A stretch of 64,000 bases of DNA from Massalongia carnosa. Lineage: Eukaryota. Shown here piece by piece: positions 1 through 64,000 of this stretch. The notes beneath the pieces are model-generated. The model did not search any database, had not been told where the DNA came from, and worked only from the letters and a program-made list of their open reading frames with translations. The stretch lies in the NCBI GenBank assembly GCA_965645245.1, contig OZ287070.1, forward strand, positions 2,666,001-2,730,000, in the 5' to 3' direction. Position 1 is the stretch's first letter, and each line of letters starts with the position of its first letter. The position numbers were made by a program, and so were the translations under genes.

Positions 1-2180
1 AAATCGACAACCAACTGAGGGACGCTCCATCACCCCCTACGAGTCTCACACCGGCAGCCCACCAGAACTAGGACATCTAAGGATAATAGGACAGACTGGC
101 TATGCGCAAAATCGCAAGCCCTCCACTGGATGGAAGAAATTTCAGGAACGAGCCACCAAATGTACTTTAGTAGGATACGAAGGCGATCACATCTATCGAA
201 TGATAAATGCACGGGGCGCGGTCATGCGTTATTCCAATGTTCAGTGGATAGATAACAATCCCCCAACTCCTCCTTCCTTATAATTCTCTCAAACTAAAAG
301 AGCCCTACATGTTGGACAGTCAGGACCACCCACAAGAAAGCAAAAAATTACCCATCATACGGACGCCCCTCATACGGACTTAGTCGACGCTCATGAATCC
401 ATAGAATCAATTCCCACTGGACCTCTCCCATCAAACGCTGGACAAGATGCATTGGCAAACCAACTGCCCATTGAGCCTCGGTCCCAGACAGATATTCTCT
501 CTAAGCACCCAAAACTTCGTGCCCCCTCGCCTGAACCACTAGCTCTTTTGGCTCTTCTTGCTCGAGCCAATGACCCAGAGCCATACGAGCCTAAAACCTA
601 TAAGCAGGCCGTAGATAGTTGTGAGGAAAAGGATTGGCGAAGGGCAATGCAGGAAGAAATTGACTCTATCAACGAAAATGATACCTGGATCCTCACCTCC
701 CTGCCCCCGGACCGCAAAGCCCTGCGAGGCAAATGGGTTTATAAAATCAAACGAGGCCCGGCTGGCGAGATTCTTCGTTACAAGGCTCGATGGGTAGTCA
801 GAGGCTTTGAGCAACGTGAAGGCATTGACTACAATGAGACTTTTGCTTCAGTAGTGAAGCCAATGAGCTATAAAGCCATCTTCGCTATCGCTGCAGCCAA
901 TGACTTGGGAAATTCACCAAATGGACGTAAAAACAGCCTTCTTTTACTGAAGGGTGGACGAGGAAATCTACGTGGAGCAACCAACCGGTCTGGATGACGG
1001 GTCAACGAGAGTTTGCAAGTTGAAGAAAGCTTTTTATGGCCTGAAACAGTCGTCTATAATCTGGTATGAAACGATCACTACTTTTTTCAAGTCTCATGAA
1101 TTCGTTCCAGTCAACGCCGACCTTAGCGTTTTCGTTAAAGAAGGGGTTATCGTAGCCATTTACGTCGATGATTTAATCATCACTGGCTCTTCTTCTTCCG
1201 AGATACAACGTGTCAAGAAACTGCTGAGCGACGAGTTCTCGATGGTTGATTTAGGCCCTATCAATTACTACCTGGGCATGACGATAACTCGGGATCGGGC
1301 TAATAGGATTCTTCGCCTTGGTCAGCAGGCCTATCTGGAAAAAGTACTACGCGACCATGGCATGTGGGACACTAACCCCGTAGCTACCCCGATGGATGGG
1401 CGACTGGAGGCTGCACCAGAGGGCCATCAGGCCACAGATGACTCTCGCCTCCGCTACCAATCAGCGGTGGGCTCTCTCATGTATGCTATGCTAGGCACTA
1501 GGCCTGACTTAGCCTACGCCGTATCGGTGGTCAGCCGCTATGCCTCGAACCCGACCGATACGCACTGGAAGGCAGTCAAACGCATCTTTCGATACATCAA
1601 GGGCACTCTACCATTGCAGTTAACATACAAAGGTCACTTACAACCCTTGAACGGTTACACTGACGCGGATTGGGCCGGAGATCATCATACCCGAAGGTCT
1701 ACCTCTGGCTTCGTGTTTAATGTGGGTAGTGGCGCTATTAGCTGGTCTTCCAAACGACAACCGACCGTAGCCCTATCTTCATGCGAAGCCGAGTACATGG
1801 GTCAGACTCAAGCCACCAAGGAAGCCGTCTGGTTGTCTAGTCTTCTCGAGCAACTTTCAGCACCTCACGTCCCTGGGAATCACTCTCTCCAAACCCAGAG
1901 CACCTCTGTAGCCCTTGCCTGCTTGCCTACATCTTTCGCCCTAAATGCTATCATCATTCACTGCGACAATCAAGGAGCAATGGCTTTGGCCAAAAATCCC
2001 CAGGCACACGCGCGGAGCAAGCATATTGACATCCAATGGCACTACCAAAGAGAGAAGATCGAAGACAAATCAGTGGAATTTCGCTATGTTCCTACCGAAG
2101 AGCAGGTAGCTGACGGCCTAACCAAGGCCCTACCAAAGGACAAATTTGTTGTCTTTCGAAAGGCTTTAGGCTTAGAGTAA
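1..2180 (+). pseudogene. Ty1/Copia pol 3' part (integrase tail, RT, RNase H), frameshifted
   Basis: Copia RT motifs KWVYKIK, YKARWVVRGFEQ, YGLKQS, IYVDD; RNase H motifs YTDADWAG, SSCEAEY, HCDNQGA, ADGLTK. Frame break and stop near 905-950. Confidence 0.95.
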
Positions 2181-2608
2181 ACCAGAAGCCTTTTATCGTA
2201 AAAAATCCGACCTTAACCCCCCCAAAAAAGAAAGTATCACCCACAGCTGAGCCTGTGGGGGTGTTTTCGTACATCGCCAGCAGCATTAGCCTGCGGAGTA
2301 CACTGACTCACCTGCAGGTGATCCACTGGGAAGCATGATATTATACTGGAGTATGTGGGAGTTATTGAATTTCTCTTTTTCATGTAGGAGTGCTATTTCA
2401 GTGCCTGAGTGGGAGTGTTAGAATGTACAAATCAGGCTACTTGATTTCAGCCGCACTCACCTTCTACCGCACGAGTATACGCACGCTAATGGCTAGACGT
2501 ATCGCTAGTCTAATACTAGGATACCGTACATTGTCTATAAATCTAGCTATTCCCACTATATAGAACAAAAGCAAGCGTTCTATCCTCTATCTACTATACT
2601 ACCTTTTG

Positions 2609-3146
2609 ATAAAGTACCCGTACGAGCTGTTTTAGACTGATTCTTGTGTTATTTAGGGCCTTAATTCTTTACGACGCCGCAGTCGCCGTTGCCGCCGTGC
2701 AGCAGAATCCCGTCCTCATTGTAGGACAACAGCAGCTGGCCTCCTTCGTACATAGCCCGCAAGGACGAGCGATTCTAGCCTTACCAGGGCAGAACGTGGA
2801 GTTCGTACGCGACAGTATAACTCCCGCTCAAATAGGATCGCATCGTCCCTCGTATCTCAATGGCGTTCTCATTCAATCTCGTGGAACAACGCTGGAGCAA
2901 CCGTGTCTCGCTTGTCACAGCGTGTTTCCGGGCCTTCGTCCGTTTCCGAAGTGTCGCCGGGTGGCCGGACACTTCGGCGGAGCATGCGCCAATTGCAAAT
3001 GGCGCGATCATGCCAGTCGCTGCTCCGTACGAGGGGATGAGGATGATGATGTCGTTGTGATTGGCCAGCGCCGTTTGAAGCCTTCTTCAGGGAATCATGT
3101 TGTTAATGATGACGGAACGACTCCAGAAACTGCCATTGTTCTTTAA
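2609..3146 (+). CDS. DUF3716-like Cys-rich protein inside the LTR (start codon possibly mutated)
   Basis: Pattern IQSRG..PCLAC..PFPKC..FGGACANCKW..C. Candidate intron 2614-2656 (GT..CTGAT..TTTAG) would give (M)KALILYD if ATA at 2609 was once ATG. Confidence 0.65.
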
Positions 3147-3540
3147 TAAAGTGAGTATGAAGATTTTTCTTTAAAGTCACAGCACAAGCACAAGCACTAC
3201 TTAATCGTACGGGATGTGTACGATACCTGAACAAGACTTGCACTTCTACGCAGTGTTCAGGACGAGTAACTCTTGTATGAAGAGTGAAACCAAGCAAGTC
3301 AATTAATTAGAATAAACATCGAGAGTGTAATATAATAGGGGTTTTCACGGTTGATTTTCAAATTTCAGGTTTTCAGGGTTTTATTTTTCAGGTTATCAGG
3401 GTTTGGCGTTTAGGCATGAGTGCCCCGAAATTATTAGAAAATTTTAATTCTAATGCTTAGTCATTCAATCAGACGTTACCAACCTCTTTTCTAACTTCTC
3501 ATCTTCGATCGAGGGGACATTCTTGTCATTTTAAATAGTT

Positions 3541-4749
3541 ATGCCTCGTGTCAGCTGCAAAGTGCAGCTAGAAAGAGATTTACGTTGTCTTTACTTTCTA
3601 CATGATACTACTGCATCATCATAGGATGAATCGGATGAAGCATTGAATTTCCTACTTCTAGCAGAAGGAATTCAAGAACAGCGTTATTTAACTCCCCGAT
3701 TATTCGTTCCCAAATCCAATTGGGCGTCAGCTGTCCTTCCCAACCTTTCGGATGATCGATTCCGAAGTCTGCTACGCATGAATCGCTTTTCCTTTGATCA
3801 TGTTCTCGGCTTAATTCGAAATGATCCCGTCTTTTTCAATAAATCTCGTGTCCCTCAAGCCTCCGTGGAACATCAGTTAAAATACGCTCTTTTTAGAATG
3901 GGACATGACGATAGTGCCAGTGGATTCCTTCCTACAGCTACCATGTGGGGGATATCAGAAGGGCATGTTTTTAACTGCACCAAACGGGTGATAGAAGCAC
4001 TGTGTCGGCTAAAGAATGACTTCGTTTAATGGCCCAGTGAAAGAGCTAGGATAAGAGAAAATTTGACCAATAATCAGAGACAAGATGGATTTATCGGGGT
4101 CGTTGGCAAGATGGATGGTACCGACGTTGTTCTACATACAAAACCAGGTGGTAAATACGAAGGCGAGCTATTTTTCAACAGAAAAAAGAGATACGCGATG
4201 GATTTGTATGCCGTATGTGACTCGAATAAAAGGTTTATTTACTTTCTCAGTGGATGGCCAAATTCTCAGCATGATCAGCGTATATTCGCCGCAGGTGATT
4301 TGTGGCGGAATCCCGCCTTTTATTTCTCTCCCGGTCAATATCTATTGGGTGACAGTGCCTATACGAATTCCACGTATCTGGTGACTCCATACAAGGCACC
4401 GCATACTAGAGATCCGGATATTCGTCGATTCAACAAAAGACTGTCGCGAATTCGTATAGACATAGAACATGCATTTGGAATTCTGAAAAGAAGATAGAAA
4501 AGTCTGACCGGGCTGAGAATTCGAGTCTGGAACAAGAAAAGCTATACCTACGTCATTAAATGGATAACTGCATGTGTGGTGCTTCATAACATTCTTCAAG
4601 ACATTCGAGATGAATGGAATGAAGAAGAAGGATGGTGGACAGAGGAAGAAGAGGCACATGACGAAGAATCGAAACAGCTAATCAGCAGTCAAATGACTGA
4701 AGGTCTGATCACAAGAGATCAGGTTAAACGATTGGTCATCGGCTGTTAA
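3541..4749 (+). pseudogene. Harbinger-type DDE transposase with in-frame stops
   Basis: FRSLLRM, GKMDGT, GWPNSQHDQRIF, YLLGDSAY, RIDIEHAFGILKRR motifs; in-frame stops near 3622, 4027 and 4495. Confidence 0.92.
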
Positions 4750-5118
4750 GATGATTAGTGATTGATCTCATACAACCCTAGTTGTCATTTTATTTCTTCC
4801 ATTTGAAAGACTAGCATTCATTTGATTTGATGTCGTCTGATTTCCTAGTCTTAATTGGTCGCTCCTCCCTTCTTATTACCGCCCCCTCCTCTCCTGTTGG
4901 GGCTGGTTCTGAGAATTTCTATTGACTAGGTTTTCCTACAAAATTTCTAGATGAAGTTTCGAAGCTTCGTGGGTGGGAGGCTATTTATCCCCTTTCCCCG
5001 TGACCGAGTTCTAGCCCTATTAGCTTTAGGAGTCTCGGTCCTATCCGTAATTGCCCATTTTAAAGTTGAATCCTGATTCTGTCCTGTCCTTGAACTTACC
5101 TGAGGTTCATTGAACTTA

Positions 5119-5559
5119 TGTCAAGGACTGGGTTGGGAATTGAACTAATGTTCCTAGGAATTGGATTGGATGATCAAGATGTCTTTATTAATGAGGCTAT
5201 AGCTAGGAGGTGGTTTGCTATACAAAACGTCGGACGAGGAGTCAACTATCTACTGGATATGTCCTCTTTTTATACCTGAGCCAGCCCCTTCTTTCTCATG
5301 TTTTACCTTCACCCTAGATGAGAGATTTTGGTGATGGTGGCGGCGATAAGGTGGAGCGATAAGTGGACCAGTGGATGTGATCGTTCTAGCGATAAGAGGG
5401 TATAGTGGAGTGAGGAGATTGGTGGAGTGGAGTAAGAGGTTTATTCAGACTCATACCGAGGATGAATCTGAATAGGCTTTCAGGTGGCTTTTACCTCGAT
5501 CGCCGCTTGGCGGTTCGGGGTAATCAATTAGGTTTTAACTCAAACTTTATTTCATGACA
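5119..5559. repeat. Solo LTR with 5-bp TSD
   Basis: TGTCAAGG...TTCATGACA with ACTTA on both sides; homologous in reverse orientation to 48186-48633. Confidence 0.88.
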
Positions 5560-5905
5560 ACTTACCTCATTAGCTTCATTTCTCAGGTTGGGCCCTGACA
5601 CCGCTAAATCCTTTGAAAGGGGGCATGTAGCTTGTTTGAGAAAATGGGGGTTCTGATATCAAGAGAGGAATACTGGTATCAAGAGGGGGGTTTACTGGTA
5701 TAAAGAGGGGGGTACTGGTATTAAAACGGGGGTGTTGATAGTAATTCCCTTCTTATTATCCCACCCTTTCTTATTTACCCCCTCCGTCATCCTTTTCTAT
5801 TCACCTCCTCTCCCCTTTCTAATCATTCTTTATCTTCCTTCCTGATTAAGAAGTAGGCATCTTTAAAAAAAGGTTGGCTAGTTCGAAATCGAAGTTTAAA
5901 TCAAC

Positions 5906-6949
5906 TTACCACTTCTTTGGAGTCTTCTCCAACTCAATTTGTAGCCTCATCATCTTTTCCTCGTGTTGCATTCTACTTATGGCAATCATTTCTTCCTGTT
6001 TGAGACAAATCTCTTTATGATGTTGATCTCTTTGGCTGGTTTCAGCATCAAACCGCTTTTGAAGTTGAATTTGTTCGAATTCAAAGTGTTTACTGAAGTC
6101 ATTGGACTTCATGATCTGCACCTCAACCAAGGCGTCTGCCACGGATCGGACTTTTTCCCGTCTGAATCTTCGTTTAGTATTGACTTTTGATCGCGTGTCA
6201 TCACTGTCCGAATCTATCTCCAAAGGTCGTTTACGATGGCCACGACCAGGTGTAGGTGTAATTTGTTCAGTACCAGAGTCAGGTGTGACTTTTTTATTCC
6301 TGAGTGCATACTTTTCTTTGGCACGTTTAACCAAATCAGTCTTTGATTTTGAGATATCATCTTCTAGCCAATGACCAGCATCAGATAACTGCCTATTCAT
6401 GTCGCTATCACCGTCTCGAGCCCGTTTTTCATAGTCCTCCTCATCGATGTTTTCAACTTCCGTATCTTCCGCATCTTCTTTTCCTTCAGCGGTACCAGGT
6501 CTTTCGGACTCCATTATGTAGGGTGGAGTGATAGTGGGAAGATCTCCCATAATCTCTTCCAACTCGTAGTAGAAAGGGCATTTCTTAATCAAGACCTCCT
6601 TGATGGTTATTCCCCGCGTGTTTTCCGCCACTACCTCATGTTTTGTTGGATCTACCCCCCATCCCGTCTGATCCGCGAGGGCCCTAGTTTCTTTGAAAGA
6701 TTTAATCATTTGGGCGACTTTATCTCTGGCTTTTTCCTTGGATACATCGGGTCGTTGAGCACTCAGTCCAGACTCCAACAGCATTCTTCTACAAGCTTCT
6801 ACCTTGTTTCCTTTTTGATAGAGATAGAGATTGACGGAAATACCCTGATCGTCTCTGATACAAAGCCATTGAATGACTAGTTCAGTGTCTTCATCTTTCC
6901 AACGGATATTGGGACCTCGAGATCGAGTTGGAAGAGTGATGGACGTCAT
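5906..6949 (-). CDS. Harbinger accessory Myb/SANT-like DNA-binding protein (ORF2), 347 aa
   Basis: N-terminal RWKDEDTELVIQWL, KKCPFYYELEEIM and a C-terminal coiled-coil; lies inside the TIRs, convergent with the transposase. Confidence 0.8.
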   Translation of the reverse strand: MTSITLPTRSRGPNIRWKDEDTELVIQWLCIRDDQGISVNLYLYQKGNKVEACRRMLLESGLSAQRPDVSKEKARDKVAQMIKSFKETRALADQTGWGVDPTKHEVVAENTRGITIKEVLIKKCPFYYELEEIMGDLPTITPPYIMESERPGTAEGKEDAEDTEVENIDEEDYEKRARDGDSDMNRQLSDAGHWLEDDISKSKTDLVKRAKEKYALRNKKVTPDSGTEQITPTPGRGHRKRPLEIDSDSDDTRSKVNTKRRFRREKVRSVADALVEVQIMKSNDFSKHFEFEQIQLQKRFDAETSQRDQHHKEICLKQEEMIAISRMQHEEKMMRLQIELEKTPKKW

Positions 6950-7030
6950 GTTTAATGATTAGGAATGATCAAGATGAGATGATAATAATTGAGTTAAAAT
7001 AAACCAGCTAATATAACCTAAATAACTTGA

Positions 7031-7135
7031 CTCAGCCCTACTTTTCGAAAATTAAACCTGAAAACCTGAAATTCCGGTCTCATGAGTCCGGAATTTCAGG
7101 TTTTCAGGTTTTAATTTTCGAAAAGTAGGGCTGAG
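7031..7135. repeat. Near-perfect 105-bp palindrome
   Basis: CTCAGCCCTACTTTTCGAAAATT..CCGG / CCGG..AATTTTCGAAAAGTAGGGCTGAG centred on CTCATGAG; one mismatch and one 1-nt indel. Confidence 0.95.
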
Positions 7136-8881
7136 AATTTATACCTAAATAGGTTTAATGTGCTTACATAAAAAACCTGAAACCCTGAAAACCTGAAAAC
7201 CCGGCCAAAAAAACTCAACCGTGAAAACCCCTAATATGAGATTCTAATAATGAAACGTACGGGTGAATAACGCAAGCTCGTGTTGTGACAGTGAATATCA
7301 TCATGCGCAGTCTTCAAGCTCAGTTCTTTTTTTCTCCTTTCTTTCTTTCATCATTGTTCTCATCACTATGTCTTCCGGTATGTGATATCATTTATCTATC
7401 TAACAGTAAGAGACTCGTACGAACTGATATATTATGTTCAGTGTCGTCTTTGCCTTCTGCAAAACCTGTACAGTTTGTCTGCCCGGCCCTTCCCCCCTTC
7501 CTTTCTTTGAGCTCAGTCCGACCGATCAAGAAAAAACCGTCCAGTGGATCAATTCCTAGCCTAGAACAACTCAACTCGCCTTATTTAGTAGAATTATCGT
7601 TATCTTCATCCTCTGCCAGTGGTGTTGTACTATTCGAATCCAAAGCAGTATCTGTTGAGTTAAATCAGAAAAGATAAGAGTTATTCAGTTTGACGTACCA
7701 GTCTGCGTCTATATTCATCAAAATCTTATCAACCTGGAACCAGAAACTTCCTTCTTTCTTTTCCATCTGCTCAAGAACAACATAACTCTATCATTCATTG
7801 ATATTAGCTTTTGCAATAAACAAGATGCAAGACAACAATATGAAGGGAAGCCTACCCAACAAGCTGCTGCTTTCTACAAAGACATATCATTGTCCACATG
7901 TTTGGTCTCCGAGTCCACTTCTGACCTTAGGCATTCGGCAAAATCCGCAAGAGGTTTATCGACAACATCTTGACACTTGAGGAGTCGTTCCTTTAGTTTA
8001 GCCTTTTCCTCTATGCAGACTTTCCCCACTAAAGCGACAGCATTGTCTAGAAGTATTAGGTCGGAAGGAAAATGACCTCGTAATGAGGTCTTAACGATAG
8101 TATTAGCTATGGAATACCAAACGAGCCTAACGATAACGTACTAATACTTGCTTGGGATCGCTCCATGTGATTTCTTTGTATCGTTCCAAAGTTAAGCGTC
8201 GGCGTATTATGGGTCTGATTATCTGCAAACATGAGCCACAAGTATTATGCTGAAAGATTACACAAACCGCCCGTAGCTCTGTGGCATATTTTGTAGATTT
8301 GGCTTCCTTTTTAATCCGTGTGATCTCCTTCCTATTTTGCAACTGAAGCTTGTATATAGATGCTAGTTGGTACCCCGTGGAACTCTAATATGTATCATTA
8401 AAAAGCATGTTCTAAATACAACATGAGACATTGACGTGTGCGATTACATACATATTAAGAGAGGGAACAAGTTCATGCCATACCTTGATAAAAGTTTCGA
8501 CAAGGTCGTGATCCAAAGGATCTTCCCGTTGAATCGATCGAAAGATAGCGGCTTGCTCTGATGTAAATACAGGACCTTGCGTAGCAAGCGGTAATCGCGT
8601 AGAGTCGGTTGCTGATCGAGGATGCGGGTTATTTGAAGACGACGATGATGGCGCATTGCCCAGAGAAGTGCCTTTAACAATTTATTTAGAATGGTAAATT
8701 ACTTATATCAACATGGAAATGATTCTTGCCAGGGCTAGGTCCCATGCGGATGTACCGGTCTCCAAAGAAGCCGAAGGGTCTCCATTTCGCATTGAAGGTG
8801 CCGTATTTGAAAGCTCTAGATTGTTCAAGCCAGCATGATTCTAAATATTCAAAGATCAATATATGATAATGGCTGAACAAA

Positions 8882-9100
8882 CCGTTAGGTCATGTTATGA
8901 TTTCCTATCGCATCAGAAACACCACCTGCTTGGCATCTGCACCGGCCACATGTAATATTATTTATATCATATCGTAGAAGCATAGTCTGTACGGAATAAG
9001 AGACAGGGACATGCATGGGCGCAAATTGCCAGTGTAGATACCAAGCAGGTGAGAGCCAGATGTTTTTGATGCGGAAGGCAATTACGATATGACCTGGTCG
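8882..9100. repeat. Imperfect foldback / MITE-like inverted repeat
   Basis: AGGTCAT..CGCATCAGAAACA..CACCTGCTTGGCATCTGCAC pairs with GTGTAGATACCAAGCAGGTG..TGTTTTTGATGCG..ATGACCT. Confidence 0.65.
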
Positions 9101-9404
9101 GAATAGATCTTACTGCTTTTCGCTTATGAATATTGGGAGGAGACATTGTTGATTGAGTGTAAAGATAGAAACAAATGATGAAAGAGATGGAAGATAGAAG
9201 AGGTTGTGAAGAGGGAAGAGGTTGCGAGAGATGGAAGGATGAGAAAGCAAGGAGAATATTTTCTTCAAGACAGGATCTGGGAAATTAAAAGAAAATTAAC
9301 AAACAAAACAATAGCGCGTTCTGGCTTGTCAATGTTTGCTTACTAACCTCTCGTAAGGGGAGAGGAAGGAGGAGATAAATATTATTGACTTATGTAAACT
9401 CAAT

Positions 9405-9610
9405 TTGGGTAATCATTACCCAAGGTGACGGTGCTGTAACGTTGGGTAATATGGGATGTTAAACCTAAAGTTGGGTAACCATTACCCACATCATTACCCA
9501 AGGCGACGGTGCTGTAACGTTGGGTAATATTGGACGTTAAAATTAAAGTTGGGTAATTATTACCCACATCATTACCCAAGGTGACCCGTGCTGTAATGTT
9601 GAGTAATATG
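9405..9610. repeat. ~78-bp tandem subterminal array (about 2.7 units) of TTGGGTAAT/ATTACCCAA motifs
   Basis: Repeated CATTACCCAAGGYGAC..GTGCTGTAAYGTTGRGTAATAT units are directly visible. Confidence 0.9.
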
Positions 9611-10098
9611 ACACGGATCTGGTAGTGTAGTGGTGATATTGGCAGGCCACCTACCAATTAGTGTGGTCTAATCGGTTAACACTAAAATATGAGAGAATCT
9701 CATTGCTTTATTTAATTGTGTTATAGACGGCCTGTTCCTCCCTTAACGCAACAGTTCTCTCATGTGGCAATCCCTCTTTCGTCGTCTGCGTCTGCGTCAG
9801 AGCCTCTTACAGTTGAGACAACCGTCTCATTGTCTTCTGCAGAAGACCAACGCTGACGTCCAATTGTCTCGAGAGTTAGCGGTAGCGTAGGTTGGCGCTT
9901 TGAGCATAGCAGACAGGATTGAAGAGTATGTTTTAGATCGTACGAAGTCCCATCACTGAGCTATACTGGCTTTATATAATAGAGAGGAAGAAATGGGAAG
10001 ATAAGAAAGCGTGGAATTATAAACGTACGTTCTTGTTCAATCGCAATGTGAGAAATCGCGGCTGAATTTTTGTTATGAGGGTTTGGTACTTAGTTACA

Positions 10099-10711
10099 GT
10101 CCGCCGTAGTAGAGCCCTGCTTCCCCGTTTTGCTTTTGACGATCCCTCAAAGGGCGTTCCAAGGAAGACGACTCCAATCGTTCTCTCTACGCTAGCCATG
10201 TCGGTACCATTGTGCCTTGACAACGCATTGGAGACCCCCTAAGGCTGTGCGAGACGAAAATAATCGGCCGTTCAGCCTGGACATAGACATCCTATTAGCA
10301 TATTTCTGGTGGAAAGGTAGGGGTGCGCCGATTCCTACGGTTTTGGTTTTCTCGCGGAGACCGATTAGGCCCTGGAACATTGTAGTCGCGTGATCATCAA
10401 TAGTCAAATGCTCCGGGATGAATTTCGGTCCAACAAACGGATAGAAGTGAGCAAAGTCCGCATTGTACCCAAAAGAAAGGATGCGAGCTGTTGGGCAGGC
10501 TTGAGGTAAGAGATCTTGCGGCCACAACAACGATCTACCTCGACCCTCCCATGTCCACGTTTTCACTCTGTCGCCGCCGAGCCCGTGGACGAAGACAAAA
10601 CTGTTTGGTCAGTACAAAGCAACCCGGACGAGAAATGACATCTGGTGCGTACTCTATATTTGCCTCTGGAGAATCAAAGAGGGGGTCGCCTAATCCGTAC
10701 GGTTCGGCCAT
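10099..10711 (-). pseudogene. SesB-like alpha/beta hydrolase (lipase fold), frameshifted and 3'-truncated
   Basis: Spliced translation MAEPYGL..DFVFVHGLGG..TWT..WPQDLLP..ARILSFGYNA..RPIIFVSHSL..GVVFLGTPFEGS; two predicted introns; frame break just after the HSL nucleophile elbow; sequence runs into LTR-like DNA at ~10098. Confidence 0.88.
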
Positions 10712-11043
10712 GCTGGCGTTGTCATCGCAATACTACAGAGGAGTCGTGCTTCAAATTTAGCACTATAACTTATGCGAGATAATCGTGATACCGCCTACAT
10801 GGAGAGGCTTCAACACGTGCATAGCCTTGGCTCTATCAGCCATCTATCCCGCATGATGGCGGCCCTCCATCGGCGAGTCCGTGCCTATATTTATACTTAG
10901 AGATGAACAGTGCTTTTGGAAAGTCTTGAGCGTCGAGTTTCCGACCGAGCCAAAGTGCGGTCCTGAGCACGGTAAAGATAATGGTTTTCAGACTTATTCA
11001 ATATAGCTCCGAGCTCTAATGTCTACAATCTTCTGACGCAGTA
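10712..11043. promoter_or_regulatory. 332-bp divergent (probably bidirectional) promoter region between the hydrolase and the NLR
   Basis: Head-to-head ATGs at 10711 (-) and 11044 (+); central CTATATTTATA element near 10885-10895. Confidence 0.5.
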
Positions 11044-13772
11044 ATGGTCGGTAACACGCTAGCAGTCTCTACAGGCGCGAAGGATTTTGGCACCATTTCT
11101 GGCAACCAAGGCGCTGTGGTCGGTGATGTCTCAGGCCATGCGAAAGTGATTGGTCTGGGTCCTGTTCACATCGATATTGATCTTCTGCTAAATCCTGCTT
11201 AGGCTCTCAGATAAACAATATTGTTCAATATCCAGGCAAGTCGGCATTCGCAATAATATAGCGTTCTGTGAGCCAAGGCTGATAGCATTCTGCGTTTGTA
11301 GAAAGATCCGATACCCCACCAAGCCCATCATCTACTGTTCCTTTCCGCCGCGACCCTGATTTCGTCGATCGCGGAAAGCTACTTGATCAGATCCACGAAA
11401 AGTGCTCCGCGCCAGCGTCAAGGGTAGCGCTTGTCGGCCTAGGCGGCGTTGGGTAAGCCAAAGGGCCTCAGGCTAGTTCTAATAGCTTACTTTCGCAAAG
11501 AAAGTCGCAGCTTGCCATCGAATACTGTTATCGAATCAGAGAGCAGTTGCCGGCGACGTGGGTTTTCTGGATACACGCTAGCAACGCAGCCCGTATCGAG
11601 CAAGGTTATAGAGAGATTGCAGAGCAAGTCAAGATTCCTGGTAGGGGGAACCCAAAGGCGGACATATTCCGGCTAGTTGACAAGTGGTTACGTGACGAGA
11701 AGAACGGAAAGTGGGCTCTGGTCCTCGACAATGCTGACGAAGCTACTGTGCTTTTCGAAACTTGTGTTACGGGCCAGAAGGCGCAGGCCAGCGGCTCTAG
11801 CGGCGGGTTCATGCAATCACTGTTAGCATATCTACCTCAGAGCCGAAACGCCTCGATTCTCATCACCTCCCGGACTAAAAGCGTGGCATTGCGGCTAGCA
11901 GAAGAAAGCGACATAATACCTGTTGAGCCGATGGACGATACACATGCGCGAGCGCTCCTTGAAAAGAAGCTGGGAGAATCGATCGATAGAGATGATACTT
12001 CTGAGCTAGCAGTAGCACTTGAATTTATGCCGCTTGCCATTGTTCAAGCGGCTGCATAAATTCGTCAAAGAGTACCAAGATATTCAGTACGGCAGTATGT
12101 AGATGAGTTCCATAAGAATGATAAAAGAAAAGCAAGTCTCTTGAATCACGAAGGGGGACATCTTCGAAGGGACTTGGAGGCTAAAAACTCAATTATTATA
12201 ACCTGGCAAATTTCATTTGATCATATTCATCAGATCAGGCCTTCGGCAGCTAATCTGCTGTCGCTTATGAGCTTTTTCGATCGACAGGGAATTCCTGAGG
12301 CTTTACTCAAGACACAAAATGAGGCAGGAAATGAACATACGGGAGAAAATGCTGGAGATGACGAACATGATGAACACGAAGACGATAGCGATGAAGATAC
12401 CGTATCCGATTCCAGCGTCGACGATTTTGAAGCCGACATACTTGTCTTAAGAAACTACTCGTTCATCAACATCAGCATGAATGAAACCACCTTTGAGCTG
12501 CACGGGCTAGTGCAGCTAGCCATCAGAAAGTGGCTAGAAGCATCCAATCAGCTCGAAAGATGGAAGAAGCAATTCATCAAGAATCTCAGTACAGTATTTC
12601 CGACGGTACATTACGAGAATTGGACAAAGTGTCAAGCGCTTTTTCCTCACGCAAAGTCGGCAGTAGCGCAGCAGCCAGCTGTCGAAAGCTCATTACAAGA
12701 TTGGGCCTTGATACTATATCACGCTGCGTGGTATGCGTGGGCGAAAGGGAGTTACGTTGAAGCAGCGAAAATGGCCTTAAAAGCAACAAGAACCAGGCAA
12801 AAAGTGCTGGGTCTAGAGGATAAAAAGACATTGGAGAGTATGGCTATGCTAGCCATGGCACACAGCGATGGAGGGCGACGAAAGGAGGCAGAAAAGCTGG
12901 AGGTGCAAGTGATGGGGACGAGAAAGAGGGTGCTAGGGACGGAGCATCCAGCCACGCTGACCAGGATGAGCAACCTTGCGTCGACGTATTGGAATCAAGG
13001 ACGATGGACGGAGGCCGAAGAGCTCGGGGTGCAAGTGATGGAGACGAGAAAGAGGGTGCTAGGGACGGAGCATCCAGCCACGCTGACCAGGATGAGCAAC
13101 CTTGCGTCGACGTATTGGAATCAAGGACGATGGACGGAGGCCGAAGCGCTCGGGGTGCAAGTGATGGAGACGAGAAAGAGGGTGCTAGGGACGGAGCATC
13201 CAAACACGCTGATCAGCATGGGCAACCTTGCGTCGACGTACAGGAATCAAGGACGATGGGCGGAGGCCGAAGAGCTGGGGGTGCAAGTGATGGAGACGAG
13301 AAAGAGGGTGCTAGGGACGGAGCATCCAGACACGCTGATCAGCATGGGCAACCTTGCGTCGACGTACAGGAATCAAGGACGATGGACGGAGGCCGAAGAG
13401 CTGGGGGTGCAAGTGATGGAGACGAGAAAGAGGGTGCTAGGGACGGAGCATCCAGACACGCTGATCAGCATGGGCAACCTTGCGTCGACGTACAAGAATC
13501 AAGGACGATGGACGGAGGCCAAAGAGCTGGGGGTGCAAGCGATGGAGACGAGAAAGAGGGTGCTAGGGACGGAGCATCCAGACACGCTGACTAGCATGAA
13601 CAACCTTGCATTCACGTGGAAGTCTCAAAGCCGCAATGATGAGGCTCTCTCACTGCTAAAGGAATGTTTTCAGCTACGAAAACACAAATTGGGTCCTCAA
13701 CATCCTGATACAGAGTCTTCGCTTAAGTATCTCAATGAGTGGCAGATGGAGAGTTTATCATTGGAATCTTAA
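11044..13772 (+). pseudogene. Fungal NLR: short N-terminal amyloid-like motif, NB-ARC, TPR; single nonsense codon
   Basis: Predicted introns 11153-11202, 11236-11301 (GC-AG) and 11453-11500 give a continuous frame: VPFRRDPDFVDR, P-loop GLGGVGKS, Walker B LVLDNAD, ILITSR, MPLAIVQAA, LHGLVQ, then TPRs. TAA at 12057-12059 stands where Tyr (AAAYI) is expected; the frame continues after it. Confidence 0.93.
12903..13610 (+). repeat. 126-bp near-identical TPR-coding tandem repeats (~5.6 units)
   Basis: Units start at 12903, 13029, 13155, 13281, 13407 and 13533 (42 aa: VQVMETRKRVLGTEHPxTLxxMxNLASTYxNQGRW). Confidence 0.97.
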
Positions 13773-13939
13773 AGCGATTCATATAAATCAGAACTAAATC
13801 CTATTCTTCTTAAAACTTAACTGTTTGGGCGTTTGGTGAACAAAGCAGCGTAAGAATACTACTTTTTATTTTGTCCAAAGCTGAAAGCTCAGAACATGAG
13901 TGACAGAACGATCGAGCTCGCTGACGCACGCGACTACCC

Positions 13940-14218
13940 CTAGGTTTTGAACTCGCCCGCGGTAGCAGAAAGGCCCAAGCGGTGTGCTCGAACTGTTCCA
14001 AATAGCAGGAAGTCGTCAAACCTTCTCCCGTGAGCATTCGTCTCCGCGCCCTTGTCCAGCAACATCTCCGCCACCTTTTCGTGGTCTAGTTCCGCTGCCC
14101 ATATTAACGCTGTCCACCCGTGCTGAGCTTGTGCCTCCAGCTCTACCAATTTAGCACCCATGATCATGCCCAGGATAACTTCGTGTCCACTGAACGCTGC
14201 AAGCCTGTTGTCATTCAT
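13940..14218 (-). pseudogene. Ankyrin-repeat gene fragment
   Basis: LAAFSGHEVI and GWTALIWAAELDHEKVAEMLLDKGAETNA are ankyrin-type repeats; flanking frames are broken. Confidence 0.75.
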
Positions 14219-14814
14219 GACCGGCTGGTCTTCATATCATGATGAAGCCGGCCATAGCGAGTGAAATCATAGTCGAAATTGATTATCTTCTACCCGGCAT
14301 AGTCCACGAGTCTTTGATACAACTGCATCTTTCAGCTCGAAAGCAGCATTTCGGAAACGAGCCGCCGAATGTTCTGATGTTGCTGTATCTCGAGCCACTT
14401 TTGACTAGTCAGACTAGACACATTGTGCATGATAGGCGGGAGTTATGCTGCTTCTCAACAATGCTTAGAGTTATGATTTTCTTGCACATGTTTTGGCAAC
14501 TTCGGTGAAAAGCATCGCTCGTGCTCCTGATTGAAACCAGTATTATGAATTCGTCCGTTGTAGCGGTTCAGAATCTACTACATTTTAAGGCTTGATAATA
14601 TGACTCTCGCTTGTGACAGGATTGGCGATGATTTATGTACTTTATCGCAAGTGATCAGAACGCCATGGGGCGGCAAGTATATATCATCAAAGAAATCGGA
14701 TTGCGTATCAGCACTCCAGTGTGGAATACGTCCAAGTTAATGGTTTATGCATATGACTGTGATCATGAAGCTTGCTGTACGGCAGACACGTTCACAAAGT
14801 AAGGTCTTGATTCA

Positions 14815-15379
14815 TACTACACCACCATATCTGCATAACGTTACCTAATGCTTACGGGTGCATCCTTATGTAACGTTGGGTAATGTTTTCTATCAATGTT
14901 TTACAACCATGAATGAGGTGATAACGTTACATAATGATGAGGAGCATAATTGGGTAACCATTACCCCATTTAACGTAAAATGATGAATTATGATGCATTA
15001 AAACTTAGTTTGGAGCTTGCGACTCAATATTACAGGCTCACTGGCGCCGCCGCCAAATCTGCATCCTGAATCAAAATCGAAGAAAAAACTTGTATTCAAT
15101 CTGTCTCTAGGATATCTAATGGTTAGGCTTTCTCGTATAGAAAATGATACCCAGATCACATTATCTTCATTTATAAAACCTGTACAGTCTATGTCTGCCC
15201 GGCCATTCCCCCCTTCCTTTCTTTGAGCTCAGTCCGACCGATCAAGAAAACCTTCCAGTGGATCAATTCCTAGCCTAGAACAACTCAACTCGCCTTATTC
15301 AGTAGAATTATCATTATCTTCATCCTCTGCCAGTGGTGTTGTACTATTCGAATCCAAAGCAGTATCTGTTTAGTTAAAT
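14815..15379. mobile_element. CACTA-like element left terminus (second related copy, truncated)
   Basis: TACTACACCACCATATC resembles CACTACACTACCAGATC; the same TAACGTTGGGTAAT and TTGGGTAACCATTACCC motifs follow; 15175-15379 matches 7461-7665. Confidence 0.6.
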
Positions 15380-15633
15380 AGGTAGGTAATAGTATGTGTG
15401 GGAAGGATTGATTGTTCTATCTAGGTGGCTATCTACTATGTTTATATACGAGTAGCTAGATAGATGAGAGATGAATAAGATAGAGAGCAGGCACAGCGGC
15501 AGGGCAGGTTTGCCTTGAATCTCCCTGCCGTACCACCTTATTACCTAGCCGTGTGCGGATCACCTGAGACGTTATTTCCAAGCTGTTATGTTGCCGTCTG
15601 GCATGGCACATAGGATGGCTGTCTCATCTAACA
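15371..15633. repeat. Probable LTR remnant
   Basis: Ends ATCTAACA, has a TATA-like core, and begins where homology to the 7461-7665 copy stops; no TSD found. Confidence 0.4.
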
Positions 15634-15823
15634 GACGATAGGCAATTCGTCGAATCCAGTAGTTCTTGAATGGCGATAAAGAAAACTGCTTCGAAAAACA
15701 GGCAAAACGATACATGGTTCTTGAAAACTTTGTGGCCGGATATCGAGGGGAGGGAGACGATTGGTCTAGTCTGTTGTCTTCATAAAGCCTGAGTCACCAA
15801 CTGTTTTCCATCATGGAAAGCGC

Positions 15824-17388
15824 TCATGGTAGATTCTCCACTGAATCCCCCTTCAAAACCCCTCCTAGAACCTCCTTGGCGAACCAAGGTTTGTACTCCT
15901 CGTCTACCCATTTCGCAAGTCTTCTTACCACTGTCACGACCTGGTAAATACCCAAGACCGAATTCGTCCGTCCCAGTTCCAAATCTTTCAAATCACTACT
16001 CTATGATCCGCCATTGCCTCTGCAATCATCAATATCCAATTATGACCCTGCACAACCAACAGTGGGAGCACAGGCAAAGACGCGGATCCTTTGGCAAGCT
16101 GCCTTAGCCGTACGAAATGTGCCGAGACCCATATTCCCAACTGCATATGTGCGTCATCTTCATCCACCGCTGCGTGCTTCGTCTCGATGCTTACGGCGAT
16201 AGGCAAGAATCTAATATATTCCGCCATTGTATGATTTATGCTCCCTTTGCCCTCGGCACGTAACCTGAATATAATCTGCTGATGCAATTCCCGGGAAGGG
16301 TCGATCACAAGCGCATAATCGATCATTTTGGTATTCGTAGCCGAACTAGAGGCGGTGGTGGGCAAAAGAGATAAATCATGGATCTTGGCAGTCGTGACGT
16401 CGCAGTACCAAACGCCCTTGACTTTCCACCAACCGCGGAGAGCTAGTCGGAGCAGCGTCGAGTGCACCTCGCTATTCCATTCAGACTCGGAAGACCTTTT
16501 GTTCTCACATTCCATCGCTGCGTCCAGAACCTCAAGCACACGTTCCCAGAAACTCTCATGACTCAACAACCATTGGCAACCGTATTCTGTTCAGGCTCCT
16601 CCGTTCCAGCGGAAAATTTGGTATCGTCCATAAAAAGATTATCTATGATTGTGTTTACTGTTGATTTTATAGCCCCCAGTACCACCGCCTTCCCATTAGA
16701 GATCATTCGTAAATCCCGATATAAGTCTTTCGCTCCAGCTAGTATGGGATAACCAGGCGTCCCAATCGCCTTCATTTCAATTTGGGTGTCAGTAAGCTGA
16801 AGGTCACCCATACGTTTTGTAGGACTACGCGAGCGCGGATTGGTATTACTGGTACTTTTAATCCTGTGGTGACATCACTTGTGGTCGATCTAGTGGGCGA
16901 ATCAGCAGCGAGTAGGTCGGCTGGAGCCGGGAGTGGCTGTAGTAGGTCGGAGGAACTAAAGGCAGCTTCTAGGCGTGGAACTGCGCCTAGGGATTGCGGC
17001 CTGGGACTTATGTCTTGATCTTGGTAAACGGATGAGGAGTCGCGGTGAATAGGGGAAGTTAAATATGACCGAGCTGGGGCAGATAAATGCGCTTTGCGCG
17101 GTGAGATAGTCTTTGGATTTGACAGCTTATCTACTGCTGGCTTCTCGCTGGCTTTCTAGGGAGGGGCTCGACGAGGTGAAAGTTTGTCACGATCCATTAT
17201 GTTCCCGCTAGTCTTGCGAGGGCGTAATGCGAGTTGCTAGGTTTCTTTGCACCGGACAATCGACAGTTTCTCGGAATGATAATCTTTAGGATGATCAGGA
17301 TGGCCCTTGAGCCAGTTGAAACACGGCTGATATCTACAATAGGTGCCTCAATATGGAGATTTGAACGTGAGGAAGGCATGATGTACAA
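15824..17388 (-). pseudogene. Fungal PD-(D/E)XK nuclease-like gene, frameshifted
   Basis: SESEWNSEVH, KMIDYAL, SINHT, PIAVSIETK, QLGIW, LPLLVVQGHNW, LGIYQ..RRLAKW; frame breaks near 15990 and 16565; 5' limit uncertain. Confidence 0.8.
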
Positions 17389-18329
17389 GTTGATAAAGAA
17401 CGACTATTATCATGCCAAGGTCAAAAAGTGAATAAAAGTACGGTGGACTATGACCAAGATTTGACGTCTCGGATTCCCTTGGACGAGCCTAGCCAAGCCT
17501 CCTCGACAGATTCATTCGTTTCATGTTTGTAACGTTGCCGTCGTTTGATATAATCAAAATATCATGTTGTTGAGTTTTCGTTATGAGTTTCAACGTTTAT
17601 TTCTGACGTATTACCTATCGCACAAACGTTAGTCAACTGCGATGCCAACCAAAGGGATTTAGCAAATTAGGCTAACGCACGTCTGAGGTTCTGAAGCAAA
17701 ACCAACATATCGAGTACATCAATTGGCTTTTATTGAGCTTGATTTATTGATCTAAGCTCTTGGTGATTGGAGAATGATTTACGTTTTAGATAGACACTTG
17801 GAATTGAGGTGATGATTGCTTGCCTTGAAAGGATTTCCTGTATCCGAGCTACATATCGCTTACTGCTTGGCCACTAAATTGGCTGACAGCTTTGCTATCC
17901 CTCTCGCAGAATGGAATCACCCGCCCAATTTGTATGCGGAAATATCTGATTCCTGGTGGGGTGGCGCCATTCTGCTAGCGAGAGAGATACTCTGTAAGCT
18001 TCTTTCATGTTAGGATGATTAAATGCTAAGGTTGAGGAGATTTTTTTGAGGATAGGATATTTACTTGTTCTGCCTTCAGTATGACGTCTGCTCACAATCA
18101 TACGGCTAATATATAAGGTCTATGTGGCAGGAGCGGGCGGTTGGAAAAGCTCAGTCTCTAGAAGTACAATTTTCAACGGTTGCCTGTACGAAGAAACCAC
18201 GGATGAGAAAGACACGAGAGAGGTATCAGCGGCGTCAGGAGTCTTAGGCCAAGAATACGTGTCATTTAAAAGGAGTACCAGCGATAACACTTCCCGTTAC
18301 TGGCCCCTCTGAAATCACTTTCCAAAGTC

Positions 18330-19740
18330 CCTAACTGAAGATCAGATTGAATTTATGGCCGGACAACCCCACCGTAGCATGTATTCTGATCGCATTGCTC
18401 TGTCAGCCGTCAATCTACTGGAAGGCTCGTACATTGCCACCAATAGTTTCTCCAATTTTTCCATTTCTTCCTTGGAGAAATCGTATTGCTCTGGAATTCG
18501 ACCGCGCCTCATGCCTCACAGACGCTCCTTCAAAGGCCTTATGACGTGGGACATTAGCCCCCTGAATTCTGGATATGGGACACACTCGAGCTTTCCGACG
18601 ATTCAGACATCGAAGTCCACCCCAATTCCACGAGCCGTCCTCCAAGAAGTAGTCCGCTCGCTTCTGCCACCGGTCCGACCATCGGATTAGCAGTTTACCT
18701 AGGGTGCTGACAATCTCTACTACAGTGTCATCTTCATTAGGAATGAAAGCTTCAAAGAGAGGACGTTCGCCGAGGATTTCGTAGAATGTACAAGCAAGAG
18801 TCCAAATGTCGGCCGAGGGGCCAATTTCTTCGTGAAAAAAATGTCTCGGGAGGACATAACAGTATTGGATTGTTGAGAAGTTTTGATGGGTTGGTGAGGA
18901 ATGCCTCGCAGAAGTCCGAAATTATAATCTTGTTGTCCTTAACTTGATCCGCTGGTACTACTATATCGGCGGGGAAGATGGAATAGGATGGCACCTCTGG
19001 ACTGAGTGGACCACCATCAAGTCGTCGATTCAGCTGCTGGACAGGCTCACCGATTTTTCTGTAGATCTCGTCCAAAATCCAGGAACCGAAATTCGGAATC
19101 TGAAAAAGGATATTGTTCAGATGTAGATCTGACCAAGGCAACTAATTAGTGCTGAGGAGGCAGAGAGCTTAGCTGCATACCTCCATGGGTGACACCGCAA
19201 GAGCGGATGTATGCAAGACCCATCGATGACTGGGCAGCAACAGCTCGCGCAATGTTGATTGGAAATATCCACTTCGTGCTGGCTTCCTTTGACTGAGCCA
19301 CGCTGCATCTGGTAGGTTCACTCACTAGGTAGAGATGTCTTCCGTTCGGCCCATGCGTGAAAATTTCATCGAAGAGTTTTAAAACGCTAATTCACCCTTG
19401 GTGTTGGGGGTCACCCTGGAAAAGATGCCGTAGGATCTTGCCTTCTAAGCCGAAGCGTGCGCGACGATGATCTTCAATGCGACGTAACAATCATCTCGCC
19501 GATCTCTAGCTAGCTATACTGAAGAATATATTAGCTAGCAATAAACACCTAATAGTTGTAAGCAAACGAAGATACGTGCCTGTCGAGTAACTACCGAAAC
19601 CTAACTGGTGAACTATTCTGTATCTGCCTTCCCACAACTCGTCACCGAGATGTGTTGGATGATAACCTCCATCCACATAGCCTTCTAAGTCTCATCATCA
19701 TCTAGCCAGTGGTATACATCACATCATGCGGCTTTTTCGT
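18330..19740 (-). pseudogene. SRPK-like Ser/Thr protein kinase pseudogene
   Basis: EGYVDGGYHPTHLGD..RYRIVHQLGFGSYST, YVALKII, DLHLNNILF, ISDFCEAF, CPPE, ADIWTLACT; several frameshifts; limits approximate. Confidence 0.85.
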
Positions 19741-20254
19741 GGAAGAGCTGTTCATCCGCATAGTAAGCAAATAAGACGAACAGCGATTTTTTGAGAAATA
19801 AGGCGTGGAGACTGTAGAGACACCCTCGAATCTGATGTGTTTAATTGAAGCCCTTTTCGACTGTCTCAGCATTGAGATGGTGCTGCAACTGTAACGTTCT
19901 AGATAGATCGGTTTTAAATCAGGTCACATCAAGTATATCGGCTGTTCCCACTGTCGCAAGACTGTGCCATGACGAAGCTATAGGCAGCACTTGAGAGGCT
20001 CGGCACATGCACAGAGTAACTACTGAGCCGCTATGTATTCCTCCTGAACGATCATTCAGACTCGTGTTGAAACTTGAGACGGTTGATTGTTCTATAGAGG
20101 GAGAAGAGCAGCTAATATACATTCAGCTGACTAAGCATAGAAACTTCCAGAACGAGGGCAGTGCAATTCAACAACTCGTCTCCGCGTGAATCGAATCTCC
20201 AGAAAAATAAAGCTTCGCTTTGTGCAACAGACCTAGGCCGTTCTTTATTACCTA

Positions 20255-21770
20255 GAGTCCCACGCGGGTGACAAAAAAATTTTTACTCACAAATTTTGAC
20301 CCCACCAAACCATCAAAGTTTGACCCCTATTTGCATCGTGGCACCACACTATTATTATTGCTACTCCTACTACTATCAATAACCCGTCATCGCACCGTCA
20401 CCATCTATCACCGCTTGCAGCCGTTTCGGCATCTCAGCCACCTTGCTATTGATGAAATTTTGCGAAACCGTGGCCCACCCCTCATGAATCAGTCCTACCG
20501 TGGTGGCCTCATCCCAATGAGGGAATTTGCGAATATACTGCTTGGGTGGCTGCCAGCAATTTTCAATAGGTGAGAGATCAGGAGACGAAGCACAGTTGAA
20601 ATAGCTTTTCAACCCATTTTCTTGTGACGAAGCGAGATAGTGAATAGATTTCTGCCATTACGCCACCTGTCCTTCCCGACCAAAAGGCACAATACTTAGT
20701 CCGCAGACCAAGCTCTATTCTACTATAACTGGACTCCTGCTATGTTCGCTGTAGGTCCTGCCGTCCGCTTACACGCTTGGTCGAACCGTTACATTTCTTC
20801 CTTCCATTTGCGTACGATATTGTTTTTACTAGTACCGTGCCCTGAATCACCATCTTCTTCCAGACAGAAATCATCACCTCTATCAAGCCACGGCTTGACG
20901 ACAGGCTTCAAAATTTGATCAATATAGACAATTTGACTCATCTTTCCATTAGTGTTGCCCGGAACGTCGTATAAACGAATGTCTGACTTGAAATTGTGGC
21001 CCACAGCAGCCCAAGCATGCTTTTTTTTCAAGTCTTTTTCAGTTGATTCGTTCGTTTCTTGAAAACAATCTTGACAGTATCGTTGACCCGGCTTGCGAAT
21101 GATGCGAATTTTCCCCTGAGGCCCATAGCTATAATGCACCTCATCCCTGAATCGTACAGAAAACCAGTCTTCATCATCAGGATATCTTTCTTTCATGACG
21201 ATAGCCCATTCAAAACGACGTTTAGCCGTCGATTCGCTGCCCCAGCCCTTTCTACATGCAATGCATTTATGATAATTCATCGTACCCATAACTCTCTGAA
21301 TTGTACGACCACTGCACTCCAGTCCCACCTCGTAGCCCAATTGAACCCACGTTAACCCGCGAGCCTCCATGCCTTCTGTCTCCAAAATACGCTCCATCTC
21401 TCGTATGTGTCTCAGGGTCACAATTGAATGACGTCCACGTGTTTCAGGAATGTCGGCATTGTGTCTAGTACGACTGGAATTTTCTCTTGTCAACATTTTC
21501 CAGCCAGTTTGTTTTGAAGTGCCGAAAACACGAAAAACATCTTCTTTGAAATAAGGAATCTTCATCGCATCGCAAAACTCCACTGCACCCTGAATTTTGG
21601 CCCGTATGGGGGTATGATGATGGGTCTGCGACTCCAAAACAGGTGTGGTAGCTCTATTCATGGCTAAATGATGGTGTATAAAATGTGGTGTTTGAAAAGG
21701 GGTCAGAATTTGATGGTTTGGTGGGGTCAAAATTTGTAAGTAAAATTTTTTTTGTCACCCGCGTGAGTCC
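20255..21770 (-). mobile_element. Tc1/mariner element with ~75-bp TIRs; transposase split by a solo LTR
   Basis: TA flanks at 20253-20254 and 21771-21772; TIR core CACGCGGGTGACAAAAAAA..GACCCCACCAAACCATCAAA; motifs [23 protein letters not shown]. Confidence 0.93.
20623..20793. repeat. Solo LTR (171 bp), TSD TTTCT
   Basis: TGTGACG...CGTTACA; removing it restores [15 protein letters not shown]; sister copy at 50039-50208. Confidence 0.93.
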
Positions 21771-24461
21771 TAAGTACCTCCGAGTAAAGCCCGATGGATG
21801 CTTTTCTTCAACTTTTGAAGATAAGATTCGAAAATTGAAACCGAACCAGAACCCGTCGCATGCCCGAAAATCGCCCAGTGAGCCACCATCACATTCTCTC
21901 TCAGATAGGTTATTAAGCTTTATAATGACTGCATCCGTAACCAAATACTGCATGTCATCAAGCTTCGGCTTGATGGAGTCTGGGAATTTCTGTCAGTCTT
22001 GCGTATTGGAAGCTCACTACGGGAGGCCGAATATGCCGTAGTAATATTGAGTAAGCCTTTTTCAAAATGTAATTGGACCGAAGTACGAGATTAGTTACTG
22101 GAAATCATTCACTCGAAGACCTGTCATGATTCATCGATGTATCTCCTTACGGTACAATTCCTTCCTGGAGAATGGGAATATGAATCTTACGCAGAAATCC
22201 CTCAATAGAAGACGCTCCAAGACGAGATAGTGCATCAAACTTTGAGGAAGTCTTCAAGAAAACAAGCAAGACACCTTCTCTGGGTAATAGCATCGGAATC
22301 CCGGACGAGATCGGCGGCGGTTCGTCGGTGGATTTATCAACTTGCAGATTGGTAAGAAATTCCACAGATGTTTCTTAACAAATTGGCATGTCACTCGAAC
22401 ACTTACGCAATTGCTGCGTGCGTTTAAAAAACAAGCCGAATGCTGGTGTTCGAGTTATTTTCATATCAACGATCCAACTAGACAACTGTGCAGTATTTTG
22501 CTCAATCTCGACAATATGGCAATCAAAGACATGCTGATGCACGATGATAATCGATTGCGTAAGAACCTAGTTGAATTAGAAGCAGGGGAGAGAACCAAGT
22601 TTGTTTATGAAAAAGCAGAGAGAGACAGGAGAGGGGAAGTTTTTGATGGAAAAGGTAGAGTCACTTGGGTTTCACTTGCGGAAGGAGTTGATTCTTTCAA
22701 GCCTTAAAGCAGTTTAAGCAACAATAACTTTTTAATGCCATGCAAAAATGGATGAACACAAATACTGCTCAATCAAGGCAAGCGACAGACGGGACTTCTC
22801 TCTGTAATCGCTTTAGTTTAGCAGTTCAAACCCACGGTTGATGATATCACCACTCACACCATCCTGCCGATTTCCTTGACCTTTTGGATTACTTAGATAA
22901 ACGCGGGTATTGAATAGTTCCTTTAAGGATTCGCCACACAAAGATAATTGGCTGATTATGATAACGAACGCGAAAAAACGATATTCCTGATGAATGATTT
23001 CATTCTGCCAGTGAGAGGAATACTTAACACAAAAGATTTCTAGATTTCTTTCGGTTTTTTCACTTTAATGCTGATGCAAAAGGGGTTAAACACTGGTATA
23101 AGTCAATCGATTTACGATCGCGTCAATGAAGACATCTTACATCGTCTACTTGTTCAATGATTCGTCACCATATGAATAACTAGTCGAGCTCGACGCAACG
23201 TCATTTGTCATAATACTCGCTGGAAATTCCGACCTTCTTCGTCCTCAGAGCGGCAGGAAGCAGCGGCGAGAAACTAGGTGGAAGCAATGAAGGGAGAGAG
23301 TTGACAGGGACGCGGCCCGCCTACTGTAAACCAGCCGTGGGGCTTCACAACTGTCCTGGTATCAGTGACTCTCGTACCCGATCATACTCTCTTGATAGTT
23401 ACCCCCTTCATCAAGACATTCTATCGAAAATCCAACACTCATTTTGATGAATATGATGATTCACGTGTAGGTATAATAGCATGATTTTCATTGAAGGTAA
23501 TTATCTATGTGGGCTATCTACCTGCTTTTATAGCAGTCACAAAAAGCAGTCACTTAACAGTGATGCAGTAGGCCTCCCATAGCTGCCTGTTAGGCACCTC
23601 CATAACTGCCTATGAGGCACCTGTGGGACTCACGATGGATGCCTATACTGGTCGTAGTCGGACCATCTAACCGATGGTAGCCTCACCATTTAACACATTT
23701 ACCTCGTCAATCGGAGGGCCTGAAGGATCTTGTCATTTCTCAACTCCACCTCCCATTCCATCACCGTCGGCCCTCTCATCGACGATGTCGTTGTCATTAA
23801 CAGATCTCCCTCCGTTAATCGACGACAACTCGGATTGGATCCTAATCCGTGGCAAGGACTACCATTCATGCCATATCCTTGCCGCCTAAGTCCTCTCTGC
23901 TACCGCCAGGCCCTCGAGCGTTCATATGCTTCTGGCACAAATTGGTGAATGGCTTCAAGTTTGAAATCTTCTTTGGGCTCGTGGTCGCTTTTCTAGCAGT
24001 AGAGGTGGAAATAGGCCTTGACGGAAGCTGGGATATAACCGGAAGACTTGTAAGATCTGACTGCTAGAACTATGACTGCAATAGGCGGAATTGTAGCACG
24101 GGGCAATTGATATAACTAATTCGATCAAACGAATCTACAAATGCAAAGGAACTCAGAGAAAAGATTGGCCATCTAACACTACGTAAGGTAAAACTGCAGG
24201 TACTTGTGCCTGTTCTCTAGCCATTCAAAAGCCTCCATTCTAATCTTGTCGGTCGCCGCTTCCGATGCAAATTTCTGATTCCATGTAGTATTCCCATAGA
24301 TGTGGACTTGTCTAGCCTTGGTAGATGCGAGTGCTTTGTCAGCTGGTTTCGGCATTCAACATCAGTTGCTCGTTTAAGACTGGCAAGGAAGTATAACGTG
24401 CAAGAAGCCTCCTTCTTGTTCTATCCGCCGTTCACGTCAAACCTCCCTGCTCATGTTTCTT

Positions 24462-25898
24462 TCATCTACTCATTCCCAGCTCATCATTCTTTGTGCTACC
24501 TGTTTCTTCGCTGGATTTTGGGTTCTCGGCTTCATTCTCTTCTTCGTCGCTTGTATCATCTTCATCATCTTCATCATTCTGACCTTTAGCCGTAGCTTTG
24601 ACTTGATCAGAGATGACTGCTAGCAAGATCTCATTGTTTCCATCAGCCGCATTTTCCTTTCTTGCACCCTTCTTGTCCTCCTCGTCCTCCATCACCTTAT
24701 TCATCAGATTTTCCCACTCGTGCCCTAACTCTTCTACTAAGCCAAGGAGCATATTCTTGGGTAGAAATCTTCCTGGGGTGCCCCAGTACCACTTGTCAAA
24801 TTCCCTTTTCAGAGTTTCGCCTGTACGTTGTTCTCTCCAGGCCTTACGAAGAATCTGAACGCAATAATGAAAAAATGCATATCGAGCTCGAGGCCGAAAA
24901 TCACTTCGAAACTCGACATTAGTTCCGTCTAGGTCTCTCCATGTTTGATCCGAGCCAGGACGAATCATGAGGTCCATCTCAGAGTAATTATGGTCGATGA
25001 TGAAGATCTTGTACTCCTTCGGCTTGGAAGCGTTCCAAAGTGCTACCTGTTCTCTTGAGGGTAAATCTGGAAGCCGAGGGACAATTGTTAAAAAACCTTT
25101 GTCGAAAATGTCTTCCACCGCCGTGCTTAAAATTAATCCGTTAAGCGGCGAAAATAGTTCGGGAGTGTCTGTAGGACCGAAAATTGCGTCCATGGTATCT
25201 TGACCATGCATATAGGCAAAGAGGTGGGATGCCGATGTAAACCTCGCGTCAAACCAATCCTTTACAATAGGACACCAAAGGAACCTCTTTCGAGGATCAG
25301 GATCCTTCGAGTTGTATACATCGATCATATTGGTCCTGAACTCGCCTTGAGCGGAGGAGCTGCGTTTCCCCGCACTCGTCGAAGTGATTCCGAGTCCAAG
25401 CTTGCTTGTCGTGAAAAGTTTGACGAAGCTTCGACGGAGCGACCTACCCTTGTCCGCTTTGTTTCCCTCTCTCTTCAACCTATCAGCTTGTCGTAAACAT
25501 ATCTTTTCGTCAGCTTGCTGCGCCCGAAGTTCTTCGAGTAGCTCAGCTGCCTTCCTGCTTGAAGCCCATTTCACCTCGTCTTCCCCACCGGTCAAAAACT
25601 CATTCAGGGATATCTTCCTTTTTAACTCGGTGACACCTTGCATATGACGGGCCACCTCTGCTGCGCGTGTCCAGAATCTTGCAACGCGAGGGAGGTTAGT
25701 GATTGATCAGGCTAGGGATTCTAATTGGACAGATTCCTACGGTGTGTCAAAAGAGCCTTGAGGTTTGAGCGCCTTTCTTGCCCTCTTGAGATCATTGTTT
25801 GCCTCGGCCTTCTCCTTCTCGAGATTGTCTAGTTGTCGTTTACTTGAGCTCCGCGTTGGTATCTGGAAGGGCAGGATGGGCTCATTAGGGGAAGTCAT
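24462..25898 (-). CDS. HNH endonuclease-domain protein (~457 aa, two exons)
   Basis: ATG 25898; intron 25678-25740 (GTAGGA..CTAAC..AAG) joins in frame; WCPI..ASHLF..NGLILS..EDIFDKG and FRPRARY motifs; acidic C-terminal tail. Confidence 0.85.
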
Positions 25899-26451
25899 GA
25901 TAGAGCTGTAAAGTGCTGGTAGCGATAGCAACGGAAGTGAACGTGAAACTGAGGTGAAGCTGGATGTGAAAGTTGAGATCAGAATGAAACTGAGGCGAAA
26001 GTAGGATTGAAGGGAATTCAACTGAAGTTAAAGCTGAAGAGGAAGAATGAAAGTTGAAAGTGAAAGTCGAAAAGAAAGTGCGCACCCGCTCACACTAGCC
26101 CCGAAAGAGCGGACATGTGTCAATGAGCACATTCGGGCTACACATAGGGTTAGGGTTTGCTAGTCATCATGTTGAAACATCTGGATGAGAATCTATTGGA
26201 CTTGTCCAACATCAGAAAAATGTTAACATAAGATGTCAAAGCAATTCTACAAGCGATACGTTCGCTGTTTACTCTGGAAATTTAGGTACACCTCTTGACA
26301 AAATGATTGGCCCCGAAAGTACGTGGTTAAAAAATACTTTAACAATAAGCGACTAAACTAGACCACTTATTTCAATGCGATATTAGCAGGTACCGAGATT
26401 GATATCATGAGGGTGCAGTGATGATGAAGTAGAATAGCGGTGGGCAGGAGG

Positions 26452-26704
26452 TGTCATGATTCTAGACGGCACGACCTCGGCACTCGGCACCGTCTAGGGC
26501 AATCGTAGATGGAACACGGATAGGCACTTTCGATTTCGTTCCTGCAACTACTAGAAGGATCCATGACGACTATACCACATGGGTACTAGCGCAGTAGAGG
26601 ATATATAGGAGCAGGTTCTGGTTGTCGATTGTGTTTTTCCTTCTTTATCTTTATTGTATTCGTTTCTAGTGTCCCTATGACTTGTCTCTAGGTAGATCAT
26701 AACA
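26452..26704. repeat. Solo LTR (253 bp), TSD GGAGG
   Basis: TGTCATGAT...ATCATAACA flanked by GGAGG on both sides. Confidence 0.9.
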
Positions 26705-26794
26705 GGAGGAGGGAGAAGTGGTTTATATATTAATCGTCGGCTAGTCGCTCGCTTAATCCTCTCCCTCCAAGAAGCATTCGAGGAAACCCCACCT

Positions 26795-27105
26795 TTGGTG
26801 GCTATATTAGCAAGTGCTACGAACTCAGGAGTACAATGACTGCCATGATTATCCATGAGCAATATTTTCCAGTCTGCTTGTGATCCGAGTCTGAATGATC
26901 AATATAATGCTGAAGAAACACCTGTTTATCTTGTCAGAGATAAATCCGTTTTCTGAAGACATAATTCAAGTTCCCTTCGACAGCTCTTTTGGAAACCAGC
27001 CCAGCATGATTTCATGTCCTTGTATAAGAATTAAAGATGATGAAGAATAGTCGCCCGCTGCATTGATGCATTCAAATACCGTGAGAGATTGACGATTTTC
27101 AGGAC
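26795..27105 (-). pseudogene. pogo/Fot1 DDE transposase fragment
   Basis: SPENRQSLTVFECINAAG ... LLMDNHGSHCTPEF. Confidence 0.85.
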
Positions 27106-30100
27106 TTGATTTGATTTGATTATTCTTACGCCGTTGTGTCACCGGCCGAAGGCCGGCCCATGCGGGAGATGCTATATAAGCTATGTAATAAGTAGAAAAC
27201 CCAAAGGTGAAAAACTACTCCTGCGTATGCGCTTCATCGGGGGTTCGCCGCTCCCGCGGATTGATTCCTATATCTCGAAAATCTGCGATACCTGTTTTTC
27301 AACTGAAGAGAGACTGCCCGGCTGCTGTTCAAGCAGTTGCGTGGCAATGGAATACTGTGTTAAAATACCTGTGCGCATGAGCCACGCGGTTACTACTTTG
27401 AGAGCTTTGGGTTCGGTGATTAGCTTGCGGTAGTCTGACGAGCCTGCCGTTCGTAGCATGTGCGTTCTGTGTTCGTGCAGTCTGCAAAACATGATTACAT
27501 GTTTGGCTGTTTGTAAGATGCTTCCGCAGGGACATGCCGCCGAGTTCACACCTGGGACCTTGCGCCGATATAGAAAGTTGGCCAGTCCGATTTTTTCCGT
27601 TCTTATCTGTGTTGCTAGTGAGCTTTGCGCTTTGTCTAGTAACTTGTGTGCGTTAAGCCTTTTCCTGTGTATAGGCGCCTGTTGTGCGATCGTGGGATAT
27701 AACGTGTGTTTTGCTTGATATGCTTTCCACTTGTTGATCCACTGATTCTTAAAGTGCTTCTTTATTATCCCGTCTCGTTGGTTCTGCGTCGTTACTTGCG
27801 CTGTGCGTTGTCTCTTCTGTGCCTCGTCGATCGTTGTCCAGGGAGAGGGAGAGGGTTGATCCAGTTTAACTATTTTCGGTGCGTCTTTCGTCATCTTTTT
27901 ACCCATTCTCGTTTACGAGTTCCTGGTGTTTTCTCTGCGACTCGCGATTGACCTCTTTTACCTCTGAGTTTCACTTGAATTCTATTGCACGCCTGCTTTA
28001 TGATTTTTTCCTGTTCGCTGTTCGAGATTCTGGATCTCGTTTTTGCTTGTAAGCGGTCTATATGTTGCGTTAAGGGAGGGATGTGGGTTTCTGGCTGTAA
28101 TAATTCAATTGGGGTAGCCTTGTACGCTCCGGCTATGACTCGTAAACACTTGTTTTGTATGACTTCGAGTTTTCTTCTTGATTCGACTTTGGCTTTCTTT
28201 CTTGCTTCGGCTGGCATGTGCCATGCTATCGAGCCGTGCGACATGGCGGGGCGTATCACTGCTGTGTACACGTGGCGGGCTCGTAGGAGGGTCGCCCCCC
28301 AGGTTGAGGCTGCGATTTTGCTCAGTTCCATTGTTTGTCTCGTCATTTTCTTCTGAATTTCCTTGTAATACGCTGCCCAATCGAGTCTAGTGTCAATTTA
28401 TACTCCCAGGACTCTTATCAAAGTCTTGGTCTTCAGGATCTTGCCTCTTACCGCGAAGGATGCGTCCAGGTTGAATTTCTTTGGATTCTTTGCCAGGTGT
28501 ATCAGCTCGTATTTGTGTGGCGCGAATACGGAGCCGTGGCGAGCGGCCCATCGTTCGCAGTCGTCGTGTATTTTTTCCAGCGTTTTGCAATTCTCTTCGG
28601 TGGACTTTCCGTACGCCAGTATATTGACGTCGTCTACGAAACCCATGCCCGCTGCGTTGGTACCTGGTCTATTGCAAATATCGAGTAAGTCTGCATTATA
28701 AAAGAGATATAGAATGGGAGACAAAGGAGATCCTTTGCGGAATTCCTATACTCAGCCGGAATGCGGTGGCTGTTCGTTGATTGATCGTGAGAGTGGTTTC
28801 TCTTTCCTTGAGGAAGCTTTCTGTCCATTTCGTGATCCATTCCGGAATTTTTCTCTTTCTCAGCTTATGAATGAGCCTACGATGTGACACCGTATCGAAG
28901 GCGCCTGAGACGTCGATACTAAGAAGCGATGCTACTTTGTCTTTCCCTTGATTCCAGACCGTGTGTACCTGCTCCGTGAGCAGTTCGAGCGCTGTGTCCG
29001 TTGCGCGGCCTGGTCTTGCTCCCACTTGCGTGTCTGGAATTAATCTGAGTTTTTCCGTTAAATAGCTTATTTTCCTCGCTATAATGGATTCTAGCATTTT
29101 CCAAGCGTGTTTAGGAGCGCAATGGGTCTCCACGCCTTAGGATCCGCGTAATTACTCTTTCCTGGTTTCTTCAGTGTGATGATGTTGGCGATTTTGAACG
29201 CTCGAGGATGATAACCCTGCTCTGCGCAGGCCTAGAACAGTGGTGTCAGCAACTTGATCAGATTTTCCGAGCATGCCTTGAGAATTCTATTTGTGATCCC
29301 GTCCGGACCGGGTGCCTTGTCTGGTTTCGGCCTACGAAGCGCTGCCGCCACTTCTTCTTTCGTGATCAGGATGGGGCAGTCTGGGGTTTGCGGGTACGTG
29401 TATCCTACGATGTCGCTGAGATCTGCGTCCAGGGGTGGGGGGGAAGAAAGATTTCTTAAGCATTTTCGCTTTCTCTTCGAAGGTATTGGCTATCGTATCA
29501 GGGTCCTGGGTTGGCTAGGGGGGGCATTTTTGGGATTTCTCTGATGGTGTCACTTTTGTTTTTACCCCACTTTGCTAGACGGAAGAGTTCGGATTGGGAA
29601 ATTGTGATTGTGGCTATTTGCTGTTTGAAGCAAAGATTTTTTGCTTTACCGATAAGTTTTTGTTTCTTATCGTTTGCTTTAACGTAGTTTTTCCAATCCG
29701 CTAGGTTTCTTTCCGCGGTCCAGATTCTTCGTAGCCTACGAGTCTCTCTTGTTGCGTCGTCGCATTCCTTATTCCAAAAAGGTTTCGCCTCCGGGCTTGG
29801 TCTGGCCCATGGTACTGCTTTATCTACGATTTCCTTGAGATAATCCTGGATTTCCTTGCTATATTGATCGATTTCCTCGATGCTGTGCGGCATGCGTGGT
29901 GCGGGGGTTCTTTTCTCGATTTCTTTTACCTTGTCCATGTTTAGAAGTTTCCAGGCCCTTCGTGGGAGCTTTGTCAGGGGTTCGCAGGAGAGCCGCAGTC
30001 TCGTTGAAATCGGTATGTGATCGGAATCTTGATTCATCTCCGGGACCGTGGTGCAGTGTTCCAATCTCTCCGTTAAATCTTCTGTCATGAACACCAGATC

Positions 30101-32707
30101 AATGGTGCTGGTCGAGTTTCTCGTTTCCCATTTAATTGTTCCTGTCAGCCAATTTAGTGGTCAAGCAGTAAGCGATATCTAGCTCGGATACGGTAATCTA
30201 TTAACCGAATCCCAACATTCTAGTAACTGAGAGAATGGGTGGAAAATCCTTTCAATTCAAGCAATCATCACCTCAATTCCAAGTGTCAATTCCAAGTGTC
30301 AATTCCAAGTGTCAATTTCAAGTGTCTATCTAAAACGTAAATCATTCTCCAATCACCAAGAGCTTAGATCAATAAATCAAGCTCAATAGTTTCTCTTGGA
30401 AGTGTGAGAGATTTTTGTTTTCTATAATCTCCAGCAGTTGTTCGGACGCCTCGTGCTGTCCTCGTACCCCTGCTCCACCCCAGTATGGGTGATGGAGATT
30501 GAAGTCTCCTAGAAGAATATGCTCTCCGGGGTCTTCTAGTTGGTGTAATACGGTCGATAGGGTGAACGGGCTAGTTATCGAGGAAGTGGATAAGGGCGAT
30601 GGATTGTACACGTTGTGTATGTGAATCATTTTTGTTCCGTTTCAGATTCTTACTCTTATTTTCAATGTGCTCATATCCTTTGACGGCTATTCCACTTCCC
30701 AGCTTTCTGGGTCTATTTTGTTATTGATATAAAAGCAAACTCTCGTGTCGCCCCCTGGTTTATAAAGAAGATGGAACCCACTTTGATAGGGGTTAAGAAG
30801 TAGGGACGTCGTAGGGTTTTTCCACGGTTCTTGAATAGCTATGATGTCGAAATCCTGTGTTCTTTTATCTGACAGCAAGGGTGTCAGTGTGCCTTTGGCA
30901 CTTTTCCTGATATTGTACTGCAGTATCGTAAGGGTTTCTGTGTTCTTCATAGCATTTTTTCGTTGTTGAGTTGTATCTCGTTGGTGTTTCTTGCTCTAGT
31001 CATCGGATGTCCTCTTTTCGGTTTGGCGAAGACCGACTCTCTGTTTTCTGGGTTCATTATTTTTGCCCTCGCCGACCCCCATTCTTCCCTCCCTCGTAGA
31101 ATCCTCCGTTCTTGTGCTTCTTGTGGTGATAACGAGCGCGATCGAGTGACTCTCAGTTCTCTAATTGATCTCACACTTTCTTTTCTCTTACTTATCGTCT
31201 TCGTGGTTTCTGTCATTTCCACTTCGTTTTCCGCCTCTTCTCCTTCCTGCGGCTCCGCCTCGTTGGTGATGTGTGTCGATGGGAACTCATTTTGTGAGGC
31301 GTCGGTGGGTTTGTTTGATTGGTCTTTTGATTCCCATGACCTGCTTCGGTTTCGTCCTCGACTACGACTTCCATACGCCCCCCCTGCGCTTGACTGAGGA
31401 TTGCTTTATTTACTTCGGGTGGGGGCGGCACTGCGTACAAGCGCCGGCGTGATTCTCTTGTGATTTCCGTGCGGTGTTTTTTCTCTTTCCTGATTTGGCA
31501 TTCCGCTGCCCACGCTGGGTGTCCCTTGTCCCCGCATACTGCGCATCGTAGGGACCTTCCGGTTCTGCTGCATGGGCAGTTTCTGCTGTCTTGCCTTCTG
31601 ACGCAGTACCCGCAGACGGTGGGATTTTTGCAAAACTTCGCGATGTGTCTGTATTGCTGACAATTGGAGCATTGCGTGAGCTTGCAGCCGGCTTCGAAGA
31701 GCTCGCATGTTTTTATTTCCCCTTCGTCCGCCAGTCCTACGAGGATCAAACGATTGGCCATTTCCGCAGTTTCTACCTCAATGTGTAACGAGGCGTAGCG
31801 CTTGTTTTGTTTGCGGGCTCTGGCGCTCCAGGCTACTCGATTGATTTTCAGTCCTTCATGCAATCCTGCGTTTTCCTTTGTCAAGTATTCCAATGCTTTC
31901 GCTTGCTTTGACCCTCTCACTTCGTTCATTTTTACTCCGTGAGCTAGAATTGCATAGCCTTCTTTGCGTATCGTCGCTGATGCAGCAACTCTCTTTATCC
32001 ATTCCGAGTGTGCTTGCAAGGTTTCCTTGACTTCCGGTGTTGTTACGTGAATTTTTAGATATCCACTTAGTAGTCGTCGGATGCCCGTCACCTCTTCGTT
32101 GGAGACTCGTAGGGCGTCTACTATTTCCTTTGTGGTATTTTTACCTAGGGCTTCCTGCTCCTTGGGGTCTTCTATTCTCACAATGATTTCCTTCATTTTC
32201 TCTTCTCTCTGAGGGTGTTTTCCTCGTTGAGGCCTTGATTCTTCACTTCGGTTTCCTGTCCGCTTTTACGCTTTCCTGCTGCGACCGCCGCGTAGCTGAG
32301 AGCCTTGCCGTTATTCTCGCCCTGTTTTTCTATCTTCCTCCAATCTTTGCTGAATATCCTGCAATGTATCTTGAAAATTTTCCTGCGTCGACGCGTCGAG
32401 CGCGTCGCGTTCCGATGAAGTTTTTTCTATGAACTCAACAAGATCGAGTATCCAACGCCTCGCCTCCGCGCCGGCTACAATCACATCTGCTCTTTCCAGA
32501 AATTCTCTTGCTTTGCTTGTTAGCTCGTGAGTTTCACTTATCTCTTGCCCTTGGGCGTCGACACTCGTTGTCGTATTCATTTTCCTCGATCGATAGTAAT
32601 GATTTAGGATGTGATAATAATATAATAATGTGATAGTAAATCTGATAGTAATTTAAATGCTTCTTGGAGGGAGAGGATTAGTTAAGCGAGCGACTAGCCG
32701 ACGATTA
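27106..32707 (-). mobile_element. Tad1-like LINE, near full length, degenerate
   Basis: ORF1 with Cys-rich knuckles (QCSNCQQYRHIAKFC). ORF2 with AP endonuclease (LQYNI, IAIQEPW, LLGDFNLHHP, DSDH), RT (DVSGAFDTVSH, GFVDD) and C-terminal CPCG..HVIMFC. 3' tail of AATCA repeats at 27106-27120. Confidence 0.93.
30143..30388. repeat. Solo LTR in the LINE endonuclease region, with internal 13-bp tandem repeat
   Basis: TGTCAGC...GCTCAATA; flanks GTTCC/GTTTC; about four CAATTCCAAGTGT units. Confidence 0.75.
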
Positions 32708-32963
32708 GCAAATCCGTTTTTTGCTTACGACGAATTTGACATACGGATAGCGCGCACGGTTATCACTGTTTTTATGCCTAGAACTGAAGAGATCTAACAG
32801 CAAGATATAGTTTTCCTCAACCTTTCTCTTTAAGTTTTCTGTGTTATACAAAGTAAAGGAATGATAAGCAGAAACCAAGAATCATTTGATGAATCATAGG
32901 TTACACTTTTCAAATGATCTAGAGCAGAAGCTCGGCTGTTTCCAAACCAACTCCAAGTTATAA

Positions 32964-34907
32964 TTAAAGAAAGAAGGCAGCGTCAAGAACGCCAACCGTG
33001 CATAATGACCATAAAAACTTTCCTCTTAATAGCCTTCCAGTTGCGCCCGTGAAAGAGGCCGCGACTATGGATCCAGAGTTCCCATTGCCAAGAATCGAGC
33101 TTCCGATAGAGCTCACGCTTGAGGAGCCCACGGCTAACCTCTGTGCTGCCGTCAGCGCCATGGTGTTAGTTCCCATTACAACAAACGACTCTCCAGGAGT
33201 GAGAGAAACCGGGGTTCCAGAGACTGTAAGTGCAGGACCACCCGGGATGAGAGTTTGCCCGCCGAGCAAAAATTGCGGCGTGACCTGCGTTTGATAATAT
33301 GACTCAGGTCTTATGGTCACCGTGCTGGAGTTGGTGGTCGGGAATGTATCGGGCGGGGCGAGAGGAGTGGGATTGTCGGAAATCGTAGCTATTGCAACTC
33401 CTGATAGCAATATTTGAGTTTCGGTGACATATTCCCCGCCCGTCTCAACTTTGAAAGTATTCAGTTTGACTGTTATGATCTCAGGAAGCTCCTGTGAAAA
33501 ATGGGAGGGGGTTTTTAAGTTAGCCGTTAGAGATAAAGTATTAATATTGCTAACTGTAACGACAGCAGATGGAAGGTGAGAAATAAGAATTCCGAAAACA
33601 GTGTTAAATGCAGCATCTGACGTAAGAGTTTGACTTGCAAAAGTGTATCCACCGTCTAATATTGCCGTAAAATCATCATTCTGGATGATGAGCGTTTTAG
33701 AACTCAGCCCTAAGTTAACGCCAGCGAAACCTAACGAAGGTAGAGGCAAGCCTTTCAGAAAAGCTGTGCTAACCGATCCTCCAAGAAACAACGGTTTGAC
33801 TAGAGACAAAAGATTCTCTACCAATAGCAACCGGTACCACTACTGAGTCTATATTTGATGGAGCTTCTTGGTTCGGTAAAATGCTTGCATTGTTCTTAGT
33901 ATTGAACGACTTTTCTAAATTTTTGGACGAGTGAGCCATTGAAGGCATTGCGGCAGATTCAGTTCTGTCTCGAGAAGTCATTGCAGTACCGGACCTATAT
34001 CCGACAACTGAGGATGTAGTCTCGATACCCACGACATTGTCGTCATGGTTAGAGAACTGTGAGTTAGTTACGAGGATCTTGATGATGGTGGAAGTGGGTG
34101 TACTGGCGAAGGCAGATGAAATAGTGGGATATACTGTCGGAAGGCTCGCAGGTATTGATGGCGAAGCATTCAGGGCGGCAGATTTCTTAAACGTCGATGT
34201 GTCTTCATAAGTTGTAGATGTTGCGGTAAGGCTTGAGACACGTACTAGATACCCGGGAGGGCTGGCCCATTCAGTGTCACATGTTGCTTTTATGTCAAAG
34301 AAATCAGAAAGTTCAAGGCCATTGGAAATATCTCTGCGTAGAAGAAAGGGCCGAGTTCGCGCCTTTTCTATGTTTAAACACTCGATCTTGCCAGCGCTAT
34401 TGTTAACAGGCAAGTGCGAATAACTCTTGATTGTTGTATAGCCTGCATAGCCTGTTGGATACCTCCTTTGAAGAATTATCAACTCTACTGTAAATATAAA
34501 TCGAAAATGAGATTACTTACAAAACATATTCTATGTCACCCATAGTTGTCGTGATTATCGATCCTGAGACGATTTGAGCAGCATAGTTTACGCTGCTGGG
34601 AAGTGAAAATCTTTCAGCTTGAACGATCGAAGTTCTTGTGACATTCGATGAGTTGTTGAAGATTTTGACGATTGTTGCAGCAGTATAGGTAAATTCCTCT
34701 GAGTGCCATTCGAATCCGAAGTATTCCATAGATTCTTTACATCTGTGACATGCAGACGCAGTCAAGTTATCTGTTAGTGTAACTAAGAATTTCTGTTAGT
34801 AATTGACTTAAATATTTACAAGATAATATTCAACCTGTAGTATCAAACGTCATAGCAAGGCAGATGGGTATGACAAAAAAACCGAAATTGACGACAGATC
34901 TGAACAT
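32964..34907 (-). CDS. Ser/Thr-rich secreted, probably GPI-anchored cell-surface protein (frame break near 33800)
   Basis: Signal-like MFRSVVNFGFFVIPICLA, two predicted introns, S/T-rich body, GGQTLIPGGPALTVSGTPVSL repeat, C-terminal SFTGA plus hydrophobic tail. Confidence 0.65.
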
Positions 34908-35899
34908 TCTCACAATATTTGGGAAATTTTATAGGTCTGGCATCTTAAGTGTTGTTCCAAACTAGATAGGTATTTTCGAGCTGACGAGAAAAGACAGTCA
35001 GTCATGCAAGGCTTTATATATTCACACGAGCTCCAAAAACTATAGCGGCATCCTGCAGCTGTGCAATAGTTAGCGATGAAATTTTACGAAGCATAGCCAA
35101 CCTCCGTCTGCTTGCGAAGGACACATGACCAAAGATGATGTGCATGTTACATTCTGCACGCATGCCACAGGAGGTAATTGTGGCTTGGTATGATTGTGAG
35201 AGATAGGTCTTCAGCTGCTAGCCCCTGATTTGAGCTTTGATTCTAGCAGTTTCCTCATCCGTGGATACTAGTAATCTAATGATGAGATCTAGCGAGCATC
35301 ATAACATAGGGTTGGCCTACCCCGCAGATATTAGTAAATCGTAGATGGCCGAGATATCAAAGAGTAGCGGACCTGCATCATAAAATTATCCTTAGAAATC
35401 CGTACGAACATAGTCTGTAGATTTCGCAGCCTGAAGCGATCAAGATGCGAACCAATCGTCAGTCAGAGCGCGCACAACTCTGAAACACGAATGTAAGATT
35501 CTAGCATTTCTAGCCTCGCTGCAACTTGGCGGTTCAGCCTTCTTGATCCCGATTGACTTCCAGCAGATGTACGGAAGATTCATGGAGGTGTAAGGGAGCG
35601 GCTATGAATTGATTCTTCTGCTTAAAATCGCGCTAACAAAAAACCCCTTGGGAGCCACAGTACATTGAAAATCTTTAATATATGCGCTATGCTGTTTTCG
35701 CTGCGAGATCTCGCAGCAAAAAAGGCATAACGTGTTTCACTGTTACTTTAGCCAGTACTTCGTACTGTTGAATTTCATGGAAGAAGATGTAAGTTGTTGT
35801 ATGTCTGGAAGAAGAGGATGTGTGTGCATGTTGTTGAGAGAAAGAGGAAGAAAACATGACGCGTCTTTTTGTGAGCACTAAACCACTAACCGTGCGACC

Positions 35900-36257
35900 G
35901 AGGTAAATCCGATGGACCGCATCCCGAGCTCCGCTCGGGGTGCGGCTCACCTCCATGACGCTATCATCTCCATGACGCATTTTTAAAAATTTCTATCATC
36001 TATCATCAACCATTTATTATTCAACCACATCATGTCTGATTCGTACAAGAAACGAGAGGCTAACATTGCAAAGGCCTTAGATGCATTTGCAAAGAACACA
36101 TACAAATCAGCCGCAGCCTGTGCCAAAGAATTCGATATTTCACCTCGTCTATTTCAAAGAAGACTACATGGTTATAGCAAGCGAAAAGCAGTCAATATGA
36201 GGTTGTCTGCTGCACTAGAACTAGCCCTGAAGGAGTATATTGAATTATCAATAAGAT
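35900..36257 (+). mobile_element. pogo/Fot1 left end with transposase HTH fragment
   Basis: Hairpin CCGCATCCCGAGC/GCTCGGGGTGCGG at 35917-35945; ORF from 36032 (IAKALDA..SAAACAKEFDISPRLFQRRLHG) is cut by an LTR start at 36258. Confidence 0.7.
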
Positions 36258-36558
36258 TGTCATGAAACGGCTTCGAACCAAAAAGATCTCGGCCTTATCC
36301 GTAGTTGCCCCCTCTATCCTGTCCCTACCTACCGTACCGCAGGTTTATTGGAGCTACTGCAGGTTCATTGGACCTACCGCAGGTTCATTGGACCTAACGC
36401 AGGTTCATTGGAACTACCGCGGGTTCATTGGACCTACCACAGGTTCATTGGTCAGTGCGCGCTGTTCCAACCTTTCTCGATGCGGTTAGATCGAGTACGG
36501 CTCCGCCATCCGATCTTCGAAACCATAATTACCCGGTCCCCATTAGGTGTCTTCGTAT
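36258..36558. repeat. Partial LTR containing a 20-bp tandem repeat (~6 units)
   Basis: Starts TGTCATGAAA; TACCGCAGGTTCATTGGACC units at 36335-36451; shares TCTCGG..TATCCGTA.TTGCCC with 5033-5056. Confidence 0.65.
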
Positions 36559-37622
36559 TGTGATAGGGTGAATAGGGACAAGGGCAGGTGCTGAGGGGAG
36601 GGGGGGGGGATTGGTGTGGACGGAGCGGAGGGGAGGTTTTTCCGGGGCTGAGGCGCCCATTTTTCTATAGATAGGGGAAGTTTCACCCTCTAGACAGACA
36701 GGCAATCAACATTTTTCTTTCCTTCAGAGTCAGTATTCGTGTCCGAGTGACAGTGTCCGAGTGACAGTGTCAGAGTGGCCGAGTCGTCACCACCAACGTT
36801 CTGTTTGTTGTTTTCACGTGTGTTCCTTGTTTGCTTTCTGCCGGTCTTCTCTCCTTGAGGTCATCACGTATGCACCACCCACGACTACCCCTCTTCATTG
36901 GCGACCACGGTGCGATGACCTTTTGAGGCTATTCGGTAGAAGCAAGAGTCTAGAGAGATCAACGAGTGCAGATTCGAACGAAAAGAGAGTGGGAACGCGT
37001 TTGACCCTGAAAAAGCCAAGAGTTCAAAAGGGGCGGGGCACGGATCGTGAACTAACCTTCAGAGTGTTTCTTATTTCTTTGTTTGATAGTGGGATCGAGT
37101 TCGACCTTGATGTTCTAGACCGAAGGCGGTGAGCTGAAAGAAGACCAATTGGAAGTCTAAGAAGCAATCCGCGGGACGACGCAAGCCATACTTTACCCTT
37201 TTTAGAAGCAGCGTCGGGTTTTAGCGAGTGGCGAATCCCGAAAAACCTCAATACTGGTGGCAGCGGCCTATGCGACGGCGCGTCTCGACTAACGAAAAAT
37301 GGTTACTATTTCGCTACAAATTCCGGATTCCATGCTGTTATGGCTCGGCAAAAAATATCTCCAAGAGGTCCGAGACATGGAGCCATTGTTCCGAGAGTAC
37401 TATAAGACTGAGCCTTTCGGCCGCGTAAAGATGAGAGGCGACAAAAAGACAGAGAAAAATCAGAGAGTGAGCAGAAAAGAAAATTCGAAAAAAGTTCATC
37501 GTTCTGTTATTAGAAAATCGAGATCCCGAAATTTTCCTTGTGTTTCTTACCCCCCCAGTTTAGTGCCTCATTCCTTGGAGCAATTGGGTACAGTATACGA
37601 CAAGTCTTACAGTGAGCTGATC

Positions 37623-40176
37623 ATGTCCAATAGTGACCCTTTTAGCCTGCGACCGGAGACACTCGAACAAAAATCCGAAGACTCTACTCCTGACGCCTCC
37701 ATACGTTCAGAAAAAGCTCCTGCCGGTGAGCCTGTGTACCAACCGACGGCGGAATTGCCACCACCTCCTGCTATAGGACCGTTCCCGATGGACCCGCGTT
37801 TTTATATGGCCTTACCTCACCCTGGTTCCCCTGGAACGCCCTTTTTCACGGGAGGAAATGTCACCGATTTCCTGGATCGCTATCTTCTTATGTGTCGCGA
37901 CTACCGACTCGCCGAAGATCAAATTATTCCACGTTTGCCCTGGTACTGTGAGAACCTGATAGGCCAGAACGTCAAGTCTATGATCGAGTTTACCTCTGGT
38001 GATTGGGACAGCCTAGCCAAGGCAATGCGCAAGGAATACCGTCATAATGACACCTCGCAACAAGTCAACTCTCGAGCTTTTCTGGAAGCACTAAAGAATA
38101 AGCCTCGCATGGAGGAGGATGACATACCGCTATGTTGTCGTCGTTTTGTGGCTATTTGCAGGCAGCTTCCTGGCGGCCAAAGGCTTGACAATTTCACTCA
38201 ATTGTTTATGGTTTGTTCAAGGTTTACCGGAGAAATTATGTTCGGAGCTATTCATGCGATATGATATTGACCTAGAAGGCGACGAACCCCTGATGCTCGA
38301 TACTTTGGTCCAGTACACTATAACTCTGGCTACCTCAAGTCAGCGCCTGAGAGATCTAGTACGAGGAGATAAGGAACAAGATAAGATTAGTGCCTTGGTG
38401 GATGATTATGGACGGGCAGCAAGCAAGCAAAAAGCCTCTCCTCCTAGTTCTTCTCTTACACAAGCGCCTATAGCCCCTCCGGTGATAGATACCAGGGCTA
38501 TTATGAATAGCGCTATCGAGGAAATTACCCACGGTGTTAAAGATATGATGTTGTCCACTGTGACTGCGGTGACCTCTAACATACAGAGCAATGTGATGCA
38601 AGCGCCCCTACCGGGCCCACGACCTTACCGACCGTATCAGCCTCCTCCACTTCAGCAAAATTTCCAATCTGCCCCTACTGTAGTGCCAGAACAAACGACG
38701 TCGCAGCCTAGAAATGCACAGCCATCTTCTTCTCTGATCCCTCCCCAGGCACAAACGAACTCTGCTGGTGGCAATTACTCATCTTCGAACCCTCAACGTT
38801 GTAACTATTGTTGGTCTACTGATCATAGAGGCCGCTGGCAGTGCTCTGATTATAGGGCTGACCTCTCCAGCAATCGTATACATTTAAACTTCGAGGGTCG
38901 GATATGTGTAGGACCTCCGAACCCAGGCGCACGTCCCGTACAGATGAGGCTGGACCGTTCTCAAAGACAGTGTGTGGCAGAGTCCGAACGGCTTCGCTAT
39001 TCTGCCCCTGCGGCCACGGTTGAAGCTAATACGGTGCGTGTTGGAGAGCTCGAACCTGATGAGTTGTCTAGTGAAGATGAGAGTTGGGACGACAAAGATT
39101 TTGGCCTTTGCATTGTGGAACATCGCACGGATAGTACCAAGGAGGCAATAGTAAACGCCGCCCGAGTCAATGAGAAGCCGAAGAGTACCGCCAATTTTCA
39201 TGAGCCAGTTCGCCGGATATTGAAACGAAAAGTTGAGAAAGAGGAAAAGCTTCCTACTCCAAAGAATACGAGATTTGGTAGTTGGCAGCAAGTGACTGTG
39301 GAAGATGCGACAGAAGATACTGACATGGAAGAAGTTGAGGAGTTTGTGACTTATCCAAATGGAACACCGGAGGTTTCTTCTACGAAGAAAAACGTGACTT
39401 TTGCGGACAATAAGAAGAAAGCTATAGCCGATAAGAAGGAGACTTCGTCTGAGCCTAAAGTAGTGGAAATTGATGAGGCCAAGGTGAAGCCTCCTCGAGC
39501 TCTCCGTTTGCCAGAGCTGACAAAAATCGACATGGATGATGAAACACTGATGAAAAAGGTGACTCAAATACCGATAACCATGCCCTTGTCCGAGTTATGG
39601 TCCATATCCCCTCGGGTGCGAGAGCTCTTTTCCAAGCCTATAAAGCATCCTAAACCTCCGACCGCGCATGTTAGTTCACTGGGGGTTAGCGATGATGCGA
39701 TGATGGGTAGCGGACAGATTCCGAAGCTTTTATATTCCTTATCCACTCCTAAGGCTCCTGTTCGATTAGAAGGCTTTCTCAAAAGTGTGGCTCTTCTACA
39801 TTCTGGCGCGGAAGTCAATGTGATGACCTCTAAGCTTATGCATCAAGCTGGACTATCCTGGAGACCGGCTCCTCACTTGGGTTTGGTTTCTCACACCGGG
39901 CACCGAAAACACTTCGATGGAGTATGCGAGAATGTTGAGATAAACATTGGGGGTCTAAAGAGTTTTCAACAGGTGTTTGTAGTGGACTCCGCGGATCATC
40001 AACTGGTCCTGGGTGCGCCTTTCTTGTTTATGGTGGAGCTGCAGTATGAGTACCGTCCTCAGGGAGCTTTTGCGGTCATCAAGAACTGTACTGGTCATAA
40101 GTCCGTCGTGTTCCGAGCTATTGATTATCAAGACGAAGGCAACCGGCAGGAGGAGGACATTTTTCCTTTAAACTAG
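37623..40176 (+). pseudogene. Gypsy gag-protease (frameshift near 38200; catalytic Asp to His)
   Basis: PFFTGGNVTDFL, CNYCWSTDH..C knuckle, ALLHSGAEVN where LLDSG is expected, LVLGAPF. Confidence 0.85.
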
Positions 40177-43100
40177 AATGCAGGCGAGCTGTCGGGGGTT
40201 TGTCTGCGGCGTGGAGTTCGAATAGCCCGAGGAAGAAAGAAAAGCGCGCTAGTGCCAATGCGTCACTTAATCTTGGATTAAGTAACCGATTAGGCCTAGT
40301 GCGCCGTTCTGACGCTAAATCCAAAGTAGCTGCAGCTTGCATCCTTAGCGGCAGGCTTAGGGTTGGAACATCCACTAGTCCGCATTGGGAGTTTGTACCC
40401 AGTTTTGATATTGGGCAGGAGTTTCGGTTATCACGCAAGTATGATTTATTTTCGGTTTCGCAAGCAAGAGATAGAGATAGGGAGTTTGTTCGGGTTGATG
40501 GAGCATACAAGAGAAAGGGTGATAAGGTGCGCCCGGCGGAAAGATGGATTTCTGACGGTTCAATGCCTGGGGGCATGCCTGATTGGAGAGAAAGAGCTTT
40601 GGAGAGGGAAAGAGCGATGCCTAGGTTGCCCAACGAAAAATATCCAGGGTGGTTGATACCGAAATTCTCACGTATGGCGCGAGGAGCACGATTGACTCCA
40701 GAAAGATTGCAAAAGATTCGAGTAGGGGATGGGTTGTCCATGGAAGAGAGAGACCTTTTGGCCGAAGTCCTACACGGTAGGGAAGCTGCACTCGCTTGGG
40801 ACTTTTCAGAGATGGGACTGGTCCGACCAGAAGTGGCGCCTCCGCAGGAGATCCGTACGATCGAGCATAAGCCTTGGCAGCATCCTGGTTTCGCTATTCC
40901 AAAATCACTACAGGAGAAGACCATCGAAATGGTAAAAGAGCGCCTTGCGATCGGAGCAATATAACCTTGCCATGGTCATTATCGCAATCCTTGGTATGTC
41001 ATAGGGAAAAAGGAGAAGGGAAAATATAGGCTCATCAATGCCTGCACGGAAATGAACAGAGTTACCTTGCGGGACGCCACTTTACCTCCTATGGCGGACG
41101 ATTTTGCTGAGAACTTCGCCGGATGTTCGGTAGCGTCGTTGGTGGACTGGTTTTCCGGATATGATCAAATTTCGCTAGACCTCAAGAGCAGAGACTATAC
41201 AGCTTTTCAGACGGCACTAGGACTCATGAGGATGACTCGACTTCCTCAAGGAGCCACCAATTCCGTGGGACAATTTGTTAGGATAAATAATCAAATCCTG
41301 CAGGCTCAGATACCTCATAATGCGGAACCTTTCGTGGATGATGTGGGAGTCAAAGGGCCTAAGACAAAGTATGACAATGAAATGGTCGCCCCTGGCATCC
41401 GCCGATTTATAAAGGAACATCTTCAGGCGCTGGACGAGGTTCTAGCCGATTATGAGAGAGCTGGTGTGACTATCTCGGGGGCAAAATCACAATTTGCCAT
41501 GCCTGGGATCCGTATTGTTGGTTATATTTGTGACTATGACGGTCGACATCCGGATACTGCCAAGGTCATAAAAATTGTTGATTGGCCTCCTTGTCAGGAT
41601 GTTACCGGTGCACGAGCTTTCATCGGTGTTTGCGTGTACTATCGTATATGGATCTTTGAGTTTGCCATCGTCGCTGAGCCTATCTACCGTCTGTTCAAAA
41701 AGAAGATCCTTTTTGTTTGGGGAGTAGAGCAACAAGAAGCCATGGATAAGCTGAAACTTGCGTTGACTACCTCTCCGGCACTGCGGTCGCTGGATTATTC
41801 GATAGGAGCTGGGCTCATCATTTTGGGAGTGGATTCGAGTGGTAAGGGATGGGGTGCCGTCTTGATGCAGGAGTGGGAGGGCAAGCGACACCCTTCGCGA
41901 TATGAAAGTGGTATTTGGTCCGACACCGAAAAGTCCTATGATGCGACGAAGAGAGAGTGTAGAGGGGTCTTGAAGGCTCTCAAGAAGGTCCGCAACTATC
42001 TTTATGGAATACATTTCTTGTTGGAGACAGATGCTTCGGTGCTTGTGGCTCAATTAAATCGTGGAGGGACGGATTTGCCAGGTGCGCTTGTTACCAGATG
42101 GATAGCTTGGATTCAGCTCTTCGACTTTGACGTGAAGCACGTTGCGGGTAAAAAGCATACAGCAGCAGCTGGACTGTCTCGTAAACCCCCTACCGAAGAC
42201 GATATACGGGAGAGAGAGATGGAAGAAGACATAGAAGATTTTATTGATGCAGAATTAGGCTCTCTAAGAGTTGCCCTATTTCCGTTACAGACGAACTGCC
42301 CTTAGAGGAGAGTTATTCAGAAAAATCTCAACAAATCGCTGCCTATCTTACGAGTTTACAGAGACCGGCCGGCATGGGAAGAAAAGAGTTTTACAAGTTC
42401 AAGAAAGAAGCGATGAGATACTGTGTGCAGGGGAGAAAGCTGTTTCGACGAAACAACAAAAATGTCCCCATACGAAGAGTTGTAGATGACGACAAGGAGA
42501 GACAGGAGATTATGGAGAAACTACATGATGAGAGTGGTCACAAAGGGAGAGAAGGGACCTACCGTAGGATTGCTGACCGCTACTGGTGGGAGGACCTTCA
42601 TGCTCATGTCAAGGCCTACGTACGAAGTTGCGAGAGATGTCAAATGCGGGACCCTACACAGCAGGAAGAAGCTCTACATCCTACCTGGATAAGTCTTTGT
42701 TGGGCCAAAGTAGGTCTGGATGTTGTGTACATGCCTTCAAGGGAGGGCAAGAAGTTCCTGGTGGCTGCTAGAGATGATCTTTCAGGCTGGGTAGAAGCTC
42801 GGGCAATAGGAAATGCCAATTCGTTGTCGGTCGCTAGGTTCCTTTGGGAAGATGTCATCTGCCGTCATGGTTGTTTTGGCCGCTTGATTGTAGATGGAGG
42901 GCCGGAAAACAAGGCTTTAGTTGAAGAACTCACAGCGCGATACGGAATTAAGAGGGTCCAGGTGTCTTCTTATCACCCACAGGCCAATGGTATGATCGAG
43001 AGGGGCCATAGACCCATTGTTGATGCACTGTCCAAGATGACCGATGGAGGGTTGGGAAATTGGGTCGAGAACCTACCCGCTGTATTATGGGCTGACCGTT

Positions 43101-43699
43101 CCACTGTCAAGAGTACCACCGGCTTCTCCCCATATTATGTGACCTGTGGCAGTGAACCTGTTCTACCGATTGAGTTGGAGGTACCTACCTGGCGTATTCT
43201 TCCTTGGAGTGAGGTTCATACAACTGCCGAGCTATTAGCTATGAGAGCTCGTCAGCTTCAGAGGCGGGAGGAGGATCTTGAGGAAGCTGTGCATCATTTA
43301 CAGCGCATGAGGATGGAAGGAAAAGAGGAGTTTGATGATGCGCACCTAATTAGAGCCAAAGAGCTAAAGAAAGGAGACTTAGTACTGCTCCATGACACCA
43401 AGAGAGATGCGGTGATGTCTACCTCCGTCAAACTGGCCTATCGATGGCTGGGACCATACAGGATACATGAAGCTAAACCCGAGAAGGGGACATACCTTCT
43501 AGCAGAATTGGACGGGACGGTCTTGGCTAACACCTTTGCGGGCAATCGGTTGAAAGAATTCCACCCCAGACAAGACCTTACTCGTATTACGACTCCGGAG
43601 CATGACACGGAAGAAGTCAACATTGATCCCAGACAGCATGCAATTCCAGAAGGTTGGCCGTTAGCGGTAGTTGTTCCTCCGATCTCCGGCATAGCATAG
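40170..43699 (+). pseudogene. Gypsy pol (RT, RNase H, integrase) with a stop at 40962 and a break near 42290
   Basis: DWFSGYDQ, RLPQGATNS, FVDDV, GVDSSG, ETDA, LHDESGH..CERC, VDGGPE, YHPQANGMIERGH, WLGPY. Confidence 0.93.
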
Positions 43700-43980
43700 A
43701 CCGAGTGCGTGTGTGTTTCTGACTGTAGTCGCTCTTTCATGATGATTTTCCTTTGTATAAGTGAAGAAGTGAGAGTTTCCTTGGATTTTGACCTTCACGT
43801 ATTGACCAATTTCCTCCCTCACCTAAAGATGTAGCCATAAGAACTCCTCACATCTTGTGTTCTCTCCTTCCTCAGCTTTCATCTTTTCATCAATCATCAG
43901 CAAAACTTTTACACCTAGTACAACTCCTCTCTTCTCATATTTACATCTGCCTTTCCATAACCTGATTGTGTGTTCCCATC

Positions 43981-45389
43981 ATGTCCTTCTCTGAGTTCCA
44001 GGTGGTCAAGATACGGGCCGGGGATAGAGAGTTCCCCACCCTAGATAGTGCGATTGCCTACATAGTACATGGGCACATTACCACCACCAGTACGTCTTCA
44101 GGTACAGGAGTTAGTGGCCGGGTCGCTAGAAGAAATGGGCGCACATTTTGAGGACACTGTAGCAAAATTCTGGGACTACTTAGAGTCCGATGGAACCATG
44201 AATGAACTGGTTACGCGGCGGAGTGGCCTGAGGGAGAGATTCGGATATGTGAAGACGGTGGCCGGGAAGCCAAAAATTGGAAAAATGTAAACCTGGACTT
44301 CTGCACCACCTATGGGGATAATGCACTGTCGATGGTGCGGAAGTGGGCCACGAGGTACAAATATGAGCATACAATTGCGGCCGTAAATCAAGCTATTGTA
44401 GGGAGACTCACCAGGACTGGAAAGAAATTGCTATTCAAGGGAGCATCAAATGTGGATTGGAGTACTGCGAGCGAGGACTCGAATACATATGAAAAGATTC
44501 CAAGGCCAATGTTAGCAAGATTAGGGATGCACTATGGGGCACATGGCCTTCTGGTTCCTGGATCGCCTGCACCGGAGGTGCCTGGTCGGGTGGAGGAAGA
44601 AGGGGTCGAGCAAACCGAACAAAATAGGCCTACTCGTCGCCCCCAACCCCCTCCCGAAGATGCTCCTACTAGTAGTGCACAAGCTGAGAGAGAGATTCCT
44701 GGTCGTCCGTCTGCTGCTGCGGGTCCGTTAGCGCCCTCTAGCTCAGGTAGTAGTCCAAAAGGGTCACTTAATCCTAGATTAAGTGACCGCGGAAGATCTA
44801 TTGTTCTAGGCACTGAGCCTTCTGTTACTGCGCCTATCCGATCGGTCACACCCGCTAGTCGGCGAGCTACTCCTACACTATTCTCTGAACATTCATCGCC
44901 GTTGACAGAGTTTTCTAATACGCCGCCTTTCAATCGTTCACTAAAATCACCGCGTGTGGCCACTCCTCCTGTGGGGGGTGAGTTTACGCCGGCGAGAAGG
45001 CAAGTATTGGGACACAGGTCCCGTCATTCTATTGGGTCACCACTGAGGCCGGGGAGTTGTGCGCCGGACACGGGGGGAAAGATACTTGGGGAAGCGAAGG
45101 GACAAGAAGAGGACGAGAGAGATGCGCATACACGGCACCAGAAGAGTGGGTAGCAGACCTGGAGGGGGAGGGGGAATCGAGCTCCACCCGGAGTATCGAG
45201 CTCCTCTCCTTCCATCAGTATGGATCCATAGGTTTGTGTGTTCGTCACGTGAATATGCTTGCTGCCCTATTCGGACTAAAAACTCCTATCGAACCTAAGG
45301 AACAGGTGAGGCGGTTAGCAAGGTTGTGGGCAGAAAGGAAGAGAGGGGTGGACCGCTTGCGGTCCATGCCCGAGACGGACACGTGGTAG
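43981..45389 (+). pseudogene. Extra (third) ORF of the Gypsy element, unknown function, frameshifted
   Basis: Chain of overlapping sense ORFs (43966, 44069, 44332, 45057) between the integrase stop and the 3' LTR. Confidence 0.55.
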
Positions 45390-45609
45390 GACTTGGGAGC
45401 GCCGCCGACTGGGTGGGCGGATAGTACAGGCAGACATTGATGCCAGGGGACGGCATCAATGGGGGTCTGTGGGTGTGTGGTAGGGTGAATAGGGACAAGG
45501 GCAGGTGCTGAGGAGAGGAGGGGGGGATTGGTGTGGACGGAGCGGAGGGGAGGTTTTTCCGGGGCTGAGGCGCCCATTTTTCTATAGATAGGGGAAGTTT
45601 CACCCTCTA

Positions 45610-47472
45610 CAGAGGCGAATCTCAAAAGTAATGATAATACGCTAAAAGCTAGTGCCGTAATTTAAAATTTCCGTACCGAGCAAATTTTCCCCTTTTCTTT
45701 CCCCTTTTCTCATCCCAAATCATTTACGAACCAACATTTGATCAAATCATCATCATGGTCAATAAATCAGCTGATATTTCTTTGCGGGCTCAGGTCTTGA
45801 CGTTGTCTTATTGCACCCCGGCCTCAATTGAATTTATTGCAGCTACTACAGGTTATTCTGTCCCCAACATTTATCGTATTCGTCGCATTGCCAGGGATCG
45901 AGGATTTGATCCCGCCATTTCTTTGCAGGTGCTTGATAAATACGCCCGTCATGAAGAAAAATCTGGTCGACCGAGAAAGGCTACTACTGAGAAAGAAGAT
46001 GAAGTCATTGATCTAGTCATAAAAGACAGATACGCCCGTGAAAAAACCAGTGCCCAGTTGGCAAGAGAAGTTGGACTGTCCAGATGCACCGTGTGGAGAA
46101 TCCTGAAACAAAGAGGCTATAAAAAAGTAAAACCGTCGTATAGACCAGGGCTTACCCCTGAAATGAAAGCGGCTAGACTGGCTTTTTGTCTCCTGTATAA
46201 AGACTGGACCGTGGAGGATTGGAAGCGGGTTATTTGGTCAGATGAAACAGCAATAGTGCTTGGTCACCGTCGCGGAGCTGTCAAAATTTGGCGTACAACC
46301 AAGGAAGGAAGAAGACCAGTCAAATCCACCGTACGTGCTAGGTGGCATGGGGCTCATGAATTCATGTTTTGGGGATGCTTTTCCTACGATTGGAAGGGGC
46401 CATGTCCTTGCTGGAAACCGGAGACAAAAGCGGAAAAAGCGGAAGCCAAAACCAAGCTTGACGAGATGAATGCTGCATTGGAAGCCAGTGAGAGATTAAA
46501 TTGGGAGCTGACCAATGGAATGAGACGTCTTTCAACTCGCAATTTACCAGGAAAAAAGCCGCAATGGAAATGGGATGAGGAACATGGAAAGATGATCAGA
46601 AAAGAAGGTAAAGGAGGCATTGATTGGTGGCGGTATCAAAACGTCATACTTCTGCCAAAACTGATTCCTTTTGCTCAGCAATGCAATGCAAAAAGAAGAG
46701 AAGCCGGATTGTCTGAAATGATCGTACAGGAAGATAAGGCTCCGTCTCATGCTTCCAAGCATCAGATTCCCATCTTCTCTCGTCATGGCATCGAGCGTCT
46801 TTTATGGCCCGGAAATTCTCCTGATCTCAACATGATTGAACCCTGCTGCCCCTGGATGAAGCGACGTACAACTGCCAAAGGTCCTCCTAGTTCTCGGTTA
46901 ATTGCTGAATCTATGTGGCATCGCACTTGGGACGATCTACCTCAGGAGAATATTCAGGCATGGATTGAAAGAATTCCACGTCACATTGCAAAAGTCATTG
47001 AATTGGAAGGTGGAAATGAGTATTGCGAAGGACGTTTGGACGTTGATGGACGGACCAAAGAAGGAAAAATGCGACTTCAACAGCTGAGGGAAGAATTGCT
47101 CAGTAATACAGCAAAACCAGCTTTTTCTTCTTCTTCTTCTTCTGTGGCGTCAACGAGACCATCATCCAGACAATCAAATGATGATACACCCAGCCCGTTG
47201 AATGTCAGGGCAGTTACCCCTGAGCCCCCTACACAGAAGCCATTGACACCCCTTATTGAGAAAAAGAGCCGTTTTATCTCCGAAAAATCACCTTCCCCCA
47301 CGCATTCAAAAGGTGGTTCGTACTGCAGCCAGTTTCAGACCAAAAAGACGTTGATTAGATGGTTGGTAATGGCATTTGTAGATAGTTGGTAGAATTTCAG
47401 GCTCGGTATGGAAAATCTAAATTACGGCGCTAGTCTTTAGCGTATTATCATTACTTTTGAGATTCGCCTCCG
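45610..47472 (+). mobile_element. Intact Tc1-like (DD34E) DNA transposon in the Gypsy 3' LTR
   Basis: TA duplicated (the empty site CCCTC-TA-GACAG is seen in the 5' LTR); ~72-bp imperfect TIRs starting CAGAGGCGAATCTCAAAAGTAATG. Confidence 0.96.
45755..47392 (+). CDS. Tc1-like transposase, 545 aa
   Basis: SGRPRK, WSDE, MFWGCF, QEDKAPSH, WPGNSPDLNMIE; 34 residues between the second D and E. Confidence 0.95.
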   Translation: MVNKSADISLRAQVLTLSYCTPASIEFIAATTGYSVPNIYRIRRIARDRGFDPAISLQVLDKYARHEEKSGRPRKATTEKEDEVIDLVIKDRYAREKTSAQLAREVGLSRCTVWRILKQRGYKKVKPSYRPGLTPEMKAARLAFCLLYKDWTVEDWKRVIWSDETAIVLGHRRGAVKIWRTTKEGRRPVKSTVRARWHGAHEFMFWGCFSYDWKGPCPCWKPETKAEKAEAKTKLDEMNAALEASERLNWELTNGMRRLSTRNLPGKKPQWKWDEEHGKMIRKEGKGGIDWWRYQNVILLPKLIPFAQQCNAKRREAGLSEMIVQEDKAPSHASKHQIPIFSRHGIERLLWPGNSPDLNMIEPCCPWMKRRTTAKGPPSSRLIAESMWHRTWDDLPQENIQAWIERIPRHIAKVIELEGGNEYCEGRLDVDGRTKEGKMRLQQLREELLSNTAKPAFSSSSSSVASTRPSSRQSNDDTPSPLNVRAVTPEPPTQKPLTPLIEKKSRFISEKSPSPTHSKGGSYCSQFQTKKTLIRWLVMAFVDSW

Positions 47473-48004
47473 TAGACAGACAGGCAATCAACATTTCCTT
47501 TCCTTCAGAGTCAGTATTCGTGTCCGAGTGACAGTGTCAGAGTGGCCGAGTCGTCACCACCAACGTTCTGTTTGTTGTTTTCACGTGTGTTCCTTGTTTG
47601 CTTTCTGCCGGTCTTCTCTCCTTGAGGTCATCACGTATGCACCACCCACGACTACCCCTCTTCACTGCCAGTTAGTTCATTGAATCAACCTTCAACCTTA
47701 GCTGCTTGAACGAAGCACTAGCTGACTAGCCGATCCGAAAGGAACTAAGCTTAATCCGGTTCAGTCAGGGCAAAGGTAAGTGTTCCGACTGTCAATAGTG
47801 TCATGGCGATAGTTTCATGCCAGGGACTTGGGGAAATTGGATCAACGGCTGGATTGGGGCTAGTTCCATTCGCCAGAGTCTTATACTCGCCCACGTTGGA
47901 TTTTCTGTTTCTTTTCTCCTTGTCAAACGTCTTGTCCACCTAGCTAGACAATCAAGTAATACGTTTGCACCATCTGAATTTCTACCTGACCTCGCACCGT
48001 GACA

Positions 48005-48185
48005 TAAATGAATAAGAATATAGAATCTAACTTCTAATACGTCTGTGGGTGCCAGAATTTGATCCCTTTCATACACCCAACACGAAAGCCTGCCTCATCG
48101 AAATTGACAATATTCTTCTTTATTTTGATCTGTAACGTCTTTAAAGCTTGTCTATAATCTACAAACTTTGCTTGTATATCTTTCT
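48005..48185 (-). pseudogene. pogo/Fot1 transposase fragment (first catalytic Asp region)
   Basis: KNIVNFDEAGFRVGC. Confidence 0.75.
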
Positions 48186-48633
48186 TGTCATGAAATCGAA
48201 CCAACCCGATCCAGAATCAATCCCGCAGATGAATCTGACTAAGCTCCCGTTCCTCTATTCAGCTTAGTCAGAATCTCATTAACTAAATCGAGTTTAGACC
48301 CCTCTCAACGGCTTCAGGTCAAAGCTGTACCATCACCATCAAAGCGTACCAACGACAGGAGAACCTCATCTCCACCTTTTATCGTCAAAAACCTCGTCAA
48401 ACCTTCGTGCCGTACGTCTCCTAATAGGGGGATATGAACACTGATCGAATCTTCATGCAAAGGGGTTCGAGACAAATATAAAAGGAAGGACAAGTTAATT
48501 AGATAGTTGACTCCTTGTCCGACGTCTTGTATAGCAATCTATCACCTAGCTATAGCCTTATTAATAAAGACATCTTGATCACCCAATCCAATTCCTAGGA
48601 ACATTAGTTCAATCCCCTGCCCAGTCCTTGACA
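48186..48633. repeat. Solo LTR with non-matching flanks
   Basis: TGTCATGAAA...GTCCTTGACA, homologous to 5119-5559; flanks TTTCT vs AGTAT. Confidence 0.8.
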
Positions 48634-50038
48634 AGTATGTTAGTGTCGGTGACCTTCTTAATAGCTATGAAAAACCGAATGTATGACTGAAATTTCTGAC
48701 GCATTTCATTGCGTACGGTTTTATCTTCCTTCCATGCAGGGGGGCGAGCTGATTTGACGATATATGGGCATAGCCTAAACAGGTGTATTTTCCCACATAC
48801 GCACTTTCTATCCTTGAATCTGGCCTCTTTTGATTGGCTATTCCATTGACTTGATTGGCTAGGCCCCGGACCTTTATTTTCGTCTTGCATTTGCTCCTGC
48901 AGCGAGGCTGCATTAGCTTGATTTCTAGACGTTAATTTTGCCTCATTCAGGAATGATTCCACTGCTAAACGATATTCCCTGGTTGTCTCGTAAAATTCAA
49001 CCGTCGTCTTAGCAGCCCTATGCTGCATTACCCAGTTTCACAGAAATTGGGCGCCCATTTCTTCCCTGATTGGAGGAATTCATTGATGAATTTGGTCTCG
49101 GAGCCAAATAGGCCCGTTACATTGAGCTCAACAATTTGTCCCTTAATATTCTCCCAATCAGCTACCCATGCCTCTATTTTATCTTTAATGGGCGGGGTTT
49201 TTAGGGCTAGAAACTTCTCATGCAATTGCTCTATGACTTGGTCATCTGACCGCTTATATCTTGCAGCCAGAATTTTCACTACTTCCCTAACCGATGAAGC
49301 CATCTTATTGGGGGGGATGTATGCTCGTGCGGACATCGGGAAATCGGGAGATGACTAACAGATCTTGATGATTAAATATTCGACTTATTGGTTACTTTAG
49401 TCTTTATTCGTCAACCTTTAGTCAGTTGCCTTTATCTATTGTACGTCTTGTCGTTATATTAGTCAGTGCAACCTGCATCTCAACAAATAATCGTCGCTCT
49501 GTCTTTACTTCTCGTCTCGATAAGCTTTATTATTCTCTTTACCTTGACCTTTTAACAATTCAGTCCTATATTATCCACTCTATCCTATCTTTACGTCCTC
49601 TTTAGCCGTCGTAGAGTAATGTTGGTTGTTCAGCTGCTCTCTTTACATGTCGCATCGTCATACAATGACTTCGTTGCAGCTTTTGTATCTTGCGTATAAT
49701 ATATCTTTATAATGCGCAACCCTCCTTGGATGTCTTATCGAAGATAATGTTACGCACGTTCAGTTCTCGAAGACCAACAGTATTCTACATTATTACGTAG
49801 TTTGATTCTCATTATTCTTTGAATTGATGATTATCTGTTACTTGATGACGAGAAAACCTGCTTAATGACTACAGAGCCCAAATCTTAGAAGACCAACTAC
49901 TACCGCGACGACATATTAAGCTCATCTGTTCTGGAACAACAGTCCCTCTTAGACGGAAGCCCTTCCTTATCCTATTAAAAAGCGCATGCGTTTAGGAAAC
50001 CAATTCTCTTTAATGCTAACATAACACAATAGGGTACG

Positions 50039-50208
50039 TGTGACGAAGCGAGACAGTGAATAGATTTCTACCATTGCGACACCTGTCCTCCCGAACCAAA
50101 GACACAATACTTAGTCCGCAGACCAAGCTCTATTCTACTATAACTGGGACTCCTGCTATGTTCGCTGTAGGTCCTGCTGTCGAGACCACGCATGGTCGAA
50201 CCGTTACA
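50039..50208. repeat. Solo LTR (same family as 20623-20793)
   Basis: TGTGACG..CGTTACA; flanks GTACG/TTACG. Confidence 0.9.
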
Positions 50209-50874
50209 TTACGTTATAATCCCAAACGTTAAGTTATAATCCCAAACAAAAACTAAACATCAAATCCATCGAGTCTAAAGGATGCAAGAGTACATGAAGG
50301 TCTAGATATATGGGACGTGCGATGGGGGGGCGCTCTCGGTCGCAATAAAAATGGACTCGGTTGGTTATATTAACCTGACAAATAGAGTCCACTACTTGAT
50401 TTGTTCATCGGGATATAGATTACACATGCCACAGCATCCTTCGTATGGACGGTGGTCAAAGATAATATGGATGATCGTATCGATAGTGGACAAGAGGTGG
50501 TTTGGATGATAGTCAAAAGATGGTATAGACGGTGGTCTGGATGGTAGTCAAAAGGTAATCTGGGTGGTGCTCTGGATGTTAGATAAATGGTTGACGAAAG
50601 ATGGTCTAGATGATGTGCAAAAGGTGCTATAAGAGGTGAACATTCAGTTCACGAAGAATATGGCGAAGGGCCGTTGCGGAGCGTCGATGAGCAGGTCTGG
50701 GGCAGGAATTAGGCTTTTCGGGGGTGCTTACTATATTCAGTACTATCATCTCCGCAAATAACACTGTTGTCCTCTGCCGTTTTCAACGCTTCAGGTCTGA
50801 AGTGCCACGGACTCGTTGCCGCTTCCATGATACCTGGTTACTATTGTTACAGGTTAACGGATACTATTATACTA

Positions 50875-51168
50875 CCCCCTGAACAATCCTGAAAACATGG
50901 GATTTTGCAAGGGCGGTACGGGGGTATGTGCTAGGGTGAAAACGGGCGTGGATACAGGCTTGTCGCCAATCAGACAGTCGAATCTAATGAATATTTGGGG
51001 AAGGTAAAATCACTAAGGGATTCGCTCTAAGGCTGTACAGTAAAAAATATTTACATGTCCTGATTGGCTCGAAGCCCTGGTTTTCCACCCATGTGCTGTC
51101 GTGTCAAGTCATCACTCCCGTCCTCCCCTTGCAAAAAACCCATGTTTTCAAGATTGTTCGGGGGGGGG
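50875..51168. repeat. MITE-like foldback element
   Basis: CCCCCTGAACAATCCTGAAAACATGGG..TTGCAAGGG and CCCTTGCAA..CCCATGTTTTCAAGATTGTTCGGGGG are inverted repeats; TSD unclear. Confidence 0.75.
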
Positions 51169-51435
51169 ATTAACCTTTTACAGAGATGATCTACAGTAAG
51201 CCAACATCAACTAACCCTAATCTAACAGCTAACAGGATTTTCTTGATCTAACAGGGGCTGTTTTAATCTAACAGGAACCGTTAGCATATCATAACAAAGT
51301 CAACGATCCTAACACGCTAGATTTGGTTGCAATGGCAAACTTGGTCGTTTTACTTTTCGCGTCGATCTCTTCTACTTTGCTCGTTTCCCAAATCCACAGG
51401 TATTGCATATTCCTTGTTGCTCCTTTTTTTCACTA

Positions 51436-53710
51436 TGTCAACATCAAAGGCAACCACTATCAACAACCCACAAAGAAGCACAATGGTACGAACCTCCCCA
51501 GGATGTATAGAAACCAACGCGTATCGGCTGACTTTGCATTTCCTTGGAGAACTCTCAGGATTTTGATGATTCGCCTTCCGAGGAAGACTTGCCTACATTG
51601 ACACAACTAAAACGCTCTCGTGCACAATTTGATGAAAATAACAGTTACGGAGACAACAAACGCTCACATCGCCTGTCTTGTGTGGACGAGTTGGCTGAAT
51701 CTAGTACTGGCAACGACTCAAGCGATGCGAGTTTCCAGCCGAGTGTAAATAGTACAGTCATGAATACATGTATCGGGTTCTGACTTAGAACAGAAAACGC
51801 CGATAACTAAGTATGTGGCGAGGACATTACGGCCCGGCGCAGGCCGCGGTATTCAATACAGCTCAAGTTCTCCATCTCGAAGGAGCTCCTTACGAAGGGA
51901 AACGTTCCCCTCGTCTCCACCGAGAAACCCTTCCCGCGCGCTGGATAATATCTTGTCGCCTTCACAAATACGCACTCGTCGAGGTTTGCCTGCGACACTC
52001 TCCTCGCAAACTCTCGAGATCTCAAAGGTCCTCCCGATCAAGTCTACCTCCGGCACAAGGGCTGGCATAACGGAGGACGAGACAGTCTCCGAAATCAAAA
52101 AAAATAGATGCTTATCGTTTACTCTGGGGTGACATATGGAGGCGAATCAAGTTCAACTCTAGCCCTGCTCATCAACTAATACTACGTGCCATGATTCCTT
52201 TTTCAACGCTCTGATAACGTCCGGACACGCGGTTGAATTATGTTCGCCTTGGGCGAACACAGAAGCCTCGATTGAGCAAATTAATGAGTCGTACTTGGCA
52301 GGACCTTGCGAAGCGTCTCAGTGACCTTCCTGGCAACCGGAACGTCGACGTAGCAGAGCTTCCCACCGCCAAAGAGGCTCGCAGGGTAGGTGAGGTCTTG
52401 CTTACAACGGATTTGTACATATAAAAGCTAATCGGAGACTAGATTTATGATTCGACAACGGATTTTCGCTCTCAAATGTTGAGCAAAGTGAGATTGCTTG
52501 TGGCTAACGAATACCCGTTCTCAGTTCAGAGCGACTGTCGAATATTCGTGTCCACTTTGCTAGACGATCTTCATTTTCTGTGCGAAGATTTATCAACGGT
52601 TAATATGTCCTAGTTATCTTGATATAAAGTTTAACTAACTTGCGATTAGGCTCCGAAAAAGCAGTTTATCGCGCCTATCTTGATAAAGGCAGTTACTCTG
52701 ATATTCTTCAATAACGACAATGACTGCAATTATGGACGCAATACCGACACTGCGCATTTTTTCAATCCACTTCGAGGAGAAGTGATCGTATTGATAACAA
52801 CTCTGATTCAACATGCTATTGGAGAGTACGAATACGGGCAAAAAAAGGTACAGGCTTTTGATGGGTCACAGCGAGAGAGTAAGTTTGTATCAATATAATC
52901 TTTGCTGAGTTGAGGCATTAATACTGAAAAGAAATCAATACTCGAATGACGAACACCTGGAATCAACAGTCCTCGGAGAGAAAGATGTTGTTACAAAGAA
53001 TCATTCATCGGCGGGTTATGCGTCAGACTGGACAAAGAGATGGAGACTTTTCGGCGGTCACAAAAGCTGTCCACAATCCATTTGCCAGTTCTTGACCATC
53101 TTGTAGATCTTGATGCAGGAGATGAAATGACAAAGTCGGTCAGGTCGACAGCGCGGCTTTCTTCGTTGACACCTTCGTGTAGAACTTCGATCGTTCGTTG
53201 CGAGGAGGTGGACTCGGGTTTTTCGGTATGTCTTGATTTGTATTATGCTTTGGAATTATCAGTAACAACAATAGAAGGAAACCTCTTCACCTAGACCGCC
53301 GCAGTTGATGAGCCACGAGGTATGCAATCTTATTAACCGCGTTCTAACGTGGTATTAACATCTCTCCTAGAATTCTTCGCAACGTGGACCCTCACAATTA
53401 AAGCACAGCGCATCAAGTTCATCCTTCGTAAGTATTCGCTTTGTTTGTAGAATATCTGTTAGTCTAACGATTGCGTTGGAAACAGATTAACGACAAGATA
53501 TCGTCAACTCCAACTCCACTCGCGCAAGACGCAATCGTGACGACATATTCGGGTCAAGAAGATGCGGTAGATTACAATTTACGCATGGGAAAAGACGGGC
53601 GGATTCGGATGAGGTATGATGCAACGTGGAAGGAGTGGCAGACTGCTGTGGGAATGAAAGATGGAGAGTCGTTCTGGTATACTGTATCAACAATCCCAAG
53701 GCCGTATTGA
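51436..53710 (+). pseudogene. Multi-exon gene with DUF6532-like region, frameshifted
   Basis: Disordered S/R-rich N-terminus, then LHFLCED..FIAPILIKAVTLIFF..G..FFNPL..IVLITTLIQHAIGEYEYG..AF; several GT..CTAAC..AG introns. Confidence 0.55.
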
Positions 53711-54926
53711 GCTTTGAGGAGGAATAGAGTTCGTTTTTGGATCGGGTGGAACAGGTGCATAGAGTAATGATACGAAGAGGAAACTGGGCGCATTCTCAAG
53801 CAGATGAAGACTCTGCGAGGGAGGACGACAATATAGGAGAACTTACATAACATTATTTAAACCAAATCTTGATAATTTACTCGACTAGTGTGTCTTTATC
53901 GTCGTATCTTGCAGCATCAAGCGCTCGAAAAGGAAACAAAAGCAGTGCATTTTGACATACGCAAGATTTGTTACAATCGTTACTAAAACAACAAGTTAAT
54001 TAATGAAATTATTGGATTCAAATACTTACAATGACAAAAAAGAGTCATTAAAGCAATTATCGTCATTGGACAAAGAAAGGTAAAGGTAATCAATAGTCAA
54101 AGAGCAGCTGTTTACAGGTCAAATGTTCGACTATTCGTCAAGCGCCCATGTCAAACGTGGGCGCAATCGGCAGTACCTAGAATATTTCGGCTAATTGACT
54201 AATGTAGCCTATTAGTCGACATTGGACGATTTCCCGACAGAGCTCTTTAGTGCATTGTCCACTATTCTGAGTCCTTGGGCGACCTTCTCCACCTGTTTTC
54301 CCTTCATCTTATAGGCTGATATCTCCATTTTATAGTCCTCCTTTTGCTCAGCCGATAAATCGCCGTATTTCTCAGCCGATTTCGTGGCTATTACAACTCC
54401 ACCTTCTATAATGGGGTAAGCAATTCCACCTGCTGGCTGTGCTTGAATAGGGACTTGATATTGTGAAACTTCCGGATATTCTCCCTCTTCGGGCACCGGA
54501 TTTGAACCATTGGGGTCCACATATTGCCATACCTTCGCTTTCTCGGATATTCCTTGCAATTCCCTAATCCATAGATGATAATTCTTGGGAGTTAGGGCGA
54601 TCATCGTTACTTTGATGGTCTCCTCCATTTTGATCGTTTTGTTGGATCGTTTTAGGAAGAGGGTTTTATTCAACTAGATCAATGAGTAGGAAATTGAAGC
54701 TTCAGTTAAAAGGAGACTCTGGTTGCAGGTGATCGCATTGACTATATAGCTATCTAAAAGGAAAAGAGCAGACTTTTCACCGAAGGGCAAAGCACGCTAA
54801 ACCTAAAACCTTCCTAGAGAAGATTAGACTACCCGCTATCCACGTTATGAGGCAGTGAGCCCAACAAGCCATTATAACTATAATCGCAACCGCCATTCAA
54901 CAGTCCCCCTGCGGTGCGATACTACC

Positions 54927-57900
54927 TTACTCTTTCCATTTTTGCAGTCCCAATTGACCAATGAACCGATTGAAGATGGGCTTATTTAGAGGCTTGGTTA
55001 GGCCGTCGGCAATCATCTCTCCGCTGGGTATGTACTCGACCTGAATTCGATTTCGCTTGTGCAGGTCCCGAATGTGATGATAGGCAACGTCGATATGCTT
55101 AGATCTATCATGAATGTGAGCATCTTTTGCCAGTTGGATAGCGGCTTGATTATCTCCTTTTAACCGCATCGGGGAGTCAGCTTGATGCTTCAAGTTCTCA
55201 CGAATATTGACGTTATGACTGAAATATTTCTCGAAGCCTATGTCTTTCATTAGCTGAACGAGCCATAAACCCTCCTTAGCACAAGTTGATAAGGCCATGT
55301 ATTCTGCCTCCGTTGTAGACGTAGCGACCGACTTTTGCTTTCTGCTCATCCACGATATAGGCCCTCCTCCTAGCATGTACACGTATCCCAAGATCGATTT
55401 TCTTTCGAGCCTATCAGCTGCGTAGTCTGAGTCGGAATACCCAATGAGGCCTTGGCCATGATCCCCCCCAGCCCCATACAGTATACCGATGTCAATGGTG
55501 GACCGAACGTATCTAAGCAGCGTCTTTAGTGCATGACCGTGATGAGCAGCTGGATCACTGAGATATTGGCTCAGCCTTCCAAGAGCAAAAGCTATATCTG
55601 GCCGCGTATGAATTGCCGCGTACATCAGGCTTCCAACAGTTTGCTGATATTCTCTTTGATCTATGCGCTTATCATCTTTTCCAGCCGGTCGCAATGAATC
55701 ATAGCCGTTCATTGGAATTTCGGTAGGCCTATGTTTGTCAGCGCTCATATGTGTTCTCTCCATCACATCTTTGAGATAATGCGTCTGGTCCATTCGAAGA
55801 GTTCGATTTTTCCGATCTCTGGTTACTCGTATGCCCAGAACCTTCGACACTTCTCCTAGGTCCTTGATGCTAACGGCAGCATTGAACTCTTTCTTGAACC
55901 AATTAATCTCTTTCATCATTTTGGAGGCGATCACCAGGTCATCTACGTGCATGAATATGATGATTCCCTTTTTAGGATGAGTGAATAGGCATGGGTCAGA
56001 TGAGCATTGAATGAAGCCTAGTTTGGTCAGCTCATTTGTACAGCGGCTATTCCATTCTCTGGCGGACTGCTTTAAACCGTACAGACTTTGCAGAATCTGA
56101 AGAACTCTACCAGGGGCAACGTTTACTCCTTCTGGTGCGGTCATGTAAATGACATCTTTCAAGGTTGATTGGGTAAATGCGTTATTCACGTCCACTTGAT
56201 GACATTCCAGGTTTTCCATCGCTACTATGGCAAGCACTGCACGTAGGGTATCTGATCTTACCGTGGGGGCGAAAGTGTCCTCATAGTCGATGCCGTATTT
56301 TTGAGTAAACCCACGGGCGACTAATCTTGCTTTGAACTTCTCCAATGAACCATCGAGGTTGGTTTTTACTTTAAACACCCGTTTGCAGGTGACGATGTTC
56401 GTTTTGGGAGGTGGAACAACTTCTTTCCAAGTCCTATTACCGATGAGCGCCTTGATCTCGGTGTTCACTGCTTCTTTCCATAGTTCCCCCCACACCGGAT
56501 CATTTACTGCTTCCTTGTAAGACTTAGGCTCGGGTATGTTTCTTTCAAATGAAGAAGCACCAGCCGATAGGGCAGATTCGAATTTGAGATAGCCATCTTC
56601 ATCCTCGTTATTATCGTCGGCGAACAGCGCTAGAAAAGCGCGCGGTATTTTGAAAGCCGGTTCTTCGGGAACTGAGTCTTCATCAGATCGCTTTCGCTTC
56701 GGGATTGCAACATGAGAGAATATGCTAGTGCTAGCCTTAGGCACAGCTGCGGCTGGGATTGAATCATTCGCTATGGGCGACTCTTCGGAAGTTGGGATTG
56801 GTGGTACGTTTTGAGTGACATCATCTTTCGGGTTTGGTTGGTCATGAGTTTGATTTTGTTGACTAGGAACTTCCACATGCGAAAATCTTTCTACTAATTT
56901 GGCAGGTTCGCTGATTTTCGTTTCTTTTGTCTTTTGTGGTCTTCCTACTGGCCGTCTTTCTGGTAGCACGTTGGGTGTCTGCTTCCGCAAGTTTAAATCA
57001 ACGCTGCCACCTTTTAAATTTTCATCAAATTTTACGACATGGCTTCTGATGATTTTTCCCATGTCGGGTGCCCAGAGACGATACTGTTTAGTGGTCTCTT
57101 CTACATATCCCATAAAGACTCCGATTCTGCCTCTGTCCATGAACTTGTCTCTTCTGTCCCCCGCGGGTAGCGATTTGGGATCGACGTACGAATAGCATTT
57201 GCATCCCCATACCCTAATGTGATCAATGGATGGCTTGACGCCCGTGAAGGCTTCTTCCGGTGTGCTAGCATAGCCGTCGATGATCGGTCCGCATCCCGTG
57301 CGATTCCGAAGATATGCATCAGTTTCCATGGCTTCCTTCCAGAATTCGATTGGGAGTTCTGCGTCCTTTATCATGGCTCGCACCGAGTTCTCGGTGGTAC
57401 GAATTGCTCGCTCGGCGACTCCGTTCTGAATAGACATATGAGGAACGGTGTATTGCGGAATAATACCGATTGAGGAGCACCATTCATCAAGAGTAGCCTT
57501 CAGCTCGGTGGCATTGTCACTCCGTACAGCCAATAGTCTTTGTGCACTTTGTAATTCGACTTTTATTCTCCATTTTCGCAATTCACCTGGTGCTTCGTCT
57601 CGCCTTTTGAGTGGAATGGACCATATCTTTCTAGAATAGTTGTCCACAATTTCCAAAAAGTATGTGTATCCTTCTCGAGAGGCAGGCAAAGGACCGCAAA
57701 TATCGATGGAGACCAGAGCCAGAAGTGAGGTTTTTCGCTCGGTCGCTTTGCCTCTTTTATTGGTGAGCTTAGTGAGCGCGCATACCTCGCAAATGTGATC
57801 CTCTTCTTTGCTGACCGGAATAGGCTTTTCTAGGGTGGTGACCTTATGCAGGTTACGAAGCTTTTCTCGGCCTAGGTGAGCGAATCTTCGATGCCATAGC

Positions 57901-59594
57901 CTATACGTTTCAGAGTGTTTGTCCGTCTTGGTTGGGTTAAGTGCGGATGTTGACTCAATCTCGATTTCCATATTGTTATGTGTTATTGGACATGTTAAAC
58001 CCGCGCCGCGCGGCTTTAACGCCTCTGATGAAGACGAGAGTGATGCAATATCAACTTTGCTTGGAAAGGCAATGTCATGATGCATGGACGCGGTTAATGC
58101 GAATTCATCGAGATCCTTTGCTATTTTCTCGACGATATATACTCCCCCTCGCTGCCGTGCCTCCATGATCTCCTTGCCTTGCTTGTCATGCATCTTCAGC
58201 CCGTGCTGATCGAAACTTCCGATGAGGCCCTTCTCGCACATCCGCCTTCCAGACAAGAGATTAACCCCTAGCTTGGGGACATAAAGGACAGAAGAAAGAA
58301 ATCCCTGATTTCCGTGTCCATCCTTGATCACGCACGTACCGCGATGACATGCTCTCAATTCTCCCCCGCCGACTTTTATTCTTCTTTCTCTGATCTTTGT
58401 CAGAGGTCCGCTAAAGAGCTGAAGCTTGTCAGTCATGTGGGATGATGCGCCAGAGTCAGCTACCCATTTTGATCTGGGAATCTTACAGACTGCTTCTCTG
58501 GAGAGGGCCGCAGTTTCCTCGAGATCATCTAGATCATCGTCATTGTCGCCTGATGAGAAGATATCGTTCTCGTCCTCTTCTTCTGACTCGCCAGCGAGAT
58601 AGCTCCGATGGCGCTTGACGGATGATTTGCCTTTATTGACCTCTTTCTTCATCTGCGCGAGGCTCCTGACGTGGCTGCGAGTGCTTTCCAAGAATCCGCA
58701 CTCTTTGGTCCAGTGGCCGACTTCTCCACAGATTAAGCATCCCTTTTGCGAGTTGTCCTTGATTTTCGTTTCTCTCTTTGCACTTGAGGACCTTTCGTGC
58801 CGTCTGGATCGCTCCTGCCTGGAGTTGTTGAGTGTGCTTTGACTTCTGGATGGGTTGAGAGGCCGTCGCTGCTCTCTTCGCTGTTCTTTCTGCTTTGCGA
58901 GCAAGGCTAAATCTGCTTTCGCCTGTGTTAGCTGCATTTCTTTGTCTTCCAACCTTTTTATGCCAATTTCGGCATCTACTCCCCCAATTGCATCAATTCC
59001 GTCCCTAATGACCGCGTACTCGGCTGGGAGAGATTGTAAGAGTAATTGGAATAGTTGCCGAGTGGGAAATGCGTCTCGAAGTGTGGGTGTGGCCATGACG
59101 ACCTTGTCTCTCAACAACAAAAGTTCCCCCCATGCCTCCTGAACGGTGGTGTTCTCTTTCATTTTATATGACACCAGCTCTTGAAGGTAATGCCTTCCTG
59201 AAGTGGGAAGGATGTTGTTGTACTTGCTTAACAGCGAGGTCCACTTTTCCGCCGCTGTCTTCATCACTCTTACGCGTTCTTGATCGAATTGGCTTAAGCA
59301 GATGGTTATAAGATAGCATGCTTTAGCGTTGTCCTTTCTCCATCTTTCCGAATCGATGAATGGGGTTTCCGGGGTGAGGGGTGTGTCTGATTTATCTATT
59401 CCTTTTCCATCAAGGCTTAATTTGTCCATTCGCTGCTGAAGGTACGAGGAATTGGGCTGTGGCTCGCTTATTGTATGAAAGATGCCTTCCGCTTCGAAAT
59501 ACATTTCGGCCAGCTCGAACCATCTTTGATAGTTCTCCCTTGTCAGAACGGGCAAGGGTCTTCTTTTCGCTAGATCGTCTGCGATTGTTGTCAT
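54927..59594 (-). CDS. Copia gag-pol polyprotein, 1555 aa
   Basis: CLICGEVGHWTKEC, WVADSGASSHM, WHRRFAH..CEVC, RSDNATE, QNGVAER, FKARLVARGF, HVDD, YSDSDYA, ADGLTK. Confidence 0.97.
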   Translation of the reverse strand: MTTIADDLAKRRPLPVLTRENYQRWFELAEMYFEAEGIFHTISEPQPNSSYLQQRMDKLSLDGKGIDKSDTPLTPETPFIDSERWRKDNAKACYLITICLSQFDQERVRVMKTAAEKWTSLLSKYNNILPTSGRHYLQELVSYKMKENTTVQEAWGELLLLRDKVVMATPTLRDAFPTRQLFQLLLQSLPAEYAVIRDGIDAIGGVDAEIGIKRLEDKEMQLTQAKADLALLAKQKEQRREQRRPLNPSRSQSTLNNSRQERSRRHERSSSAKRETKIKDNSQKGCLICGEVGHWTKECGFLESTRSHVRSLAQMKKEVNKGKSSVKRHRSYLAGESEEEDENDIFSSGDNDDDLDDLEETAALSREAVCKIPRSKWVADSGASSHMTDKLQLFSGPLTKIRERRIKVGGGELRACHRGTCVIKDGHGNQGFLSSVLYVPKLGVNLLSGRRMCEKGLIGSFDQHGLKMHDKQGKEIMEARQRGGVYIVEKIAKDLDEFALTASMHHDIAFPSKVDIASLSSSSEALKPRGAGLTCPITHNNMEIEIESTSALNPTKTDKHSETYRLWHRRFAHLGREKLRNLHKVTTLEKPIPVSKEEDHICEVCALTKLTNKRGKATERKTSLLALVSIDICGPLPASREGYTYFLEIVDNYSRKIWSIPLKRRDEAPGELRKWRIKVELQSAQRLLAVRSDNATELKATLDEWCSSIGIIPQYTVPHMSIQNGVAERAIRTTENSVRAMIKDAELPIEFWKEAMETDAYLRNRTGCGPIIDGYASTPEEAFTGVKPSIDHIRVWGCKCYSYVDPKSLPAGDRRDKFMDRGRIGVFMGYVEETTKQYRLWAPDMGKIIRSHVVKFDENLKGGSVDLNLRKQTPNVLPERRPVGRPQKTKETKISEPAKLVERFSHVEVPSQQNQTHDQPNPKDDVTQNVPPIPTSEESPIANDSIPAAAVPKASTSIFSHVAIPKRKRSDEDSVPEEPAFKIPRAFLALFADDNNEDEDGYLKFESALSAGASSFERNIPEPKSYKEAVNDPVWGELWKEAVNTEIKALIGNRTWKEVVPPPKTNIVTCKRVFKVKTNLDGSLEKFKARLVARGFTQKYGIDYEDTFAPTVRSDTLRAVLAIVAMENLECHQVDVNNAFTQSTLKDVIYMTAPEGVNVAPGRVLQILQSLYGLKQSAREWNSRCTNELTKLGFIQCSSDPCLFTHPKKGIIIFMHVDDLVIASKMMKEINWFKKEFNAAVSIKDLGEVSKVLGIRVTRDRKNRTLRMDQTHYLKDVMERTHMSADKHRPTEIPMNGYDSLRPAGKDDKRIDQREYQQTVGSLMYAAIHTRPDIAFALGRLSQYLSDPAAHHGHALKTLLRYVRSTIDIGILYGAGGDHGQGLIGYSDSDYAADRLERKSILGYVYMLGGGPISWMSRKQKSVATSTTEAEYMALSTCAKEGLWLVQLMKDIGFEKYFSHNVNIRENLKHQADSPMRLKGDNQAAIQLAKDAHIHDRSKHIDVAYHHIRDLHKRNRIQVEYIPSGEMIADGLTKPLNKPIFNRFIGQLGLQKWKE

Positions 59595-59635
59595 TTTTGA
59601 TATTTGATTGTGCTTGTTGGATCCGTCGTATCAAG

Positions 59636-59775
59636 CTGCCGGGATTGCTGGTTTATCCTGCCACAGGAATCGTAAGGAGCTGCCGAGGTGCTGGTTTATC
59701 CTACCATAGGAATCGTAAGGAGCTGCCGAGGTGCTGATTCTTCCTACCTAAAGGAATCGTAGTCGAGCTGCCGAG
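59636..59775. repeat. ~42-bp tandem repeat (3 units) in the Copia leader
   Basis: GCTGCCGAGGTGCTGGTTTATCCTACCATAGGAATCGTAAGGA-type units. Confidence 0.85.
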
Positions 59776-60361
59776 ATAGCGATTTGCGAAGAGCTATATC
59801 CTTTTCTGATGTTCGGAAGCTTGTTGCTGACCGTGCTCATAACCAGTTAAAAGGAGACTCTGGTTGCAGGTGATCGCATTGACTATATAGCTATCTAAAA
59901 GGAAAAGAGCAGACTTTTCACCGAAGGGCAAAGCACGCTAAACCTAAAACCTTCCTAGAGAAGATTAGACTACCCGCTATCCACGTTATGAGGCAGTGAG
60001 CCCAACAAGCCATTATAACTATAATCGCAACCGCCATTCAACAGCTTCTATGCTTACCGGGCTCATAACTATCAAGCTGTATGGGCTCATGTGGAATATG
60101 GGTGAAAAGGAGTGGTGTGTATTGATATATGGGAGGTCTAGGCTAGCTAACTGAGGGATATCTCATAGGGGTTCGTGGGTCATGTGACCCATGGCGGGTC
60201 ATGTGACCCTTAATCGCCTGACACGTAGTACAATCGGGTACCGGAAGTCACCGTCCGATTTCGCTAATTAGCTAATCATCAAAACTTTCAACTTTTTTCA
60301 AATTCATACTATTCTATCATCAAATTAGTGAATAAAATAATGCCTTCCATACCAAAAACTG

Positions 60362-63300
60362 TGTCAGGCAGCTTGCCCTGATATTATTCAGTAGCTATGA
60401 ACTAGAATTTAACTACAAGGAAGGAAAGAAAAGAATAATCATCGCTGAACTCCTAAACATAATCTACCGTGGGTGCGCTAGCCAGTCAAGCGACGCGCGC
60501 TACTGCTTAGGCGAGTCATACTGTCCCGTGACCACCAGAGCATGTCGGGTCAGGCCAGGACCTTGACACTACCCCCCCTTCTATGGACGACGTCTCTGAG
60601 TCGTGAATAATCCGCTCCGTTCAACCAATTCTTGACTAAAGAAACGAATAATCCCTTATTCGAAGCTAAGCCTCATCGGGTCCATCTACGGTTTCCGTAG
60701 ATGGTCTGACGTTATCGATCGTCTGATCCATCCCTGTGAGGTCCTCTGGCGCCTTCGGTTTTCGAGGATGTTCTCTATGATATTGCAGAACCTTTTCGAT
60801 AGACTTTCTGAAGTCGGTCCATGGTTGCCAAGGTGGGTCAGCGTTCCATTCGTCCCAATTTCCAATATATGTAGCCTTATACTGTACCCCAAATTTCCTT
60901 GTCTCTCGACAGTCCACTGTCTCTAAGATTTCCCACTCTTCATGTGTTGCCTCCTTATCGTTCTCGGTGATCAAGACAGGTGGGCCGGGAGGCAGACTTG
61001 CCCTGGGAACGGATTGGACGGAGCGAGATGCAACTTCCATGGATGAAATATTGGGGTGAGTCCCACATTCTTTAAATGCTGTGGTATGTCAAGCTCATAT
61101 GCCTTGTTATCGATTATCCTAACAATTTTTCAGGGACCAACGTTTTTAAACCCGAGGGAACGACTTGGACGCTCTGATGCGAAATGTTTAGCATTAACGT
61201 ACACTAAATCGCCCACTTTGTATTCTGGGTGCGGTTGACGATCTTTGTTAGCATGTCGTGTTTGTTCTTCCTGGGCCCATGTTAGCTGATTTCTTAACCA
61301 TTCTCGCATTGCTTCCTGGCGAGCGACTATTTTGTCAGCATGAAGTATCTCGGCTTTTCCCTTTTCTTCATATGTTCCTGGAGGCTCTATTCCCGAACGA
61401 GGATGAAAGCCGTGATCTGCGAAAAATGGTGTCATTCCTGTCGAAACGTTAACATGATTGTTGACGGCGAACTCGGCATCTGAAAGATAGTCGACCCAGT
61501 TGTCCTGAGCATAATTGATGTATGATCGAAGGTAGTTCTTCATTACTTTATTTGCATTCTCAGTTTGACCATCCGTTTCTGGATGATGCGCTGAAGAGAA
61601 CTTTATCTTTACTCCGTATCTTTCACAAATTCTTTTCCACAGATGAGCAGTCAGCTGACTGCCTCGATCGTTTACCGTTGACAATGGAAAGCCATACGAG
61701 GAGAAGAGTCGTCGAGACATGGCGTCCATTAATTCGTCGGTGGAGAGTGACGTAAGCGGTTCGTATAATCGTCTTTTTGTTAGACGGTCTACTATCACTA
61801 ATATGTGTTGATACACTCTATTCCTTCGCCGACATTCCGGCAAAAACTCCACAAAATCTAAAGAGACGTCTGTCCATTTTCTGTTCGGTATGGGTAGAGG
61901 ATTCAGTAAGCCCTGTTTCTTGACATTGTATGATTTTGACCTTCGACAAATGGAGCAGTTCACTGCGTATCTTTTGCAGTGATCCTTCATGTCGAACCAG
62001 AAGTAGTTTTCCATCAGTGACTGATACATGCTTTTATATCCCGGGTGTCCTTGCAGAGGAGGTTCGTGATGTTTCTGCAACAGGCATAATTGAAGGGGTT
62101 CATGATCTGGGACATACAGCCTATCTTTGACATATAGTCTTTCATCTTTCACTTTGAGATCTCCCATGGTTAATTTGATCCCTTTCTTTATAAGATGCGA
62201 TGGAAGCTTGCGAAGTTCTCGTGTTTTGGCAGCGATTATGTCTTGAACTACTTCATCTTTTTCATAAGCTTCTTCAATTAGTTCTTCTAGAGGTTTCGCT
62301 GATGGATCTTCTTCCGAATCGTCGCCTAGTTCTTTCACCGGATTTTCATTTAAAATCTGACCCTGAGCCTCTTCATCGTCCTCGATGGCCTGAGGTTCCT
62401 CAGCTTCTTCGTCAGTGTCATTTGTTCTTGTGTTTGCACAGAAGATCACTGATAAAGCCTTCTTTACGTCATCGTCTAGTTGATGCTCCTGTAGCAATGT
62501 CTGGAATTGATGTTGTTGTCGAGAGTCGTCAAACCCTTTTGGAAGATCTTGAGAACGTCGAGTAAGTGTGTCCGGCTTTTCGCCTTGTCTGCCCGGTCGA
62601 TACATGATTTTGAAATTGAACTCCGAAAGGAATTCAGCCCATCAAGCCTGTCTGCGGTTCAGTTGCTTTGTCGTCATAAAGTGTTCCAGGTTTTTATGAT
62701 CAGTATAAACTTTGATTGGCTGGTCAGGCGCAGCACTTGCTGCCTCGGGCCGCCAGACCTCGAAGCTCTTTATGATAGCGAGGAGTTCCTTATCATATAT
62801 CATGTAATTACATTCGGCCGGTGTCATCTTCTTGGAGAAATATGCTACCGGTTTGAGCACTCCGTCATGCATCTGAGATAAGACTCCGGCAGTGACGAAA
62901 TCCGAAGAGTCTGTTTCTATCCATGTCTCTAGAGAAGGATCATAGTGCGCTAACACTGGTGCAGTAGTGAAGGCCTCTTTCAAATCTTCGACAGCTTTTT
63001 TACAATCTTCGGTCCAGATGAACACGTTATATCGGGTCTCTTCTTGCCCGACTTGGTCGTTATTTGTTCTCCTTTTGTTAATTCCGTCAGAGACCTTGTA
63101 CGCTGAGAGAACTTTGATATGAATCGTCGATAGAAGTTTGCAAAGCCTAGAAAAGCTTGCACGTCCTTCACGGACTCCGGAGTTTCCCATTTCAAAATCG
63201 CTTCAATCTTCTCGGAATCCATTTTTATTCCTTCAGTGGTGACTATAAGTCCGAGGTACTTTACCTTAGTCACCGAGAATTCACATTTGTCAATGTCAAC

Positions 63301-64000
63301 TTGGAGTCCTCGTTCCCCCAAGCGTTTAAGAACCTTCAAGACGTGATCTGAATGTTCTTCCTCATTATCACTGTAGATCAAGACGTCATCCAGATAAGCA
63401 GTACAAAAGACGTCTAAATATTCCCGAACCGAATTATTTATATAACTCTGAAAAGTCCCTGGAGCATTGCATAAACCGAAAGGCATGACCAGATATTCGA
63501 ACTGGCCATATCTTGTGTTAAAAGCGGTAAGCCATTCATGTCCTTCTTTTACTCGAAGACGATTGAATGCCGTAATAACGTCTAGTTTCGTGAAGCGTTT
63601 TGCCTGCGAGAGTTTTCCGAGCGTCTCGTTAATTAGGGGAATAGGATATCGATTCTTTACTGTGATGGCATTCAAGGCTCGATAGTCCACACAAAATCTC
63701 AGTCCACCACCTGCTTTTCGAACTAGAAGGACTGGAGCAGCTGCTGTCGACGAACTGGGACGAATGAATCCCTTTCCCATATGTTCGTCAATATACTTCT
63801 TGACAGCTTCCAACTCCTGTTCTGACATAGGCTTATAGTTCCTGACATAAGGGGGTTCTTTTCCGTCCATGAGGTTAATCTCGTGATCCTCCTTACGATG
63901 TTCCGGTAGTTCGTCTGCTTTATGCTTCATAAAGACTTCTATCATGCTATGATACTCTGAGGGAATTTTCTTCAACAATTCTTCGCGGGAGTACTCGGGT
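60362..64000 (-). mobile_element. Chromovirus-type Ty3/Gypsy element, 3' part (RT, RNase H, integrase, chromodomain, 3' LTR), frameshifted
   Basis: LRFCVDYRALN, YLDDVLIYS, ETDSSD, HPETDGQTE, EWEILETVDCR..VQYKATYIG..WQP; PPT AAGGGGGGGTAG; LTR 60362-60568. Confidence 0.95.

What the first reader, a model, noticed from the sequence alone, without database searches (positions are those of the whole stretch)
10099..13772. Head-to-head NLR / SesB-like hydrolase pair: candidate amyloid-signalling immune module
Seen: the NB-ARC-TPR gene has no folded N-terminal effector domain, only a ~47-aa leader before ERSDTPPSP..VPFRRD. A stand-alone SesB-like hydrolase starts 332 bp away on the opposite strand. 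Established: fungal NLRs without an effector domain signal through N-terminal amyloid motifs to effectors encoded by adjacent genes (nwd2/het-s; sesA-sesB with the sigma motif; PP-motif clusters). Inference: this is a two-gene receptor/effector unit, possibly with an unclassified motif. Limit: the hydrolase C-terminus, where the matching motif would sit, is missing in this copy.
Basis: partly seen in the sequence, partly recalled or inferred. Interest (0 to 1): 0.85.

Follow-up and report, generated by a model that had tools for sequence, protein, structure and literature searches.

The report
Decayed NLR–hydrolase amyloid-signalling gene pair
A fungal immune-receptor gene and the lipase-like gene next to it belong to a receptor/effector pair joined by a short shared tail motif that I could not place in any catalogued motif family, but both copies in this stretch are broken.

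Summary
An NB-ARC/TPR NLR gene (ATG 11044, + strand) has only a 47-residue leader. It lies 332 bp head-to-head with a SesB-like alpha/beta-hydrolase gene (ATG 10711, - strand) that lacks its 3' half.

All 26 full-length hydrolase relatives that I aligned end in a ~45-residue Gly/Asn/Val-rich motif. Its profile matches the NLR leader profile (hhalign 91.7 %, E 7.6e-7, 37 columns). Two metagenome loci keep the head-to-head layout with an intact, motif-bearing hydrolase. One partner is the same NB-ARC type and one is a NACHT-ANK NLR.

The motif core is NxG[VI][VI]xG…[VI]IG. No Pfam PP, sigma or HET-s model hits it. It shares only a 13-column core with PP and lacks PP's central Gln. It is probably an uncatalogued or divergent amyloid-signalling motif tied to hydrolase effectors.

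The window copy is a relic. The hydrolase is cut at 10109/10110 and has three copy-specific indels. The NLR has TAA where 8 of 8 aligned relatives have Tyr and contigs of four public runs read TAC.

Amyloid formation itself is inferred and was not shown. Verdict: a real module of a known kind with a new motif variant, dead in this copy.

The parts
11044..11152 (+). NLR exon 1. It holds the start codon and most of the N-terminal signalling motif and ends at ...VIG (codon split after its first base).
   Evidence: Direct reading. P0001 translation. Exon 1 ends at the same ...VIG in L003 and in 13 fragment proteins of alignment A4. tblastn with P0059 residues 1-37 hits 11044-11154 at 81 % identity.
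11153..11202 (+). NLR intron 1 (GT..AG, 50 nt).
   Evidence: Read from the sequence. The same position is interrupted in L003 by GTGAGC...AG. No RNA evidence.
11203..11235 (+). NLR micro-exon 2 (SQINNIVQYP): the tail of the motif.
   Evidence: In frame only with this model. It matches SQTNNNFQYP of the Lobaria immixta protein P0059 and the micro-exon of L003.
11236..11301 (+). NLR intron 2, with a GC donor (GCAAGT) and an AG acceptor.
   Evidence: L003 has GTAAGT at the homologous place. Splicing of the GC donor is not shown.
11302..11452 (+). NLR exon 3: linker ERSDTPPSP..PFRRDPDFVDRG and the first half of the P-loop.
11453..11500 (+). NLR intron 3 (GTAAGC..AG, 48 nt) inside the P-loop codons.
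   Evidence: Removing it restores GLGGVGKSQLAIEY, as in the relatives.
11501..13772 (+). NLR exon 4: rest of NB-ARC, DUF7779 and the TPR_10 array, up to the stop at 13770-13772.
   Evidence: Pfam. Colinear with P0054, P0055 and P0058 at 84-90 % identity.
12057..12059 (+). Premature TAA (codon 284 of 854) in the conserved AAAYIRQR stretch of NB-ARC.
   Evidence: 8 of 8 aligned relatives have Tyr here. At 12059, contigs of runs X1-X4 read C, giving TAC: X1 56782.9 of 58212.9 summed depth, and all depth in X2-X4.
12884..13609 (+). Tandem array of TPR-coding units: period 126 nt, 5.8 copies, 95 % matches.
   Evidence: Tandem Repeats Finder. TPR_10 hits.
10712..11043 (.). 332-bp spacer between the divergent start codons. 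I presume it is a shared promoter region.
   Evidence: Coordinates. The spacer is 283 bp in L003 and about 0.6 kb in L001. Promoter function was not tested.
10653..10711 (-). Hydrolase exon 1 (MAEPYGLGDPLFDSPEANI..).
   Evidence: tblastn with P0005 residues 1-34. It aligns with the family N-terminus in A1.
10601..10652 (-). Hydrolase intron 1 (GTACGC..CAG, 52 nt).
   Evidence: One contig of run X3 joins 10598 to 10653 across it. That contig is either a spliced form or an intron-less copy.
10339..10600 (-). Hydrolase exon 2 (FVFVHGLGGD...REKTKT).
   Evidence: P0003. 87.5 % identical to P0005 residues 21-108.
10277..10338 (-). Hydrolase intron 2 (GTAGGA..CAG, 62 nt).
   Evidence: The position matches the break between the tblastn segments.
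10110..10276 (-). Remnant of hydrolase exon 3. It holds the nucleophile elbow ..FVSHSL, then one extra base near 10241, 8 nt missing behind 10230 and 9 nt missing behind 10190. Homology ends at 10110.
   Evidence: Three reading frames. Relatives' contigs show exactly these three differences. They also continue beyond 10109 with sequence that I read as the next hydrolase residues. X2 record 9 (9992-10153, 0 differences) bridges the break.

Best explanation
This is a decayed copy of a two-gene fungal NLR/effector unit of the amyloid-signalling type.

How working copies probably act (L003 and L001 are examples):
- A STAND receptor with no built-in effector domain carries a ~40-47-residue N-terminal motif. 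The receptor is NB-ARC-TPR here and in L003, and NACHT-ANK in L001.
- The divergently transcribed neighbour encodes a stand-alone SesB-like alpha/beta-hydrolase (lipase/esterase fold). It ends in the cognate motif on a tail that the AF2 model predicts with low confidence.
- By analogy with NWD2/HET-S, PNT1/HELLP-SBP and het-eN/sesA-sesB, ligand binding to the repeats would oligomerise the receptor.
- That would bring the N-terminal motifs together into a cross-beta nucleus. The nucleus would template the hydrolase tail and so activate or concentrate the enzyme as a defence or cell-death effector.

Shown here: gene structure, domain identities, the shared motif, the conserved adjacency, and the damage to this copy.

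Inferred: oligomerisation, amyloid templating and the effector's role.

In this window the unit is dead. The hydrolase is truncated at 10109/10110 and frameshifted. The NLR carries a TAC-to-TAA nonsense change at codon 284.
For: Domains: TPR_10 8.8e-107, DUF7779 and weak NB-ARC in the window; NB-ARC 3.5e-8 in P0059.

Hydrolase family: 49 hits. Pfam gives Abhydrolase_6, DUF676 and PGAP1. The AF2 model has pTM 0.70 with residues 290-344 at low pLDDT. Foldseek returns only alpha/beta hydrolases among the ranks shown (434 matches at E<=1e-3).

Shared motif:
- All 26 aligned full-length hydrolases carry it.
- hhalign of the hydrolase-side profile against the NLR-side profile gives 91.7 %, E 7.6e-7, 37 columns.
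- Smith-Waterman against 2000 shuffles: L003 pair z 5.1 (1/2000), L001 pair z 4.8 (1/2000), window NLR vs P0005 z 3.4 (11/2000).
- The combined motif profile hits only 7 of 23,623 six-frame ORFs of the window plus 80 loci. All 7 are at NLR 5' ends or hydrolase 3' ends.
- A library-wide profile search gave 47 hits at E<=1e-3. I sorted these by eye into 16 NLR-exon-1 type, 22 hydrolase-tail type and 9 unrelated repetitive proteins.

Adjacency:
- L003: the hydrolase starts at 530 (+) and NLR exon 1 runs 246-136 (-).
- L001: the hydrolase runs 4452-5486 (+), head-to-head with an NPHP3_N/NACHT-ANK ORF at 97-3549 (-). The motif exon is at 3558-3698 (-).

Decay.

Precedent: sesB homologues with PP or sigma tails lie next to STAND genes (PMC3321046, passages). 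CgPNT1 regulates HELLP and the putative lipase SBP (PMC7885112, passages).
Against: - No experiment or computation here shows that the motif forms amyloid or that the two proteins interact.
- Only two other loci give direct adjacency. In three annotated genomes, the motif-bearing NLR and hydrolase that I happened to retrieve lie on contigs of different length: Lindgomyces P0127/P0019, Dendryphion P0137/P0013 and Patellaria P0065/P0043. Adjacency is therefore not universal, or the true partners were not retrieved.
- The Patellaria pair is not significantly similar (z 0.3).
- A profile built from hydrolase tails alone did not separate this motif from PP-type leaders, and one of 1200 shuffles outscored every real hit.
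- The cognate-versus-non-cognate comparison was inconclusive.
- The intron model, including a GC-AG intron, has no RNA support.
Confidence: 0.8

Rival explanations
1. The shared motif is simply a member of the known PP (RHIM-like) family. On this view the locus is an ordinary PNT1/SBP-type PP cluster with nothing new about the motif.
For: - 39 of the 60 close NB-ARC-TPR relatives with an intact short leader carry PP-type NxGxQxG leaders, so this receptor backbone is PNT1-like (my regular-expression sorting).
- The hydrolase-tail profile aligns to PP leaders over a 13-column core NxG(L/V)(Q/V)xGxxxG, with E 0.002.
- One PF17046-type leader, P0060, scores z 4.1 (4/2000) against the P0005 tail over 12 residues.
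- PP is already known on sesB-type lipases (PMC3321046, PMC7885112).
Against: - Pfam PF17046 (the PP model) hits 0 of 16 NLR-side and 0 of 19 hydrolase-side instances even at E<=10, yet it does hit the control leaders P0060 and P0062.
- The central Gln that defines the pseudopalindrome is replaced by Val or Ile.
- hhalign probability to PP is only 13.6 %, against 91.7 % between the two sides of this motif.
- The motif is about 40 residues long, against 17-18 for PP, and has a second conserved block ...[VI]IGS.
- Two PP-type leaders are not similar to the tail (z 0.3 and 1.4).
Confidence: 0.3
2. The similarity between the NLR leader and the hydrolase tail is a low-complexity coincidence, and the two genes are merely neighbours in an NLR-rich, transposon-rich region.
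For: - The motifs are short and rich in Gly, Asn and Val.
- A single-sided HMM gave weak, unspecific scores, and one shuffle beat all real hits.
- Fungal NLR genes are numerous and often sit beside unrelated genes (general knowledge).
Against: - The profile-profile E-value is 7.6e-7 over 37 columns.
- Six of 7 pairs beat at least 1989 of 2000 composition-preserving shuffles.
- The same head-to-head pairing recurs with two unrelated NOD backbones, NB-ARC-TPR and NACHT-ANK.
- In 23,623 ORFs the motif occurs only at NLR 5' ends and hydrolase 3' ends.
Confidence: 0.05
3. The two proteins are partners, but the motif works without amyloid. It could act, for example, by beta-strand addition or as a docking peptide that tethers the hydrolase to the activated receptor.
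For: - Nothing here demonstrates cross-beta structure.
- The effector-side motif is 4 residues longer than the receptor-side one, which is awkward for strict in-register templating.
- The effector carries one copy and not the two repeats of HET-s-type effectors.
Against: - Every fungal NLR/effector terminal-motif pair tested so far (HET-s, HELLF, PP, sigma peptide, PUASM) behaved as amyloid or prion (PMC7885112 and PMC9815663, passages and abstract).
- Single-copy effector motifs are already described for HRAM3/PNP_UDP (PMC9815663, section 24).
- The conserved Asn and Gly positions (N21, G23, G27 and G37 on the NLR side) fit beta-arc motifs.
Confidence: 0.12
4. The stop codon and the indels are assembly errors, and the locus is functional in the organism.
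For: - The NLR is otherwise colinear with relatives that are 84-90 % identical.
- Most summed contig depth at 12059 reads C.
Against: - A substitution to TAA is not a typical long-read indel error.
- In X1, about 1430 of 58212.9 summed depth does not read C.
- X2 record 9 covers 9992-10153 with 0 differences and so bridges the truncation point. Several other records match the window exactly.
- The missing 3' half of the hydrolase is nowhere in the 64 kb.
- These runs may include the window's own source, so they are not fully independent.
Confidence: 0.07

Closest known systems
Chaetomium globosum hellp-sbp-pnt1 PP-motif cluster (CgPNT1 NB-ARC/TPR NLR, CgSBP putative lipase, CgHELLP). I read passages of PMC7885112.
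   Same: An NB-ARC/TPR receptor has only a short N-terminal motif. The neighbouring gene encodes a lipase-like protein that carries the cognate motif at its C-terminus. Most close relatives of this window's NLR backbone carry PP leaders (39 of 60).
   Different: The motif is not PP by the tests I could run: no PF17046 hit, no central Gln, and about twice the length. No HeLo-like third gene was seen in the window, L003 or L001. The copy here is a pseudogene pair.
Nectria haematococca s locus: sesA / sesB / het-eN with the sigma motif. I read passages of PMC3321046.
   Same: A stand-alone alpha/beta-hydrolase (sesB) has a C-terminal prion-like extension and lies next to a STAND gene whose N-terminus carries the same extension. 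In het-eN the homologous N-terminal region was first missed because an intron in the 5' region went unnoticed. The motif exons here are likewise split by introns.
   Different: The sigma motif (GxGxQFNxx / GGTQNINT, three repeats) is not present. There is no sesA-type gene here. I did not compare the hydrolase directly with SesB itself.
NWD2/HET-S and the HRAM families (PMC4518210, passages).
   Same: The same receptor-to-effector logic applies. On the NLR side, the Asn-to-Gly spacing of 16 residues equals HRAM positions 3 to 19.
   Different: Only 2 of the 5 HRAM core positions are hydrophobic. The effector is an enzyme and not HeLo. The effector motif is single and has 20-residue spacing. 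Neither motif alignment returned any Pfam amyloid-motif model, PF11558 included.
PUASM (PNP_UDP-associated motif, FxGxGxQxxGxGxF) from PMC9815663.
   Same: It is an amyloid-signalling motif tied to one enzymatic effector class and was found by NLR adjacency.
   Different: The sequence pattern and the effector domain both differ. PUASM has experimental support and this motif has none.

Membership tests
Fungal STAND/NLR, NB-ARC-TPR class | P-loop GxxGxGK[ST] and an NB-ARC domain | tested here: met
   GLGGVGKS is restored by removing the 48-nt intron. NB-ARC is weak in the window's large exon (E 0.017), which lacks the P-loop exon. The 71 % identical P0059 scores 3.5e-8, above the cut-off.
Fungal STAND/NLR, NB-ARC-TPR class | C-terminal superstructure-forming repeats | tested here: met
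   TPR_10 at 8.8e-107 with 8 stretches. The 126-nt tandem array has 5.8 copies at 95 % matches.
Fungal STAND/NLR, NB-ARC-TPR class | Uninterrupted reading frame (a functional gene) | tested here: not met
   TAA lies at 12057-12059, where 8 of 8 relatives have Tyr and run contigs read TAC.
NLR/effector amyloid-signalling gene pair (Daskalov 2012 type) | The NLR has no N-terminal effector domain, only a short extension | tested here: met
   The leader is 47 residues and has no Pfam family.
NLR/effector amyloid-signalling gene pair (Daskalov 2012 type) | The adjacent gene encodes an effector-domain protein | tested here: met
   The hydrolase start is 332 bp away on the other strand.
NLR/effector amyloid-signalling gene pair (Daskalov 2012 type) | The effector C-terminus is homologous to the NLR N-terminus | tested here: met
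   Met in relatives and in loci L003 and L001: hhalign 91.7 %, E 7.6e-7; z 4.8-5.1 for the within-locus pairs. It cannot be seen in the window's own hydrolase, because that part is deleted.
NLR/effector amyloid-signalling gene pair (Daskalov 2012 type) | Adjacency recurs in other genomes | tested here: met
   L003 and L001 are both head-to-head. This is only 2 loci. Three species pairs that I retrieved lie on contigs of different length.
NLR/effector amyloid-signalling gene pair (Daskalov 2012 type) | Motifs co-vary within a cluster more than between clusters | tested here: inconclusive
   The L001 NLR scores best with its own hydrolase (52 against 26-39). The L003 NLR exon 1 scores best with the L002 hydrolase (55 against 38 for its own). 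The sample is too small.
NLR/effector amyloid-signalling gene pair (Daskalov 2012 type) | The motif forms amyloid or prion and transmits the fold | not testable with these tools
   This needs peptides or in vivo fusions.
PP motif (Pfam PF17046, 'misnamed SesB' according to PMC12261475) | Match to the family model | tested here: not met
   0 of 16 NLR-side and 0 of 19 hydrolase-side instances hit at E<=10. The control leaders P0060 and P0062 hit at 7.2e-6 and 2.8e-6.
PP motif (Pfam PF17046, 'misnamed SesB' according to PMC12261475) | Pseudopalindrome NxGxQxGxN centred on Gln | tested here: not met
   The central position holds Val or Ile (consensus NxGVVxG). A remote relation is not excluded: 13 columns align at E 0.002 with probability 13.6 %.
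Sigma motif | GxGxQFNxx / GGTQNINT units repeated three times | tested here: not met
   No such units appear in alignments A3 or A4. Neither motif alignment returned any Pfam amyloid-motif model. The pattern comes from passages of PMC3321046.
HRAM / HET-s motif | A 21-residue unit with G19, N/Q/H at 3, hydrophobic residues at 5, 8, 10, 16 and 18, R/K at 15, and two repeats on the effector | tested here: not met
   The NLR side keeps N3 and G19 but has only 2 of the 5 hydrophobic positions. The effector has a single copy with 20-residue spacing (my reading against passages of PMC4518210). Neither motif alignment returned any Pfam amyloid-motif model.
SesB-like alpha/beta-hydrolase effector | Alpha/beta-hydrolase fold with a Ser nucleophile elbow | tested here: met
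   AF2 model pTM 0.70. Foldseek returns thioesterases, esterases and lipases, with the best hit 3flb at E 3.9e-6. H117, S118, G120 and G121 are nearly invariant, and H256 is invariant, in A1. In the window the elbow is followed at once by a frameshift.
SesB-like alpha/beta-hydrolase effector | The same Pfam families as the sesB-type effectors of the literature (PF05057 / PF07819 / PF12697) | tested here: met
   PF12697 scores 25.8-28.4 bits against a cut-off of 26.3. PF05057 and PF07819 are below their cut-offs. Supplement 6 of PMC9815663 labels hydrolase partners with these three families. The support is weak but consistent.
SesB-like alpha/beta-hydrolase effector | Direct homology to Nectria haematococca SesB | not tested

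The most novel reading that the evidence does not exclude
The motif defines a further fungal amyloid-signalling family that is specific to SesB-like hydrolase effectors.

- The receptor side has the consensus MADNxPxVSTGAKxFGAISxNRGVVxGDxSGxAxVIG.
- The effector side is the same motif with a 4-residue insertion.
- It is used with both NB-ARC-TPR and NACHT-ANK receptors across several classes of Pezizomycotina.
- It may be the missing effector partner of one of the 'orphan' NLR-side motif classes of Wojciechowski et al. 2022: NLR40 or NLR34, which sit at positions 5-34 of NACHT-ANK/WD NLRs and had 0 neighbours found.
- The length mismatch between the two sides would then be an unusual case of heterotypic templating.
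Probability: 0.35. Interest if true: 0.6.

Novelty: new variant of a known kind. Interest (0 to 1): 0.42.

Why it matters
Fungal NLRs that signal through terminal amyloid motifs are the best-understood case of prion-like signal transduction in immunity. Only four or five motif families were catalogued as of 2022-2025 (PMC9815663, PMC12261475).

A further motif would widen that catalogue. This one is tied to an enzymatic effector and not to a pore-forming one. It is shared by two receptor backbones, and its receptor and effector versions differ in length. It would also give a simple test case for how much mismatch templating tolerates.

The window adds a small evolutionary point. Such modules decay in place: receptor and effector are both hit in a transposon-dense region, while intact relatives persist in related samples. 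That fits the birth-and-death dynamics described for fungal NLR repertoires.

Tried and rejected
- First exon model: I ended the first intron one base early and set exon 2 one base too long. Both were corrected.
- HMM from hydrolase tails only, run against 60 NLR leaders: 44 of 60 real leaders and 16 of 1200 shuffles passed E<=10. Scores were at most 9.8 bits, PP-type leaders hit as well, and one shuffle reached 12.3 bits. I did not use it as support.
- The search for homologous proteins with P0137 residues 1-47: it found only itself.
- Supplements of PMC9815663: no motif words and none of six accessions were found. However, file 2 is cut, files 9-10 are unreadable, and the HMM and FASTA files cannot be read here. 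Whether the motif equals their NLR40 or NLR34 class therefore stays open.
- Cognate versus non-cognate scores: inconclusive.
- Complex prediction (two hydrolase tails plus one NLR leader): no verdict.
- The look-up of sequencing runs: no RNA holder listed.
- Read laying: contigs only, so it says nothing about expression or about splicing of the NLR introns.
- The search of earlier findings: nothing on this genome.
- Considered and dropped: HET-s-type assignment (spacing fits on one side only) and sigma assignment (no units).

Full report
**What is in the sequence**

The window is fungal and dense with transposons. Pfam finds copia and gypsy reverse transcriptases, integrases, DDE transposases and a LINE endonuclease.

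The + strand from 11044 carries an NLR gene. I read four exons: 11044-11152, 11203-11235, 11302-11452 and 11501-13772.
- This model is in frame and restores the P-loop GLGGVGKS.
- The large exon scores TPR_10 at 8.8e-107 and DUF7779 at 2.7e-7. NB-ARC is weak at 0.017 because the P-loop exon was not in that query.
- The 71 % identical Lobaria immixta protein P0059 passes NB-ARC at 3.5e-8.
- The TPR part is a 126-nt tandem array of 5.8 copies at 95 % matches.

The intron model rests on three things. The consensus ends are GT..AG, GC..AG and GT..AG. The same interruptions occur in metagenome locus L003, which has GTAAGT where the window has GCAAGT. Thirteen fragment proteins run on unalike just after ...VIG (12 right after it, one two residues later). 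There is no RNA evidence.

On the - strand a hydrolase gene starts at 10711, 332 bp from the NLR start. Its exons 1 and 2 (10711-10653 and 10600-10339) are 60-88 % identical to the 344-aa relative P0005. Exon 3 (from 10276) changes frame twice and loses similarity at about residue 188. No trace of residues 189-344 exists anywhere in the 64 kb.

**Both genes are damaged**

*NLR.* At 12057-12059 the NLR has TAA inside the conserved AAAYIRQR stretch. All 8 aligned relatives have Tyr there. Otherwise the gene is colinear with relatives of 84-90 % identity.

I laid contigs of four public runs from three studies on 9800-13800. One of them is labelled a lichen metagenome.
- At 12059 the contigs read C, giving TAC. 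This is 56782.9 of 58212.9 summed depth in X1 and all depth in X2-X4.
- The relatives carry 9 extra bases behind 10190 (X3, X4) and 8 extra bases behind 10230 (X4 and part of X2). They lack one base at 10241 (X2, X3, X4). These are exactly the three indels I had inferred from the reading frames.
- Contigs of X2, X3 and X4 leave the window to the left of 10109. I read the reverse complement of their continuation as the next hydrolase residues.
- X2 record 9 (9992-10153, no differences) bridges the window's own junction.

The hydrolase copy is therefore truncated at 10109/10110, and these defects are specific to this copy. These runs may include the window's own source, so they are not fully independent of it. 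Contigs also say nothing about expression.

A search with hydrolase exon 2 (P0003) among longer proteins gave 49 hits at E<=0.001. I aligned 26 of them, all stand-alone proteins of 344-435 aa. I dropped 23:
- 3 NACHT-WD NLRs of about 1630 aa;
- 12 fragments of 152-259 aa;
- 8 models of 285-382 aa.

Of those 8 models:
- P0026 ends within the motif.
- P0008 and P0014 stop just before the motif, close to where the last exon begins in L003.
- P0039 runs on into unrelated sequence.
- P0046 carries a divergent variant.
- P0023, P0044 and P0048 show no motif.

All 26 aligned proteins end in a ~45-residue segment with the consensus ..MGDVxFxxxIENNxGVVMGHAYxTAxDGVxITGS...

Among 121 NLR relatives, 60 have an intact short leader. 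By my regular-expression sorting, 39 are PP-type (NxGxQxG), 16 are other or none, and 5 carry the same kind of leader as the window: P0059, P0127, P0137, P0065 and P0174.

Three kinds of test link the two sides.
- Profile against profile: the hydrolase tail (26 sequences) aligns to the NLR leader (6 sequences) over 37 columns, with probability 91.7 % and E 7.6e-7.
- Pairwise local scores against 2000 composition-preserving shuffles:

| Pair | z | Shuffles at or above the real score |
|---|---|---|
| L003, NLR vs its own hydrolase | 5.1 | 1/2000 |
| L001, NLR vs its own hydrolase | 4.8 | 1/2000 |
| Lindgomyces, P0127 vs P0019 | 5.0 | 1/2000 |
| P0059 vs P0005 | 4.7 | 1/2000 |
| Dendryphion, P0137 vs P0013 | 3.6 | 5/2000 |
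| Window NLR vs P0005 | 3.4 | 11/2000 |
| Patellaria, P0065 vs P0043 | 0.3 | not significant |

- Specificity: a combined motif profile hit 7 of 23,623 six-frame ORFs of the window plus 80 loci at E<=0.01. All 7 lie at NLR 5' ends or hydrolase 3' ends, and three of them had been used to build the profile.

In the window the motif occurs once, on the NLR.

**Adjacency elsewhere**

A metagenome scan with the hydrolase alignment returned 80 loci.

*L003 (2984 nt).* An 80 % identical, intact hydrolase starts at 530 and ends in the motif. NLR exon 1 runs from 246 to 136 on the other strand, followed by the same micro-exon, and then the contig ends.

*L001 (9855 nt).*
- A 45 % identical hydrolase runs 4452-5486 (+) and carries a motif tail.
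- It lies head-to-head with a 1151-codon ORF that scores NPHP3_N at 2.9e-24, NACHT at 4.8e-4 and Ank_2 at 3.7e-43.
- Just upstream of that ORF is an exon with the motif (3558-3698, - strand). A GTGAGC..AG intron joins it in frame to the ORF, as I read from the printed sequence.

So the motif serves two unrelated NOD backbones, as other amyloid-signalling motifs do.

*Other loci.*
- L002 and L005 hold motif-bearing hydrolases on short contigs. I ran no NLR test on L005, and three L002 ORFs gave no Pfam family.
- L004 holds a divergent-tail hydrolase whose neighbouring ORFs gave no Pfam hit.
- L006, L014 and L069 show the hydrolase domain just upstream of NB-ARC on the same strand. This is the known 'all-in-one' architecture.

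*Against a universal rule.* The motif-NLR and motif-hydrolase that I retrieved from Lindgomyces, Dendryphion and Patellaria sit on contigs of different length. The searches listed only the nearest NLR backbones, so the true partners may simply not have been retrieved.

**How widespread is the motif**

I ran a profile of seven locus-derived instances against 1.84 billion representative proteins. It gave 47 hits at E<=0.001. By eye:
- 16 are NLR-exon-1-type fragments. One, P0187, is nearly identical to the window's exon 1 plus intron read-through.
- 22 are hydrolase tails. Where an upstream domain is visible (P0191, P0194, P0213, P0214) it is the hydrolase.
- 9 are long repetitive proteins that I regard as unrelated.

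No other effector domain turned up with this tail, though most hits are exon-sized fragments.

**What kind of motif is it**

Pfam's PP model PF17046 is called 'misnamed SesB' in PMC12261475. It hits the control leaders P0060 and P0062. It hits none of the 16 NLR-side or 19 hydrolase-side instances, even at E<=10. Neither motif alignment returned any other Pfam amyloid-motif model either.

The hydrolase-tail profile shares a 13-column core with PP leaders, NxG(L/V)(Q/V)xGxxxG (E 0.002, probability 13.6 %). One PF17046-type leader scores z 4.1 over 12 residues. However, the central Gln that defines PP is Val or Ile here. The motif is also about twice as long, with a second conserved block ending in [VI]IGS.

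Against the HRAM definition (PMC4518210, passages):
- The NLR side keeps Asn at position 3 and Gly at position 19.
- Only 2 of the 5 core positions are hydrophobic.
- The effector side is a single copy with 20-residue spacing.

The sigma units are absent.

The text and supplement 6 of PMC9815663 list hydrolase partners only under PP-cluster and sigma-cluster motif identifiers. Its orphan NLR-side classes NLR40 and NLR34 occur at positions 5-34 of NACHT-ANK/WD NLRs and had no neighbour found. I could not read the logos, HMMs or FASTA files, so identity with one of these classes remains open.

**The effector**

The AF2 model of P0005 has pTM 0.70 and mean pLDDT 67.9. It shows an alpha/beta core and a low-confidence tail at residues 290-344. 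Foldseek returns thioesterases, esterases and lipases (best hit 3flb, E 3.9e-6; 434 matches at E<=1e-3). His117-Ser118 in the HSLGG elbow is nearly invariant and His256 is invariant. Pfam families PF12697, PF05057 and PF07819 match weakly, as for the sesB-type partners in the literature. I did not compare the protein with SesB itself.

**Mechanism and verdict**

The closest precedent is the C. globosum cluster, where the NB-ARC/TPR NLR PNT1 controls HELLP and the putative lipase SBP through PP motifs (PMC7885112, passages). Another is sesB/het-eN (PMC3321046, passages).

By analogy, the receptor's leader would nucleate a cross-beta fold on oligomerisation and template the hydrolase tail. That step is inferred. 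The attempt to model the complex gave no verdict.

The locus is a real example of a known kind of system. Its motif is an uncatalogued or divergent variant as far as I could test, and this particular copy is a relic.

Noticed in passing
window 7461-7665 and 15175-15379: Two direct copies of a 207-bp sequence (95 % identical) bracket the whole NLR/hydrolase island, 7.5 kb apart. They could be copies of a small repeat or the remains of a larger element that carried or disrupted the module.
   Followed up: no
window 7031-7135: A 106-bp stretch matches its own reverse complement at 96 %, so it is a perfect-type palindrome.
   Followed up: no
window 9412-9610: A tandem repeat of 78-nt units (2.5 copies, 89 % matches) lies just beyond the hydrolase truncation point. 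It may belong to whatever replaced the 3' half of the gene.
   Followed up: no
window 13940-14236 (-): An ankyrin-repeat fragment (Ank 1.8e-7) runs convergent with the NLR stop. It may be the remnant of another ANK-type NLR.
   Followed up: no
window 15988-16590 (-): An ORF with a strong PDDEXK_12 nuclease-family match (4.7e-51) sits in the same island.
   Followed up: no
window 11236-11301: The second NLR intron has a GC donor (GCAAGT) where L003 has GTAAGT. Either it is a tolerated GC-AG intron or it is a further defect of this copy.
   Followed up: partly
window 10598-10653, run X3: One contig of a run labelled lichen metagenome (kind guessed as DNA) joins across hydrolase intron 1. It is either a spliced transcript in the library or an intron-less paralogue.
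   Followed up: no
L006 10001-12432, L014 (same coordinates), L069 2466-4162: A related hydrolase domain lies directly upstream of NB-ARC on the same strand. This is the fused 'all-in-one' version of the same receptor/effector combination.
   Followed up: no
P0210 (537 aa): A representative protein begins with the NLR-side motif and ends in what look like ankyrin repeats. It hints at further receptor backbones that use this motif.
   Followed up: no
P0054 and P0058: Two NLR paralogues, 90 % and 84 % identical to the window's gene, lie on contigs of the same length (3,767,895). The family seems to be multi-copy in a close relative. Their gene models start after the P-loop, so their leaders were not seen.
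   Followed up: no

Follow-up and report, generated by a model that had tools for sequence, protein, structure and literature searches.

A glycine/valine-rich N-terminal peptide family of ascomycete NOD-like receptors, probably a new amyloid-type signalling motif, encoded by two small exons

The amyloid signalling motifs of fungi fall into four (or five) sequence families, as counted in the available part of PMC12261475. The PP motif (RHIM-related; PNT1/HELLP/SBP in Chaetomium globosum) is represented in Pfam by PF17046 ('Ses_B'), which the same excerpt describes as the PP motif "misnamed SesB". Its consensus, FxGx(x)NxGLQLxGxNxGxL, is a pseudo-palindrome on a conserved glutamine in the GxQxG context (PMC3321046, in excerpt), and this central Q defines the motif (excerpts of PMC3321046 and PMC5485727). 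Two further systems with Pfam models are the sigma motif (PF17106), known from het-eN/sesA/sesB of Nectria haematococca, and the HET-s-related motif HRAM (PF11558; NWD2/HET-S). According to the consulted part of PMC3321046, amyloid motifs of this kind occur on two classes of NOD-like receptors (NLRs).

Here we describe an N-terminal peptide of an NLR encoded in a 64-kb window, that is, the whole stretch of DNA analysed. An ascomycete NB-ARC/TPR NLR gene with four exons begins with two that span 11044-11235. The 47-residue glycine/valine-rich tail that they encode is probably a new amyloid-type signalling motif of NLRs, given that it is conserved and occupies the slot in which related receptors bear a known amyloid motif. 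The features of the locus are as follows:

10017..10711, minus strand: alpha/beta hydrolase-like gene remnant (DUF676, "SesB-like"), divergent from the NLR, with a broken reading frame
11044..11152, plus strand: exon 1, 109 nt (ATG at 11044, 36 codons and 1 nt), encoding the motif core (P0001)
11153..11202, plus strand: intron 1, 50 nt, GT-AG (GTCTGG...TTAG), phase 1
11203..11235, plus strand: exon 2, 33 nt, symmetric (phase 1-1), encoding G/SQINNIVQYP, of which SQINNIVQYP is the N/Q/Y-rich tail of the motif
11236..11301, plus strand: intron 2, 66 nt, GC-AG (donor GCAAGT...GTAG), phase 1
11302..11452, plus strand: exon 3, encoding a Pro/Ser linker followed by the VPFRRDPDFVDR lead-in and the first part of Walker A; aligns with homologues
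11453..11500, plus strand: intron 3, 48 nt, GT-AG (GTAAGC...AAAG), phase 2, within the Walker A codons
11501..13772, plus strand: exon 4, NB-ARC, DUF7779 and eight TPR_10 repeats (Pfam)
12057..12059, plus strand: in-frame TAA, residue 284 of the model, in the NB-ARC region
12884..13609, plus strand: TPR-coding repeat array, period 126 nt, 5.8 copies, 95% matches

When the exons are joined by script, the 47-residue peptide is in frame with the NLR, and splicing restores the Walker A motif GLGGVGKS. An upstream start exon is needed because the frame of exon 3 contains no ATG and is closed at its upstream end by a TAG at 11298-11300; similarly, the GC donor of intron 2 is required because the alternative GT donor at 11239, three bases beyond it, leads into stops (sequence read by eye). 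The closest named relative among the matches listed is the lichen fungus Lobaria immixta, and a tblastn search of the window with its annotated NLR (P0006) aligned exon 1 at 83% identity and left a 22-residue gap exactly at intron 2 and a 16-residue gap exactly at intron 3. Exon 2 was recovered by tblastn with both P0006 and P0135, and segments similar to it follow the motif core in P0006, P0111, P0089 and P0135. Exon joining and tblastn homology thus reproduce the gene structure proposed in the first-pass annotation, with two small exons, phase-1 introns 1 and 2, and a GC donor. Skipping of exon 2 through a single intron (11153-11301) would preserve the frame as well, this being one of 16 such single-intron alternatives. 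Exon 4 has 1158 homologues at E<=1e-10 and shares 68.8% identity with P0006 over 849 residues; Pfam detects TPR_10 in eight stretches (E 1.6e-107) along with DUF7779, and the weak NB-ARC match on the exon fragment (E 0.0044) is accompanied by precomputed PF00931 assignments for many homologues.

The peptide contains 8 Gly, 7 Val, 4 Asn, 4 Ile and 3 Gln, that is, 26 of the 47 residues, a count that agrees with the G/N/Q/V/I richness noted earlier. The additional remark that the sequence is free of proline until its end holds for the window copy, where the sole Pro is residue 47; it does not extend to the family, in which Pro6 is found in 11 of 17 members. An exhaustive phmmer search with the exon 1 product, P0001, yielded 10 matches, of which 9 are short ORFs that share the initial Met, with the match stopping at residue 37. 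Across these 9 independent ORFs, exon 1 identity is 57-95% (21-35 of 37 residues), and beyond residue 37 the distant ones diverge, with 0-2 of up to 15 positions matching in four of them. Exon 1 is conserved also in 8 full-length annotated NLRs from two fungal classes. In NLRs of Lobaria, Dendryphion, Lindgomyces, Patellaria, Byssothecium and Cenococcum, the motif begins at residue 1, so the conservation among homologous NLRs that was proposed earlier as a check extends over several genera. The family HMM matches exon 1 of the window at E 1.4e-22 and places the motif at residue 1 in each of the 9 full-length members examined, 6 of them strong (P0006, P0111, P0089, P0087, P0134 and P0135, E<=2e-20) and 3 weak (P0029, P0133 and P0013, E 6e-4 to 2e-3). 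Two of the 9 matches in the family profile search are NACHT-ANK NLRs. Judged from sequence, this is a peptide family carried by NB-ARC-TPR and NACHT-ANK NLRs of Lecanoromycetes and Dothideomycetes. A bacterial-type repeat protein, P0131, that surfaced in the phmmer search (E 1.6e-4) was set aside as unrelated because its repeat unit and context differ.

In column counts over 17 family members, the 37-residue core has the invariant positions M1, T10, F15, N21, G23, G27, S30 and G31, with the central pattern I-S-x-N-x-G-x-V-x-G-D-x-S-G. The pseudo-repeat reported in the first-pass annotation is visible in the window peptide, but does not rise above chance: the best offsets are 21 and 11, and shuffled sequences equal these scores (family-wise P 0.20 and 0.41, respectively). 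One of five family members reaches P 0.049.

Among the described systems, sigma resembles the new family in length (about 40 residues), in G/N/Q-richness and in the location at the NLR N-terminus. As far as the consulted part of PMC3321046 goes, het-eN is also the precedent for a motif that lies behind a 5' intron first overlooked by annotation, and a hydrolase-like ("SesB-like") gene remnant adjoins the window NLR. Nevertheless, the sigma submotifs A (GxGxQFNxx) and B (GGTQNINT) and the three-fold repeat are not seen, by eye, in the consensus of the new family, there is no PF17106 match, and the hydrolase-like neighbour carries no recognisable motif. With HRAM, the family shares the NLR N-terminal position, conserved G and N, alternating hydrophobic residues and, in the window peptide, the best self-offset of 21 residues; that signal is, however, non-significant, 21 is not the best offset in four other members, an HRAM NLR has one 21-residue unit as opposed to the 37-47-residue core here, and PF11558 does not match. 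The motifs NLR17, NLR19, NLR20 and NLR34 of the 2022 survey (PMC9815663, Table 1, in part) are likewise conserved, grammar-compatible and N-terminal, with an effector-side copy not known; the available rows for NLR34 come from Fusarium, Tuber and a few others, and none from Dothideomycetes or Lecanoromycetes. The sole member of the new family found in the consulted portion of that survey, OCK93014.1, is labelled "noasm", meaning that the grammar-based pipeline either saw no amyloid likeness or did not cluster this protein. Six accessions are absent from the survey supplements among the rows listed, and the same holds for KAF1950654 in the corresponding part of file 2.

As for PP, both motifs occupy the extreme N-terminus of NB-ARC-TPR NLRs, including the closest paralogues of the window NLR, and share the N-x-G...G...G spacing. 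Of 59 related NLRs whose N-termini are short, the strict PP pattern NxGxQxG fills the N-terminal slot in 31 and the new motif does so in 7. The two differ in the length of the core (about 17-20 residues in PP, 37-47 in the new family) and in its center: column 25, which corresponds to the defining Q of PP, is V in 16 of 17 members, I in one and Q in none, whereas the surrounding N21, G23, G27 and G31 are invariant in all 17. Neither PF17046 nor any other Pfam amyloid-motif model matches any of 11 family members at E<=10, and P0001 and the 60-aa ORF have no match to these models at E<=1; both PP controls match PF17046 (E 1.1e-7 and 1.1e-4). The original statement that the peptide, though loosely like the PP, sigma and PUASM motifs, does not obviously match them is borne out for PP and sigma and extends to HRAM, with the Pfam models of all three silent and the PP controls positive.

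On the whole, we lean, by a narrow margin of belief, towards the explanation that this is an N-terminal motif family of NLRs, with neither a Pfam model nor a survey label, that represents the putative receptor-side half of an amyloid signalling pair. We infer the putative amyloid role from the residues that make up the motif (G, V, N, S, I, Q), from its invariant G and N positions and from its occupying the same slot as PP; all three agree with the NLR-side amyloid motifs described in the consulted parts of PMC5485727, PMC3321046 and PMC9815663. The peptide is a short conserved N-terminal extension that replaces the effector domain on NLRs with differing NOD and repeat types, the feature by which this class is delineated. 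Under the proposed mechanism, the extension would stand in for an effector domain as the receptor-side half of the pair; once a ligand drives the NLR to oligomerise, its N-terminal tails would be gathered and would stack into beta-arches (a cross-beta fold), which would serve as the template for the corresponding motif of a cell-death or lipase-type effector whose gene would lie elsewhere in the genome.

Such an effector was sought in the window and among the database matches. A matching C-terminal motif was detected in 0 of 9 profile-search matches and 0 of 10 exhaustive single-sequence matches, both searches being weak for this purpose, and a HELLP- or SBP-type partner with the new motif was not found among the window ORFs or the database matches. 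The 64-kb window holds no second copy of the motif: the next-best family-HMM match among 3035 six-frame fragments has E 0.43, and tblastn with the 47-mer returned only the query locus, followed by 33334-33372 at E 0.31. The former match, at 8110-8244 on the minus strand, downstream of the hydrolase remnant, was taken as chance. The 30 larger window ORFs scanned include no HeLo, SesA, PNP_UDP or patatin genes, PNP_UDP being the domain expected on a partner of PUASM. Nor does the window contain an adjacent motif-bearing HeLo-like or lipase effector, and the hydrolase-like gene beside the NLR is both truncated and frameshifted.

The first-pass annotation had suggested that the phase-1 boundaries could make the peptide a shufflable module, an idea that fits the data on three counts: the two NLR architectures, the junction positions and the scatter over the NB-ARC tree. 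In related proteins, the junctions between the motif and the NLR coincide with the ends of exon 1 or exon 2 of the window gene. In the NB-ARC tree (70 rows), the 8 family members require 7 changes, at least 4 of which are forced by well-supported branches, and such scatter is compatible with a swappable module. One member, P0089, is the sister of the PP-bearing P0081 with support 100. Thus, the motif may have been exchanged among NLR paralogues on small, phase-1-bounded exons (the exons are read from the DNA of the window gene and the relatives are compared as proteins). A bolder version of the amyloid reading, which we entertain tentatively and with considerable doubt, is that of a fifth family of fungal NLR-side amyloid motifs, "Q-less", with the signature N-x-G-x-V-x-G-D-x-S-G, present in lichen-forming Lecanoromycetes and in Dothideomycetes, encoded on phase-1 mini-exons and moved repeatedly between NB-ARC-TPR and NACHT-ANK receptors, with the effector not next door, so that the motif would act on an unlinked partner or from NLR to NLR. 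If true, the sequences known to support NLR-to-effector templating would come to include motifs that lack the PP/RHIM Gln and a linked effector, and the family would be a clear example of exon shuffling as the means by which an immune signalling module is exchanged.

Whatever the role of the family, the chances appear evenly balanced that the local motif is a mere relic, that is, part of an NLR pseudogene in which it is no longer made within a working receptor; this would be compatible with the preferred explanation for the family. The premature TAA in the NB-ARC region replaces a Tyr that is found in 99 of 101 homologues matching the local pattern, so the window copy is probably a recent pseudogene or a null allele. 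The divergent neighbour is frameshifted too: in a three-frame reading, a single base separates IIFVSHSL (10264-10241) from GGLQCVVKA (10239-10213), which is read in another frame, and the third frame holds GVVFLGTPFEGS (10175-10140). Together with the TAA, this suggests that the local copy may be dead, and the surrounding region is rich in transposon genes. On the other hand, the TAA is the single defect in 854 codons, the 570 codons past the stop are still open, implying a recent lesion, a polymorphism or an error in sequencing, and neither the motif exons nor any of the splice sites are damaged. As for the neighbour itself, it has no Pfam match at E<=10 and only chance matches in the PDB (E 0.16-1), so its assignment as a hydrolase rests on an ESM Atlas lead (DUF676 clusters, score 0.92-0.93) and on what we take to be a GxSxG elbow. 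Both the TAA and the frameshift in the neighbour had been overlooked in the first-pass annotation.

An unlikely alternative to amyloid signalling is a conserved N-terminal peptide that performs no templating, being instead a docking or adaptor peptide, or a beta-hairpin or glycine-zipper-like element (G23, G27 and G31 form GxxxGxxxG) that acts directly after the NLR has oligomerised. The failure to find an effector partner in the window or among the database matches is consistent with this possibility, as is the "noasm" label (PMC9815663, in part). So is the AF2 monomer of the 47-residue Lobaria form, run with the family alignment, which shows no confident fold (mean pLDDT 47.9, pTM 0.16) and draws a simple low-confidence hairpin at residues 24-27 and 33-37. 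A PDB profile search found no amyloid or RHIM chain, the single match, at chance level (E 7.4), being a strand-turn-strand of an Ig-like domain. The complex prediction for four copies of the 37-residue core, with the alignment unused, scored 0.01 against a mark of 0.32 and gives no verdict either way; an ESM Atlas search with P0001 gave no usable match. Three points speak against a non-amyloid peptide. With K13 and D28 each conserved in 15 of 17 members and N21 and S30 in all, the sequence is too polar to form a helix in the membrane; it matches the PP motif of the paralogues in both slot and size; and its occurrence on two NLR classes parallels that of known amyloid motifs (PMC3321046, in excerpt).

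Quite improbable, in our assessment, is that the family consists of diverged PP/RHIM-type motifs that kept the N-x-G-x-(Q)-x-G-x-x-x-G scaffold, replaced the central Gln with Val and signal to PP-type effectors (HELLP- or SBP-like). Apart from the invariant N and G residues and the slot common to both motifs in close paralogues, the points in favour of this reading are two profile comparisons: hhalign of the family against the 31 PP N-termini places family columns 19-31 on the PP core in a marginal match (E 0.035, 13 columns), and, in a set of 136, the family HMM gives the same weak alignment (E 0.7-4.3) with five PP-pattern paralogues and one near-PP paralogue, covering their residues 13-26, or 14-26 in two of them. 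The hhalign probability is, however, a mere 1.5%, the defining Q is missing, PF17046 is silent for all 11 members while matching both controls, and the N-termini of P0089 and its sister P0081 cannot be aligned by eye despite their close NB-ARC domains, which looks like replacement rather than gradual divergence. The notion that the ORF arose by chance in front of an NLR that truly starts elsewhere, for which the 16 frame-preserving single-intron models leave room, is practically negligible given that exon 3 cannot supply a start codon itself and that short ORFs and annotated NLRs of two fungal classes share exon 1 from the Met onwards. The peptide is thus not a chance ORF, since the motif recurs at residue 1 of annotated NLRs and in 9 exon-1 ORFs.

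Among the matches listed, at least 30 of 120 related proteins start downstream of Walker A. Gene callers miss motifs of this sort when they are encoded on exons of 36 and 11 codons.

The forward-strand segment 11044-11235 of the window comprises the first two exons of an NLR (NOD-like receptor) gene. Joining of four exons yields an 854-codon reading frame:

11044-11152, +, exon 1 (exon joining)
11153-11202, +, intron 1, 50 nt, GT-AG, phase 1
11203-11235, +, exon 2 (exon joining; also recovered by tblastn of P0006)
+, intron 2, 66 nt, GCAAGT-AG, phase 1
11302-11452, +, exon 3 (exon joining)
+, intron 3, 48 nt, GT-AG, phase 2, splitting the Walker A codons
11501-13772, +, exon 4 (exon joining)

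An upstream start exon is required because the exon 3 frame is shut by a TAG just upstream (11298-11300) and contains no ATG; the GC donor of intron 2 is needed because the next GT, at 11239, runs into stops on reading of the sequence. In a tblastn search of the window, P0006 (MCJ1268442.1), an annotated Lobaria immixta NLR and the closest named relative, aligns with exon 1 at 83% identity and shows a 22-residue gap at intron 2 and one of 16 residues at intron 3. Exon joining and this alignment bear out the first-pass annotation with respect to the two small exons, the phase-1 introns and the GCAAGT donor. The protein body is that of an NLR, with a GLGGVGKS Walker A motif, DUF7779 and eight TPR_10 repeats (E 1.6e-107; Pfam), and has 1158 homologues at E<=1e-10; Pfam matches to NB-ARC and NACHT are weak on the exon fragment. 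A five-codon upstream ORF (ATG...TGA, 11019-11036) lies 8 nt ahead of the NLR start codon. The TPR-coding repeats at 12884-13609 (126 nt unit, 5.8 copies, 95% identity) are an instance of the high internal repeat conservation that fungal NLRs are known to show.

An exhaustive phmmer search with the 37-residue exon 1 translation (P0001) against 1.84 billion representatives retrieved 10 proteins at E<=0.001. Nine are ORFs of 43-86 aa that begin at the same Met, share 21-35 of the 37 residues with the window and cease to align at residue 37, the exon 1 end; the tenth, P0131, was set aside as an unrelated repeat protein. Past residue 37, the window and the four more distant ORFs have 0-2 of up to 15 positions in common. 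The closer ORFs partly keep the intron 1 read-through (12/15, 8/15, 7/15, 5/15 and 4/12), so the exon/intron contrast is clear only for about half of the nine. Retention of this read-through (11153-11202; V-H-I-D-I-D-L-x-L-N) exceeds the expectation for a 50-nt intron; either branch-site and splice signals or recent shared descent could account for it. The motif begins at residue 1 in full-length annotated NLRs from seven species of Lecanoromycetes and Dothideomycetes (class checked for four of the seven):

Lobaria immixta, P0006
Dendryphion nanum, P0111
Lindgomyces ingoldianus, P0087 and P0089
Patellaria atrata, P0029 and P0133 (weaker)
Clathrospora elynae, P0013 (degenerate)
Byssothecium circinans, P0134
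Cenococcum geophilum, P0135

M1, T10, F15, N21, G23, G27, S30 and G31 do not vary across 17 aligned cores, 16 of which have V25. In P0006, P0111, P0089 and P0135 the core continues into the exon-2 tail, S/T-Q-x-x-x-N-x-x-Y-P. The anticipated conservation among homologous NLRs is evident from these residue-1 motifs, and, judged by sequence comparison, the exon 1 peptide is conserved rather than a chance ORF.

The motif occupies the slot of the PP amyloid motif at the NLR N-terminus: of 59 related NLRs whose N-terminus is short, 31 have it filled by PP in its strict form, NxGxQxG, and 7 by the present motif. PMC3321046 and PMC5485727 describe PP as a pseudo-palindrome centred on Gln, and sigma as three copies of GxGxQFNxx or GGTQNINT. 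The central residue of the present family is Val, and the sigma submotifs are absent from it. PF17046, which according to PMC12261475 is PP under a misleading name, matches both PP controls (E 1.1e-7 and 1.1e-4) and, at E<=10, none of 11 family members; the sigma (PF17106) and HET-s (PF11558) models also match none of the 11. The peptide had been called no obvious match to PP or sigma, and the Pfam models agree. Alignment of the family with the 31 PP N-termini by hhalign (13 columns, probability 1.5%, E 0.035) pairs S-x-N-x-G-x-V-x-G-D-x-S-G with d-x-N-x-G-x-Q-x-G-x-x-x-G, a likeness that we treat as a lead, not as proof of homology. Searching the PDB with the profile gave one match, at chance level, and no amyloid chain. 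A 2022 survey of fungal NLR N-terminal motifs (PMC9815663) lists the Cenococcum member OCK93014.1 as unannotated, not clustered and 'noasm', and places its unassigned motif NLR34 in Fusarium, Tuber and a few other species, none of them Dothideomycetes or Lecanoromycetes. Literature search, covering parts of the papers, found no description of the present motif. Two lichen-fungus NLR paralogues, P0092 and P0102, have in common the N-terminal pattern G-S-I-A-L-A-G-x-x-P-N-L-x-N-V-x-I-G-T, which is neither PP nor the present motif and is perhaps one more N-terminal motif of NLRs that awaits classification.

The suggestion that the motif is a shufflable module agrees with the data. It heads two NLR classes, since P0134 and P0135 are NACHT(NPHP3_N)-ANK receptors, and its end, at residue 37 in P0087 and P0134 and after the exon-2 tail in P0135, coincides with phase-1 exon ends of the window gene. 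A maximum-likelihood tree of the NB-ARC region, built quickly from 70 rows (67 of 137 sequences were omitted for having no Walker A match or <250 residues beyond it), requires seven changes for the eight family members, and well-supported branches make at least four of these unavoidable. Family membership shows no more clustering than shuffled labels do (117 of 500 shuffles as low), and the sister of P0089 is P0081, which bears PP (support 100). This scatter could be inflated by gene-model errors in public N-termini.

The motif is a conserved G/V/N/S-rich N-terminal tail, unstructured in AF2 (pLDDT 47.9). It would act like the known NLR-side amyloid motifs, with proximity-induced cross-beta folding templating an effector, and we lean modestly toward this amyloid-signalling reading. 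Counted against it are the lack of an effector-side copy, both in the 64-kb window and among matches of the P0001 phmmer and family profile searches, the lack of an effector-type domain near the NLR, and the internal pseudo-repeat, which had been noted earlier and proved statistically non-significant.

Upstream of and divergent from the NLR lies a gene remnant:

10017-10711, -, resemblance to DUF676 or 'SesB-like' alpha/beta hydrolases (Atlas lead), ATG at ~10711

It looks like a hydrolase by the Atlas lead, an identity for which Pfam and PDB searches gave no support. A one-base frame shift at 10240 splits its H-S-L / G-G-L elbow across two frames, and a second follows the elbow, before 10175. 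The decayed region downstream of the remnant contains a 78-nt tandem repeat (9412-9610; 2.5 copies, 89% matches).

The NLR itself carries an in-frame TAA (12057-12059) within the NB-ARC/winged-helix region, where 99 of 101 homologues have Tyr; the 570 codons past it remain open, and the 854-codon frame is otherwise intact. Given this stop at a conserved Tyr, the frameshifted neighbour and the transposon-rich window, the local NLR is, barring an error at the TAA, probably a pseudogene or null allele of recent origin. The window abounds in copia, gypsy, LINE-like and DNA-transposon genes, at 284-2177, 27271-30160, 40965-43696, 45653-47389, 54930-59630 and 61133-63999; the types among these six are copia-type RVT_2 and a 1567-aa polyprotein, LINE-like RT and endonuclease, gypsy-type RT/RNase H/integrase, and a Tc1/mariner-like transposase. 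Other features are:

13940-14236, -, isolated ankyrin-repeat fragment directly behind the NLR, which may be another NLR remnant
15991-16590, -, PDDEXK_12 nuclease ORF (E 4.7e-51)
24465-25706, -, HNH_2 ORF
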